A stretch of DNA of 64,000 nucleotides, from the NCBI GenBank assembly GCA_030704615.1, contig CM060732.1:29698001-29762000 (forward strand). The letters run 5' to 3'. Under the pieces are notes generated by a model. It ran no database searches. It saw only the letters and a list, made by a program, of their open reading frames with translations, and was not told the DNA's origin. The position numbers were made by a program, and so were the translations under genes. Below, piece after piece: positions 1 to 64,000 of the stretch (the stretch's first letter is position 1; every line of letters starts with the position of its first letter). Source of the stretch: Takakia lepidozioides. Its lineage: Eukaryota; Plantae; Bryophyta.

Positions 1-146
1 CCCCATGTTAAAAAGTCAGAACCTGAACCGGACCGGAACCGCCTTAATTAAAAATAACCGGATCCGGATCCGGAACCGTCTCTTCAAAAATTTGTGGAAC
101 CGGAACCGAAGGTTCCTTCACAAAGGCAAGAATCGCCCAACACTGG
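1..146 (+). mobile_element. Right terminus of a hAT-like DNA transposon (rest lies upstream of the window)
   Basis: Matches 4491-4636 with 1 mismatch; AACCGG-rich subterminal motifs; ends CCAACACTG(G). Confidence 0.7.
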
Positions 147-265
147 ACAATACCTTAGGCATTTGGTCCCATTATGAATATAATATTTGGCTGTATATGT
201 TTTGTGTGCAGTTTCTCTCTGGATTGGATGCTATGTGCGATTGGAAAAGGCTCTACGGACTTTAA

Positions 266-1299
266 CCCCTAAACGACGAGCCGACCTGAATCGGGTCGGC
301 CCGATTTTTCATCCATCCGTAGCATGCACAGATGAAGTACGATGAATGAGCGGCTTGAACGAAAAATGTAGCGTTGAACGAGCTGCACACGCAGGTCTTT
401 ATGGCGCCCCCAACAAGAGAAAAACTCCGCCGTCAGGAATTTTTTGAAGTTTGGAAATTGCAGGATTTTGGGTGGGTTGGGGGGGGGGGGGGGGGCACGG
501 CAGTTGCCCGTCGACGTGGCAGGTGGCAGCGGCCACGCGGGTGGGATTTTGCGGCGGGGGCAGGGGTTGGAGTGGGGGGCTTGTGAGGCCCTCCCCAAAA
601 CGCCGACAAACACGGGGACAGCTGGAATGAGCTGGCCCTCGCAAATAATGGGAAACCTCGGTGTGGCCCGGAAAAAGTCACCGGATTCAGGAGAAATTCC
701 GGCCACCGATTGCCTGACCTGGAGGAGGCCGGAAATTTCACAAAATCCCACATCCCAAATGCGTTTTAGGCAATTTTTGGGAAATTCTTGGGTAGGCTTG
801 TGTAGTTCTTGGCCTATGAGGGACTGACCGTTGGAATTCCCAAATGAAGGAGAATTTGGGGTCCCAATGGTGCCTATACCATTTCCTTTGCAAGTCTCTT
901 TTTGGACCCCCATTCTAGTCACATACAAAGCACCCCCCCTTTCATTTTAGCAGATTGGGGTGAAATTTGGTGTGAGGGTTTGGGATTGTGCACTTCACAG
1001 GAATATAGCACTTTTTCTCCCAGGAAAATTTGGGATCATGGATAATTTGCTTGGTCAAACATGAACTTTTGCTTTGTTTTTTCTATTTTCAAAAAAATGC
1101 ACCGTCTTCAAATGTTATAATCTCCCAACTACACGGTTGAATCTCCCCAAATTTGGGGGGTTTATGCATCTGGTAGGTAGAAAGCAGTTTGTACGGTTCA
1201 TCAAAGTGGATGAACGTTGGTGGGCAGCTAGCCGCTGACGAGTTAGGGTGGGTCCCGGAATTGTCCAAAAACCCAAAAACACCTCTCGTCCTTTAGGGG
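266..1299. mobile_element. Non-autonomous piggyBac-like element
   Basis: TTAA at 262-265 and 1300-1303; TIRs CCCCTAAACGACGAG (266-280) and CTCGTCCTTTAGGGG (1285-1299), 14/15 match; no transposase ORF. Confidence 0.75.
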
Positions 1300-2727
1300 T
1301 TAAGCCAAGAGGCATTTCAGCAGTGTCAAATGCATTTGAATAATAATTAGTAAATCCAAATATCAGTTTCATAATATTATACATCAATATTTAACTCATA
1401 CCAAAATAGTTTCACCAGGCCTCTGTCCCTGGTTTTATTTATAAATAAACAAGAAATAAATTTTTGTCTTATGTAGAATATGTTTAAAATATAGTTTGAA
1501 TATGTAATTATGTTATTTCAATATAACATTTTAAGGAAATTTACTACTTAGAGTTTTAGGGTGGAGCCATTAGGTGACTAGACGCTTTGTTTTAACATGA
1601 AAACTAACTTTTGTTTTTCATCTAAAAGGTTTTTTTTTTCATCTACTTTTATTCGTCGGATCAGCTCGCAGGCTGAGCGATGGCGCGGGGCGAATATCGC
1701 TATCAGCACGGGGAAGCGGTGTCAAGGGCGGATCAGCCCACTTTTCCAGCGGATCAGCCCCGTTTCTTGGTCATGTGCGCAGGACTAGAGGGGGTTTCCG
1801 TTTCGGCCTCAAGGCCCGCCCACCGGTTGCTGGGGCTGGTGTACAAAAATAAAAAAACCAAATTAGAAGCAAGCTTTAGCGCTGCAGAAATCTGTTGGGG
1901 ATATATCCCATATTGTTTGTAGGGAAGCGTCTATTCAGTTTGGTAGTTTTTGATTTGTTTGTAGCATCTCTCAAACCACGTGCATGCGCCTGTGCCCAGG
2001 TTCTTTTATTTTATTTCAGGTTCTTGATACTGCTGGAAAACCCTGGATGAGTAGAGGTAAGTATATCGAGGCAGTTTCATAATTTTTTGACCTATGGTGT
2101 GGAAGACATCGAATTTTGAGTACGTTTTATCACTAGACATTCATGAAAAATAACAAATTGGGTTTTTTTTACAATATAGAATGACTATGTGCTGAACGGC
2201 ACAGGCCCGCAGCCTTGCATGCATTCAACCATCCTAAGTCTAGTGTAAACCATCTATATATTAAGTTTGGTAGTTTGCGTTGTTTTGTTTTGTTCGTAGC
2301 GCTGTTGAGGATTTCCGAACCGCGAGGCATCTGCTCAGGGTCTTGATACCTTTGGAAAATCCTTGATGAACAGGGGTGCCGGTTTCATAATATTTTTAAA
2401 CCTGTGGTGTGAGAGATATTGAATTTCAGGTAATTTTGTCCTTGGAAATTCATAAATAATAGTAAATTGGGGTTTTCTCTAGAATATTGGTGTGGAAGAT
2501 ATTGAATTTCAAGTTATTTTTATCATTGAAAATTCATAAATAATAGTAAATTGGAATATTGGTGTGGAAGGTATTGATTTTCATTGAGTGTCTTATGTTT
2601 TGTCACTAGAATTTCAATGTAAGAACTTAATGGACGCATGTGATCTGACAGTACTTTCGCCGGATTCCCGCAGCCTGGGCTCCTCCGGCGGGGCCCCTGT
2701 CAAATGCTCCCCACCTCCTCATGAGAT

Positions 2728-3902
2728 CGGTTTCTATAAAAAATGCCCAATCAGAGTTGCAAAAAACCATTACTTGGACAAAAAAAAGTGGCAAAGGGAT
2801 ATAAGAATGGGCAAAGGCATGTGTGGACAGCGGCATTCATCCCCACAAACTGAAGACTCCGGTGAAGACACGGTTTGCTTCCAAGGTGATCATCTTCCAA
2901 GAGACTTTGGAGTTTAGGCAAGCCATAATTACTTGTTACTCTAGGCAAACCTTATTGACACTGCAGTCTCGCATACAAAGTCCACAAATGTGGGTCATTG
3001 CCCAATCAATTTCTACAGTTCTAGGGCCTGTGGTTCATGAGTGCATTATGAATCAATCTGGGGGATTTTGGCTGTTGTCCGATGCTCTTAATGCAGCCAT
3101 TGCCACAACAATTCGCATGCGAGGAAGTAGTGCTCCCAGGGCTGCAACTGTGGATCATTGCATGGGGGATTTCTCAACAGAGTTGACATTGTTGGAATGG
3201 CGGATGGCTCGAGAGGTGGTATATGTCTTGGAACCATTTCTTTCTTTTTTGGAAGGGTTTCAATCGCGCAAAGCTCACAATATGCTCGCGCTTATGCTTG
3301 ACCTACGTTACAAGGGGTTGTCATTGGTATCACAATATGTGGGCAAAGAGCGTGCTTTGCATATTGTGTCCCAATATGATAGCATGGTGTTAGAGCCTCT
3401 TTTGATAAAGTGTTTCAAGGTCTTACATCCGGATACTCCGGCCCAATCACAGCCCACCTCCACAATGGACGAGATGTTCTTATTTGGTGTGCATGACCAC
3501 AATGAAGACATGACATTGACAATAGTGAGAGAACAACTATCACATTTCAGAAGGACGAAGATAATTGAGGGTGAGTGTGTGGCTCCTTTGAAATGGTGGA
3601 AAGAACACGAGTATCTCTTTCCGTATGTGGGATTTTTGGCACGGCTAATCTTGGGCATAGTTGGATCTCAGATTGAAGCTGAGAGGGTTTTTAGTATTGC
3701 AGGTGTCATAACAAACTTGAGACGGTGCATGTTAAATATTGAAAACCTTGATATACTTGTGAGTGTAGTCAAGAATTGGCCAAATAATGCTAGAGTTGGT
3801 TGCTTTAGTACTTCCATGAAAGAGTTTTTGGATAGGGAAGAAGTCCTCGTAGATGAGAATGAGGACTTGATTGCAGAGGCAAACCTCTTTGAGGTAGAAT
3901 GA
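2728..3902 (+). pseudogene. 5'-truncated hAT transposase with C-terminal dimerisation domain
   Basis: KLKTPVKTRF, ALMLDLRYK, PLKWWKEHE...LARLILGIVGSQIEAERVFSIAG; an upstream in-frame piece (QKTITWTKKSGKG) is cut by a TAA near 2802. Confidence 0.85.
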
Positions 3903-4429
3903 TTTGTCTTAAAGATAAATTATTGTTCAACATATTACATTATATTCCTTTGATTGGAGTTTGTTTATTTGTCATTTTTATTGAAAATTTCAGTGACATC
4001 CCGTGTACTTAGTTTGTTGTATGCTATATTGACAAAGCATCATCCAAAACACACAAATTTATGTAGTTTTTTTTAGTTGTGCTTTTGCTGCACCATAAAA
4101 GGTAACCATAGAATTACACATGTTTAATTTGTTTTGTATTTTGAATTAAGATCCTTATGTAGTTAGTTTGTTTTAGTTGTTCTTTGCTACACCGTACGAA
4201 AACTTATAAAATCTCTGGTTTTCCGTTTTTAATGGAGACCATGCGTATTTAACTAGTTATATATACCATAAAAGACAATCACAAAAAACATATAAGTTTA
4301 TTTACTTCTGTTTTACTAATAAATTCCCTGGTTTTAGTTGAAAATTCTCAGTATGACCAATCAGATCAGTTCATCTAATTTTCCAGAAGAATAAAAAAAT
4401 TAAAAGAATTTAATATATTTTTAAAAAAG

Positions 4430-4636
4430 AACCGGAACCTAACCGGAACTGGTGTTTTTTTTCCAGCAACTAACCGGTAACCGGAACCGCCCCCATGTTA
4501 AAAAGTCAGAACCTGAACCGGACCGGAACCGCCTTAATTAAAAATAACCGGATCCGGATCCGGAACCGTCTCTTCAAAAATTTGTGGAACCGGAACCGAA
4601 GGTTCCTTCACAAAGGCAAGAACCGCCCAACACTGG
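4430..4636 (+). mobile_element. Right subterminal region and TIR of the hAT element
   Basis: Clustered AACCGG/AACCGC motifs ending CCCAACACTG, downstream of the transposase. Confidence 0.7.
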
Positions 4637-5261
4637 TTATTTCCACACGCATATATTTGTATTGATTTTTGTTCAATGAAATTTTCATCTTATTACAAAC
4701 AACATGAGAAGAGGCTTGCTTTGCTGCAATTTTTAGGTATTAGGCACTTTGGTCCCGTAGTTTCTGAACAATTATGCCAAAATCTGAAAAATTCCCAAAA
4801 TGCATTAGGCACTTTCATGGTGAATTAATTATCTCCTAAACGGTTGATAAGGGACCCTAATACAGGCTATTCCTAGATCAATTGGATAAATCAAAGAAAT
4901 TACAATGCTTTATCCATCACTCAGAATGGAAAATGCAAGGCACTGAAAACTTGGCTGGGGTGAATTCTTGCCCAAGTTCAGCCAGCGGATGAGTCCGCAG
5001 ATTTCATCCGCCCGTCTGCGTTGTCACGGCGGATCCGTACATCTCTGAGCCACGGAGGCATTACACGGGCAGACTGAGCGGGCCAGCTTTCGTTTTGTCA
5101 AGAAATGCATGTATCACGGTCCATTTTTAGACGTTATGAATTATCAAGTGCTGCTTGTTGAGGGTGCGGGTTCTAGGGTTGCGTGCGAGGGAGGAGCGGG
5201 GTGGTTTGCGGTGTTGCCCGACGGTCGGAGGAGAGGCGTGTGAGACACACGGAGCCAGGGA

Positions 5262-6906
5262 ATGACGCAGAAGAGTGGGCTCTTCAAAGGGCAGCAGAAA
5301 AAGAGCAGTGCTGCCAACCGCCACGGCAAGCTCCCGCACATCCGGAAAGGTTCGCTTCTGTCTCTCAGGATCTCTCTCTCCTGGGATTTGTCTCTGTGTC
5401 TAAGAGTGGGGATTGGTAACGTACTTGAAGAAAAATCACATAAGGGGACTAAGGTGGAATGATATGTATCCTGGGCTACTAACAAGCATTGTAAGCTTTT
5501 CTTTAGCGAGTGCTTTCCTGGGCCTCCTGCCATCTTTGAGGCATGGGTCCTATGACCTACCAGTGCGTCGCGACTTCAGCATTCCACTGTCAAGTTGCTA
5601 GCTACTGACAGCGTTCGCAAGTGCATGAGCCTTGGTTTTGTGAAGAAAAAAAATTGTGGTTTTGGCCCGTAAGTAGTAATGGAACGGTGGTTTCTCAAGA
5701 AGCGTCTCCTAGGTTCCTCTGGTTGTAGGTGTTGTAGCATTCTTAGGAGGAGCTTGGTCCATGGCTATTGTAAAATTGTCTTTGGTTAATTCCGACCATT
5801 GAGTGGTAACTGGCTCACAATTTCAGTCCTCTGCCATGCCAAGGTAGGTCTTATGCACAATCTCAACACCCACATAGCATGCAAGGTTTTCATGTTGGGT
5901 GCTGTGGCGATCGCAGGAAGGGTGTTCAAGGCGTCTCTAAAGAAGAACAAGGACTTGGAAGCAAGTGAGGTTAGTCCCTCTTCTCCTCAAGTAGGCTTTG
6001 GCTAAGCTGTATGATGTTTTCTTTGTCAATCGTGCGTTTCTGCAGAAGCAGAGAACAGAACGATTATGAAACTCCAAAATCATCACAAACGTCAGATATC
6101 ATGAGAGCCACCATGCAAACACATCTTTGCATCCTTCCCTTCACAGATGTAAAAGGTCGGCAGACATATTGTATATGGTTCATGACTTCACGTGGAAGTA
6201 AATAGGGCTGAATGTGACTAATCAGCATATGGCAACATTAATATGGTGTATGAATTTGTTACATTGCTAGATGTGCTCTATATTCAAGTTCACCTGTACT
6301 CTAGGGCTAGGGACTGGTAAGATATATGTCACTACCATGATTTTGAGGAAAATGCAAGGCCATATTGTATAAGGAAGTGTATACCATCTGGGCATGAGCT
6401 TCCCGGAAGTGTTTATGTTTCTGTCTGGATGCATGGGCTGACAGTTTGGCTGATGACAAGTAGATGTCTGTAGGTGTCCTACAGATTCCATGTGGGATAG
6501 AGCTTCTTTGGTGGTTCCATCTGTAATCAGCAGACTCATTGCAGATACGTGTAACATTGTGGTCGGAGTTGTCCTAGCCTCATGGTGCCGCCGTGGCCAA
6601 GCCTGTGATTAATTGGCATGCTACGTTCTTGTGCATGGAAGCCCCGGTGCTGTTACCAGTACAAACCTAACCCTAGTTAGTGACTGACACCTCCATCCTA
6701 GTTTGTTCTCATGGTGCTGGGATACTCATTTCAAATCATCTATGCAGGAGGTGGGGAAGTTCATAAATGCAGCCAATGAGATGAAGGCAGCCGCCCAAGC
6801 TTGCAAGGAAGGAGCTCGGTTGCATCTAGTAAACACTCCAGCTGGTAGCACTGCTACCTTGTCCAGCAAAGAGTCTAAGTCAGTGATTGGCAAAAAGAAA
6901 AAATGA
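5262..6906 (+). CDS. UPF0390 / Leydig cell tumor 10 kDa-like small basic protein (99 aa, 3 exons)
   Basis: Exons 5262-5349, 5917-5969 and 6748-6906 have GT-AG borders and join in frame: MTQKSGLFKGQQKK...NRHGKLPHIRKGRVFK...EVGKFINAANEMKAAAQACKEG. Confidence 0.8.
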
Positions 6907-8284
6907 TACCGTCAAGATTAATCTTGTAAATGTAATGTAAGTCTTTTGCTCTACGAATGATCATGTATGTTGAGGGGCAGATAGCCATGAAAGTTAGTGA
7001 AGGGGCAGTTTCTGCTGGGTTGATCTACGATCGTAGTCCTTGGCCAAGCATGACAGCTCTGTTCATTTTGAAACAAACAGGTAGTTTATGAGAAATCTGT
7101 CAATCGTTTTTGGTTATGGACGATGACAAAGCATCACATGGTTGTGTTGACGGTCATTTCTGTCAGGCCAGAGTTAAACAGACCTCTGTGAAGCCGAGCA
7201 ATTGTAAGGTGTACTAGCAAGTTTGCTCTAGTGAGCAAAGAAGTCCATATCCATATATCTACCAGCTCATGCAGTGGAAGGCTGCCTGGTATAAGATTAT
7301 CAACCACTTATTTGCAAATGGTTCCATCTTCGAAGTCTCAGTCTGACATAGTGATATGAAACCAGAAGTTTGAAAACCACATGTGGAGTAGTTGTCTCAA
7401 AATTCAAGATAGCTTTCCCATGTCTGTTGGCAGAGGGTTCTCATTGCACTGCTAGGCTTAAGAGCCCTCCAAAGTCCATGTAAGCGCCAATAACGAAAAT
7501 GGTCAATAGACAAACCATTGTATGTAAAGGCAATGAGTGGCTTGGAGAATGGTGCAACTGCTATTGTCAAGAGATGGGCAATTGTGAGATGATGTGGTCA
7601 TGGTTGAAAGATTGAGATTAGTTGAAAGAAGAGGACGGGCCGTGGGGACCAAAGATGCTTTTGGCATTCATACTTTTTAGTCATGCACCCATTGTGGGCT
7701 GCTCTACCTGCACCCACCTTCCATCAACTCACCTAAGAGACCATAAACGAGAGAAAATCCGAACAGTAGGGGTAACTTGAATTGACTGGCAGAAACGATT
7801 GAACTCATCAAATGGGTGCTACCAGTATTATTAGTTGATGGTAGCATAAAGTTAGTGAGACCGGCCTCCTCTTCCTTAGTATCTGCAGAGCTTGTCAGTT
7901 TTCCTTTGCCTTTCCCTAGGGCTACCTGATGTCTTGGAGGTCCAAATCCCATAAATGCACTGTAGATTCCCTGGGAATTACCTTGGGAGGCACAGAGAGC
8001 GGTTCAGCGATCCTCTTGTGCGTGGTTTTTCGCATGTGAATCGTGAATTTGAACAGAGAAGTTGGCGTACTATTTACTCGGATCGTGTTGGCTCGTCGAT
8101 ACCTCACAGCCGGACTCTCATTTCTCACTCATTTCTGAAGGACTGTGAGTCTGCATCAAAATCTGGCCTTTGGACTGGGCAATCCTTCCTCGCAATTGGA
8201 GCAATGATTTGAGTGTAGAACCATCTTCTTCGCCGGGTTCAACTGTCGAAAGGAAGCGTGGGTCTATACACAAAGGGTGCTCTC

Positions 8285-11047
8285 ATGGCTTCCCAAGCCC
8301 TAGCGTTCCACCTCTCTCGCTCACTGCAGGCCAACAGAAAGGTGTTGTTGGAACAGAGCATCCACCCGACTGTGAGAGTGCTCTCCGTCTACAGTTTCCA
8401 TCAACGAATCACAACCTATGCAAAAGACAGCAATGCCCTGGGAGGTATGACCAAGGATCTATTGGAAGGGCTGATTGGGTTCGCCAAGGCTATTCCTGTG
8501 AAAGGGGAGAGCATAGAGGTGTTGAAAACACCGACCGAGTTCTTGGAAGTGCTGAAGGACGGGGTACGCAATGCGCGGGAGCGTGTGTTGATGGCCTCTC
8601 TCTACATCGGTACTGGGAATCTTGAACGCGAGCTGGTTTGTTCCGCCACCGAACTCTAGTAGGATTCTGAAGGTTTAGCATATGCAGTCCTCTACAAACT
8701 TTCAATGCAGTAAGCAGTATGATCCGTTGTGTGTGGTCGTCTGGAGCCAACTTGTGCATGCCTCCAAGGGCGAACAATAAGGAACCAGGATGTATGCTAC
8801 TCAGTGAAGTGAGTAGAAGTTTGTTAGACTGCAACACGAATTCTTTGAAGTACCAATAGAAGATAATTTATGGATGCTGATTTGTCCTAGTAGCTTCTAG
8901 TGTTAAATTTGAGTAACCTGGGAACTCGGGCTAGAATCTATCGAGTCAGCTTTCAGCAATGATTGCAACATGTAGGTAGTCTGAGCAATGCAGTTGTTCT
9001 TTCTTTTGTTTTTTGGGGAAATTGGTTTCTTTCTTTGGTCCTTGAAGCATACCAGGAATTGCATGTGGTAGATTTTCATCAGATACTTGTTTGTGCATGA
9101 GTACTCAACTACAATATATGTCACCTGATACCATGTCGGGGAGGCCTAAATTCTCTCACAGTCAATATGGGCAGGTGGATGTCATTGCAGATTCGCTAAC
9201 AAGGAATCCTTCACTTCGGGTGACCCTGTTGTTTGATGCGCTGCGAACTACTCGTCCATCCCAGGATCCCTCTGACATTTACAGCTCCAGTGCTGCAATG
9301 CTGGCAGACTTGTTGCTCTCAGACTCGGCCACCTGGCGCAGCAATACTGGGGGAAAACATGTGGAGCGACTGCAAGTGGCTTTGTATCATACGCCTGAAC
9401 TGAAGCAAGCTTTCAAGTGGGTTCTGCCAGCAAGGCTGAAGGAGGTTGTAGGGGTTTGCCACATCAAGGCGTTCATCTTTGATGATACAGTAGTGATATC
9501 AGGTGCCAATCTCAGTACCTCGTATTTTCACCAACGTCAAGACCGATATCTCTGCTTCCCAAATTGCAAGCCTTTGGCAGCCCATTTTTCCTCTCTCATT
9601 GACTTAGTGGCATCCTTCTCTTATACCCTGGATATGGCTGGAAAGCTCCACATTTCCATGGTCAACTGGACCCCCTTGTCAATCCTGTTGCATTTCGATC
9701 CGAAATGGCTCACGCAGTATCGGAATTGCTTTTGCCACCACCCACCTCACCAACTATTGGGGAAGGGGTGGATACATGGTTGTTTCCAACTGTGCAAATG
9801 GGACCCCTCGGGATTAGACAAGATGAAGATGCTATTCTATGGCTGTTAAATCAGTTGCCATCAGGGACGGATATCCATTTGTCGTCTCCCTACTTCAACT
9901 TGACTGCAGCCTATGAAGCAGCGCTGTTGGAAGCTGCTACCAACAAGCATGTTAAAATCCTCACCGCCTCACCAAAGGTGATGCACTTGCTTTAAGATAT
10001 CTGTGGCTGGCGGGTGTTAGTTTCTCTGTTTTACAGGAGTTTGGGAGAAGGAACAGAACAACGTGTTGTGAGAATTGATTTAACAAGTTTTAGAGTGGTC
10101 TAAAGTGTCATGGAAGTTGCAGTCTCTATCTCTGTTGCTTAAATGGTTTCTTATGAAAGTGCTCAAGGGAGACCTGTCAATTGCCACCACATGGAGTTGG
10201 AACCCTCCATAGACCAGTGGTTCCTGGAGAAGAGCCTTCTACAACAAGTCAATAGCTTCTTGCATAGGTTTTGGGGTGGATCCCAGGATGGATGATTCAG
10301 CACTTTGGCAAGAAGCTCGAGCTGAAGCGGTGACCTCCCTTCGGTCTCAGTTCTCTGTTGAATAATCATGTTGATGGATGCTATGGTAAAGAGCTTTCTC
10401 AAGAACATCTGGAAGGTACAATTACCTTAAAAGGTAAATCCCACTGCAGGAGGGAACCCTCTGTGATAGGTAGTGGACCCCACTCTCTTCTATCCTTCCT
10501 CTCCTTTTTTGTGCTCTGATCAGGGCCTATGGCCACATACCTGTGGGAAGGCTACTGACAAGTGAATGGTGATGTGGGGCAGGCCAATGGGTTTTACGGA
10601 TCTAAGGGGTTATCAGGCTGGATCCCTCGTGCATATTCCCTGTTGGAGGAGAGTCTACATGAGCGTGCACAATCTCTAAACGTTCACGACACAGAAAAAG
10701 CTCAGGATGTTAGTAGGAGAGGTGGCCTCAACATTTATGAGTATGGAAGGGAGGGTTGGACTTTTCATGCCAAGGGGCTGTGGTGTAGCCTGACAGGGGA
10801 AGATGGAGTACCCAGCATTACGTCAATTGGTAGCTCGAACTTTGGATATCGCTCTTGTGATAGAGACTTAGAAGCACAGCTGTGGCTTCTTACCACTTCG
10901 CCATACCTACGCAAGCAGCTTCAAAGAGAACGTGATGATCTCTATAATAAAGCCCAGCCTGTGAATGCTGGTCTCTTTACAGAATTGGATCGCCGGGGAG
11001 GTCGTACTGCTTCCCTCGCTATTCGCCTTTTCAGGACACTGTTATGA
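8285..11047 (+). CDS. PGS1: PLD-superfamily phosphatidylglycerophosphate synthase, probably mitochondrial; one frameshift in exon 2
   Basis: Exons 8285-8635, 9175-9977 and 10583-11047; motifs MASLYIG, HIKAFIFDDTVVISGANLSTSYFHQRQDRY, SSPYFN, GWTFHAKGLW, IGSSNFGYRS..RDLE; frame change within ~9603-9700. Confidence 0.88.
10370..10550 (+). mobile_element. Old 3' fragment of an RTE/RTEX-like LINE in PGS1 intron 2
   Basis: DAMVKSFLKNIWK resembles IDACVKGFLEDIWK of the 40.5 kb LINE; followed by a similar ATGGCCACA terminal motif. Confidence 0.4.
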
Positions 11048-14000
11048 CTCCATTTGACTTTGTAGATAGATGGCTCGTTTGGTAGCTATCTGACAGTTTT
11101 CCCTCTCCCCTCTGTTTCTTAGTCAGCTAGAAGTGGAAGGACCATCTTCTAGGAGTTTTTTGGTTGAAAGAGTCAGTGGGAAGTTAGTATTTTAGAAACA
11201 GGACAGCTTACTGACAAGTCGCTTGAGGGTGACTTTGGACCATACACCAGTTTTAAAGACTCGCCTGGAGATCAATACTTTCTCGATTTAGATACACCTT
11301 ACATTTCATGTGGTGATCTAGCAACTTCAGCTTGAAAAGCTTAGGGCTGGTCAAGCATGAACAAAATCGTCAATCCGATTCTCAAGAACCTGGAGTGTCA
11401 CCAGCGTAACAAAGGAGGAGAGATTGGGGCACACTCCACCCATTTTCCATCAGGTTCGTATACTTGAAAGCCTCCACCATTGTACTTCTTTGCAAAATTG
11501 TCAGGGTCTGGGATTGGCTTACTGTTGCTCCTCATGTTCAAAAGTGTCATAGGCAATGTTTGTGGTGTTGCCATGAGTTTTCATACCAGTCATGGCTTAC
11601 TGAAGTTCACTGTTGGTTACTGTCTATTCATGGAGCGCTTTACAAGAGCGCAATGGGTCTCTTGCGTCAGTTTCTTGTGTTTTGGTTGTTGGCTGTATGA
11701 TGGGAGGGGCACTTTGCTGGGGCTGACGGACATATTGTCAAGTGGATGAAAGAGTACAGAGTGTCTTGTTGCCCTTGAGAAGCAGCAAATTGAACTCAAC
11801 TGGATTTGAGGATTTCCCTTCTAGGCATGGAGGCTGAAGTTAGGCATCTCTCCATGAGAGTCTGAACTCATCATCTGTCTGTGCAGGTCAAAGGGTAAAT
11901 CACCAAGGGAATCAAGGAGTCATAAAATCTGTGACAGACGAGGAAATACTGTTGGTGGTAAAATGTAACTCAGTGGACTTGGAGCTCCAGGAGCTGCTTA
12001 CTGGCTCAGATTGCTCGCATACTTGGACCTCCACGAGTTGCATGAATGCTAGCCTCTCACACCCCTGTGCGGAGTGCCGTAGTAGTAGCATTGTTGGATT
12101 GCAGTCATACTTGATTTGGTTGAATACTGTGCAATTTCCTTGCAGAATCAGCTGATGTAAGTTCTCTTTATCAAGAAACATACCAATCCTATGATCTGCA
12201 ATTATGGTTCTGCCTGAAACAGCTGTCATCTATGCAATAGGCATATGTTGAGAACATGATGTCCAAACAAAACGAAAGAGCAGGTGCACAAACTTTGCAA
12301 AATATTTGTGATGAATATCATCTGCATATGCTTTGCGGTGCTCAAATTTGCTGAGTTCAATCTTGTAGCAGGAACTGGTGGCCACAAATGTAGAGTTGCA
12401 GCAAGAAAGGCTGCCACCAAACAATGCCATCTATTTCTGGAGAAGGGTGGCCCAGAGCTTCAGGCTGGAAGAAAGCTACTCATAGCTTGAAGGAAGATGC
12501 ACTATTAATCTTGGAAGGCAAGTCTTTAATGTGAAGGGAAATCCTCTTGTTGCTTGTATGGCATGGATTCGCTCCCATGTTCAAAATATCGAGGAAGAAG
12601 GAAAGGGAAAGGTGCCACTCAGCCTTGCCTTGTTTGCAGTGGGTGAAATTATTCTAGAAGTCTGGTTATTCTGACTCTACGTAGTTTTTACTACAATTCT
12701 GTCCATGTGAATTCCAATTGCTCGTTGCTACTTGCCTGACCCATCTTTCTGAGTGATTGCCTTTGTTCAGTGACGATCTTGAAGAGTAAAATATACTCCA
12801 AGTTGTCCTGTTGTTACTGTGATGGAGTTAAACTTTATTGCAACCTGTAATTGATCATTTGGTTATGAAAGGGGGTTGCTCTGGTGGAATGGACAGGCCA
12901 CTGCAAAGGAGAACCACATCTGTTACTGCACAATGTCAGGGACTGCAATTGGTTTCTGCAGCAGCAAGGCATAAGAGAAAGTCGCCAATTCACATCAGCA
13001 TGCAAGGTAATGTGGGTACACGATGTAGAAATTCAATGCGCCACCTGACAGCCTGGGAAGTTGAAGTGAAAGTGATGTTTTAGTGAGTTGGATGAAGACA
13101 GAGAGCAAGAATTTTCTGATTGGTAAGCTTAAAGGCATAGCATTTTCAATTGTAGAGCTGTATTATTTGCATGTCTTTGAAACCAGGGGGTAATAAGAAG
13201 ACCCCATCTTGGTGTGTAATGTTTGATGTACTGATTCGGTCTGCAAAAGTCAAGTCTGGTCAGTGGTCACATCTCAAGTGGTGATGGTGTGGAGTAAACT
13301 GAGCTTGAAGATTTTGAGGAAACCGACAGTTTGGAAACAGGAGAAGCAGTGGACGCTGAAGTTGAGAAGCTTATAAATTGTGGCGTCTAGATGAGAGTGT
13401 ATTTAAGGTCAGTTATAGTCTCAGACAGCGATCTTCCATCGAAATACCAGTTGGTGGTGAGGGAACTGTGCATGGATTTGACAAAGGTTCTGGCAGCCGT
13501 TGTGAGCCATTGGCAAAACCTCATCTAAGGTTGAGATCAAGCAGGTCAGTAGATTGAGACTTACCTTGGGCCTTCTCACTCACGTAGTCAAAAAGCCTAT
13601 AAAGTAGGTTTACCCATATTTCTTCGAACACTGGCCTAAAGAAACAGTTGGGAGGCGAAGGCCATACTGTATTGATTCTCTTTTTCAGTGTCTCATTGCC
13701 TTGCACAAGATGTAAGATCAGTTGAAGGTTGTAAACAGGTATTTCCAAACCATTTTATTCACACATCTTCATTGGATATTTTGCAGGTTCAGGATCCCAA
13801 TCGACAGCAATTCTCTAGTCATAAAGATGCCAGGCCTGCTGTACCTGATTGCCTGTTTATGCATGCCCCTTTGACTTTCATCATGGACTCCAAACATTCT
13901 CACCACAAAGTTGAAATTTTCAAAGGACAAGCCAGATCATTATATCACCACTATTCTTTCCCTCAATTTCAAGCTTACATCCCTCTATGCAAACCAGCAA

Positions 14001-14081
14001 AGCTTTACAGACAATATATCTTCCATCGCACGAACCAAGTGATGGAGCTGCAGGATCTGGCATGGCAGTTAGTGAGCATGA

Positions 14082-16710
14082 TTATTCAATGAAACGATCC
14101 TTGAATCGCATGTCTGACGTCCGACATGCACTAGTTTGTCCAAACATTGAGTACCGGTTGTCTGCCACTCTTTCATAAACAAAGTCCCTGAAGAATCTGC
14201 AAGACAAAGATTGTAGCTATTGAGAGGAAGACGGACAGGCCTGGAGATAACCATGGACACAACCCAATAAGAAAATGAGGATAGTTATACATCTTATACT
14301 TACAAGGGGAAAAGAAGAGCGAGACTGGCAAGGGCAGGCAAGAAAGCCTGGAGATTATTTTGGCCAGTCCGCGATGCCCTCTGACTTTATGTACGCCCTG
14401 CTCAACCAAGCATAGCACACTTGAGATAAACTGCCAAATTTGAAAGACAATGCTATTGGCAGTAAATCAGCTAGGGGAAAGTCTCTTCAGTCCATTGGAA
14501 CTTCCTCCCCCCTGAGCTCGTCAAGGGACAAACACTGTAGGGCATTCAGCATGAGATTGTCAAAAGGCTCATCACAATCCAACAACAAAAGGACCAAAGA
14601 AAGAAAGACAATGTCTCCCCACTTATGAGTGAAATATGTCCACTGCCAGTCTTTTCTCACCCTTTGAAAACAGGGCCTCAGCTTTGTTATTCTCACATCA
14701 TATTGCCCATAGTCTGGCACATGGGTTTCTTTTTCCAGGACTGGGTTAACTTATCATACACAGGAAGCTAGCTTACTCTTAGTCTGAACTTCATCCTAGA
14801 GCCCAGCCCCAGCCTCACTTAGGTAGTCCTTCGGGTAGATTGTACTCATAAGACGTTGTTTGCCGTAGCCTTGTGGCCATTGACCCCGCGCCCAGTTTGA
14901 GCGGGAACAAAAGGTCCTTCGGGTAGAGAGAGAGAGAATGTACTCACACACAGAGAGAGGAAGGGGGGGGGGGAAACTGTACCCATCTTTTTCAACGAGG
15001 ACCAAACTGGAGATGTCAGTAGGAGACCGGCCTGATCGTAGTAGCAGTGCTTTCCCAGCTTCGCTTTGCAGCGCAGCAAATCGCAGCCGCCTACGGTTAA
15101 GATCAATGACAGAATAAAATGCAAAAAGGGCCATAATGAATAAACTACTTGTCCTTCAATTACTGCAGAACAGTTATATGTTATAGAGAAAATGCAGTGC
15201 CAAAGTGAATGTAACTTAGCCAGAAAAATCCAAGGGCATTGTGAAGCACGAGGCACGAGAATCACCCAATACGATCGTTGTCTAAGACGAAGTTGACACC
15301 CCCATTGCACATATTACATACTCCTGCCATGTACCAGAATCCTTGTTAGTGAGTGTCACTTTCTTGTGTTGTGAACTTTTTCAGTTTTCCCCACAACCAA
15401 TTATAGTATCTCCTGCCTCTATGTATGCTTGAAAAAATATACCCGTCAAGGCCCTAAGGAGACTTGTGTAACTAAACACAGACTTCAAATAACCAAAAGG
15501 TCCCCAGAAGTTGCCAGCATGGAATTCCAATTAGTGAGAACAAAATGTAGATCTCCTGTATCCGCGCTAGATCTCTGACCAAGCTTCATGTGTAGTGCTG
15601 CTGGGAATCCCTGCACTAAACACTTGAGGTGGCAGCTGCAGTGAAAACTTCATACACCAAGCTAAGAAAGTCCTAGGGCATGAAAATGATGTTAATCAAC
15701 AGGTCAGAACATCCAGGTCTGTAAAACCCAACTGCATAACAGCACAAACACACATGAACGGCCAGCAAGCTTCAATCCAAATCATAAACACTGGAATTAT
15801 AAACAGGCCACTCCTCTTGAGCGGCACGCAAGATCCTAAAGTTATCATGACCTCAGTTGATCACTAAAAATAGAGATGAGACCGACATCTACGATTTCAT
15901 TGTTGTAAAAGGCCATCTAAAGGTTATGCGTGGAACTCGAATCTAACTCCATGACATCAACTTAGTGGGCACTAGCTAAATGCAGCCTATTCCACAGCAA
16001 AAGTGCCCCATCAGAAGCAATTCAAGCATGTTCATGAACGGTATGGGTGGCACACTGATTGACAGTCCCTATGAAAACCCACAGGTCGATGCCTTAGTGC
16101 TCCGGCACGACGGTCGACAATCCAATTGAGTGTTTATTTACGGGGTATTTATCTCCGCATGAGTTTGAATCCAGTACCAATGTACTCATAAGATGGTTGT
16201 TTGCCGTAGCCTCGTACCAGAGAGAGAGAGAGAGAGAGAGAGCGTGTAAATGAAACTACCCTACCCTAATTTTACAGTACAGCCTGACAATTGGAATGAA
16301 GAAGTAAGTTCCAAATTCCTGCCTGAGATAATACATACAAGTGGGAACTCACAAAATTGATAGTTCCTGTAGTGAGAATTGCACGCAAAATCGAACTTTC
16401 TCTTACCATCAAACAAAACAATGGGTCTTAAATCTGTTTCGAAGTACGCATCCGCCTTCTTGATCAGTTCTTTATTAGTCAAGATGGCAGCGCTACCAGC
16501 AACCTCCGCAGCTGCCCGGATGCGCAAGGCCTTCACTGCACGCCTTCCATGGCTTGGGATATGAGAGTACGTTTTGGCGGATCTAGTCGAATTCGGGAAT
16601 AGCCGAGGAGGATTGCAGGATGTTCGCGTCGGAGGGTCGGATGAGATTACGAGTGCGTTCAAAGCTGCTGGTGGGGATTGTACTAGTCCAAGCCCACAGC
16701 TCGTAGTCAT
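14082..16710 (-). CDS. DCC-family (DUF393) thiol-disulfide oxidoreductase with likely transit peptide; frameshift in exon 4
   Basis: Exons 16710-16407, 15323-15266, 15090-14983, 14397-14304 and 14196-14082; PIVLFDG|VCNMCNGGVNF (DxxCxxC), RLRFAALQSEAG, RDFVYERVADNRYSMFG. The 94-bp exon 4 breaks frame. Confidence 0.85.
14840..14913 (-). mobile_element. 74-bp 5'-truncated LINE 3' end with 14-bp TSD
   Basis: Matches 40541-40614; GTCCTTCGGGTAGA duplicated at 14826-14839 and 14914-14927. Confidence 0.85.
16180..16213 (-). mobile_element. 34-bp LINE 3' end with 6-bp TSD next to (GA)n
   Basis: TGTACTCATAAGA..TTGTTTGCCGTAGCC as in the LINE tail; GTACCA at 16174-16179 and 16214-16219. Confidence 0.7.
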
Positions 16711-18618
16711 GGCTGAAATGTGCGCACTTGTTTTCCGGGGGTGGGGGGGGGGGGGGTGGGTAGCGCAGTCCGAAGAGAGAAAGACAGAGAGGGCTTGAAA
16801 CCGAAGATCGAAGTTGGGATGGAAAAACAGAAATATAGAATGGAAGTGAAATCTGTACGTGCGAAATAACTGACTGGACCGGAGGACCTCGCAATCCAAT
16901 GAAAGGTAAACCGGCTGAACAAAATAAGGTTGAAAGTCTGGAAGATTCGAATGAGCTCAGCTGAACACGATGATTCTCTTGCACTGCAATTACACCAGAC
17001 TACAGAATATGGAAATGAAAGGAAACGGCGTAGAGGAAGATGATGAATCTCAATGAACCTTGAACAGAATCACACCCCACAATGATTTCAAAGAGAAAGA
17101 AGAAACTCGATTTAAACTGCAGAGACTCTTCTCCGAATCCCTTTGCCTCTGTGAAATCATGGGGTAGCTACGTGGCCGCATTCCAAACTTCACAATTTTG
17201 CTTGGGAACTGTCCCCAACAATTTTCATGCCTGAATCTTGGACGCATGCTAACACTTAAGACGCATCTCTGTGAATGCCCTGGCCAGGCTCTCGCGGGAT
17301 GTCACAGAATGCGTAACGCCCTATGGGGACTTGCCTCGAATCTTCACCTGGATAAGCAGCACACTAAAAAATTTCTGGTACGTGCTTTACGTGCCTAACC
17401 ACGCACTTGAGAACCCAATTCAACCACTGCTTTTGACATGTCAGTTTGAAGTCAAGAGTCCCCCAGAGCTATGGGTTCTACCTTCCCATAATCTTTTTCA
17501 CTTGGCCTCTCAATCGCACCATACTGTAAACTGGCCCCAGTGAAGGTTGTTTGAGTTATGTGCATTTGCACCCTTGGGATGTGCTGAGTGCACAATTCAT
17601 CAATGACGTGCAAAATGCTTGACGAGTTTCCAACCCAAAGAACACACACAACCACATCCATACATTTCCTGCAAACATACATATCAATGTGAAGGCCAGT
17701 TAACTCTGCACTCACATTTGAAAGTTGTCCAAAGATAATATGAGATCACCACATCCAAGGATAAGTTAGAGGTGAGGTTAATATCTGGTAGTTCAAAGAG
17801 CATACAACTCTGTGCACAGCTCATCTGATGATGCTCAAAGTAAAGAAGAGGTTCCAAAGTGAAAACAAACCCACCATCACAGAATATTAAGGGAAGTTAC
17901 ACTGAAGAAAAAATTAGAAGGAAGGAAGCAACAAGGAGGGGCTTAATACTTAGAGCGAATACAAAAGAAAACTGAACAAATCAACTGAATCCTCTAGATC
18001 AGTGACCAACCGTTATAGCTCCCCTTGAGTTCATCAGCTCCCAACAGAGGTCAGACTGTTAAATTGCGTCAACAAGGGAACACCTAACCAAGACAGCTAT
18101 TTATAATTCAAATCATGCAAAACTCCAGACTTCACACAGGAGAGAGGGAGAGAGAGAACCTAATTAATGTGAGTGGGCTGAAGAAAGCTCCCCACTTAAC
18201 CTCCCACAAACTGTGTTTACACTGACTGCAAATAATCTGCTTGTCTCCACCAGGATATGATTCCTCCTTTAAAACTGCTGCTCTTAATCACGTCTAGAAA
18301 TTACCAACAAGGCCAAAAATATCATGACTCTTGCTGATAGAATGAAGTGCCCTAAGTTTTTCCTTTTGAGAGAGAAGGAAATTTCTGTATAAACTTCAGT
18401 ATATCAATGACATGATGGTTGTAAATGGGTGGGGAATCCCAACAGTGAGCTCATAGATCTTACTGTGAAAGCGTCATCTCACTTGGAGATAGTAGTGACT
18501 GTCACAAATCCTCTGCAAAGGTTGAAAAACTTGCAATGACCCAGAAAGCGCTGCAGCAGCGGTTAGGGGTTAAACAAACAAAGGGCTACATGGCAATGTG
18601 CAACAGCGAACTAAACTA

Positions 18619-20654
18619 TTAATCCAATGGCGAATCACCCATCCCATTCTCCTCAACGGCTGCCGCCATAAGCTCATCAAACTGATCCGACTTACTAAGG
18701 ACAATCTCCATCTGCACCCACCAAAAAGAAACCACTTTCTGTTATGTTTTCTGCCTCATTCCTGTAGGCAGGTAATCTCTGCAACCCTAACCCTAAGGGA
18801 TGGTATCCATTACAAAACGCAGCCAGGGCAAGTAAACCCCAAAAGTCTCCAAAGTGGATTTTCGAGACCTACCGGGAATTCTTAGAAGACTTGAACTCAT
18901 TTCGCCTTTCACATCTAAGAAAGACCAATTCTCTGCTCTTGGAAGTTGGAACTTGAGCATAACAGTGGTTTGAGATGTTTTTTGCTTTCTCATATACGAT
19001 TGCTTGCTAAATTAGGTATTTCTACTCGAACCTCACCTCTTTCTTCACTTACTATTTCATGACTTCAGCAAATGATGCTAAATTATTCTGCATTTATTTC
19101 TTGATAATCATTAAATGTTTGATGCCCGTAAAAACCCAAAATGAAACCATCATCTTCATGAACCTTTTCCATTTGAAGCCAATTCTACATTGGAAAGAAT
19201 AAACCATAGATGCTGTTTTTGCAGCAGGATGGAAACAGACCTTTGCTTTTTGAACTGGGCCCCCTCTTGATTCATCCCCCATATCGATCGTTGAAGTGCA
19301 AATCTCTGCATTCGCAAAAGTATTAGGCATTATCATGAATCCAATTCCCTTCACCACCATCCTTCTACAATAAAGCGGATGCGTGAGTAGGAGGAGAACT
19401 GAGAGAGGGAGAAGACGTAGAAGAGAGCAAAGTAGAAATGGCGGAAGAACAAGATGCACAGTAGTGGACAAAGTTGAAGAAGAAATAATGAAGGCCAACA
19501 GTGCAACTTACTCTTCTCAATGGCCAGCCCGTTGTTCTTCAGAATCTCCACCACAGTCACCACTGTGGCAATGGCTGCCTTGTGCACAGATCATGCACAT
19601 AATTCCAAGTGAGTCCTTTTGCTTGACAAGTTCACCTCTGTCTCACTCAATCAAGTTCTATGTTGTACCCCTTTTAGGTAAACACTGATGGACTAAGTAA
19701 AAGCACACATTGCCAACCAACTAAGGCCAAGCTTGGTTCCTACATACCACATTCCATCTGCAGTGGATCCTGAAGAAGGACAAGAAGAAGAGACTGAAGG
19801 AAGGAAAGTACGAAGAAGGAAAGAGGGAGAAGAAAAAACTATGGACCCTATAAACTTGAGAAGAACAGTTGGCATATGCAGCCCCTGAGCTTTTTGGCTC
19901 GCATTGTTGGTGTTGTTGCTGGGTTGGGGGGAAGACTTCGGTTCTCTACTGTTTCTTTGGCCTCTTTTGGCAAGTGAAGTGTGTTCTTCCTTCCAAAAAC
20001 TAAACTAAAACAACTTGTGAAGAACTCACCCATTCCGAGTGCAGAGAGCTCCACCTCATCGTACTGCTGCATAAATCTCTGGCACCTCAAAACACCCATT
20101 TCGTCTCATTACAAGAAAGAAACATGTGGCTCGTTCTTCTCAAAAGGACGAAAAAAGACCTAAAATATCAGAGATTCTTGGCTCCCTTGGGATGAGAACT
20201 CTCTCTGTGTCTCTCTCACACACACAGATACGGGAGATCATCAAAACCTGCAGGGCAGATCGTATAATCAAGCAGTGACATCGTCTGCACTGCCGTACCT
20301 CCAGCATTTACCCAAAAGATCTCACTCCCATTCTACGTGAAAACAAATGTTTGGAGCATACACGTTTGAGCATCCTTAACGAGAAACTGAAAGTCCCTCA
20401 ATCTGAAGTCCTGCCTGATAAGAAGGAGCAGGAGGAGAAGGAAATAAGGAGGAAGAAAGAAGAGTGAAAAGAATAAATAGAAGAACATCATTCGGCAACT
20501 AATTTCCTTTTCAAAAGTCAAAACACCACCCTAATGGGGACTGTAGTACCTTTGCAAGATTGACGTAGAAGAATAGAGGCTTCTTAGTATTGGAGACCTG
20601 GATCCTGTTCTTCTTGGGGCCTCCATCAACGTGATCACCATTGCTCTGCTCCAT
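18619..20654 (-). CDS. Alba DNA/RNA-binding protein (short plant type), intact, 5 exons
   Basis: Exons 20654-20550, 20078-20030, 19574-19512, 19305-19241 and 18711-18619; KKNRIQVSNTKKPLFFYVNLAKR...VELSALGMAIATVVTVVEILKNNG...VQKAKMEIVL. Confidence 0.92.
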
Positions 20655-23317
20655 TGAGCTCTGGTGGGCGATGGTGTGCGAGAGCTTTGCAAGAGTTCCA
20701 CGGACGCAAACCGCACAGGCCGCTGATGCCAACCGTCACGTCACCCTCTCGTTGCCTCCCAGGGATGTTCTACTTGAAATTGTCGTTCCTCTGTGGCAGA
20801 TTCTCTGTGGAATTGGCGCTACTCCGGAGATGGATATCATAGGTGCTCTCTTGCCATGCATGTTGAGCACATTCTACCTAGATATCATAATGGAACCTTC
20901 TTTCTGCCACGCCCGAGAGGCACGTTCTATGTGGAGTTGTCGTCCTTATGTTAGCGAGTGGCCGAGGCGGCGCACTGGCCTGCAGATTGCAGCTCTCTCT
21001 ACCTAGCCTAGTGTGTGGGTGCATCCCAACAACTCGTAACAACTCGTAATTTGCTTTGGCTCCAAATTCTGGCCTTTACCGGGGGTCAGATTATATCCCG
21101 TTAAGGTCTGGGGTGGCATCTGCGGAGGATTCTCAGGCCGGGGATGCAGAATGGATTCCAGATGACAGACTCGCCACTCTGTATTCATGGCTTCCAAAAA
21201 GAGAAGCCAAGTAATTAGTTAGATGAGGCCCTGGAGTTGAATGCCAGGGGCCAGCGTGGACCCCCCCTCCCCACCCCCACTCAATCGCCCGCACACTGCG
21301 CGGCACGCCCTCCCGTGCCTCATGTTCCCGCTGCGGGGACATGACACATGCCCTCTCCATCATCCTCGTCCCGCCTCCCATCCTCCTCTCATGCATGGCA
21401 TCGTCCCCATCCCCCTATGCATGCCTTCATCCTCCCCATGCATGCCATTGCATTCCAAGCCTACATGGTATCCCAAGCATACATCATGCCCTCTTTTCTA
21501 AATAATCCTGACATCTATTCAAAGTTTCAAATGGCAAATCTGAAGAAAAGAATGGTCGACGTTGGGATGTATGCCACGCTGTCACATACACTGCCACCCC
21601 GATCGAGGGTTTTGCTCCCCCCATCGTGCATTTCCTCGTACAACGGTTCTCTCCATGCTCTCTCCATGCTCTCCATGCCCAGGATCTCCCAGCAGGATAA
21701 AAGAGTGCGAGGTTCGTGTGGGGATAGCAAAAGAAGACATCAGCAAACTCAGAAAAACCTTGTTTGTGAAAGCATGGCTGGAGTGGTTGAACATGGCAAT
21801 CTTTTGCCCCACCTTCTTTGTAAACTGCAAAGTCATGAGCTACAGACACTGGTACTTTCACACATGCTTCTCTGGATTTTCATTGTTCTCTTCCTCCAAG
21901 TTATACTTTGTTGGTGAGTGAGTTCTGCAATGAACATCTGAAACCCTCACATCTCTGCCACATTCATTTCTTTGTTGTGTTCATGTACTTTCACACACCA
22001 TGACGTGCAATGGAGGTCCCAATGGCATGGACAGATACCTGATGAGAACACAGCTGAAAATTGCATATATCCCTTGGAATCGGGTGGCCAACTTCATTGT
22101 TGGTGAATCCTCCCCGAAGGAGGCCCCATGCACCTTCCTCAGTCATCGACAGAAAGGCATCTCTGTTGGGAGTCTTTAGGGACCACGCATCAATAGTGCC
22201 ATGAACATTACAAGGTATGAATTCCTGTTGAGTATGCCATGATTCATGAAAACGAAATGAATGCTTTAGACTGTAAAGGTTCTGTCCAATCCCACTAGCC
22301 ATACACTTATGCTTTTCATTAGAGCTGTTCTAAAAGGCCACTCATGTTTTTGGCGTAGGTATCACCGCGCCTATGGCCTAGAAGACAATACCGTAAACAT
22401 TGTGGAGGTAACAGAGGCTATGCATGCCAAGAAATGGCGTGCAGGTCCACCCACGAAAAGGGGGAAAAGTGGGGAAGTGGGGCCAGCATCCACAAGAGAA
22501 AAACCCAAACAAATAAGGACTACAAACAACAAAACATGACAAGGCATCAAAAGAGATGCATGTACCGATTTGTTGTCAAACAATGCTACTTGGACCCTGT
22601 TAATATGACAAAGATAGTTTATAATGAGAAACAGCATGTAAATCATGTAAATTTGCCCACATTTTTTGGGGTGCGATTGTGGATCGTCACTCCGCATATA
22701 AGATACCGACTTTGCATGTTGCATTATGGAAATCCTAATGGGTCAGACCGGACTTACATCGTTCTTCATTGTGAACGTCATTGCTCAAGTTTGTTTTATG
22801 AACATCTCAAACTTGAAGGACTTGTTGAGCACCTCCATGATTGCAGTGTGTTACACTCCTCGCTGTCCTTATTTCTGAAGCATCTATGCGGTATATATGT
22901 TTCATTCATTGAATTATTTCATAGTGTTTGCTATGGTACATGTCTTTCCTTATGTTCCATTCATAATTACACAATGGTCGTTGGCTTGTAGGTGCTGAGG
23001 GAATGCATATTAGTTGACGTGGTTGACATATTCCACGTAAACCTGAGGGAAGACATTTGTAGATGTTCACTCATATGCAGTCTGTGCTTGTGACCGGGAG
23101 TTTTTGAGAGGATATTAGCATTTGGTTTTGCTTATTTTTCATGCGAACAACAGAAAGAGAAGGTTCCATTGCTCAGCAGGAACTTTTTGTTCTCTCATTT
23201 TTTAAATTTGTGTTTGTAACTGATGGGTTTGGGGTTTAGCTATCTTGATGGTGGGGGAATTGCATAATTGATTTGCCATTCTACCGAGCGTTTAGCGCAT
23301 CCCGAGCTCCATCACTT

Positions 23318-25065
23318 TGTTATGCGCATACATATCGCTACACAACTACATCGCTGTCCACAACCACACAACACATATGTACATCACACACTAGTCTATC
23401 ACAAGGCTGCCACTAGGCAACAACTAGCCCAGCACTAGTCTGGCATAGCCACTAGTCCACCACAATGATAAATGAATAATAAAGAAGAAGAATACAAGAA
23501 TACAAGCTCTCTCGAGCTCACAAGCTTTGCACATGAAATCAACACTCATATAAAGTCAAGCTAAGTACACCCCGTGCTATGGGGAATCTATATTACAGCG
23601 CCATAGCTAGATGCGGTGAGGTTCAACTCGAGAAAGATGAACCCACCGCGCTTGCCGTGGAGATAACCACGCCAAGTGCCTAAACATACCTTGGCCCCTA
23701 GATTGACATTTGGGCCAATCCCAAATATCAATATATCAAAATCAATTATTTCCTAGCTAGTTTTACACTAGTGGTAAAATAACTTGACAGTTGTCGTGCG
23801 TATACATATCACTATACAACTACATCGATGTCCACAACCACACAACACACATGCACATCACTCACTAGTCTATCACAAGGCTGTCACAAGGCAACAACTA
23901 GTCCAGCACTAGTCTGGCATAACCACTAGTCCACCATAATCGCCTCCCTAGCTGGTGTTAGATCCCTCTAATTCCAGGTAGCCACAAGATGTGATAGTGA
24001 CCGTAGCCTCACTAAGTCCTCCACAACTGTCACTACTATACTCAAACTCGATAGATTAAGAGGTCGGATACAAGAGTAGCCCCATCGTTAGTCGTCATCT
24101 TGTAACCTTTGAACTTGAGCCTAGGGTCTCGTGTATTGACTCCTATGAGCTTGGTCGCCCATGTCTTGTTAGCTGCCACTGGTCATATCCACTACCATTA
24201 TCCCAAGCAATGTGGATATAACTAATCTCCATCAAGAACCTTATCAAGAAGTGGTGTCAAGCATCCCATGTGTCAACCTCTTGAACATCAGTCACATACC
24301 AACATAGTGGCTGTCCATTTGGCAGACCCACACAACATACACCTCAAACCTGAAGGTACCACTACCAAATTTGGGTCAATCTTGCTATCGACATTGGGAA
24401 GGTGACATGGTGCACAATCACGCACATTATCCTTCCAAGTCATGTCATCCCGACCCTCCAAAATCATGACTCCTGAGGGCAACACATCTCGAACCCTCAG
24501 AATAACACCCCATGTAGCCGCAAATAAACATAGTCCCCAGGGTGGAACCTCCCAATATCCTCCACCACGTATAGTGACATACCTCAATGTATCACGGTGT
24601 TATGCAATAGCAAGGTTCTCAAAAGCCATAGGCATGATTTTATTGAATAACTCTACACGCTGATCACATGCACGTACCCACACGTCCGAATTGTCAAGGT
24701 TAAGGACTTGAGCAGTGTCCCTACGAGTGGCTGTAGGCAAATTTGGCTTTCGGCCAAAGAGAAAGAAATATGGTGAGAATGACGTAAGTGATGCTTGCTT
24801 GCTATCTATCAAGGTTTTATCACACAAAGCCTGAAACCCCCCCAAGAACTCTCTCCCTTGGTCCGTGAGTACCTCAGCTGAAGCATCGAATCCGCTAAGC
24901 ACACGATCCAAGAATGCATACGCAGCCCCTCACTAGCCTGAGTCAGGCAATGGAACCAACTCAATCCACTTGGAGAAGTGTTCCACCATCACCAACACAT
25001 ATTTGTGGTGGCGCATCGTCAATGACAACGGTCCTGCGAAGTCAAAACTCCACCTGTAGCCCAAC
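23318..25065 (-). mobile_element. Ty3/Gypsy element Y, 3' part: decayed integrase and PHD, PPT, then A-B-A terminal repeats
   Basis: Integrase and PHD homologous to 35020-36070 with many stops; PPT at 23941-23952; A 23938-23792, B 23789-23466, A 23464-23318. Confidence 0.88.
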
Positions 25066-25421
25066 TGTCAAGTTAAATAAGCACAGTGTGAAACTAACTA
25101 GAATAAAGCTAGTTATTTATATTTAACACTTGGATTTAGGTCAAGTGTTAAATCAGGTGTCAAGTTTATTTTGACACCTGAACCGTCTTATCTTCTCAAG
25201 AGCATCAGTCGCGCAGCTCATCTCTCTCGAGTTGAGCCTGCACGACCGAGCTCCTGCATCGTTTAGGACTGAGTGTGCTTATGATGGGAGTATAGGTTGT
25301 TGTGGGGTGGAGTCCCCATAGCTTGGGGTGCCCCTGACTCGACTTCTGTTTTAACGAGTGATAGCGATGGATTTCATGTTGTTTCTGGTGTGAACAGTGT
25401 GTCTCTTAGCTTGTTCTATCA
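25066..25421 (+). repeat. 5' terminal repeat (segment B) of element X
   Basis: TG...CA; last 54 bp identical to 36363-36416; homologous to Y segment B. Confidence 0.8.
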
Positions 25422-25436
25422 CTCGAGAGAGATGAG
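25422..25436 (+). promoter_or_regulatory. Putative self-priming primer-binding site
   Basis: CTCGAGAGAGATGAG immediately after the LTR CA; exact reverse complement of 25217-25231. Confidence 0.7.
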
Positions 25437-26479
25437 TTTGCATCTGTGAGTGCAGTGAGCTTAATTAGTTTTTTTAGCACTTGTGGGTTTTGTGTGAGAG
25501 AGAAACACAAGGGTGCAATGGCAAGTTAGGCTCTGTGTGTTGAAAGCGGAACACGAAAGTGCATGGGTATTCTCCCTTTATAACGGTCACTTGAGCGGCA
25601 GATTGAGAGCCGAGCATGGTGAAACGATCAGCATTATTGTTGTCTCGCAAGGCTGGGATGCAAGCCTTCATTGTCTTGGTGGTTAGAAGCGGAGGTGCAG
25701 CTGGTTACGCGAGTAGGTGGACCGTGGTCTTCGACTTCAGCTGCAGAGATAAAAGTACCATGCTAGGTAATTCCTGAGCAGACTGATGGTTTCAGACCTA
25801 CACTAGTGAGCAGCCAGGTGTTGGACTGGTTGATGGGCTCATGTCTACAAGTCGTCGTGCCATGTTATATCGGTATTCGATGACAAACGATTTGGTGAAG
25901 TTGTTCATGGCATATATCATGGTGTGCAATCAGTAAAGGCCGAGTTGAGAAGTTGGCTGGCTATCGTGGTTTTCTGGTCAGCGAGCAGGGACAGCTGGCA
26001 TGAAGGCAGATTGTGCCGTAGTTTGGCTTTCATGTGGAATAGTTACAGCAGAACCGGTGGGAATATTTGTAGTCAATAAGATCAACAAGCAATGAGGCTT
26101 GGTGATTATGCTTGAGGAATTCGATCTTGGACTTGGACGGGTCTGTAATAATTTTTTAAAAAAAACACATGATGAACTGCCAAGTGGCGATGGTGCTGTC
26201 CTCGATTAGCTGTGGATTGCCAATAGGACAAGGAGAGCAGATAGGGTGATGAAGGGGTGCAGACAACGACCCCTAGTTCCATCAAGCTTGGTTAAGGTCT
26301 CCAGGCCCTCTTTTGCATCCACAACGTGTGGCTAGAGCCCATAAGCTTGACTATAGCTGATGTTTTGTTTAGAAGATATGGCTCGTAGCCTGCAAAAACC
26401 AAATAACATTGCCATCCACCACTGGGACTGCATGCTAGAAAGCCATGGAGGCGATGGAACCTCCGTGTAGTTGCCAGTG

Positions 26480-26880
26480 GCAGAAGAGGTTGAGGGAGAA
26501 GCCATGAAGTCCCGTCAGCCACGGTAGTTTGATCATCATCCTTCAACAAGTCGCTACATTCAGTTTCAGGCACTGCCAGCCAAAGTTGTTTACGCGGGCT
26601 CTTTTTACACCTTCGGACACTCAAAGAAAGGAGTGACTGATACCAGCTCATGCCGACAGGCAAGTGAGTTGGCTGAATGGATACTTGTGTCGCCTGAAAC
26701 GCAAAGTGCAGCTACATCGTCCTTACAATTGACAACGGCTTGAGCTAGCCCACACACCTCGCACTCTCCACACATGCCAGCTTGTTTATGCCATGCCCTT
26801 GCCATCGCAACCTACACACAAAAATGCTGGCATCTGCCCTGCAGTACATAGCCATGCTTGACGCATGACAAGACGTGTCT
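26480..26880 (-). pseudogene. CONSTANS-like (two B-box) gene remnant inside element X
   Basis: Across frameshifts: [31 protein letters not shown]...[48 protein letters not shown], then SWLLPQP (26487-26507). Confidence 0.82.
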
Positions 26881-29029
26881 GTGGTAGCCAGGCTTCCTGA
26901 AGGAGGTAGAAGGACGCCGTGCACGTTTGAGGACAGACAATCCCTTGCACAGCAACTCCCGAAGTTGAAGATTTCTCCAAAGAACGAGCACAATGGCCAT
27001 AGTTACCAAAACGTCTGGTACAGTTGTAACGACCATGCTTGCAAGATTGCAATCGGATTTAACGAACAGTTCGGATGAACTGACTCCCTTGTCATTCCTT
27101 CCAGGATTCTTGCTGTGAGTGGATCTTCACATTCTATAAGGGAGGCGGACGGAGTGGATTGTAGCCCAAGATATTTTCGTGCTGGGAGCTCAAAATGTTG
27201 TTTTATAGTGGAGAATGCTAGAATTCGCAGGGAACCATGGACAGGGAACCAAGACGATTATTGTAATAGATTTTTTCATTTGAATGACATATATTATTGT
27301 GAAGAAGAGCCTTTTGGCCATAACTTTGTCATACAAAGGCTGTTTACCTCAAATTTGCGCGGTACCTGCAAATTGTGGAAATCTACATATTCAGACCTGT
27401 TTTAGTTTTCTGGACTCTGCTAAAATATCTATGGAATTTTTTTGAGTGTAGTGTGTGGATGTTATAAAGATCCACAACTTTGTTTCAGCTAGAACCTGTT
27501 GTGGTCTACATGAGACACAATTTGTGGATGTCCTCCTTGTATGGCTGGGGGCAATGAGGACGTAATTGAAGGGCAGGTCTCTTCTCTTAGCCTGTGCACA
27601 CACTGAGACATTTATGTTTCTCTCAGGAACTCAGACTTTGCTTGAGTGGAGAGCAGTTGGACGAGTGATTGCATACTGGGAGTCAGGCATTGCAATAGAC
27701 CAAACTGCTGTAGTTGGCGTTGAGGGCCTCAATATTGCTTTGGCCAGTCAAAACTCTGTTGGAGCAAGCAGTTCTGCTGCTGTAGGTGAATACCAAAGTG
27801 GGTGAAAGCTAGGCTTGGAACACAGCCAAGACAGCCCCCGGGACCAAGGTGTTCACCCACAATCCGTGGTGTACTGGAGCTAGGAGCAGGAGCTGCACAA
27901 GTTGGCAGTCAGACATGGTTGCAGTCGGATACGCTCTTCCCGAGGCAACCACGAGCGGGGGTTCATTAGCAATAACAATTTGTTTTGCTTGAAGGAGATG
28001 CAGTCATTCGCAATGGGACACCCGCAACCGTGTCAAAGCTTTCGAGTTGAGAGACTATCGACCCTACCTTTGTTTTCCTTTAGTGTTTCAGTTGAGCGGG
28101 AGTGGGGAGTATTGCTTTGTCTCTACCTGGCAGAAAGAGGAGGAGGGTTGGTTAGAGCGAGCTACTGTAGCTTTGGACATGTTAGGTGCGCAGGGTGGCA
28201 GGTTCTGGAATAGATATCCTCTACACCTTACCATCACGCAGAGCGAGGCCTTTGAGAAAGTCCTGGAAGTTAGAGGCATAGATCAGGATTAAGATCTTGC
28301 TTGGGCGGACTTCCTTTCTTCCCTCCATCTTTGTACTATTTCATTACTTGTACTCGTAGTTGCCAAAGCCTCTCTGGTGGAGGCCAGTCAGTCCGGGGTT
28401 TTGGGCTGGGATATTCTGCTTGGCACGATCAGCATTGCAGCTGGATTTTGGTGTGTGGGTGTTGATGTTTTTTTGATTTCTTGTGTTTGGATCCCCCCTA
28501 CACCTGCATGCTTGACTCTGTGCGCCATGTTGGTTTTGTGTGGTCGCCTTGCTTCTAGGGATTAGGCCGGATTTGATCACCGTCAATCCTAGGTATGTTG
28601 TCGGTGGTGGGCTGGAGTGATGACCAGCCAGACCCAGTGTTTCTTTTATGGTGAGACTGGGTTGATGACCAGCCAACCATAGAGTTCTTGCGGTGGATGC
28701 AGGTGTAGTGTGCCCGAGTCCACTGGGATATGACCCTTAAACTGCAACAGGTGCCTACCCGTTCACTATTAGAATTATATAGAGCCTTGTATGTCACGTG
28801 GGGAGGTGCACATTGTGAGTGTCATCACGGAGTTACCCAGGGGTTCTGAGGGAGTACGCTACAGGCAGTAGCAGTGAGAGTGGGTTTCACCATGCGAGTG
28901 TAGTTTCAGACCACCTTCACCTCCACCCTCCAACTATGCAAACGAGTCAAACACAACTCGGAGGCTTCATCAACGGTGTGCAGTTTCATTTGCCATTGTT
29001 GTGGGACGACATGGAGGAGATGTATGGAG

Positions 29030-29990
29030 CTACCAGGGGCCTCGTAGGTACTCTGGAGCTGTGGGCACAATCGGTTGGATGACTTTATCCAGGAGCTTCG
29101 ACAATGGTGTGATTTGCAGGCAGATGCGCAATCCACAGCTATTCACCCATTCATGGCGTGGAAGGGACTGTTCCAGCCTTTGGAGGCTCGCCTATGGACG
29201 ATTACCACGAGTTTCAGGCGAGGACATGAAGCAGAGAATTGAGGAGTGGAGGATGTATTGGTCACTTGACTACGTCTCCATTACTCGATGCACGACGCGA
29301 CCAGTAGCTGCATCAGCGTAACAATATCTCCAACTGCCAGCACTAATAGTGGAACAAGTAGTGCCGGTACTTCTGCAGGTGGACCTATTTCAAAAAGGTG
29401 CTACTCTCCTCCTGCCACGACTACAACACATGTGGCCTAGATTCACCCGGTGGTGAGTTCTTCCAGGAGTTGCGGAGGAACTACCAAGGTGTACGGACTG
29501 AGAAGCTGCGAAGTTTTGCAATACTTCCAGCGCAAACCAGAGAGCCTGCGAGAGGCGTCATTCTATGAGGCGCTTGATCAGTGTGACCCAAGGGTTACTG
29601 AAGCTCAGGCAATCCAGTTTTGGTCTGGATTTTGGACAAGGAGCTCAGAGAAGGGTGCGAGATGCAACCCTGTTACAAGCACAGCCCAACCCCACATTAG
29701 CAGATGTGTTTTGGGCTGGCTGAGCGGATTGAGCTCAACATGGTGGAGGAGCGAGTTGTTTACCATTGGATTTGTAAGGACATGCCTGCATGAGGTGTAG
29801 CTGCCAGCCCCACAGGCACAAGGGACTGCCAACAGTGTTGTCAGGGGGCAAGGTTTCCCACCCAAGTTCCATGGAGCTTACAGGGGACCTCAGGTGCAGA
29901 GGCCCGTGGCATCTTTTGCAGGCCAACATCATCCAGGGGGATATGTTGGACATGTGGAGTACCCATGTCAAGAGAGATTGCCCAGAGATT
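29030..29990 (+). pseudogene. Decayed gag of element X
   Basis: Frameshifted RPRRYSG..LDDFIQE..NWCD-like capsid region; zinc knuckle remnant CWTCGVP-HVKRDCP at ~29944-29983. Confidence 0.6.
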
Positions 29991-30999
29991 GGCAAAAGGC
30001 CGCACACAGCACAGCCTGCACAGTTGCGTGTGGGCATTGTTGCAGAGTATGGGCATGAAGATGCCCGTGTCATGACTTGTGCATCCTTAGTTGCGCCCAG
30101 GCCAGTTCCAAGGGAACAATGGTGGCCGGGGCGAGCCCAGAGAAGACGAGGTGGTCGGTGCACGAGTGCAGGCCAAGGCAAGCTCAACATGGCCAGGACG
30201 CGGAGGTCACGTGTCTTGACCAAGGCCGGCCAAGCCGGCTTCATCAGCAGCTAGAGCAAAGCTCGCTGCCATGGATACAATTCAGGCGTACCGGCTCCCA
30301 AGCGGATGGTCCACCTCCTACGCCTAAGGGAGGAGATATGGGAGGCAATGGATTCATGTGCGAGGGCAGCACTACCACTAGTGCAGGTGAAGTCTGCTAC
30401 CAAGCCGTGACCGAGGAGCAGCACGAGTTCCTGAGCCAAAATGGTCAGAGGTGGAATTGGATCCACAGCGTGGGGATGACAAGCCGTCAGGCAATGCTTC
30501 CTCAGTCATTCACATTGGCGAGACTGTGTCGACGCCATCGATTGCACCTAGTTCGCCTACTGTTACCGAGGCGGAGGTTACATGCCATTGTGGGAGAACT
30601 ACCACGTGCGCACTGACACCCTGCTATCAAGGCTATACAACCGGTGTGTTTTGGGGGCAGCCACCTCTAGTGTCAAAGCCCCACTGTTTTCGGCAACCAT
30701 GATTGCGACGCCGGGGGTAAGCCAGCTGCAGGTGTTCAACTAGCAGCAACACTCTGTGAGAGTGGGGAGGTCACTTCACTTGTCTTCTCGGAGTTACTGA
30801 AGGTGTAGTGGCAGAGGGTATCCTCAGATTTGAGGGTCAAGACTGCCACGGCTGGGACCTGGCAAGTACACCAGCTACCAGGTGTGACGGAGCTGCCAGC
30901 TAGGCCAGCCTTTGAGCGCGCCATGGTACACCTAGTTGTCGTGTTTAGACAACCAGGATGGGCATTTTCCTCTTTGAGTGGACACGCAGTCAGAAGTAC

Positions 31000-31350
31000 C
31001 GGCCACTGTGGTCTTGTTGGACCCGGGGGCTCAGCCACTGATTTTGGGCAGGCTGCTATTGCAGGTTTGGGCCTCATGGAGGCAGATATTGAGCCTTCTT
31101 CTTTCCAGATACAGACATCTCTGGGAGGATCATAGCAGGCTCGGGGCATGACACGGCGTGAGTTGGTCATTGGACTACAAGCAGATCATCCTGTAGATGG
31201 CTCAGTGATGCAGCCCAAGGCCATTGTGACAGACGCGGTCTTCTTACGATGTCCTCTCGTTGGTGGGGTAGTTTATATCCCATGGGCTTCACCCTGCTTT
31301 TTGGAGGAGTCAGCATCCTACACGGCACTAGAAGAAATGGCATCAGGGTG
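31000..31350 (+). pseudogene. Decayed aspartic protease of element X
   Basis: VLLDPGAQPLILG at ~31011-31049, a degenerate LLD(S/T)GA motif. Confidence 0.6.
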
Positions 31351-31726
31351 GTCGTCGTGCACAGCTCCCTGTGACATTCATTGGGGTATTGTGGCTGCCC
31401 ACCGGGCAAGATGCCAACACTAGCCCCTTTACAGCTGCAGTAGTTGGCCGAGAGTGCTGGAAGGCAATGCCCATGCAGAGGAGTTCCCACCCTCCAGCAG
31501 AGCAGGATGACATGCATGGTATGTCGGAGTTACCTGCCATGGTGCTCACCTCCATTGTGGGGTACAAGCAAGGATTTGCAAAGCAGGTTGCTGATCGAGA
31601 CGGGTTCAACAACCTGGGTAAGGCTTTTTAATACCATCAGGAGAGGAGGAGAGTGCGGGTATTGCACCAGGACCACCTCAGTTGTCACCATTGGATATCA
31701 CACCTATTGTGTCATTATATGGATAA

Positions 31727-32650
31727 GGCATTTGCCTTCTGGACTTGTTTGGCGTGATCAGCAACCGGATGCCTGCTTGTGCTAACGTAGGTGTGGCGGG
31801 TAGGCATTACCTGTATGTGGAGAGGGATGAGACTGCACGACGCGTCTCACTGCGCCATGTGCTCATTGGTACAGCAGTACCCTGACTTGTTTGCCTGGTG
31901 TCTGCAGTTTCGTGTACCAACAAGGCCTTGCCAATGCAAACATTTCCTTGTTGGGGGGGGCGCAGGATTTGGAGCAGTTTGGCTCCTTGATCTGATAGTG
32001 CGGTTGGCCGCCAAAGCATTCATCAACCGGGCATGGCAATGGATTGTGAGACTCAAAGACGGTCTGCTTTGGGAGATGGTGCGGGTTTTGCGCCACTTGC
32101 AAGCTTCATCAAGCGGTATCTCCAGCATACATCTTGGAGAATGTGCCACTAATGGGTGATTCTCGGGCCAGTGGCATCAAGTCCGGTCGTGGCTTGGGGC
32201 AGCAGTGTTGCTGGATGCAGCTGCAGTGGGGTCACGTGCTCATCGTCCACGCTTTTGGTGGACTAACTTGATGCCACCCCGCCTGCTCAGCGTGCACAGC
32301 GGCCAGCACACCTCACCGTGGATGGCATTTTGGACATATGGAGGCTGTCTCAACGTGTGAGACACGATGACCGTTCGCCTTTGGCAGTGGTCAACAGGGT
32401 GGGTCAACCACGAGCAACATTACCTACACTGCTCAGCTTCCCATCCCATGCTTTTCGGGATGGTGTACCTGGCCTCTTGTGGGATAGCCAGTTGCAACAG
32501 TTAGTGGAGCCTAATGCCGACGAGCGAGAGCGGGCTATGGGATTTTCCACTGGGACCACGGTGGTGCCTTCTCTTTCTGAGGCATCACGTCGTCAGGTGT
32601 TGGGGCAAGCAATGGATCTCAATTGCTTGACATGGATTATCAACTTGGCT
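31727..32650 (+). pseudogene. C5 cytosine DNA methyltransferase domain within Pol (decayed)
   Basis: Motifs in order: I ICLLDLFG (31730), II YLYVERD (31808), IV DLIV-GWP (catalytic PC eroded, ~31990-32012), VI YILENVP (ENV 32137-32145), VIII GSRAHRPRFWWTNL (~32229-32270), IX ERERAMGF (32522), X LGQAMD (32600). Confidence 0.85.
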
Positions 32651-33106
32651 ATGGCTGAGCAATGTAGAGTGCGGAGTGCACTTCCCTTGATGGTCTCTCT
32701 GCCTACCGAGACGGTACAGGCAGCGAGTGGGGGCGAGCCGGTGAGGACCACGGGGTGTAGACATCCATGGCACACGTGGGAGGTGCTCGAGGTTCAGAGG
32801 GAGTTGGCAGCCAAGGCAGCTGTGATGGATGAGGTTGGGGATTCTTCTCGGGATGAGGAGGTTCTCAATGATGAGATGATGGGGCAGGATGAGGCCTTGT
32901 CATTGACTGAGCAGGAATGGAGTACTGCTCAGGAGGTTACAGCATAGCAACCACGGGACGCGTCCTCTACCTCTAAGCCCACTGGACTTAAGGTTGCAGT
33001 TACGGAGGACAATTGGGAGCCTGACATTGGACCCATTGTCACCGGAGGAGAGAGACGACGTATACGGCGGTTCCTGAGGGCTTACAGGAATTGCTTTGCC
33101 TTCAGT

Positions 33107-36072
33107 TTGAAGGTCTTGGGAGCACTGAAGGGTCAAGAGATCCGTATTGAGTTGGCCACTGACACGCCAATCTTTCGGAGACCCTATAGATACAGTGACA
33201 TGGAGAGGTCTTTGAATCAGATGAGGACTCAAGATCTCTGGGAGGCAGGTTTGGTGGAGCTCTCTGGTGGAGAGTATGCTTCAGCCACAGTGATGCCAGC
33301 CAAGAAGGATATCTATGGCAATTGGACGGAGAGACGTATGTGCGGTGATTACCGGCCTGTAAATCGTCAGACCAAGTCCGATAGGTATGCCATGCCGACA
33401 CCAGAGGAGATCTTTGATGCCATTGGGCATTCCAAGGTCTTTAGCACGTTGGATTTACGATCCGGATATCACCAGTTGCCGATCAAAGAGGCGGATAAGC
33501 AAAAGACGACATTCTGGGGGATCAATGAGCACGGAAAGGATTGCCTATACCAGTGGCGGTTCTTACCATTTGGGCTTAAAAACGCTCCCGCTCAGTTTCA
33601 AAGAGTCATGGACAGGATTATAGCAGAGCTGGAGTTTGCTCGATGCTACATAGATGACATCATCATCTTTAGTGCTACAGTGGAGGAGCATGAGAGACAC
33701 CTTCAGGGGGTATTTGAGCGCTTGAGGACGCACGGATTGAAGTTACATCCGGGCAAGTGCAAGTTTTTCCACAACCAGATTGAGTATCTGGGTCACATGA
33801 TATATCCTGGAGGATTGGGGGTACAGCAAACTAAGGTAGAGTCCATTGCACAGGTTCCACGCCCCACGGATGTGAGCCGAGTTTGAGCTTTCATGGGGTT
33901 AGCAAACTATTACAGACGGTTTGTTAAGGGATTTAGTGCCATTGCAAAGGCTCTAACCAAGCTGACCAAGGTGGACCAGGAGTGGCAGTGGGAAGATGAG
34001 CAAGAACAAGCTTTTCAAGAGCTCAAGGCGAGGTTGACCTCGGCGCCCATCTTGAGACGACCTATCAGGGGGCGTCCTTTTCAGCTGCATACAGATTGGA
34101 GCATGTTGGGGCTTGGAGCGGTGCTCACACAGGTGGATGATGAGGGAAGAGAGTTCGTAGTGGCTTATGCCAGCCGCTCGAACAATGCTGCAGAGTCTAA
34201 GTATAGCTCATATGAGGGAGAATGCTTAGCTGCAGTGTGGGCCGTGGCACACTTCAGGTGCTATCTATACAGCAATCTCTTCACCCTTGTCACGGATCAC
34301 CAACCACTCAAGTGGTTGATGGAGTCAGACAAGCTTACGGGGAAGCTTGCACGGTGAGCACTCATCTTTCAAGAGTATGACTTTCAGGTGGTGCATCGAC
34401 CGGGTTTGGTCAATCGCAATGCAGATGGGTTGAGTCGCAATCCATGCACGAGCCAGCAGGATGACACTGGAGCTCGGTGGCATGGTGAGACGGACGAGGA
34501 GATGGTGCCCGGATGGCATGCATCTGCATTTCTGTGTATCTTGGCAACGGAAGGTCAGGTTGGACCTGCAACAGGGATGACTGTAGATCAAGTGTCTGAG
34601 GACCCTGAGGCCAGCAATGAGCAAGGTGGCGCCAAAGATATACATGAGGATTCAGTTGTGTTGGACTACCTCCGCACTGGAGACACTGCAGCCACTGTGA
34701 CTGCCAAGGAGAGGGATCGGATCCTACAACGAGCCAAGAGGTTCAAGTGGGAGGGGACACACCTGCTCCGAGTGTGGGAGGATGGTCAAGTGAGGATTGT
34801 GCCTCACCCAACACAGCGGGCACGGTTAGTGCGGCATGCCCACAAGGAGTTGGGGCATTTTGGGGTGCGACGCACCCATGGCCTACTGCAAGGGCAGTAT
34901 TGGTGGCGTGGTATGCACACAGAGGTGCAACAATTTGTGGCTAGGTGCATGGTGTGTGACAGGGTGCGTGCTTCATTCAACGCCCCTACTCCACAATTGC
35001 ACCCTCTTCCGATCATGGGATTGGGCTACAGGTGGAGTCTTGACTTCGCAGGGCCGTTGCCACTGACCATGCGTCACAACAAGTACGTGTTGGTGATGGT
35101 GGAGCACTTCTCCAAATGGATTGAGTTGGTTCCATTGCCTGATAAGGCTAGTGAGGGAGCTGCGTATGCATTCTTGGATTGTGTCCTTAGCCGATTCAGT
35201 GCTCCAGCTGAGGTACTCACGGACCAAGGGAGAGAGTCCTTGGGGGAGTTTCAGGCTTTGTGTGACAAGGCCTTGATAGACCACCGCACCACTTCTCGGG
35301 ATCATCCTGAGGCCGATGGCTTGGCAGAGAGAGTTGTTCAGACAGTAAAGAGGGGTTTGCGCAAGTATGGCTTGCAAAAGGGACACCTAGGAGATTGGGA
35401 CCTTCAGTTACCCTGGTTAGCCATGGGCTACAGGTTCAGCAAGCAAGCATCACTTGTCTCCTTCTCACCATACTTTCTTCTCTTTGGCCGAGAGCCGGAT
35501 TTGCCTATATCCATTCGCAGAGAAGCTGCTACACTTCTTAATCTTGACGATCCGGACGTGTGGGCATGTGCATGTGAGCAGCGTGCAGAGTTGTTCAAGA
35601 AAGTCATGCCCATGGCTTTCGAGAACCTTGCCATTACACAGCACTGTGATACGTTGAGGTATGCTACCATACGTGGTGGGGGCTATCGTCCTGGGGTTCG
35701 GAGATTCAACCCTGGTGACTATGTCTATCTGCAGCAGACTGCTCCTATGACCTTGGATGTGACTGCAAGACGTGTTATTTTGAGGGTTCGAGAGGTCTTG
35801 CCCTCAGGCGTCTTGGTCTTGGAGGGTCGGGATGGCATAACTTGGAAGGACCATGTGCGTAATTGTGCGCCATGTCACCTTCCGAATGTTGATGGCAGGA
35901 TTGACCCAAACCTGGCAGTGGTATCTGCAAGTTTGAGGTGCATGTTGTGTGGGTCTGCTAAAGGGGCAGCCACCATGCTGGTGTGTGATCGATGCTCTAG
36001 AGGTTGGCAATGGGATGTTTGACTCCACCTCTTGAGATGGTTCCGGATGGGGATTGGTTATGTCCACAATGC
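33107..36072 (+). pseudogene. Pol: reverse transcriptase, RNase H, DDE integrase, C-terminal PHD finger
   Basis: LDLRSGYHQ, PFGLKNAP, YIDD (33647-33658); TDWS...SYEGECLA...TDHQPL; HHCC, LDFAGP, TDQG, GLAER; CxxC...CDRC...CLTPPL..VPDGDWLCPQC. In-frame stops at 33884 and 34355; frameshift near 36009. Confidence 0.95.
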
Positions 36073-36340
36073 ATTGGACAGTGGGAGTGGATACAACCAT
36101 GGAAGGCTAACAAGCAACGCAAGGCCCAGCTACATGAGACCTTGAATACACGAGGTCCTGGCTCAAGTTCACAGATTGCAAGACGGCGATTAACGATGGG
36201 GCTACTCTTGTACCCGGCCTCTTGGTCAATAGAGTTTGAGTACAATAGGGACAGTGATAGAGGACCTAGTACGGCTGTGGCTATTACATCTTGTAGTTAT
36301 CTGGAGTTAGAGGGACCTATCCACCAACTAGGGGGGCGAT

Positions 36341-36503
36341 TGTGGCAGACTACTTTATTGTGTGGATTTCATGTTGTTTCTGGTGTGAACAGTGTGTCTC
36401 TTAGCTTGTTCTATCAATTGTGGCAGACTACTTTATTGTGCATATATGTGTGGTGTGGTTTGGACAGCGATGTAGTTGTGTAGCGATATGTATGCGCACG
36501 ACA
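36341..36503 (+). repeat. 3' terminal repeats of X: A start, B end, AT, A (internally deleted A-B-A)
   Basis: PPT AGGGGGGCG-AT at 36330-36340; 36341-36362 = 36419-36440; 36363-36416 = 25368-25421; the A end matches Y's A end. Confidence 0.8.
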
Positions 36504-37062
36504 CAACCCTATGATGGGTAAATGATGCAATCGTGGCGTAGGGGCGTTGAATGAAGCACGCACCCTGTCACGCACCCTGTCACACACCATGCACCTAGCC
36601 TCGAACTGTTGCACCTCTGTATGCATACCACGCCACCAATACTGCCCTTGTAGTAAAATGCGAGTGCGTCGCACTCCAAAATGCCCCAACTCCTTATGGG
36701 CATGTCGCACTAATCATACACGTTGTGTTGGGTAAAGCACAATCCTCACCCGGCCATCCTCCCACAAAAAGTAAACGTATGACGCCTCCCGAAGGGAACG
36801 TAACTTATAGTATCACTTGATCCCGGAGGGCTATTGCCTTGCAGCAGGAAGGTGGATACCTTTGTGACACACTAGATGGTGGTTTGAACCCAGAACCACA
36901 TCCAACGTGGTATGTGCCCATTACCACTAGGCTACATGCTGGTTGTCCATCCTCCCACACTCGGAGCAGGTGTGCCCCCTCCCACTTAAACTTCTTGGCT
37001 TGTTGCAGGATCCAATCTCTCTCCTTGACAATCACAATGGCTGCCGTGTCTCCAGTACGGAA
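36504..37062 (-). mobile_element. Upstream part of element Y integrase, 5'-truncated and interrupted by a SINE
   Basis: RTGDTAA...FKWEGAHLLRVWEDG / HAHKELGHFG...RASFNAPTPRLHHLPIIGL; continues into 25065. Confidence 0.85.
36767..36946 (-). mobile_element. tRNA-derived SINE (~180 bp)
   Basis: 13-bp TSD CCATCCTCCCACA (36754-36766, 36947-36959); A-box TAGCCTAGTGG, B-box GGTTCAAACC, T-rich 3' end. Confidence 0.8.
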
Positions 37063-40000
37063 TGTGAAACTATCCATCAAATCCCAGGGGAATTCATCCC
37101 GTCATTTCAATGATCTGGTCAAATTGCGAAATCACCCGAGCCCAATAAAAAAATAAAAAATAAAAAACCTCCAAGAAAATACTATAATCTCCCCAAAATA
37201 TATGGTGAAAATGTACCATTTTTGGTGTGTGGATACGCCATAGTTATGTAAGGTTTTATTTTATGGATGTTACTTGGTAGGTGGCGAGGGGAAATTTACC
37301 TGCCAGGATAAGAATTTTTTGAGTTAAAAAAAAGCTATATGTGGGAAGTTAAGGGTTAAACAATTTTTATTTTTTTTCTGAAAGAGAAACAGTTTTACCC
37401 TCAAGAGGCAAATTTATTATGGAGGATTGCAAAGCAGGGCCTGGCATGGAGTGGATGACATACAAATTTTCAAAAGAATAGTTGCTATACAGTCCACAAC
37501 TTGTCCCCACTTATCTACACCATAGATTATATACTAAACTTGCAGGGAGAAGTGGATCTTATTTTACGCCCACTTCAGCCATCCACACAGAACTTACAAG
37601 GCTTATTAAAAAACAATTCCCAAAAGGGCAGGACCTAGAGAATTTTATAACATGTCACAAACAATGCTAAGACAACCAAACAAATGCTTAAAACCTTTTT
37701 GGTGGCTGGCATCCAAATATTTCTTTTTACATTCAGACATACAACAGGAAGATCTGGCCAAATCCCTTTTTTTTCAAGTGCATCCTATTTTTAATGTATC
37801 CTTATTCAAGCCTTCCCTACCACAGCATCCCTTGCAATCAGTCAATTTTTTGGAAAAAGTGAGGAGTGTGAGGTCACTTTGGGCAACCTGCAGACATTCA
37901 GAAACAAAGTAAGAATAGTCCCACAATCTACACCCATCGCCTCCTTCCCTTGTTTTCTTTGGAAGCAAAGCATCCAATGTGGACCATGAAAGTATCAAGG
38001 GACCACAGGAAGTGTGACAGATGGTGGATTATCAAAGAGTTGGGAGGAAAACATGTTAAACGTATGTCAAGTCAACGATGCATAGCTAAAATGCCATAAC
38101 ACTTTCTCAGGGTGCCTGAAATCTAGACAACATGGCTTTGTGCAGAGTTGGCACTTAACTATTAATCCAGGAAAACTTGAGCACAAGGTGTGGTATGCAT
38201 GAGCTGTACCAGGTGAGGCTGTTGCCTGACAAGTGCCTGGCTGATCCTGGCTGCTTCTACTGGACTCTCAGCTGCTTGAATCCTATGCACACATTCCAGT
38301 GCCAAAGGATCTGCAACTCCAGCAAACATTTGGGCCTGCAAACAGGGTATTTGATTGGAAAGTCAGCATTAATCAGAAGTAAGAGAAAAGAAAATTTACA
38401 ACGTCCGCGGGGGGCACCCAGGTCCCGTAGAGAATATGAGTTGAATAAGTCATCTCTCTTACTGGCAATCTCATACAAATTGTGGTTGATGATGAGCTGA
38501 CAGATATGTTACTATTTCTGTTACATATAATATATTAGTCCTTCTAACCTGGTTTTTGTGCTAGCTTCATTTAGCATCATATCTCTGTCTAGAGAATGCC
38601 AAATTCGTACAAAGGAGAGGATGAGGGAAAAAGAAGAGAAAAGGATAAAGACAGACATGCCAGGGGATGGAAGGAGATCACAACCTGATAGTACTGCTCC
38701 ACACTTTTCCAAAACACAATTTTTCCATCCATATTTGGCAAAGAGATAGGATGGGGGGAGAAGTTGGATAGTGCGCCATAAGGATCCCAAACTTTATAAA
38801 AGGAAATGACATCTGGAGTGTGGTAAGTGGGGATGATGCTAGCATCTATTGCGGCCGCAGCCTCCACAGCAGGGGGTGTGGGTGGCCGCACATCAGGAAT
38901 AGCTTGCAGATATCCTTCTATGAGCATATCTTGTCCTATCATAGTTTAAGCTTACTGTACGGACCTACATCCCGAGTTTATTTCTCTACCTCTTCAGTAG
39001 TTGTCCTTTTGTACAGGCAGTGGTGTGGGTATTTTGGTATAAGATCTCTGAGCTGCATGATAAATGATTCTTCGTTTATTTCTCATCTGTGTGTTGAAGT
39101 TGGGAGTTCAAAAAGAGATCTTTTTTGAGCAGCAATCAATCAGGCCTAATTCTCTAATGATTGTTGTTTGTTAAACTTTCCTGTCACATAGTTGTGAGTG
39201 CCCCTCCTTCCCATCTATATGAGAACGTTACTGCTATTTCAATGTCTATTCTTCCAGCTTAGTGGAAAAATTGTCGGCAAATGGCAAACATCAAAGGGTT
39301 GAAAATCAGGTCACACACATACCAAACCCAAAGTTACATCCTGGAGGTAGGAAATATCGGTGCTTATCTATAGTGTCTATGGTGATTGCACCCACTACTG
39401 CAAAACCACAGTGATATTGTCAGGAACTTCCAGGTAACATCTGCTTACCTGCTCAAACATGACGTCTGACAAATTGAGGGCTTGTGTCATCTCCATCATT
39501 CCCAGCTCTCCAACCGGCGATGGGGCTGTTACACCTCCAATGATCTTCGGAGCATCAAATGCTCGCACCTGTTCCAACAGAAAAAAAGCACAACCGAGCA
39601 TCTTCAGAATGTAAGCAAAACCATACTGTAATAAGTGGTTCCTAAAAAGCACTTACTAGACTGTCTTAAACTCATTAGACCATCATCAACAATCGACACT
39701 CTCTAGATTATAGCTCACTCAAATGCTCAAAGATTTATCCGGTGTCCTGAAGAAACAGCACAATGTTTCCACACATAATAGACAGCAAGTGTAGTCAACC
39801 TCCAGAAACAAACCAGACACTCTGGCTTTAAACTAAACCAGTTCAATATCCATTTTCTGCTACAATGTCCGGGGGTATTCTCATCAGGCTGAGCCTGAAG
39901 CACTGACCCTCTGTGAACCTTACAACTTAATGCACTGCTCATCAATGTTTGCAACCATGATCCTTGTAAAGTGGAAAACAGTGAAAATATCACAAAAAAT

Positions 40001-40540
40001 GCTTTTGTATAAGGTATAGGTGCAGGTGCATTTCTTGCAAGTGGATGGACTCTGTTGACATGTCCAAGTCTGAAAGCATAATGTGAAGAAGAGATCTTGC
40101 CTTGTGGATAACACCTGAAGAAATGGCAGGCGCTGAAAGCCTGCCCCCACACTCCCAGAGCACTGAGAGGAACCCCTCGGGCATAGCAATAGTCCATTAC
40201 TGCCCTGGGGGTAAGAAAGTCAAACTCACCTCCTCTACCCCTCTGGAGGCAAGCTTTGCCTGGAAATCTTCTTCATGCATAATATCATTCTGTACCCTGA
40301 GAAATCATCTTTGAAAACTACATAATACCCCCACGCTGTGCCATCACTATAGTCTGCATGGTGGAGACATCCCAAAGGTTGGCATTCTCTGGTAAGTTGG
40401 GCATCGTGACATGACAATTCGGACTGGCAGATGGCCCCCTTCTTGCCTTGTTGTCAGGCGTGGATCTGGATATGACGATATGTTCGAGAGCTATCGACTT
40501 GTGTAATTTGACACAAAAGATGACAAGGAAAGAGAATACA

Positions 40541-43500
40541 TTGTACTCATAAGACGTTGTTTGCCGTAGCCTTGTGGCCATTGACCCCGCGCCCAGTTTG
40601 AGCGGGAACAAAAAGGACAGAACCTACCTCTGTCAGGGGCTGACGTTGGTAGTACGACTTACCTTCATATATAGAATTAATCCGGGTTTTCCAGATATCC
40701 TCTAGAAATCCCTTCACACAAGCATCAATCTGCTGTGTGTGATTTGCCCAAAAACTAGGCCTCAGGAGGGCCTGAGCCTCGAGACTTTCAAAGTTGGTAA
40801 ACAGGGGTACAGGCACAATTCCCTTGATAGATTTGAAGAGAGCGTCTCTTTGGTGAGAGAACCCCGGACAGTGTATCAGAAAATGAATACTGTCTTCAGA
40901 TTGCCCACACAACGGGCAATTGCACTCTCCCTTTCCTCTCTGCTTCTGTTTGCTGTTCAAAGGTAGGCTTCCTGCCCTGAGTTTAAATTTCAGTCTAGTG
41001 CCGAGAGTGGGTAGACCCTTGAGGTCATCCAAGATGTCCTCCCCCATGTCACTGACTGGAAACAAGTTCAGGGAAGTTTTCTGCCTAACTTCATTTTCAT
41101 CAGACAATCTCATGGCAACAGACATGGCTTTGGACACTACAGCCTCTAAGTCAGATTTATCCTGCGACTACAATCAAAATTTTCGCTCCTATCAACATCA
41201 ACACTCCTCAGGGTGATTCCTGGGAATTGGTTACTTATGCCAAATCTAGGGCTTCATGTGTAGTTTTTGGGGTGAATCCCAGGATGGACGATGTGTCCTT
41301 TAAAACTACATGCTCTAGCTTAGGCTTGGATTTCATGGCTTAGACATTGGTGATTCAATGGGGCGCTCTAGGAAGACAACCAAGGGCAAGGACTTCAACT
41401 TTTGAGTTTCTAATCGGTTTGATGCTCTGGATGAGGTTGAATCCAAACAGCCAGAAGGACAAGATGCCCCTAAGTGTACGGAACCTGAACGTCCTGAATC
41501 GGAAGGATTTGGTACACTGAATGGTTTACCAATCCTCAAGGTTTACACAAGACGAACAAATTCTATACACGGGGTAATTGTCCCCAAGCCGTCAGATGGA
41601 CAATCTGTCCCTAAGTGTGCAGAGCCTGAACGTCGTGTAACTGAAGGATTTGGTACTCTAAATGGTTTACCAATCCTCAAAGTCTACACAAGACGAGCAA
41701 AATCTATACACGGGGTAATTGTCCCCAAGCAGTCAGATGGACAATCTGTCCCTATGTGTGCGGAGCCTGTGCGTCGTGTAACTGAAGGATTTGGTACCCT
41801 CAATGGTTTACCAATTCTCAAAGTTTACACAAGACGAGCACAATCTACACATGGGGTAACTGTCCCCCCTTTGCAGAACGGTTGGCCGTCCAGGAGCAAT
41901 CACAAGCTACCTAGACGACAAACAATTCACATGCAAAGGGCTGGCTTGCGGCTGGCCACTTTCAACTTCCAACCAAAGGAAACAACTCGAAGTGGGACAA
42001 GTTCTTCGGACTAATGATATTCATATCTGTGCTGGGCAAGAAACATGGGAAGCATCGGATAAACTGGTTGGAGATGTCAATGGTTATAAATCGGCAGGTA
42101 AGATGTGTACTCTCAAGGCAGCCTCTGCCAAACGCGGTCAAAAAGGGGTTGGATGCTTTGTCCGTGATTTCTTGTTTGACAATTGTGAAATTATCAACAA
42201 GGGTTTGAGGTACGAGCATAGTATCTGGCTAAAACTGAATCTGAAGGGCGGCATGAGTACGAAGGACCTCTTTGTGGGTTGTGTTTACATGCCCACAGAG
42301 GGGACCCTTAGTGCTGACGCAGACAAAGCCTTCGAAGATGTAAAGCTGGACTGTGCTTCGTTCCTTGCCAAAGGTCAGGTGGTGCTATTGGGTGACTTCA
42401 ATGCCCGGGTGGGCAAAGGGCTCCATCAGGACAATATCATTGGGCCTTTTGGTGAGGACGAGCTGAATTCTAATGGCAGACGGTTAATTAACTGTCTGGA
42501 AGAGCTTCAGCTTTTGACCTTGAATAACAGGACAAGAGGTGACCAAGTGCAGTGGACTCGTGAGAAATCCCAAACTGGGGAACGTTCCATTGTGGACTAT
42601 ATCATAATGGACAAAAATTTGTTCCCCCAGTGTGCCAATGTGTTGATCGACAGAACTGATATTGGTACCTCTGACCACTTCCTGGTTTGGACTGAGATCA
42701 AAAGGTGTTTTCCCAACACCAAGAGATCTGTGAAACGTTCGATTCGGAAGTGGCGCATAGAAAAATTCCATAATGAGGAGGTCAAGGCTGAGTACGTCCA
42801 GGCCTTGCAAGAGGCTCTCCCTCATTTTGTCCAATCGCTCCAAGAACTTCAGTCTCGCTCTGACAACGCAAGAAATGAAGTCGAAAGAGCAGTGGACTCT
42901 TGGGAGAGTTTCGTTTCCTCCGTGGCTGACAAGATCATTGGGAGGAAACTAATTGTCTGCGGTAGAGCTGTTAATTGGTGGACCAATGAGATTAAACTCA
43001 AGATAGCTGAGAGACGAGCCCTCTATAAAGAGTGCTGCAATTTGAAACCAACAGAGAATTGTGGGCGAGGTACTACCAGCTCCATAAAGATATCAATCAG
43101 CTTGTTAGGTCTCAGAAGAAATTATACTGGGACAAGTTATACAGTGAAATAAACTCAAACCACCATGGTGGTAATGACAAGAAATTCTGGTTGGCCCTTC
43201 AACGTTTGTACAAGCCGAAAAACGGTCAGCAAGTACAAGCGCTGAAGATTACTAAAGGTGCAGTGGTGACTTCATCGGTTGACATTGTCAAAACCTTTGA
43301 AACTCACTACAGTATACTTGGCAGAACTTCTAGGTCTAACAGTGAGGGGTCTTCTGCTGAATGGAGGGACACAGTTGGAAAAACTGTTCCTATGATTCAA
43401 AACAGCCCTGATATATTTCAATGGCTTATAACGCTCCCATTAGTTCTTCTGAGATTGTGGAAGCAATTGAACATTTAAATGGATATAAAGCTGGTGGACC

Positions 43501-44717
43501 TGATGGTATTGTCAACGAGCTTATCAAGCACGGTGGTGATCCCATGATAGAGGCCCTAGTTCTCCTCTTTAACCTTATCTGGAAGACTGAAATGATCCCC
43601 TTTCGCTGGCGACAGGGGGTCATTGTCAATCTATACAAGAAGGGTGACAGAGAAGAACCGGGGAACTACCGTGGCATCACGCTCCTCAATGCTGTTGGCA
43701 AGACATTCTGCAGAGTTATAAGTACTCGTCTCGAGGTTGATCTGGAGTCTAGAGGTTGTTTCCACGAAGGCCAAGCTGGCTTTCGGCGAAACAGGGGCTG
43801 TGTGGATCATATCTTCACTCTAAGCCAGATTATCCAGGGAAGGAAAAAAGAAGGGAAACCCACTTATGTTTTTTTCCTGGATGTCAAAAAGGCTTATGAC
43901 ACAGTGTGGAGAGATGGCCTATGGTTCCGCCTCTGGTCTTGTGGGATCAAGGGAAAGATGTGGAGAGTTGTCCACAACTTGTATGCTCACACCAAAAGCT
44001 GTGTCACTGTTAACGGACAGAAGTCCAACTTCTTTGACATAGACCAAGGTGTAGCTCAAGGATGTACTCTCTCCCCTCTGCTCTTCAATGTTTTCATCAA
44101 TCAACTCCTCGATGATGTGGAAAGTGAGGGATTTGGGTTAAGGGTGGGTAATACCACCATACCAGCCCTTATGTTTGCGGATGACTTCGCAGGCATAGGG
44201 GAGACTCCAACCAATCTCCAGGAGTTGATTGATTGCGCGAAGAGATACTTTGATCTTTGGGGGCTAGAGGCTAATGTCAGCAAATGTGCAGTGGTAGCAT
44301 TCAACGACAGAGGAGAGGGAGGAAGTGATCTTAAGTGGCAGTGGGGTAGCCAAGAGATCCCGGTCCTCCCTTCCTACACTTACCTGGGCGTTGAGTTTTC
44401 CTCCAATTGTAATTGGGATGCACATATCCGGAAAGTTGTTCAAACTGGCAAGGGCAAAGCTCTGGGGCTCACTAAATTTTCCACTGCAGAGGGGTCAACT
44501 CTGAGGTTAAGAAAACCATGCTTTGTCGCGTTATTAGACCTGCCTTGGAGTACGGATCTGCAATATGGGTTGATAACTCCAACCAGGCTAAGTCTCTAGA
44601 ATCCATTCAAGTGGGGGTGCTTAAGGAGAGTATGTCAGCATGCTCCAAAACAGCCAATGTGGCTGTTCGGGGTGAGTTTGGCATTCCGTCCTTAAGCTCC
44701 CGACGAGATGAAATCGC
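40541..44717. mobile_element. RTE/RTEX-like LINE (APE, RT, C-terminal Cys/His motif) with internal inversion, in a PyrR intron
   Basis: 15-bp TSD AGGAAAGAGAATACA (40526-40540, 44718-44732). APE (GDFNARVG, SDH) and RT (QGCTLSP, FADD) on + at ~41950-44717; C-terminus CPLC...HFLIHC and 3' end on - at 41167-40541. Confidence 0.9.
41457..41870 (+). repeat. Three 141-bp (47-codon) tandem repeats in the LINE N-terminal coding region
   Basis: Units start at 41457, 41598 and 41739; each encodes EGFGTLNGLPILKVYTRR. Confidence 0.85.
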
Positions 44718-46242
44718 AGGAAAGAGAATACAGTGCAAAGGAAAGAGAAGATTGTGAACAGAAAACAGGGGCCCCCAATAACCAGCCACCAGGCTCATAG
44801 AACTGCAATTCCTCCTAAAGTGATTTGCTGATTTAAAGAGCATTGTGTAAATACAGTGCATAACAAGGCAAAATCCATGCGGGAAACCAAACCTCCCAAA
44901 ACACAGTAATACTGACCAGCTTCACTACAATCTAGTTAAAGGCAAACCATCATGCCGAACAGTATTTCCTCCCACAATGATAGCATCACTCTGGGCTCGA
45001 GTTGCAAACACTCGCTGCCACTAGGCAGCTTACCAGACACCCACGATGCATGTCCAGTGCTTGCAGCAATCTTTCCTGCTCCAAACCCACATCCAACTTG
45101 TAGGGTGTATCATCTTTACAGCACAAAACTCAATTGGTGGAGCCACTTTGGCGTTTCTTTCTGATCAATCAATAAAGATTGTTAAGCATCAACTCAATCT
45201 CTGAGACTCCTTAATTTGACAGAAAGGGTGGAGCTTACCATCAAGAGTCATGGCATACTTTAAAACAGAGTAAGGAATATGATATGCAGCCCTGTAAGCA
45301 ATAGGGGCATTCACAACCTGACATGCCTTAAGAGCTTCCTGCATTTGACCAACAGGAGTAAGGCATCATCAGTACAATAAAGTCCGATCACCTCACCAAA
45401 GCAATGCCAACATTCAATTTGAGACTGAGAACTCAAGGACCAGACCTAACGAGTAAATCTTCCGCCTGAAATGTTCATAGCAGGAGTGCCTAAATATTCT
45501 CTCCCCAAAAACTGTTGGAAAATCGTATTCAAAGTTCACAAGACTTTCCAACAATCTACCAGATATTAGAGCTGTGACCAGCACACTTTTGTCATGCATC
45601 CCTAAATGGGATCACCTCAAATTTCCTCAAACAGATAGCTCACCACTGATGAGAGTTCACTTCACTCTAGGCTGATTTTGTACCAAACCTAACCTCTCAT
45701 AGCCAGTGTTGTTGATTGGGAAGGAGGTCGAACATGTTAGTTTTTTTGTGAGGTTTATAGTTATACTCTCAATGTTTGAAATGGTCGTTTGTCTAACGTT
45801 TGGAATTGGTTTATCTTCGTTGTAGGTACGTCGATGCAGGTGACGCGTATATCAGATAATAGTTTGCTTGGTCTGGACTCCGAGACGGAGTTGATTTCGG
45901 GAATGTTGGAGGGTTTGCAATATAACAACTTGGCTGCACAAATGGTTGACATGTTGAGCCTTATTTTCCGTATTGATAAGAAGCTAATGTTTGCGTTTCG
46001 CTGGCGAAACCCAACTGTTGGGTGGTTATTGGGGATATTCTACACACAATGTTTTAGTGGGGTTCATATATTGGGGTTTTAATGCCACATTGTTTACGGG
46101 GACTTCCACTCAACTGTCAGTATTACTTTATAACGTACCTAGGAAGCTCAAAGAGCTTATGGGACAAGAGGAAGCAAGAAACAAGAAAGAGAGAGGAGTA
46201 ATAAGCAGCCAAAAAGCAACTATTGCTCCAAGAGTCAAGGCT

Positions 46243-46512
46243 TCATGCAGGTGGGCTGCCAAGCATTTCTGATCCTCGCAATGGAAGATCGCCCGTGGGA
46301 GATTGGGTATCCTGGAATAGACAGTTGAATCTCCCACGGATCTCATAGTAGACAGGGCAGTGAAAGAAGAAATGTTCTTCACTATCAATTTCCCATTTGT
46401 TCCCCAGCGCACGTGTGTAGATCCTGGACTTGGTCCTGAGTTCCTTCAGCCTGAACCCCAATGCCCTCAGAAGAAAGGGAGAAGAGCTGCACAGGTGATA
46501 GGCCATCGCCAC
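46243..46512 (-). mobile_element. 3' fragment of another LINE
   Basis: SEEHFFFHCPVYYEIRGRFNCLF resembles a non-LTR C-terminal Cys/His motif. Confidence 0.55.
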
Positions 46513-48699
46513 GGAGAACCAAGAATGTCTACCGGTAGAACTGCAGTTATGTTGTTAGAGTGGGTGGTTCCATAAGTTCTCTTCTGATGCAGGGATGAGA
46601 GATAGTGCAATTAACCTCCAGAGCCACAGTTACCTACTTTCATCAAAAGCCAATCCTGCATGCTAAGTTTCACCAGACCCAGCTGCGGATAACATAGTGA
46701 GCAATATCACACAGGACTATTACCTGTGTGAGTGCAAGCACTGCACTATCATCACCATCACAGTCTCCAGGCTCCAGATTTAACTATGCTGTCGCCCCCC
46801 TGGCATATTCCCCAGCTCTCTCTACTGCCTGCATTTTGGCGCTCTTTGTACCTTGGGCACAGAGAAAGCCTTCACCAACCACCCGTGAACCATGTGCTAT
46901 CACACAACCAGAATTCGGATGAGGGGCAGTTAAACCAGCTGACGATCCCGCCAGCTCTGCGGCCCTCCTCAAATGCTGGGAGTCCAACACCGCAAATTGG
47001 GAGCTGTGCTGAACATGCGGTCACACAATGGGCTTGCATATGCATGCTGGATAGGAGGGCAACGCCCTGCCCCCTTAGTACCCTTTCTTTTCTTGGTTCT
47101 CCAATCTTCATAAGCTCCCAGGTTGCTTGTCTGCTAGCTTGTGATACCCACATCAATAATTGTTAAGTTAACAAAAGCATGCGTGATTCGCATCTCGAGG
47201 GTTGACAAGAAAGAAAACCAAGGACAGACCTGCGCTCACCTCTCTGTTTCAAAAATGCTGGGGCACCAATTGTTTTTGATGTATCAACATTCAAGTAGAT
47301 GCCGACTGATGATTTGGCCATGCTTGTCTGTCAAACAATCAGTGGAAACCTTTTTTGAAATGTGTCATTTTGAAATTCAGTGCAACGAAAAGGCAAAAAA
47401 CCTACGTCCACACAAAGTGCATTGTAAATTTAGCGACTCCCTGTTACTTGCAACTGTTATATCATCACCTCTCTTGAATTAGCATGAACACTCAACTTCA
47501 ATCATGTGACAGGATGAAAGGGCCTACCAATTTAGTGAGAATTGATGAGTTAGAAATTCCAGAAGTTGCGATGAAGGCCTTGCACTTCGGACCAAACACA
47601 AATCCTCCTCCCCCCACACCCTTCCTGCCGTATGCATCACAAAGTAATATGATCGCTGGAGAATCCATATCCCGAAAGTCTAAACACCAATGTAAGTTGC
47701 CTTGAGCTGTTCGCACCTCCACTCATGGCTGTTATCCTCATAATCTGCACACTCACAAATGGAGTTGTTTCAACAGATTCTCACATGCTGCCAGCAGCAA
47801 GAGTATGATGAGAGAGAGCTGAAGGATTACATGCACAGATTGGATGGATTGCATCCATGGCTGAGAGTTGAACTATGCCATCCCTGAAGGACAAGTAGGT
47901 TGGCATCTCATGTAACAGCCAGTGTGTGACTGTTTTGACTGACCAAGCTCATAAGCGCATGTTACAAAGTGTCTCCCCTCTATTGGTCAGCTTCCCTAGA
48001 AAATTGGAATATGGAGAACCCAGCAGAAACATAAAACCAGGGCAAGAACATACAAAGGGAGTCCAGTCAGACAAGCGTCGACGCAGATGGAGGACAGGAA
48101 AATCAGCAGCTGCTGTTGGAGGCAGTGATGATGGTGGCCCCAAATTTCGGTCCTGTTTGAGTTTGTGTAGTTCAGACAATACTGCTGCCCGGTACCTGAC
48201 TTGCAAACCAAAACCCAGAAGAGATTGGGTGACACTGGTGCAGCAAAAAGGTGTCCAAAAGGTTGAGGTCTTACCAACTATTGTGCACATGGGAGTGGGT
48301 GTTACACTAGCTGACCTTAAACTAGTTTGACATTGATATTCGGCCACAATGGACCGGATGTGTGACATTGCCAGATCTGAGGGACAAAGGTGTTCAGGCT
48401 GTGGTCAAGCTACACAGAATTGAAAAAGGAGATGGCACTGAAGTCATGATCCTGCCCTGCTTGCATTAAGAGTTGTCAGTATCTAATTTCTGAACTGCCT
48501 GTTAATATCCTAGTCACCATGCAATCACATTTTCACATTTACAAGTATGCAGGGCCTCAGACAGTAAAGTCACTACTTAGACAGGGACAAAAAAAAAACA
48601 AAACAAAGATCTAAAACATGGCTTCACCTATGAGAACAATTACCCACAAGGCAGTGTATCTTTCTAAGATATAGAACTTCTATTAAACATCTGTATTTG

Positions 48700-49130
48700 A
48701 ATTTATTATTGACAGTAAAATGCTAAACAAATGTGCTTTCTGATATTTTGAGATCAAAATAATTTCAAATGTAGGAATAAATTGAATTTTTGATGGTACA
48801 ACGCATCTGAAAATGAAAATGAAAGAGTGGGTATGAATCATAATGACAAAAGCCAAACTAGAAAACAAAACGGTGTATTTTTTGATCGTTTGAAATCAAG
48901 ATAATTTGAAATGTAACAATAAATTGAATTTGAATTTGTGTTTGATAGTACAATGCATCTGAAAATGAAAAGATGGGTATGGACGTATGGACCCAATAAC
49001 GGCAAAAAGCCAAAAAGGGGAAAAAGTGTATTTTTTGATATCTTACAATTAAAATAGTTTGAAACGTAAGAATAAATTAAATTTGAGCTTGTGTTTGACA
49101 TTTTGAATTTGATTTGAATTCATGTTTGAC
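48700..49130. repeat. Degenerate AT-rich tandem repeat, ~3 units of ~145 bp
   Basis: Recurrent ATAATTTGAAATGTA..AATAAATTGAATTT at ~48756, 48898 and 49051. Confidence 0.6.
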
Positions 49131-49456
49131 AATAACGCAGGGTCTTTATTTTAATTTACATCCCCCTTTAAAAACAAACTACAGAAATAGATATCTTGGC
49201 TAAAAGGAAGCAGGCCTAGATTTGATCATCCATTGAAATTTGGATAGAATCATCTTCTTATATACTTTCATCCATTGGTATCATCCATATTTGGTGAATT
49301 CATCCATTATTTATTTATTTTTGGAAAATTTTGGCGATTTCATCCATTAAAAAACAGACCAAATTATTCATTTTATATTTCGAGGTCGAAATTTGGTGAT
49401 AAATCGCCAAAAATAAAACTTTGTAACGCTGTGAGAAAAAAAATGTGGGTATGAAC

Positions 49457-49740
49457 CAGTGTTGGCCGGGTATTACATTTTGGGCATATTGAAGGGTCCG
49501 GGTAAAGCATCTTCGTTTAAAATGTTATGGAGGCGGTTATATATAATGTAGTGTTTTGAAAATTAAGGCGGTTAGAGGTTATCAATAGAAGGGTCCCAAA
49601 AAAAGGTGTCCCCCTTATCAATATGCCGGTTAGGCCCCGGCCGCACCTGCCGGTTAGCTAGCAGGTCTGGCAGGAACCTCGACGGTGGCCGCACCTGGCT
49701 ACTAACAAACCGTCGCGCGGCAGTTTGTTAGCAGGAGCGC
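49457..49740 (+). mobile_element. Left end of a hAT-like element
   Basis: CAGTGTTGG is the inverse of the ends at 137-145 and 4627-4635; GCGGTT/CCGGTT subterminal motifs follow. Confidence 0.5.
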
Positions 49741-50586
49741 AAAAAAAAAAAATTTGGGCTGCCCGCCCGTCTTCCCGCGGCTATGGTGGACGGAGCCCGT
49801 GGGAGTGCTTGACGACCCAGGCCCTGCCGCGTTCAGACTGTTGTTCCAGTGGAAGGTCAGTTTGAGAGACTTGTGCTATCTTTTTGTCAATGACAAGCGA
49901 TCACCAACTGCGAAAGGCTGCAGGGAAGAGGGAGCTGTGGTGCTTGGTGCCTGTAGAGTTCACAGCGATTTGATGCTAGAAGACAGCAAAAGGCCTTCCT
50001 GAGTCGCAAAGGTGAGAATTTTTTCTGGAATTGCTCCATGCAGGTTTCTCCCTGTTTTGACATGCGTGCTTGGCTGGTCGATCCCTTTTTGAAATGTCTT
50101 TCAATGTCTGATGATGCTTAAACATCATCAATGCCTCGACCTTTTGGTCTTGAAGAGCCTGTTCAAGTTTATGTGTCCAGTGGAGGGAACACAATGATAT
50201 TGCACAAGCTCCTTCTGGGCCCACCAGCTGCTGCACACAAGCCCTTTGTAGAAGAGACTGTTTTACAGACAACTCTGATCTGTCCAAACTCTACGTTTTA
50301 TCCATTGCGTTTGTTCAAATAGTTGGAGGGCCTCCCTACCACACCCATGCTGAGCATAGCCTGCAATAATGATACTCCATGAGACTACATTTTCATTTAC
50401 ATTTTCATGCTCCATACTGTGGATCAAGCTAAGTTAGTGATGTATGATATCCATCTTGAGATGTGTTCTCAAGCATTGGAATGCTCATATCTACAGGGTT
50501 CATTGTCAAAGTTGGAGTCATAGAAGATGCCAATCTAAATACTGCCCTAGTAGAGGTGTTGCTGGTTCTTGAGTTCAGACTTCAAT

Positions 50587-51921
50587 ATGACAAACGAATT
50601 GGCTATTGCCATGGGAGAGATTCTTGTCTTTATACAGTTCATGCTCGATCAGGCTCCAGAGTTGTTTGGGATGAGACGCCCACAAGAGGCACGACCGACT
50701 CTGCTTCGTCATGATATTGACCTAGCCAAGGAGGACGATCCAAATATGTTACTCCTTGCATGTAGGAGTTTTTTGCAGCGCCAGTTCTGGACCATTAGGA
50801 ACTACAAGCCGAGAGGTGGTGTGTCTTCAGGGATGTGGGTCAAGCACAGATCGAGAGCTTGGTTTGAGGACTTTCTTTTGCAATATGATGACGAGAGATG
50901 GCTGCAGATTATGAAGATGAGTGCAGGCACATTCGATTGGTTGTGCAATGCCCTTGCACCGGTTATACAGATGCAGGATACTAGGTACCGGAGGAGCTTA
51001 CCTGTACCGATGAGAGTAGGGGCAGTGCTTTATAAACTACTGTGGGCAGCCACAACAATAGAAATTACCGAGGCTTTTGGAATTGGTCGTTCAACTCTGT
51101 ATGAGCTTTTGCGACAAGTGGTCCCTGCCATTATCTCTGTCCTGGGTCACCACCTGCAGTGGCAAGGAGGTGAGACTCTCAAGAAATTGATGCTTGAAAA
51201 CGAGAAGAGATCAGGGATTCCGAATGTTGTTGGTGCAATTGATTGTACACAGTTCAGAATCAAGGCCCCCAACAATGACATCAAATTTGATTACAGGAAC
51301 AAAAATGGTTACTATTCAATGGTTCTACAAGGGGTCGTGGATCCAGATGCAAAGTTTGTAGATATCTATGTTGGAGAGCCCGGCAGTATGAACGACTCTA
51401 GGGTGTTACGGAACTCCCCCCTTTTCTATCCTGCGTCACAAGGCACTCTTTTGCGTGGTGAGAATGTCATTCTTGACAATGGACACGAGATCCCACCACT
51501 CCTTATTGGTGATGCAGTCTACCCTGCCCTCCCCTGGCTCATCCCTAGTTACAAAAGAGCTCCCAATGCTCCAGTCCTCTCTAGAGCCAAAACCGTCTTC
51601 AATCACCAATTGTCAAAGGCAAGAATTTTCTCGGAGATTGCCTTTGGTCGAATGAAAGGCACCTTCAAAGAGGTGGGTTGGAGGAGCGAACTCGACATTG
51701 ATTTCTTGCCCCAGGTTATTCATGCCTGCTGCATCCTATATAATCTTTTGGTTGATTTCAAGGAAGTTGACTTCGAGGGCATCTACAATGAGATGGATGC
51801 CATGGCAGCCATCATGGAGCGTGATCGAGTTGCCCACAGTCAAGAACCAGTTGTCAATAGGGGCCATACAGTTGGTGCTGATTTGAGGGCGATATTGTGC
51901 AACCACGTCATCAACACATGA
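50587..51921 (+). CDS. PIF/Harbinger (HARBI1/ALP1-like) DDE transposase/nuclease, uninterrupted ORF
   Basis: FGIGRST helix-turn-helix, GAIDCTQF, GEPGSMNDSRV, IGDAVYP, FNHQLSKAR..EIAFGRMKG, ACCILYN. Confidence 0.88.
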   Translation: MTNELAIAMGEILVFIQFMLDQAPELFGMRRPQEARPTLLRHDIDLAKEDDPNMLLLACRSFLQRQFWTIRNYKPRGGVSSGMWVKHRSRAWFEDFLLQYDDERWLQIMKMSAGTFDWLCNALAPVIQMQDTRYRRSLPVPMRVGAVLYKLLWAATTIEITEAFGIGRSTLYELLRQVVPAIISVLGHHLQWQGGETLKKLMLENEKRSGIPNVVGAIDCTQFRIKAPNNDIKFDYRNKNGYYSMVLQGVVDPDAKFVDIYVGEPGSMNDSRVLRNSPLFYPASQGTLLRGENVILDNGHEIPPLLIGDAVYPALPWLIPSYKRAPNAPVLSRAKTVFNHQLSKARIFSEIAFGRMKGTFKEVGWRSELDIDFLPQVIHACCILYNLLVDFKEVDFEGIYNEMDAMAAIMERDRVAHSQEPVVNRGHTVGADLRAILCNHVINT

Positions 51922-52205
51922 CTGTGTGCTCTATGCAGGCTTACTTTTTGAATGTTGAAATGTTCGTTTCTGACGTTTGTGAACCATGTTTCAGACGGAA
52001 AATCTTCAGATCAAGCAATGCTCATAAGCTATGTTTAAAAGCTGGGGATGATGTTGGGCTGAGAGATTGTGGGGGTTGACTAGGAGGCTGCTGTTGATAA
52101 TGCCTCTGTGAAGGGCTTTCTAGTGGGGATCTAGGAAGGCTGAGGTAAGTTGAACTACTGGAGTGAGGCCCCACAAAGGTAGTGGTTGTTCCCTCTTCTT
52201 CCATC

Positions 52206-52265
52206 CAAACTGGGCACAGGGTTTATGGCCACAAGGCTACAGCACACAAGGTCTTATGAGTACAT
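52206..52265 (+). mobile_element. Diverged 3' tail of the RTE/RTEX-like LINE
   Basis: CAAACTGGGC..ATGGCCACAAGGCTAC..GTCTTATGAGTACA. Confidence 0.7.
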
Positions 52266-52901
52266 TCTCTCCTTTCTTTTCTAGCAGGCCTTAGAGTGGA
52301 TAGTGGAAGAAATGTTCCTCAGTCCCAATCCCCTGTTGTCTTCCCTGGCACAAGCTGGGTACAAGCAAACACTGCAGATTAACCCATCATCTACCAGTTT
52401 CCATCCTCAGGCTGGGATCCCAACCTGAACCTTTCCAATGCCCATAGAAGAGATGGAGAGAGTGGCGTAGACAAGCAATTGGGCTGTAAGAGATCTGCGC
52501 TGGATTTTTTATAAATTAATATCTTTATGTCATTTACTCTAAGATTAGAGTCTGCAGCATTCTCTTCTTTATTTTTCAAACTTTCCACTCTAGCTGCCTA
52601 GACCTGAGCAGGAATGCAGCTCTTCAACGACTCCTTTGTGAGGTTGGATGCACAATAATTAGTTGGAAGTGCACCCAAATCCAGTGGAAGCATGGAACTA
52701 GGTCCGTTGCTTGAAGTTTAAAATTGAGTGTCTAAAATTTGCAGATGAGGCTTTGGGTGGTTATCACTAAAGCTTCTTAATGCGTCTAGACTACTAATAG
52801 AGAATGACAATCTTTGTATGTAGTGTATGTGCATCCCAGTGTTCAACGCCCAGTGTCGTGGTGATCCCATTGCACTGAGCCATGTTATTATGATGAATCC
52901 A

Positions 52902-52930
52902 CACTACTACAGAAACCGGTTTTTCCAACA
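52902..52930 (+). mobile_element. Candidate CACTA terminal inverted repeat
   Basis: CACTACTACAGAAA; partner TIR not found; CACTA transposase remnant nearby. Confidence 0.4.
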
Positions 52931-53959
52931 CCACCCATAGTTCACACCTGGCACTTTGAATGGCTCTTCTTACACCCATGTGAGACGAGGCAAGGTGTGA
53001 TTTGGATCATTGTAGGAAAAGCCACATGGTGTTACAAATTTCACACTCGAATGACACCCATACGGTCAACAGATGTTGACCAAGATAATTCATATGGGGC
53101 ATTTGACATGAGTGTCAAATGAGTCATGGAGTGTGAGGTGAGTGTCAGATGTCCTACATGAATTTGGGGCAACTATATGGCGTGGCACATTGACCATCAA
53201 GGTGGATATGACTTGGCCCATTGACCATCCAGGTGGAAGATGGATGGATAAAATGACTTCCACCTCTATTCAACATGCCCTGGACGACATAACACATAGA
53301 CTTTTGTTTAGAGAATTTAAAAAGTTCAAAAGGTTATTAGGGTTATGGGGACCAACAATCCAAAAAGATGCACTGCTCATGCAGCTGACGACAATATCGT
53401 TATGAGAATGTCACACTATAATGAACAATGTAAAACAATTGCTTTGAGAAGCTATAGATAAAACTACCACATGTCGTCTCAGAGATTTGGGAGCCCGGCA
53501 ATGCCAATCCCATTTCTGTCCAGTCAACCGTGACCCTTCACAATGAGACAGTCTGAAGCTGAGCTGAGCACGGATTTCAATCTCTACTAGTCCAACCGTA
53601 CTAGAGAAATATCCAGTGATCCTCAGACAAGGATTTCTTCGCCACCTTACATAAATTGTTCCCAATGACTCAATCCCTGTCCACATTGTTGCTAGATTCG
53701 AGAAGCTTGGACAAAGTGCCTTGCTCTTTGTGACTGCCTCCTTTTTTGAGACAACAGGGTTTTTTTGCTACGGGTGTCCTTCACTCACAACCGTCTTTTT
53801 TACATTGCATCCGGGATATCAATGATCACCCCAGCCTGAATTTTGCCCCACCCTATCAAGCGCCAGTGCTTTTTAACTAGTGCTTTTCAATTCGTCTACT
53901 GAGGGCCCCACTTTCTCCCTTCGCTGGTACATGTCAAAATCACTCCAAGAGCCATAGTG

Positions 53960-54310
53960 TTGGAAAACTGCCTTCGCATCCTTGATGCTCCCACATTTGG
54001 CATACATGTCCATGAGGGCATTGTTCAGAATCACATCAGGTAGAATTCCAGCTTTGACAATGAAGCCATGGACCTCTTCCCTTTTTCCAGAGCTGCCAGG
54101 TTTGCCCTTGATGCTCCCACATTTGGCATACGAGGCATTTGGCATACCCTTGATGCTCCCCACATTTGGATCGCATCTGTTACAATTCCAACTTTGGTGA
54201 TGCATCCAAAGTTGCCAGACTTGCACACGCACTGCAAACGCACAATCTCATTCAGCCATAGTGTTGAACACGCATCCTCAGTGCTCCCACATTTGCTATA
54301 CATGTGTCCA
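53960..54310 (-). pseudogene. PLS-class PPR gene remnant
   Basis: MYSKCGSTEDA; EVHGFIVKAGILPDVILNNALMDMYAKCGSIKDAKAVF; frameshifted. Confidence 0.75.
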
Positions 54311-55179
54311 CCACCAGCTAACTTGCAGAATTCAACATGGAAATTTAGGGCCGATTCTAATAAGAGGGAAAAACAGGGTGAAATGTGTTGAAGAAGGTGC
54401 CCTCATTGCCTGATTTTACCAATTGTGTCGCTGCTGCTGCGGCTTCCAGTTGACCATCTACCCATGCAGGTTTCTTGTAGCTATTCTCCCATAAGGAATC
54501 ATAGGCAATGTTGTGCTTGAAATGTGGCCCTCACCGATGAATCTGGACCCACACTCTATCCCTGCTCCTTCAGCTATCCATGCCTCTGCACAAATCATGC
54601 ATACATCCTTGCCTTGCTGGTAGCAGCTGACAATAACAGCCTTCATTTGTTCTAGGAAACACCCAACTCAACTTCTCACACTAGTTCATATGCTCAATTG
54701 CATCTGCTACTCTTTGTAATCCAACAGACATTCACCTTTTTGCCACAATTGGGCCACCATTGATTAGGGTCAGAAAAGTATTCATGCCACAGCTTCATGA
54801 CTGTTTAGGGTTCACTGTCACAAATGAAAGTGTGTTTGTCAGAATTCTGCCCACCCCCAACAGCTCAGTCACTCCCACCCATGTAAGGTACCATGCTGTA
54901 TCAAGTATAAACCCTGGAAAAGTACATGCAATAGCAAAACCAACTCTACACCATAGCACAACTGGCTTGGTACCTCCCATGTGGAGCTTGCCTCCGCCTT
55001 CTACCATTTCGCCTCTGCCTTGCAGGTGCATTCAAGTTGGCAATGGCCAATTCATCTGCCTCACTCAAAGGAACACAAACAGCAAGCTCAGTCATGATGT
55101 TATGAGGAATTTCAGGAGGCACCATGCCTACATAAATGTCTCCCTCACCCAGTGCCACTTCTGTAATATCGTGAACCAC

Positions 55180-55866
55180 TCGTCGGGATCGAGGGTCCTT
55201 GTGAAGGACCACCTTCCAGTTCCCTCGTGAATTTTTTTTCATCCGAGAAAAAAACTTGCTCCACCTGACTAGGGAATGTCCAGGGCTGCTCCATCCCAGG
55301 CAACATGCGACTGAAGTCAACCAAGATAAAGCCATAATCATCTCGTTTCATGGTGGCATTCCGGCCCACCATGTGTGACCTCACCCATGTACACAAGAAC
55401 AGAATTGGGTGAAGAATTCCGTATCCAGTTGAATTATTTCTCTTACAACACCCACATATTCCAATTGGGATAACACTCGTCTGGACATACCTACTCTGTT
55501 TTCGCTTTCCTGATGGAATACTTGAGCAACTCCAGAATCAAATGTCACCCTCTCTCTGGCGCCAGTCCCATCACTTATTGCTCGAAAGTGATTGCCGTAA
55601 GCATACATGGACTTGAAGCCCAATGACTGTACTGCTGGTGCTATACATAAATGGCATATGTCCAAATCATAGGACTCACCTGAACTCACCTTGCGTTGGA
55701 CAGCACCTTCAATCCATTCATGGAATGGAGCCAGTAAGCGCATATCTGTTGGGTATGGAATTTCTCCATTGTGGTGGTCTTGGTCTTGTCCACAAAGGTA
55801 TGATGTTCTGAACTCAGTGCAGGATGCTTCTATGAGTGCCATCTCCTCTTCATAGGCCCTGTCCAA
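55180..55866 (-). pseudogene. CACTA/EnSpm transposase C-terminal (DUF4216-like) remnant
   Basis: YAYGNHFR..TFDSGV..YVGVVREII..CTW..RDDYGFILVDF..QPWTFPSQVEQVFF..WKVVL, with frameshifts. Confidence 0.78.
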
Positions 55867-55939
55867 ATGAGAATTGCAAATTAGGATTACAGCTTATACC
55901 ATTGGCAGAAATGAAACACACAGGATATGATAAGCAAGC

Positions 55940-56255
55940 ATAACTCCAATTTATGCAAGTGCTCATTCTTAGAGCTGTACACACTGAAATCATCCAAGAA
56001 CACCTGCATGAAATCATCCAGATACTCATGAAAAGATTCACTTATCACTCTCTGAAAGGTCGCTGGTGCATTACAAAGTCCAAAGGGCATGACTTTGTAT
56101 GCATAAGCCCCCCAGTCTGTGATGAAAGCTGTTTTCCCTTGGTCTTCTTCTGCCACTTGCACTTGATTATAACCACTGAACCCATCCATGAATGAGTACA
56201 TCTCATGGCCTGCCACAGTGTCTAATACTGCTTCTGTGAATGGCAAAGGGAAGGG
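55940..56255 (-). pseudogene. Ty3/Gypsy reverse transcriptase fragment (family distinct from X/Y)
   Basis: FPLPF...SFMDGFSGYNQV...KTAFITDWG..MPFGLCNAPATFQR...FLDDF. Confidence 0.85.
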
Positions 56256-56475
56256 GGGTGCTATTCCGTGAGCCCGGAGGCGTGAGCCTGTGAGCCCAGG
56301 AAACCGTGAGCCCAGCACAGGCTCACGCCACGTCAGCATGCATACAGGGCCTATTTCCGCGGGTGTCACCTATTACCGCGGGTTGAACAGCCATTTCCCG
56401 GGAATGCAGACTGGATGTATTACATCCATTGTATCCATCCTTTGTATCCATTGCATCCATCTAGATGTTATCAAA

Positions 56476-56650
56476 GACTTTCCTTCATATAAAGAATTAA
56501 TCCAGGTTTTCCAGATATCCTCTAGAAATCCCTTCACACAAGCATCAATCTGCTGTGTGTAATTTGCCCAAAAACTAGGCCTCAGGAGGGCCTGGGCTTT
56601 TGGCTCAGCCTCGAGACTGTCGGGAGCTTAAGGACGGAAAGCCAAACTCT
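56476..56650 (-). mobile_element. Internally deleted fragment of the RTE/RTEX-like LINE
   Basis: Matches ~40656-40786 directly and 44674-44704 as reverse complement, both in one orientation. Confidence 0.8.
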
Positions 56651-56654
56651 GCAT

Positions 56655-56830
56655 TGGAATGTGGGTACGTCGTGAGGAGGTGCACACTGACATCATCTAA
56701 AGCGGATCCCTGCGAAATCTTTTCTTACTCACCACCTTTGTGAACATGCCAAGTATGTGCGGGAGCATCATGGATGCTCACCAGATTTGAGAATGCCTGA
56801 ACGATCTTTGATCACGTGGACTTCACTTCG
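56655..56830 (+). pseudogene. Possible PPR remnant
   Basis: EEVHTDII and CGSIMDAHQI-like fragments. Confidence 0.4.
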
Positions 56831-57659
56831 ATGGATTCACCAAGCATTCTTCTAGCAGGAAGGTTTGGAGACAAACGAGCAAATGATGCGAGAATGCTGT
56901 ACACGAATCAAAGTCGATTGTTTGTTTTTGAAATGCACTCAAGCCTGTGAGGTCCACAAAACTCTAAATAGATTGAAGGAACAATCCGGGCAGTCCATGC
57001 AACCCCATCTCCAATAATAGTTTGTTCCCATGAAGTTGCATCCCACGCACACATTGCAAACAGGACAACAGGACACACAACCATCCCATTTCAATTTGGC
57101 CCCGAATAAAACCAAAAGAAAACTTCATATCAAGTGTCACAGTCATCAGAATCACTCTCGACCTCCTGTGCTATGTCATCCACAAAGATTCTGGCCCCAA
57201 CACCACGTCTTCTACCACGGCCGTCAATGGGCGGACAACGAGTGCCATGAATGGACATGCTTGTTGCGAGTGCCTCCGCATAGACAGGTTGCACGTAAGA
57301 CCGAGGAGGACTTGAAAGAAGTCCAAATAGGTGTGATAGCCCACCTACCTGCCCTTGTGCCCCCTTCCCCCTACCCCTTCCTTTCCTCACACCACCAACA
57401 ACATCTTTTCCCTTTGCCTTTCTACCTCTACCCAGGGTATCCTGAGCGGGAGGCTCCTTCTCTGCAAGAGTCCTCAAATTTATATCATGAATGTCGAGGT
57501 CGGCTGCTGCGGCGGTGGCTGCTATACGCTCATTCTCTCTCCTCAAGACACATCCTGAGCTGGGGTCTCAGAAGGAGGGCAATCCAAATACCATGGGAGT
57601 TTTGACAACTTGGGAGTTTTGAGCATGCATACTGGCCCTGTTAGGCCCAATTTCACATA

Positions 57660-59100
57660 GAAAACAAGCACGAAGGGGCTCAAAACAGTGTGTGTTGCCG
57701 CACACTGTTTGAGCTTCCAATAAGGATTGGATTCAACCTGCCAGAGTGGCCCCAGGGGACCGATTTTCAAATCAAAAGCAATCACATAAGGAAGCTCAAA
57801 CAGTGTGCGTTGCCGCACACTGTTTGAGCTTCCAATAAAGATTGGATTCAACCTGCCAAAGTGGCCCCAGGAGACCGATTTTCACATCAAAATCAATCAC
57901 ATAAGGAAGCTCAAACAGTGTGCGTTGCCGCACACTGTTTGAGCTTGCAATAAGGTGTGATTTTAATATGGCATAGTGGCCATAAGTGGCCAATTTGAAA
58001 TAAAATAAAAGGCAGTGAAGGGGGCTCAAACAGTGTGCGTCCGCGCACACTGTTTGAGCTTCCATTTTGGAGTCGAATGAACTTGCCAGACTAGCCGTAG
58101 GTGCACAATTTCCATATCCATAAACAAGCAAATCAGGGGGGCTCAAACCGTGTGCGTTGACGCACACCGTTTGGGTTGCCAGTAAGTGTGAATTGAAACT
58201 CACATAGATGACCTTTGTGGTCGATCTAAAATGCCAGCTGCCATGTAAGTGTGCATTGACGCTCAAAGAGATGCCCTATGTGGCCGATTTTCAGATAAAA
58301 AAACAATGACATGGTGGGCTGGAACAGTGTGCGTTGACGCACACTGTTTGAGCTGCCAGGTAAGTCTGCATTGAACCTCAAATACATGCCCTATGTGGCC
58401 AATTTTCACGTGAAAAAAACAATGACAAGTTGGCTGAAACAGTGTGCGTTGATGCACACTGTTTGAGCTGCCACGTAAGTGTGTATTGAAGCTCAAAGAG
58501 ATGCTCTATGTGGCCTATTTTCAGATAAAAAAAACAATGACATGGTGGCCTGGAACAGTGTGCATTGACGCACACTCTTTGAGCTGCTAGGTAAGTCTGC
58601 ATTGAACCTCAAATACATGCCCTATGTGGCCGATTTTCACATGAAAAAAACAATGACAAGTTGGGCTCACACAGTGTGCGTTGACGCACACTATTTGAGC
58701 TGCCACGTAAGTGTGCATTCAAGCTCAAAGAGATGCCATATGTGGCCGATTTTCAGATTAAAAAAATAATGACATGGTGGACTCGAACAGTGTGCGTTGA
58801 CACACACTGCAAGAGCTGCCACGTAAGTGTGGATTAAAGCTCAACGAGATGCCCTATGTGACCGATTTTTTAATAAATAAATTAAATTTAAAAAAAAAAA
58901 AAAAAAAAAACATGGTTGGCTGGAACATTGTGCGTTGACGCACACTATTTGAGCTGCCACGTAAGTGTGCATTGAAGTTCAAAGAGATGCCTTATGTGGC
59001 CGATTTTCAGATTAAAAAAATAATGACATGGTGTGCTCAAACAGTGTGCGTTGACGCACACTGCTGGAGCTGCCTTGAGATGCCCTATGTGGCCGATTTT

Positions 59101-59138
<38 letters not shown>

Positions 59139-60040
59139 ATGGATGCCTGCAACAGTGTGCGTTGACGCACACTGTTTGAGCTGCCACGTAAGTCTGCATT
59201 GAACCTCAAATACATGCCCTATGTGGCCAATTTTCACATGAAAAAAATAAAGACATGTTGGGGTCAAACAGTGTGCGTTGACGCACACTGTTTGAGCTGC
59301 CACGTAAGTGTGTATTGAGGCTAAAAGAGATGCCCTATGTGGCCGATTTTCATATAAAAAAAAACAATGACATGGTGGGGACGCACACTGTTTGAGCTGC
59401 CACGTAAGTGTGTATTGAGGCTAAAAGAGATGCCCTATGTGGCCGATTTTCATATAAAAAAAACAATGACATGGTGGGCTGGACAGTGTGCGTTGACGCA
59501 CACTGTTTGAGCTGCCAGGTAAGTCTGCATTGAACCTCAATACATGCCCTATGTGGCCATTTTCACATGAAAAAAAATGACAAGTTGGGTTCAAACAGTG
59601 TGCGTTGACGCACACTATTTGAGCTGCCACATAAGTGTGCATTGAAGCTCAAAGAGATACCATATGTGGTCGATTCTCAGATTAAAAAAATAATGACATG
59701 GTGGACTCGAACAGTGTGCGTTGACGCACACTGCTGGAGCTGCCACGTAAGTGTGCATTAAAGCTCAAAGAGATGCCATACGTGGCCGATTTTTATTTTT
59801 ATTTTAAAAAAAAAAAAAAAAAAAAAAACATGGTTGGTTGGAACAGTGTGCGACGACGCACACTATTTGAGCTGCCAGGTAAGTCTGCATTGAACCTCAA
59901 ATACATGCCCTATGTGGCCAATTTTCACATGAAAAAAACAATGACAAGTTGGGCTCAAACAGTGTGCGTTGACGCACACTATTTGAGCTGCCACGTAAGT
60001 GTGCATTGAAGCTCAAGAGATGCCTTCTGTGGCCGATTTT

Positions 60041-60076
<36 letters not shown>

Positions 60077-62326
60077 GTGGATGCCTGCAACAGTGTGCGT
60101 TGAGGCACACTGTTTGAGCTGCCACGTAAGTCTGCATTGAACCTCAAATACATGCCCTATGTGGCCAATTTTCACATGAAAAAAATAAAGACATGTTGGG
60201 GTCAAACAGTGTGCGTTGACGCACACTGTTTGAGCTGCCACGTAAGTGTGTATTGAGGCTAAAAGAGATGCCCTATGTGGCCGATTTTCATATAAAAAAA
60301 AAAAATGACATGGTGGGCTGGAACAGTGTGCGTTGACGCACACTGTTTGAGCTGCCAGGTAGTCTGCATTGAACCTCAAATACATGCCTTATGTGGCCAA
60401 TTTTCACATGAAAAAATAAAGACATGTTGGGTCAAACAGTGTGCGTTGACGCACACTGTTTGAGCTGCCACGTAAGTGTGTATTGAGGCTAAAAGAGATG
60501 CCCTATGTGACCGATTTTCATATAAAAAAAAACAATGACATGGTGGGCTCAAACATTGTGCGTTGACGCACACTGTTTGAGCTGCCAGGTAAGTCTGCAT
60601 TGAACCTCAAATACATGCCCTATGTGGCCAATTTTCACATGAAAAAACAATGACAAGTTGGGCTCACAGTGTGCGTTGACTCACACTATTTGAGCTGCCA
60701 CGTAAATGTCATTGAAGCTCAAAGAGATGCCTTATGTGGCCGATTTTCAGATTAAAAAATAATGACATGGTGTGCTCAACAGTGTGCGTTGACGCACACT
60801 GCTGGAGCTGCCTTGAGATGCCCTATGTGGCCGATTTTCAAAAAAAAAAAAAAAAAAAAAAAAAAAACCATGGATGCCTGCAATAGTGTGCGTTGAGGCC
60901 ACTGTTTGAGCTGGCCCGTCAGTCTGCATTGAACCTCAATACATGCCCTATGTGGCCAATTTTCACATGAAAAAATAAAGACATGTTGGGGTCAAACAGT
61001 GTGCGTTGACGCACACTGTTTGAGCTGCCACGTAAGTGTGTATTGAGGCTAAAGAGATGCCCTATGTGGCCGATTTTCATATAAAAAAAACAATGACATG
61101 GTGGGCTCAAACAGTGTGCGTAGACGCACACTGTTTGAGCTGCCAGGTAAGTCTGCATTGAACCTCAAACATGCCCTATGTGGCCAATTTTCACATGAAA
61201 AAACAATGACAAGTTGGGCTCAAACGGTGTGCGTTGACGCACACTATTTGAGCTGCCACGTAAGTGTGCATTGAAGCTCAAAGAGATGCCTTATGTGGCC
61301 GATTTTCAGATTAAAAAAATAATGACATGGTGTGCTCAAACAGTGTGCGTTGCCGCACACTGCTGGAGCTGCCTTGAGATGCCCTATGTGGCCGATTTTG
61401 AAAAAAAAAAAAAAAAAAAAAAAAAAAAACATGGATGCCTTCAATTGTGTGCGTTGAGGCACACTGTTTGAGCTGCCACGTCAGTCTGCATTGAACCTCA
61501 AATACATGCCCTATGTGGCCAATTTTCACATGAAAAATAAAGACATGTTGGGGTCAAACAGTGTGCGTTGACGCACACTGTTTGAGCTGCCACGTAAGTG
61601 TGTATTGAGGCTAAAAGAGATGCCCTATGTGGCCGATTTTCATATAAAAAAAAACATGACATTGTGGCTGGAACAGTGTGCTTGACGCACACTGTTTGAG
61701 CTGCCAGGTAAGTCTGCATTGAACCTCAAATACATGCCATATGTGGCCAATTTTCACATGAAAAAAACAATGACAATTGGGGTTCAAACAGTGTGCGTTG
61801 ACGCACACTATTTGAGCTGCCACGTAAGTGTGCATTGAAGCTCAAAAAGATGCCATATGTGACCGATTTTCAGATTAAAAAAATAATGACATGGTGGACC
61901 CACAGTGTGCGTTGACGCACACTGCTGGAGCTGCCACGTAAGTGTGCATTAAAGCTCAAAGAGATGCCCTATGTGGCCGATTTTTATTTTAAAAATAAAA
62001 TAATTAAATAATTAAAAAAAAAAAAATGATTGGTTGGAACAGTGTGCGATGACGCACACTATTTGAGCTGCCAGGTAAGTCTGCATTGAACCTCAAATAT
62101 GCCCTATGTGGCCAATTTTCACATGAAAAAACAATGACAAGTTGGGCTCAAACATTGTGCGTTGACGCACACTATTTGAGCTGCCACGTAAGTGTGCATT
62201 GAAGCTCAAAGAGATGCCTTATGTGGCCGATTTTCCGATTAAAAAATAATGACATGGTGTGCTCAAACAGTGTGCGTTGACGCACACTGCTGGAGCTGCC
62301 TTGAGATGCCCTATGTGGCCGATTTT

Positions 62327-62367
<41 letters not shown>

Positions 62368-63733
62368 GTGGGTGCCTTCAACAGTGTGCGTTGACGCACA
62401 CTGTTTGAGCTGCCACGTAAGTCTGCATTGAACCCTCAATACATGCCCTATGTGTCAATTTTCACATGAAAAAAATAAGACATGTTGGGGTCAAACAGTG
62501 TGCGTTGACGCACACTGTTTGAGCTGCCACGTAGTGTGTATTGAGGCTAAAAGAGATGCCCTATGTGGCCGATTTTCATATAAAAAAAACAATGACATGG
62601 TGGGCTGGAACAGTGTGCGTTGACGCACACTGTTTGAGCTGCTAGGTAAGTCTGCATTGAACCTCAATACATGCCCCATGTGGCCAATTTCACATGAAAA
62701 AAACAATGACAAGTTGGGTTCAAACAGTGTGCGTTGACGCACACTATTTGAGCTGCCACGTAAGTGTGCATTGAAGCTCAAGAGATGCCTTATGTGGCCG
62801 ATTTTCAGATTAAAAAAATAATGACATGGTGTGCTCAAACAGTGTGCGTTGACGCACACTGCTGGAGCTGCCTTGAGATGCCCTATGTGGCCGATTCTCA
62901 AAAAAAAAAAAAAAAAAACATGGATGCCTGCAGCAGTGTGCGTTGACGCACACTGTTTGAGCTGCCACGTCAGTCTGCATTGAACCTCAAATACATGCTC
63001 TATGTGGCCGATTTTCACATGAAAAAAATAAAGACATGTTGGGGTCAAACAGTGTGCGTTGACGCACACTGTTTGATCTGCACGTAAGTGTGTATTGAGG
63101 CTAAAAGAGATGCCATATGTGGCCGATTTTCATATAAAAAAAACAATGACAAGGTGGGCTGGAACAGTGTGCGTTGACGCACACTGTTTGAGCTGCCAGG
63201 TAGGTCTGCATTGAACCTCAAATACATGCGCTATGTGGCCAATTTTCACATGAAAAAAACAATGACAAGTTGGGCTCAAACAGTGTGCGTTGACGCACAC
63301 TATTTGAGCTGCCACGTAAGTGTGCATTGAAGCTCAAAGAGATGCCCTATGGGGCCGATTTTCAGATTAAAAATATAATGACATGGTGGGCTCAAACAGT
63401 GTGCATTGACGCATGCTGCTGGAGCTACCACGTAAGTGTTTATTGAAGCTCAAAGAGATGCCCTATGTGGCCGATTTTCACATGAAAAAAACAATGACAA
63501 GGTGGGCTCAAATAGTGTGCGTTGACGCACACTGCTGGAGCTGACAGGTAAGTGTGCATTGAACAACAAAGAGATGCCTATGAGGCCGATTTCCAAATGA
63601 AAAAAAGAATGACAAGGTGGGCTCAAACAGTGTGCGTTGACACACACTGCTAGAGCTGCCAGGTAAGTGTGCATTGAAGCTCAAAGAGATACCCTATAAG
63701 GCCGATTCCAAATGAAAAAAACAATGACAAGGT
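57660..63733. repeat. Satellite array, ~115-bp monomer with a 36-bp palindrome, roughly 50 copies
   Basis: Core GCTCAAACAGTGTGCGT-TG-ACGCACACTGTTTGAGC recurs every ~115 bp; monomers degenerate at 57660-58250, more homogeneous afterwards. Confidence 0.95.
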
Positions 63734-64000
63734 GCACAACACAACCTCATTACATTCGGGGTCTTCCTGTTTACTGCTCTCTAGGGTTGTTGTCGTCTTT
63801 CCATAATTGATGGTTTCATGTCATGTTTAGGGTTTGTTTTTCATCCAAATACAACACGGCTTCTTGTGGCTTCTTGTCACCCTAAACAGTTTTTCTGGTT
63901 GGTGACTCTCAGTGTGGTTGTCTGCGAAGTTCGGTGCATGTCATTCCTACATCCTTTGCAGGCATCGCCCACAGTCTTTGGGTTAGTGCTAACCTTATTG

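Follow-up and report, generated by a model that had tools for sequence, protein, structure and literature searches.

The window, the whole 64,000-nucleotide stretch of Takakia lepidozioides DNA that we analyzed, contains the remains of a Ty3/Gypsy element on the forward strand. A gag-like region is followed by an aspartic protease (PR), a methyltransferase (DNMT) remnant, reverse transcriptase (RT), RNase H, and an integrase (INT) ending in a PHD finger (Table 1).

Table 1. Features of the element in the window and the evidence for each.
Feature	Coordinates	Strand	Remarks
Gag-like region	29028..30561	+	Decayed, several frames; tblastn with Marchantia gag-PR-DNMT proteins P0157 and P0160
Aspartic protease region	30674..31300	+	tblastn-based; active-site place LLDPGAQ at 31017-31034, shifted frame
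DNMT3-type C5 methyltransferase remnant	31682..32740	+	Frames +2, +1, +3, +1, +3, +2; colinear tblastn
Motif I	31736-31762	+	LLDLFGVIS, frame +2
Motif II	31814-31831	+	YVERDE, frame +2
Motif IV place	32002..32022	+	Reads GWPPKHS, frame +1; C. fissa copy GWPCQGHS
Motif VI	32131..32148	+	ILENVP; E-N-V retained
Motif VIII	32238..32267	+	AHRPRFWWTN; DNMT3A equivalent AHRARYFWGN
Motif IX	32522-32545	+	ERERAMGF
Motif X	32600-32623	+	LGQAMDLN
In-frame TAG, then CAA CCA	32945..32953	+	Same place and context in L004, L005, L007, and L001
Reverse transcriptase	33086..33883	+	PF00078, 1.5e-33; YIDD at 33647-33658
RNase H	33887..34354	+	PF17919 and PF17917
Integrase, H2C2 zinc domain and DDE core	34358..36019	+	PF17921, 1.2e-15; PF00665, 2.7e-12
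PHD finger, integrase C terminus	35984..36081	+	Weak PF00628; interrupted by a change of frame at about 36010-36016
Short direct repeat	36363..36434	+	Copy at 25368-25439; 54-72 bases

Alignment identifies the stretch between protease and RT as what is left of a decayed C5 cytosine methyltransferase domain. As the tblastn query against the window, we used the open 795-amino acid ORF of a Calypogeia fissa copy (L001:8390-10774), which matched with E-values of 1e-60 and 2e-40; this ORF and the sequences P0001, P0017, and P0106 all gave colinear matches. The matches cover 31682-31861 in frame +2 (part of a longer match starting at 30485), 31888-32184 in frame +1 (the motif IV place and motif VI), 32064-32294 in frame +3 (motif VIII), and 32300-32734 in frame +2 (ERERAMGF and LGQAMDLN). 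The sequence-only reading had placed motifs I, II, IV, VI, VIII, IX, and X in canonical order, and this order is indeed present in the window, with the frame changing along it.

The same reading had declared the copy dead, with indels in its N-terminal half and an eroded catalytic PC motif, and our alignment agrees on each point. When the alignment to the C. fissa ORF was kept in order, the remnant changed frame at least five times and contained several stops, which lie in frame at 31724, 31991-31996, 32047, and 32157. Because the motif IV place reads GWPPKHS, the catalytic Pro-Cys is gone from the window copy. A PCQ at 31923-31937 was rejected as a chance match in the wrong frame. The window copy is dead and without function. 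Other copies in the same organism, which cover the DNMT stretch in very many contig pieces, read W-P-C-Q at the window's motif IV place (32016) and carry C where the window has the stop at 32047.

None of ten stop-free window pieces reached PF00145 in a Pfam search, all staying below the curated threshold, and a phmmer comparison of two window pieces with solved structures gave no relevant methyltransferase match. The pieces alone thus match no methyltransferase profile, and the identification depends on intact relatives. At E ≤ 1e-3, the 226-amino acid C-terminal piece retrieved 662 cluster representatives, of which the nearest are from C. fissa and Marchantia. Among the language-model look-alikes of this piece, 76 of 100 fell within clusters marked by PF00145, which we take as a lead only.

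Downstream, a single frame is shared by the segments 32267-32944, 32948-33883, 33887-34354, and 34358-36019, which are parted by TAG (32945), TGA (33884), and TGA (34355). This confirms the proposal that the methyltransferase C-terminal ORF, RT, RNase H, and integrase lie in one frame with single stops between them. Both TGA codons are private to the window copy: Marchantia locus L004 has CGT at the RT-terminal 33884-33886 and TGG at the RNase H-terminal 34355-34357, and position 34357 is G in nearly all other copies of the same organism. The further claim that all of this had been one polyprotein holds only in part: the TAG is conserved and probably leaves the DNMT on the gag-PR side.

At the protease active-site place, the window reads LLDPGAQ, compared with LLDSGAQ in the C. 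fissa copy. PF00628, weak in the window, is strong in relatives (1.2e-10 in the second ORF of L004; also in P0054 and P0106). Another inverted fragment cuts the element at its 3' end, and the direct repeat downstream of the integrase with its upstream copy is possibly a terminal-repeat leftover. The 5' leader (25000-29100) showed zero protein-level conservation with the fetched Marchantia and C. fissa loci. A B-box ORF in this leader was therefore rejected as a feature of the family.

The DNMT domain is a family feature. Six loci from two further species, C. fissa and Marchantia polymorpha, carry it at the corresponding place; between protease and RT is also where the sequence-only reading had set it in the window. 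The order PR-DNMT-RT-RNaseH-INT is kept in L001 of C. fissa and in L004, L005, L006, and L007 of Marchantia, whereas the truncated locus L002 retains PR-DNMT alone. One nearly open Marchantia copy, L004, has an open frame of 1362 amino acids (8749-12834), a TAG, and a second open frame of 1045 amino acids (12838-15972). It has split repeats in the order A...B-A-B (A, 5826-6122 = 16248-16545; B, 16134-16246 = 16545-16657), as does L005. The domain is carried by many M. polymorpha and C. fissa copies and by Sphagnum proteins, so that the suggested persistence of the lineage in land plants is supported. Gag-PR-DNMT-RT-RNaseH-INT-PHD is very probably the architecture of a high-copy Ty3/Gypsy family of bryophytes, of which the window holds one dead copy.

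The suggested search with PF00145, whose cut-off is 22 bits, succeeds in intact relatives (40.6 bits for the C. fissa ORF and 29-35.6 bits for Marchantia proteins) but, as described above, not in the window pieces. Copies with an intact PCQ, also proposed as a check, were found in C. fissa and in the same organism. Motifs I-X lie in one frame in L001 and 26 aligned relatives. Across 26 sequences, the catalytic Cys never varies, nor do E and N in motif VI; both Arg residues in motif VIII are nearly invariant. As judged from these alignments, the family methyltransferase retains all catalytic motifs.

Profile and fold rankings both class the predicted domain as DNMT3-type, nearest to DNMT3A, DNMT3B, and DNMT3C. 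Against solved structures, a profile of 26 domains ranked DNMT3A (5.6e-24), DNMT3C (1.3e-22), and DNMT3B (2e-21) above the best DRM (3.5e-12), M.HhaI (1e-8), and DNMT2 (1.8e-5); DNMT1 and chromomethylase were absent from its PDB matches at E ≤ 0.01. An AlphaFold model of the C. fissa domain, not of the window copy, had a pLDDT of 92.1. The best 50 Foldseek matches of this model were all DNMT3A, DNMT3B, or DNMT3C, with a TM-score of about 0.8 by target length on catalytic-domain chains. The motif order is non-rearranged, unlike that of DRM (alignments A1 and A2). Homolog searches returned element copies only and no host DNMT3, DRM, or DNMT1. In the search based on A1, a long gag-PR row dominated the profile, and mostly Marchantia gag and protease fragments were returned. 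No Klebsormidium proteins or entries appeared in the homolog searches and cluster look-ups.

A comparison of dN/dS across copies, which the sequence-only reading had also recommended, gave 0.15-0.29 for the DNMT among three Marchantia copies. The other domains of the Marchantia copies gave 0.16-0.69 (RT), 0.12-0.51 (RNase H), and 0.12-0.47 (INT). Between Marchantia and C. fissa, the DNMT ratio was 0.16-0.19, with dS saturated. These ratios indicate purifying selection on the family DNMT comparable to that on RT and integrase.

Five copies, drawn from three species, have TAG-CAA at homologous positions. The context is exactly TAG-CAA-YYA in four of them and TAG-CAA-CAA in the fifth, a Marchantia copy. 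The type I read-through motif is UAG_CAR_YYA (PMC3542737). Since both the place and the TAG-CAA-YYA context are conserved in three species, the TAG at 32945 is probably a programmed read-through stop. In the otherwise open Marchantia element, it divides gag-PR-DNMT from RT-RNaseH-INT-PHD; the DNMT would thus be the tail of the upstream product, joined to RT by read-through only. In P0388, a metagenomic relative, DNMT and RT are not separated by a stop, so not every element of the PR-DNMT-RT architecture has one.

In the family, the upstream frame encodes gag (CCHC), protease, and a DNMT3-type methyltransferase and terminates at the conserved UAG-CAA-YYA. In the mechanism that we propose, read-through of the UAG would extend this product by RT, RNase H, integrase, and the C-terminal PHD finger. 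By extension from the work on Klebsormidium and Symbiodinium, the enzyme would be co-produced with Gag in Gag-like amounts and could methylate cytosines de novo in its own cDNA or in new insertions, and the PHD finger could read histone tails at integration. In its fullest form, the scheme would have the DNMT, as the tail of a Gag-protease-DNMT product before a leaky UAG, packaged into VLPs and methylating nascent cDNA prior to PHD-guided integration, as a means of self-silencing or stealth that still operates in Marchantia, where nearly open copies exist. We put this full scheme forward tentatively, as possible but unlikely. The conserved DNMT might instead act on RNA or host loci, or serve as a non-catalytic regulator or decoy of host DNMT3 in the manner of DNMT3L. 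Such a role would be compatible with the selection data, which show that the domain matters, not what it does, and with the lack, in the element proteins, of the PWWP and ADD domains that serve targeting in animal DNMT3. However, DNMT3L-type regulators have lost the catalytic Cys, the motif VI residues E and N, and the Arg of motif VIII, the residues that the family keeps. Moreover, related retrotransposon DNMTs methylated CG de novo in the study of Klebsormidium and Symbiodinium (PMC5890265). We consider an enzyme that is not a DNA self-methylase improbable.

Chance motif matches, or a host DNMT fragment inserted in the window copy only, would fit the failure of the window pieces to match Pfam or PDB entries. 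This explanation is refuted by the tblastn match of 1e-60 over the domain, by its recurrence at one place in the six loci of both other species, and by the very many contig pieces of the same organism on the DNMT stretch. The bryophyte elements could also have captured a DNMT3 independently of Klebsormidium Gypsy-Dnmt3 and the green-algal elements, by convergence rather than within one lineage. The domain is placed differently in the bryophyte and green-algal architectures, and recurrent capture is documented (PMC5890265). Yet the DNMTs of the two architectures are each other's closest, at 30-41% identity (to the C. fissa domain) compared with about 21% to DNMT3A, and form two sister groups separated by one branch (SH-aLRT 99) in an unrooted tree. 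Both architectures also bear the PHD finger on the integrase, and the A...B-A-B repeats of Marchantia match those of the Klebsormidium element in the 2018 paper (PMC5890265). Against this evidence, separate captures seem rather unlikely to us.

The puzzle posed by these elements is that retrotransposons bear the enzyme that normally silences them. To our knowledge, work on such elements has so far been confined to algae in which manipulation is difficult. M. polymorpha is a genetic model for which transformation and knock-outs are available and methylomes have been published. Because the family is abundant and under selection in this model, the action of a transposon-borne DNMT3 and its target DNA become directly testable. 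The conserved leaky-stop design, with the enzyme on the Gag side, suggests a dosage hypothesis. The green-algal sister architecture suggests that the module may have moved within the element, a hypothesis in which the unrooted tree assigns no ancestral order.

Elements of this kind are known from Klebsormidium; here, we find that liverworts commonly carry them, under selection, and that Sphagnum and green algae have relatives of them. Our literature search found no description of a liverwort or moss Gypsy-DNMT3, and the sole bryophyte in the 2018 survey was Physcomitrella (PMC5890265). The precedents in dinoflagellates and Klebsormidium mentioned by the sequence-only reading are documented in that survey. 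KnitGypsy-Dnmt3 of Klebsormidium nitens is also of the Ty3/Gypsy type, and its coding region includes a DNMT3-type domain that is not rearranged (de Mendoza et al. 2018, PMC5890265). We compared it by its published description, the text of which gives no domain order and makes no mention of a PHD finger or a read-through stop (PMC5890265). Its domain has a Ka/Ks below 0.2 (PMC5890265), compared with 0.15-0.29 in the Marchantia copies, and it shares DIRS-like split repeats (PMC5890265) with L004 and L005. Its host is an alga, whereas the present family lives in land plants (liverworts, with related Sphagnum proteins). SymbioDIRS-Dnmt3 and SymbioLINE-DNMT of Symbiodinium are likewise retrotransposon-borne C5 methyltransferases, and SymbioDIRS-Dnmt3 occurs in two domain orders within one lineage, similar to the present elements. 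They belong to other retrotransposon classes, a tyrosine recombinase DIRS and a LINE, in another host.

The green-algal elements, found in Haematococcus lacustris, Chlamydomonas eustigma, Chromochloris zofingiensis, Cymbomonas tetramitiformis, and many metagenome contigs, have a homologous DNMT in the order RT-RNaseH-DNMT-(G-patch)-INT-PHD. They share Gypsy RT and integrase with the bryophyte elements, but their DNMT lies in the pol frame between RNase H and integrase, whereas that of bryophytes follows the protease in the gag-side frame. The catalytic domain of animal DNMT3A, DNMT3B, and DNMT3C, the best profile and fold match, has the same unrearranged motif order I-X. The element domain differs from it in having P-C-Q rather than P-C-N in motif IV and a longer motif VIII-IX stretch, and the element proteins are without PWWP or ADD domains. 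The arrangement at the stop recalls the type I leaky stop of tobamoviruses, whose six-base context is identical in four of the five element copies, and the gag-UAG-pol of gammaretroviruses; in both systems, an in-frame UAG likewise sets an abundant upstream product before the polymerase. Unlike in tobamoviruses and gammaretroviruses, the protease and the methyltransferase are located upstream of the stop in the bryophyte elements, where conservation of the stop is what points to read-through.

The stretch at 31682–32740 belongs to a dead Ty3/Gypsy element on the plus strand of the window, in which Pfam searches of stop-free pieces recognized a reverse transcriptase (RT, 1.5e-33), RNase H (3e-34), the zinc and core domains of integrase (INT), and a weak PHD finger. 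The sequence-only reading had placed a C5 DNA methyltransferase between the protease and RT. No piece of 31727–32944 matched PF00145 in Pfam or a solved methyltransferase in a structure-database sequence search, and hence this claim could not be confirmed from the window alone. Used as the query of an exhaustive HMMER search, the 226-aa piece at 32267–32944 returned 662 cluster representatives at E ≤ 1e-3, the nearest of which belong to two liverworts, Calypogeia fissa and Marchantia polymorpha; in fuller relatives, PF00145 scored above threshold directly upstream of the part matched by this piece. The C. fissa locus L001 has a single open frame of 795 aa (8390–10774) comprising protease and a full methyltransferase domain (LLDLFGG, YVERDE, GWPCQGHS, ILENVP, AHRPRLWWTN, ERAMGF, and LGQVMDLN), which scored 40.6 bits with PF00145 (cut-off 22). 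Aligned to the window with tblastn, this frame was colinear over the entire domain in frames +2, +1, +3, +1, +3, and +2 (E values of 1e-60 and 2e-40). The identification is thus settled by intact relatives that align across the domain rather than by the window pieces themselves. These data confirm the methyltransferase and support its interpretation other than the proposed function, with one correction, a probably programmed stop.

The position of the domain was also borne out. Marchantia gag-protease-DNMT proteins map colinearly on the window, giving the order gag, protease, methyltransferase, and the order protease-DNMT-RT-RNase H-integrase is common to L001 and the Marchantia loci L004, L005, L006, and L007, which refutes a one-off insertion. 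The truncated Marchantia locus L002 shows protease-DNMT only, and in the Marchantia proteins P0163 and P0173 the DNMT precedes RT by Pfam. In Marchantia the family accounts for dozens of gene models, spread over many chromosomes; it also includes several proteins of C. fissa and others of Sphagnum.

Features of the window
Feature	Position	Strand	Remarks
Block of higher GC	28–36 kb		Holds the element region
Putative 5' repeat to gag (leader)	25000–29100		
Start of Marchantia protein alignment	about 29028	+	
Protease	about 30674–31300	+	
In-frame stops in DNMT	31724, 31991–31996, 32047, 32157	+	
Motif IV place	32002–32022	+	GWPPKHS
TAG between DNMT and RT	32945	+	TAG CAA CCA
TGA	33884	+	CGT in L004
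TGA	34355	+	TGG in L004
Gypsy-DNMT fragments (integrase + PHD region)	23927–25064, 36504–37061	−	78–90% identity to 34671–36352; flank/cut main copy
Tandem repeat	41443–41867		141-base unit x3, 88% matches
Satellite array	57678–63734		Unit ~116 bases; higher-order periods ~230 and 347

The two inverted fragments form, with the main copy, a nest of insertions. The leader had no protein-level match in the Marchantia and C. fissa loci compared, so that the B-box ORF noted there is not a conserved family feature. Each unit of the long satellite array contains an inverted repeat, CAGTGTGCGTTGACGCACACTG.

Against solved structures, a profile of 26 domains matched DNMT3A at 5.6e-24, with DNMT3C and DNMT3B also far ahead of DRM (3.5e-12), M.HhaI (1e-8), and DNMT2; DNMT1 and the chromomethylases were not among its matches. 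AlphaFold modelled the C. fissa domain with confidence (pLDDT 92.1), and the best 50 structural matches of this model were all DNMT3A, DNMT3B, or DNMT3C, with a TM of about 0.8 by target length for catalytic-domain chains. The motif order is not rearranged. Profile ranking, predicted fold, and motif order indicate a DNMT3-type domain. Across 26 sequences, ranging from liverworts to green algae, no change was seen in the catalytic Cys or in the motif VI residues E and N, and the two Arg of motif VIII were nearly invariant. The domain is under selection: among three Marchantia copies, dN/dS was 0.15–0.29 for DNMT, 0.16–0.69 for RT, 0.12–0.51 for RNase H, and 0.12–0.47 for integrase.

The window copy itself is dead, as first proposed from its eroded catalytic PC, and this is seen in its stops, its changing frames, and its motif IV, where the catalytic cysteine is lost. 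A "PCQ" at 31923–31937 proved to be a wrong-frame coincidence. Approximately 27,000 contig pieces from runs of the same organism map to 31400–34400; at motif IV, these other copies have W-P-C-Q, the intact form that had been sought, and nearly all have a sense letter at the window stops 32047 and 34357, marking the lesions as private decay. Within this interval, A in the window stands against G in other copies at 35 places (9 in reverse) and T against C at 18 (11 in reverse), and 13 of the 23 best-supported A/T-biased places are CG or CHG in other copies. The bias (53 versus 20) fits deamination of methylated cytosines in a decaying copy, although it is only suggestive.

One polyprotein broken by single stops had been proposed. 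The shared frame stands, and the TGA stops at 33884 and 34355 are private, but the TAG is conserved and not mere damage. In L004 (the Mp_4g09160 locus), the frame is open for 1362 aa (gag-protease-DNMT), meets a TAG, and continues for 1045 aa (RT-RNase H-INT-PHD). The window, L001 (TAG CAA TCA), L004 (TAG CAA CAA), and L005 and L007 (both as in the window) all have TAG followed by CAA at the corresponding site, within a poorly conserved peptide. Four of these five copies match UAG_CAR_YYA, the type I read-through motif of plant viruses (PMC3542737). From this conservation we infer that read-through of the TAG is probably programmed, which would make the methyltransferase the C-terminal domain of an abundant Gag-side product, fused to RT only in a rarer read-through product. 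The metagenomic relative P0388 encodes gag-DNMT-RT-RNase H-INT in a single frame without a stop, and thus the stop may be a liverwort trait.

Most long relatives have another order, RT-RNase H-DNMT-(G-patch)-INT-PHD; their sources are green algae (Haematococcus, Chlamydomonas eustigma, Chromochloris, and Cymbomonas) and many metagenomes. The 159 DNMT domains of an unrooted tree fall into two groups on either side of a single branch (SH-aLRT 99): 24 rows, holding every sequence with DNMT before RT, window and liverwort copies included, and 135 rows, holding every sequence with DNMT after RNase H. The PHD finger on integrase is common to both groups. The simplest reading of these sequences would be one green-plant element lineage in which the module relocated once. 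Some green-algal relatives (L003, a GCA_025491035.1 contig, and P0106) have a G-patch domain between DNMT and integrase, and their pol frame begins with RT, downstream of a separate 950-aa ORF. The clade with DNMT before RT also contains P0169 (455 aa), named "DNA cytosine methyltransferase" in a Candidatus Obscuribacterales metagenome bin and probably a misbinned piece of a eukaryotic transposon. In L007, ~6 kb (15023–21071) reads open in each of the three forward frames (2004–2011 codons each) and breaks the 3' repeats; this insert is probably low-complexity or masked.

We found no paper describing bryophyte Gypsy-DNMT elements in the literature searched. Physcomitrella was the sole bryophyte in the 2018 survey (PMC5890265), and later papers mention "streptophyte" Gypsy-DNMT3 only by citing it. 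The kind is already known from Klebsormidium, and the bryophyte elements are a new addition; the worth of the dead window copy is that it points to a tractable system. Gypsy-Dnmt3 of Klebsormidium nitens has a Ka/Ks below 0.2 (de Mendoza et al. 2018, PMC5890265) and DIRS-like repeats, odd for Gypsy; Marchantia L004 and L005 have the same A...B-A-B repeat arrangement as this K. nitens element.
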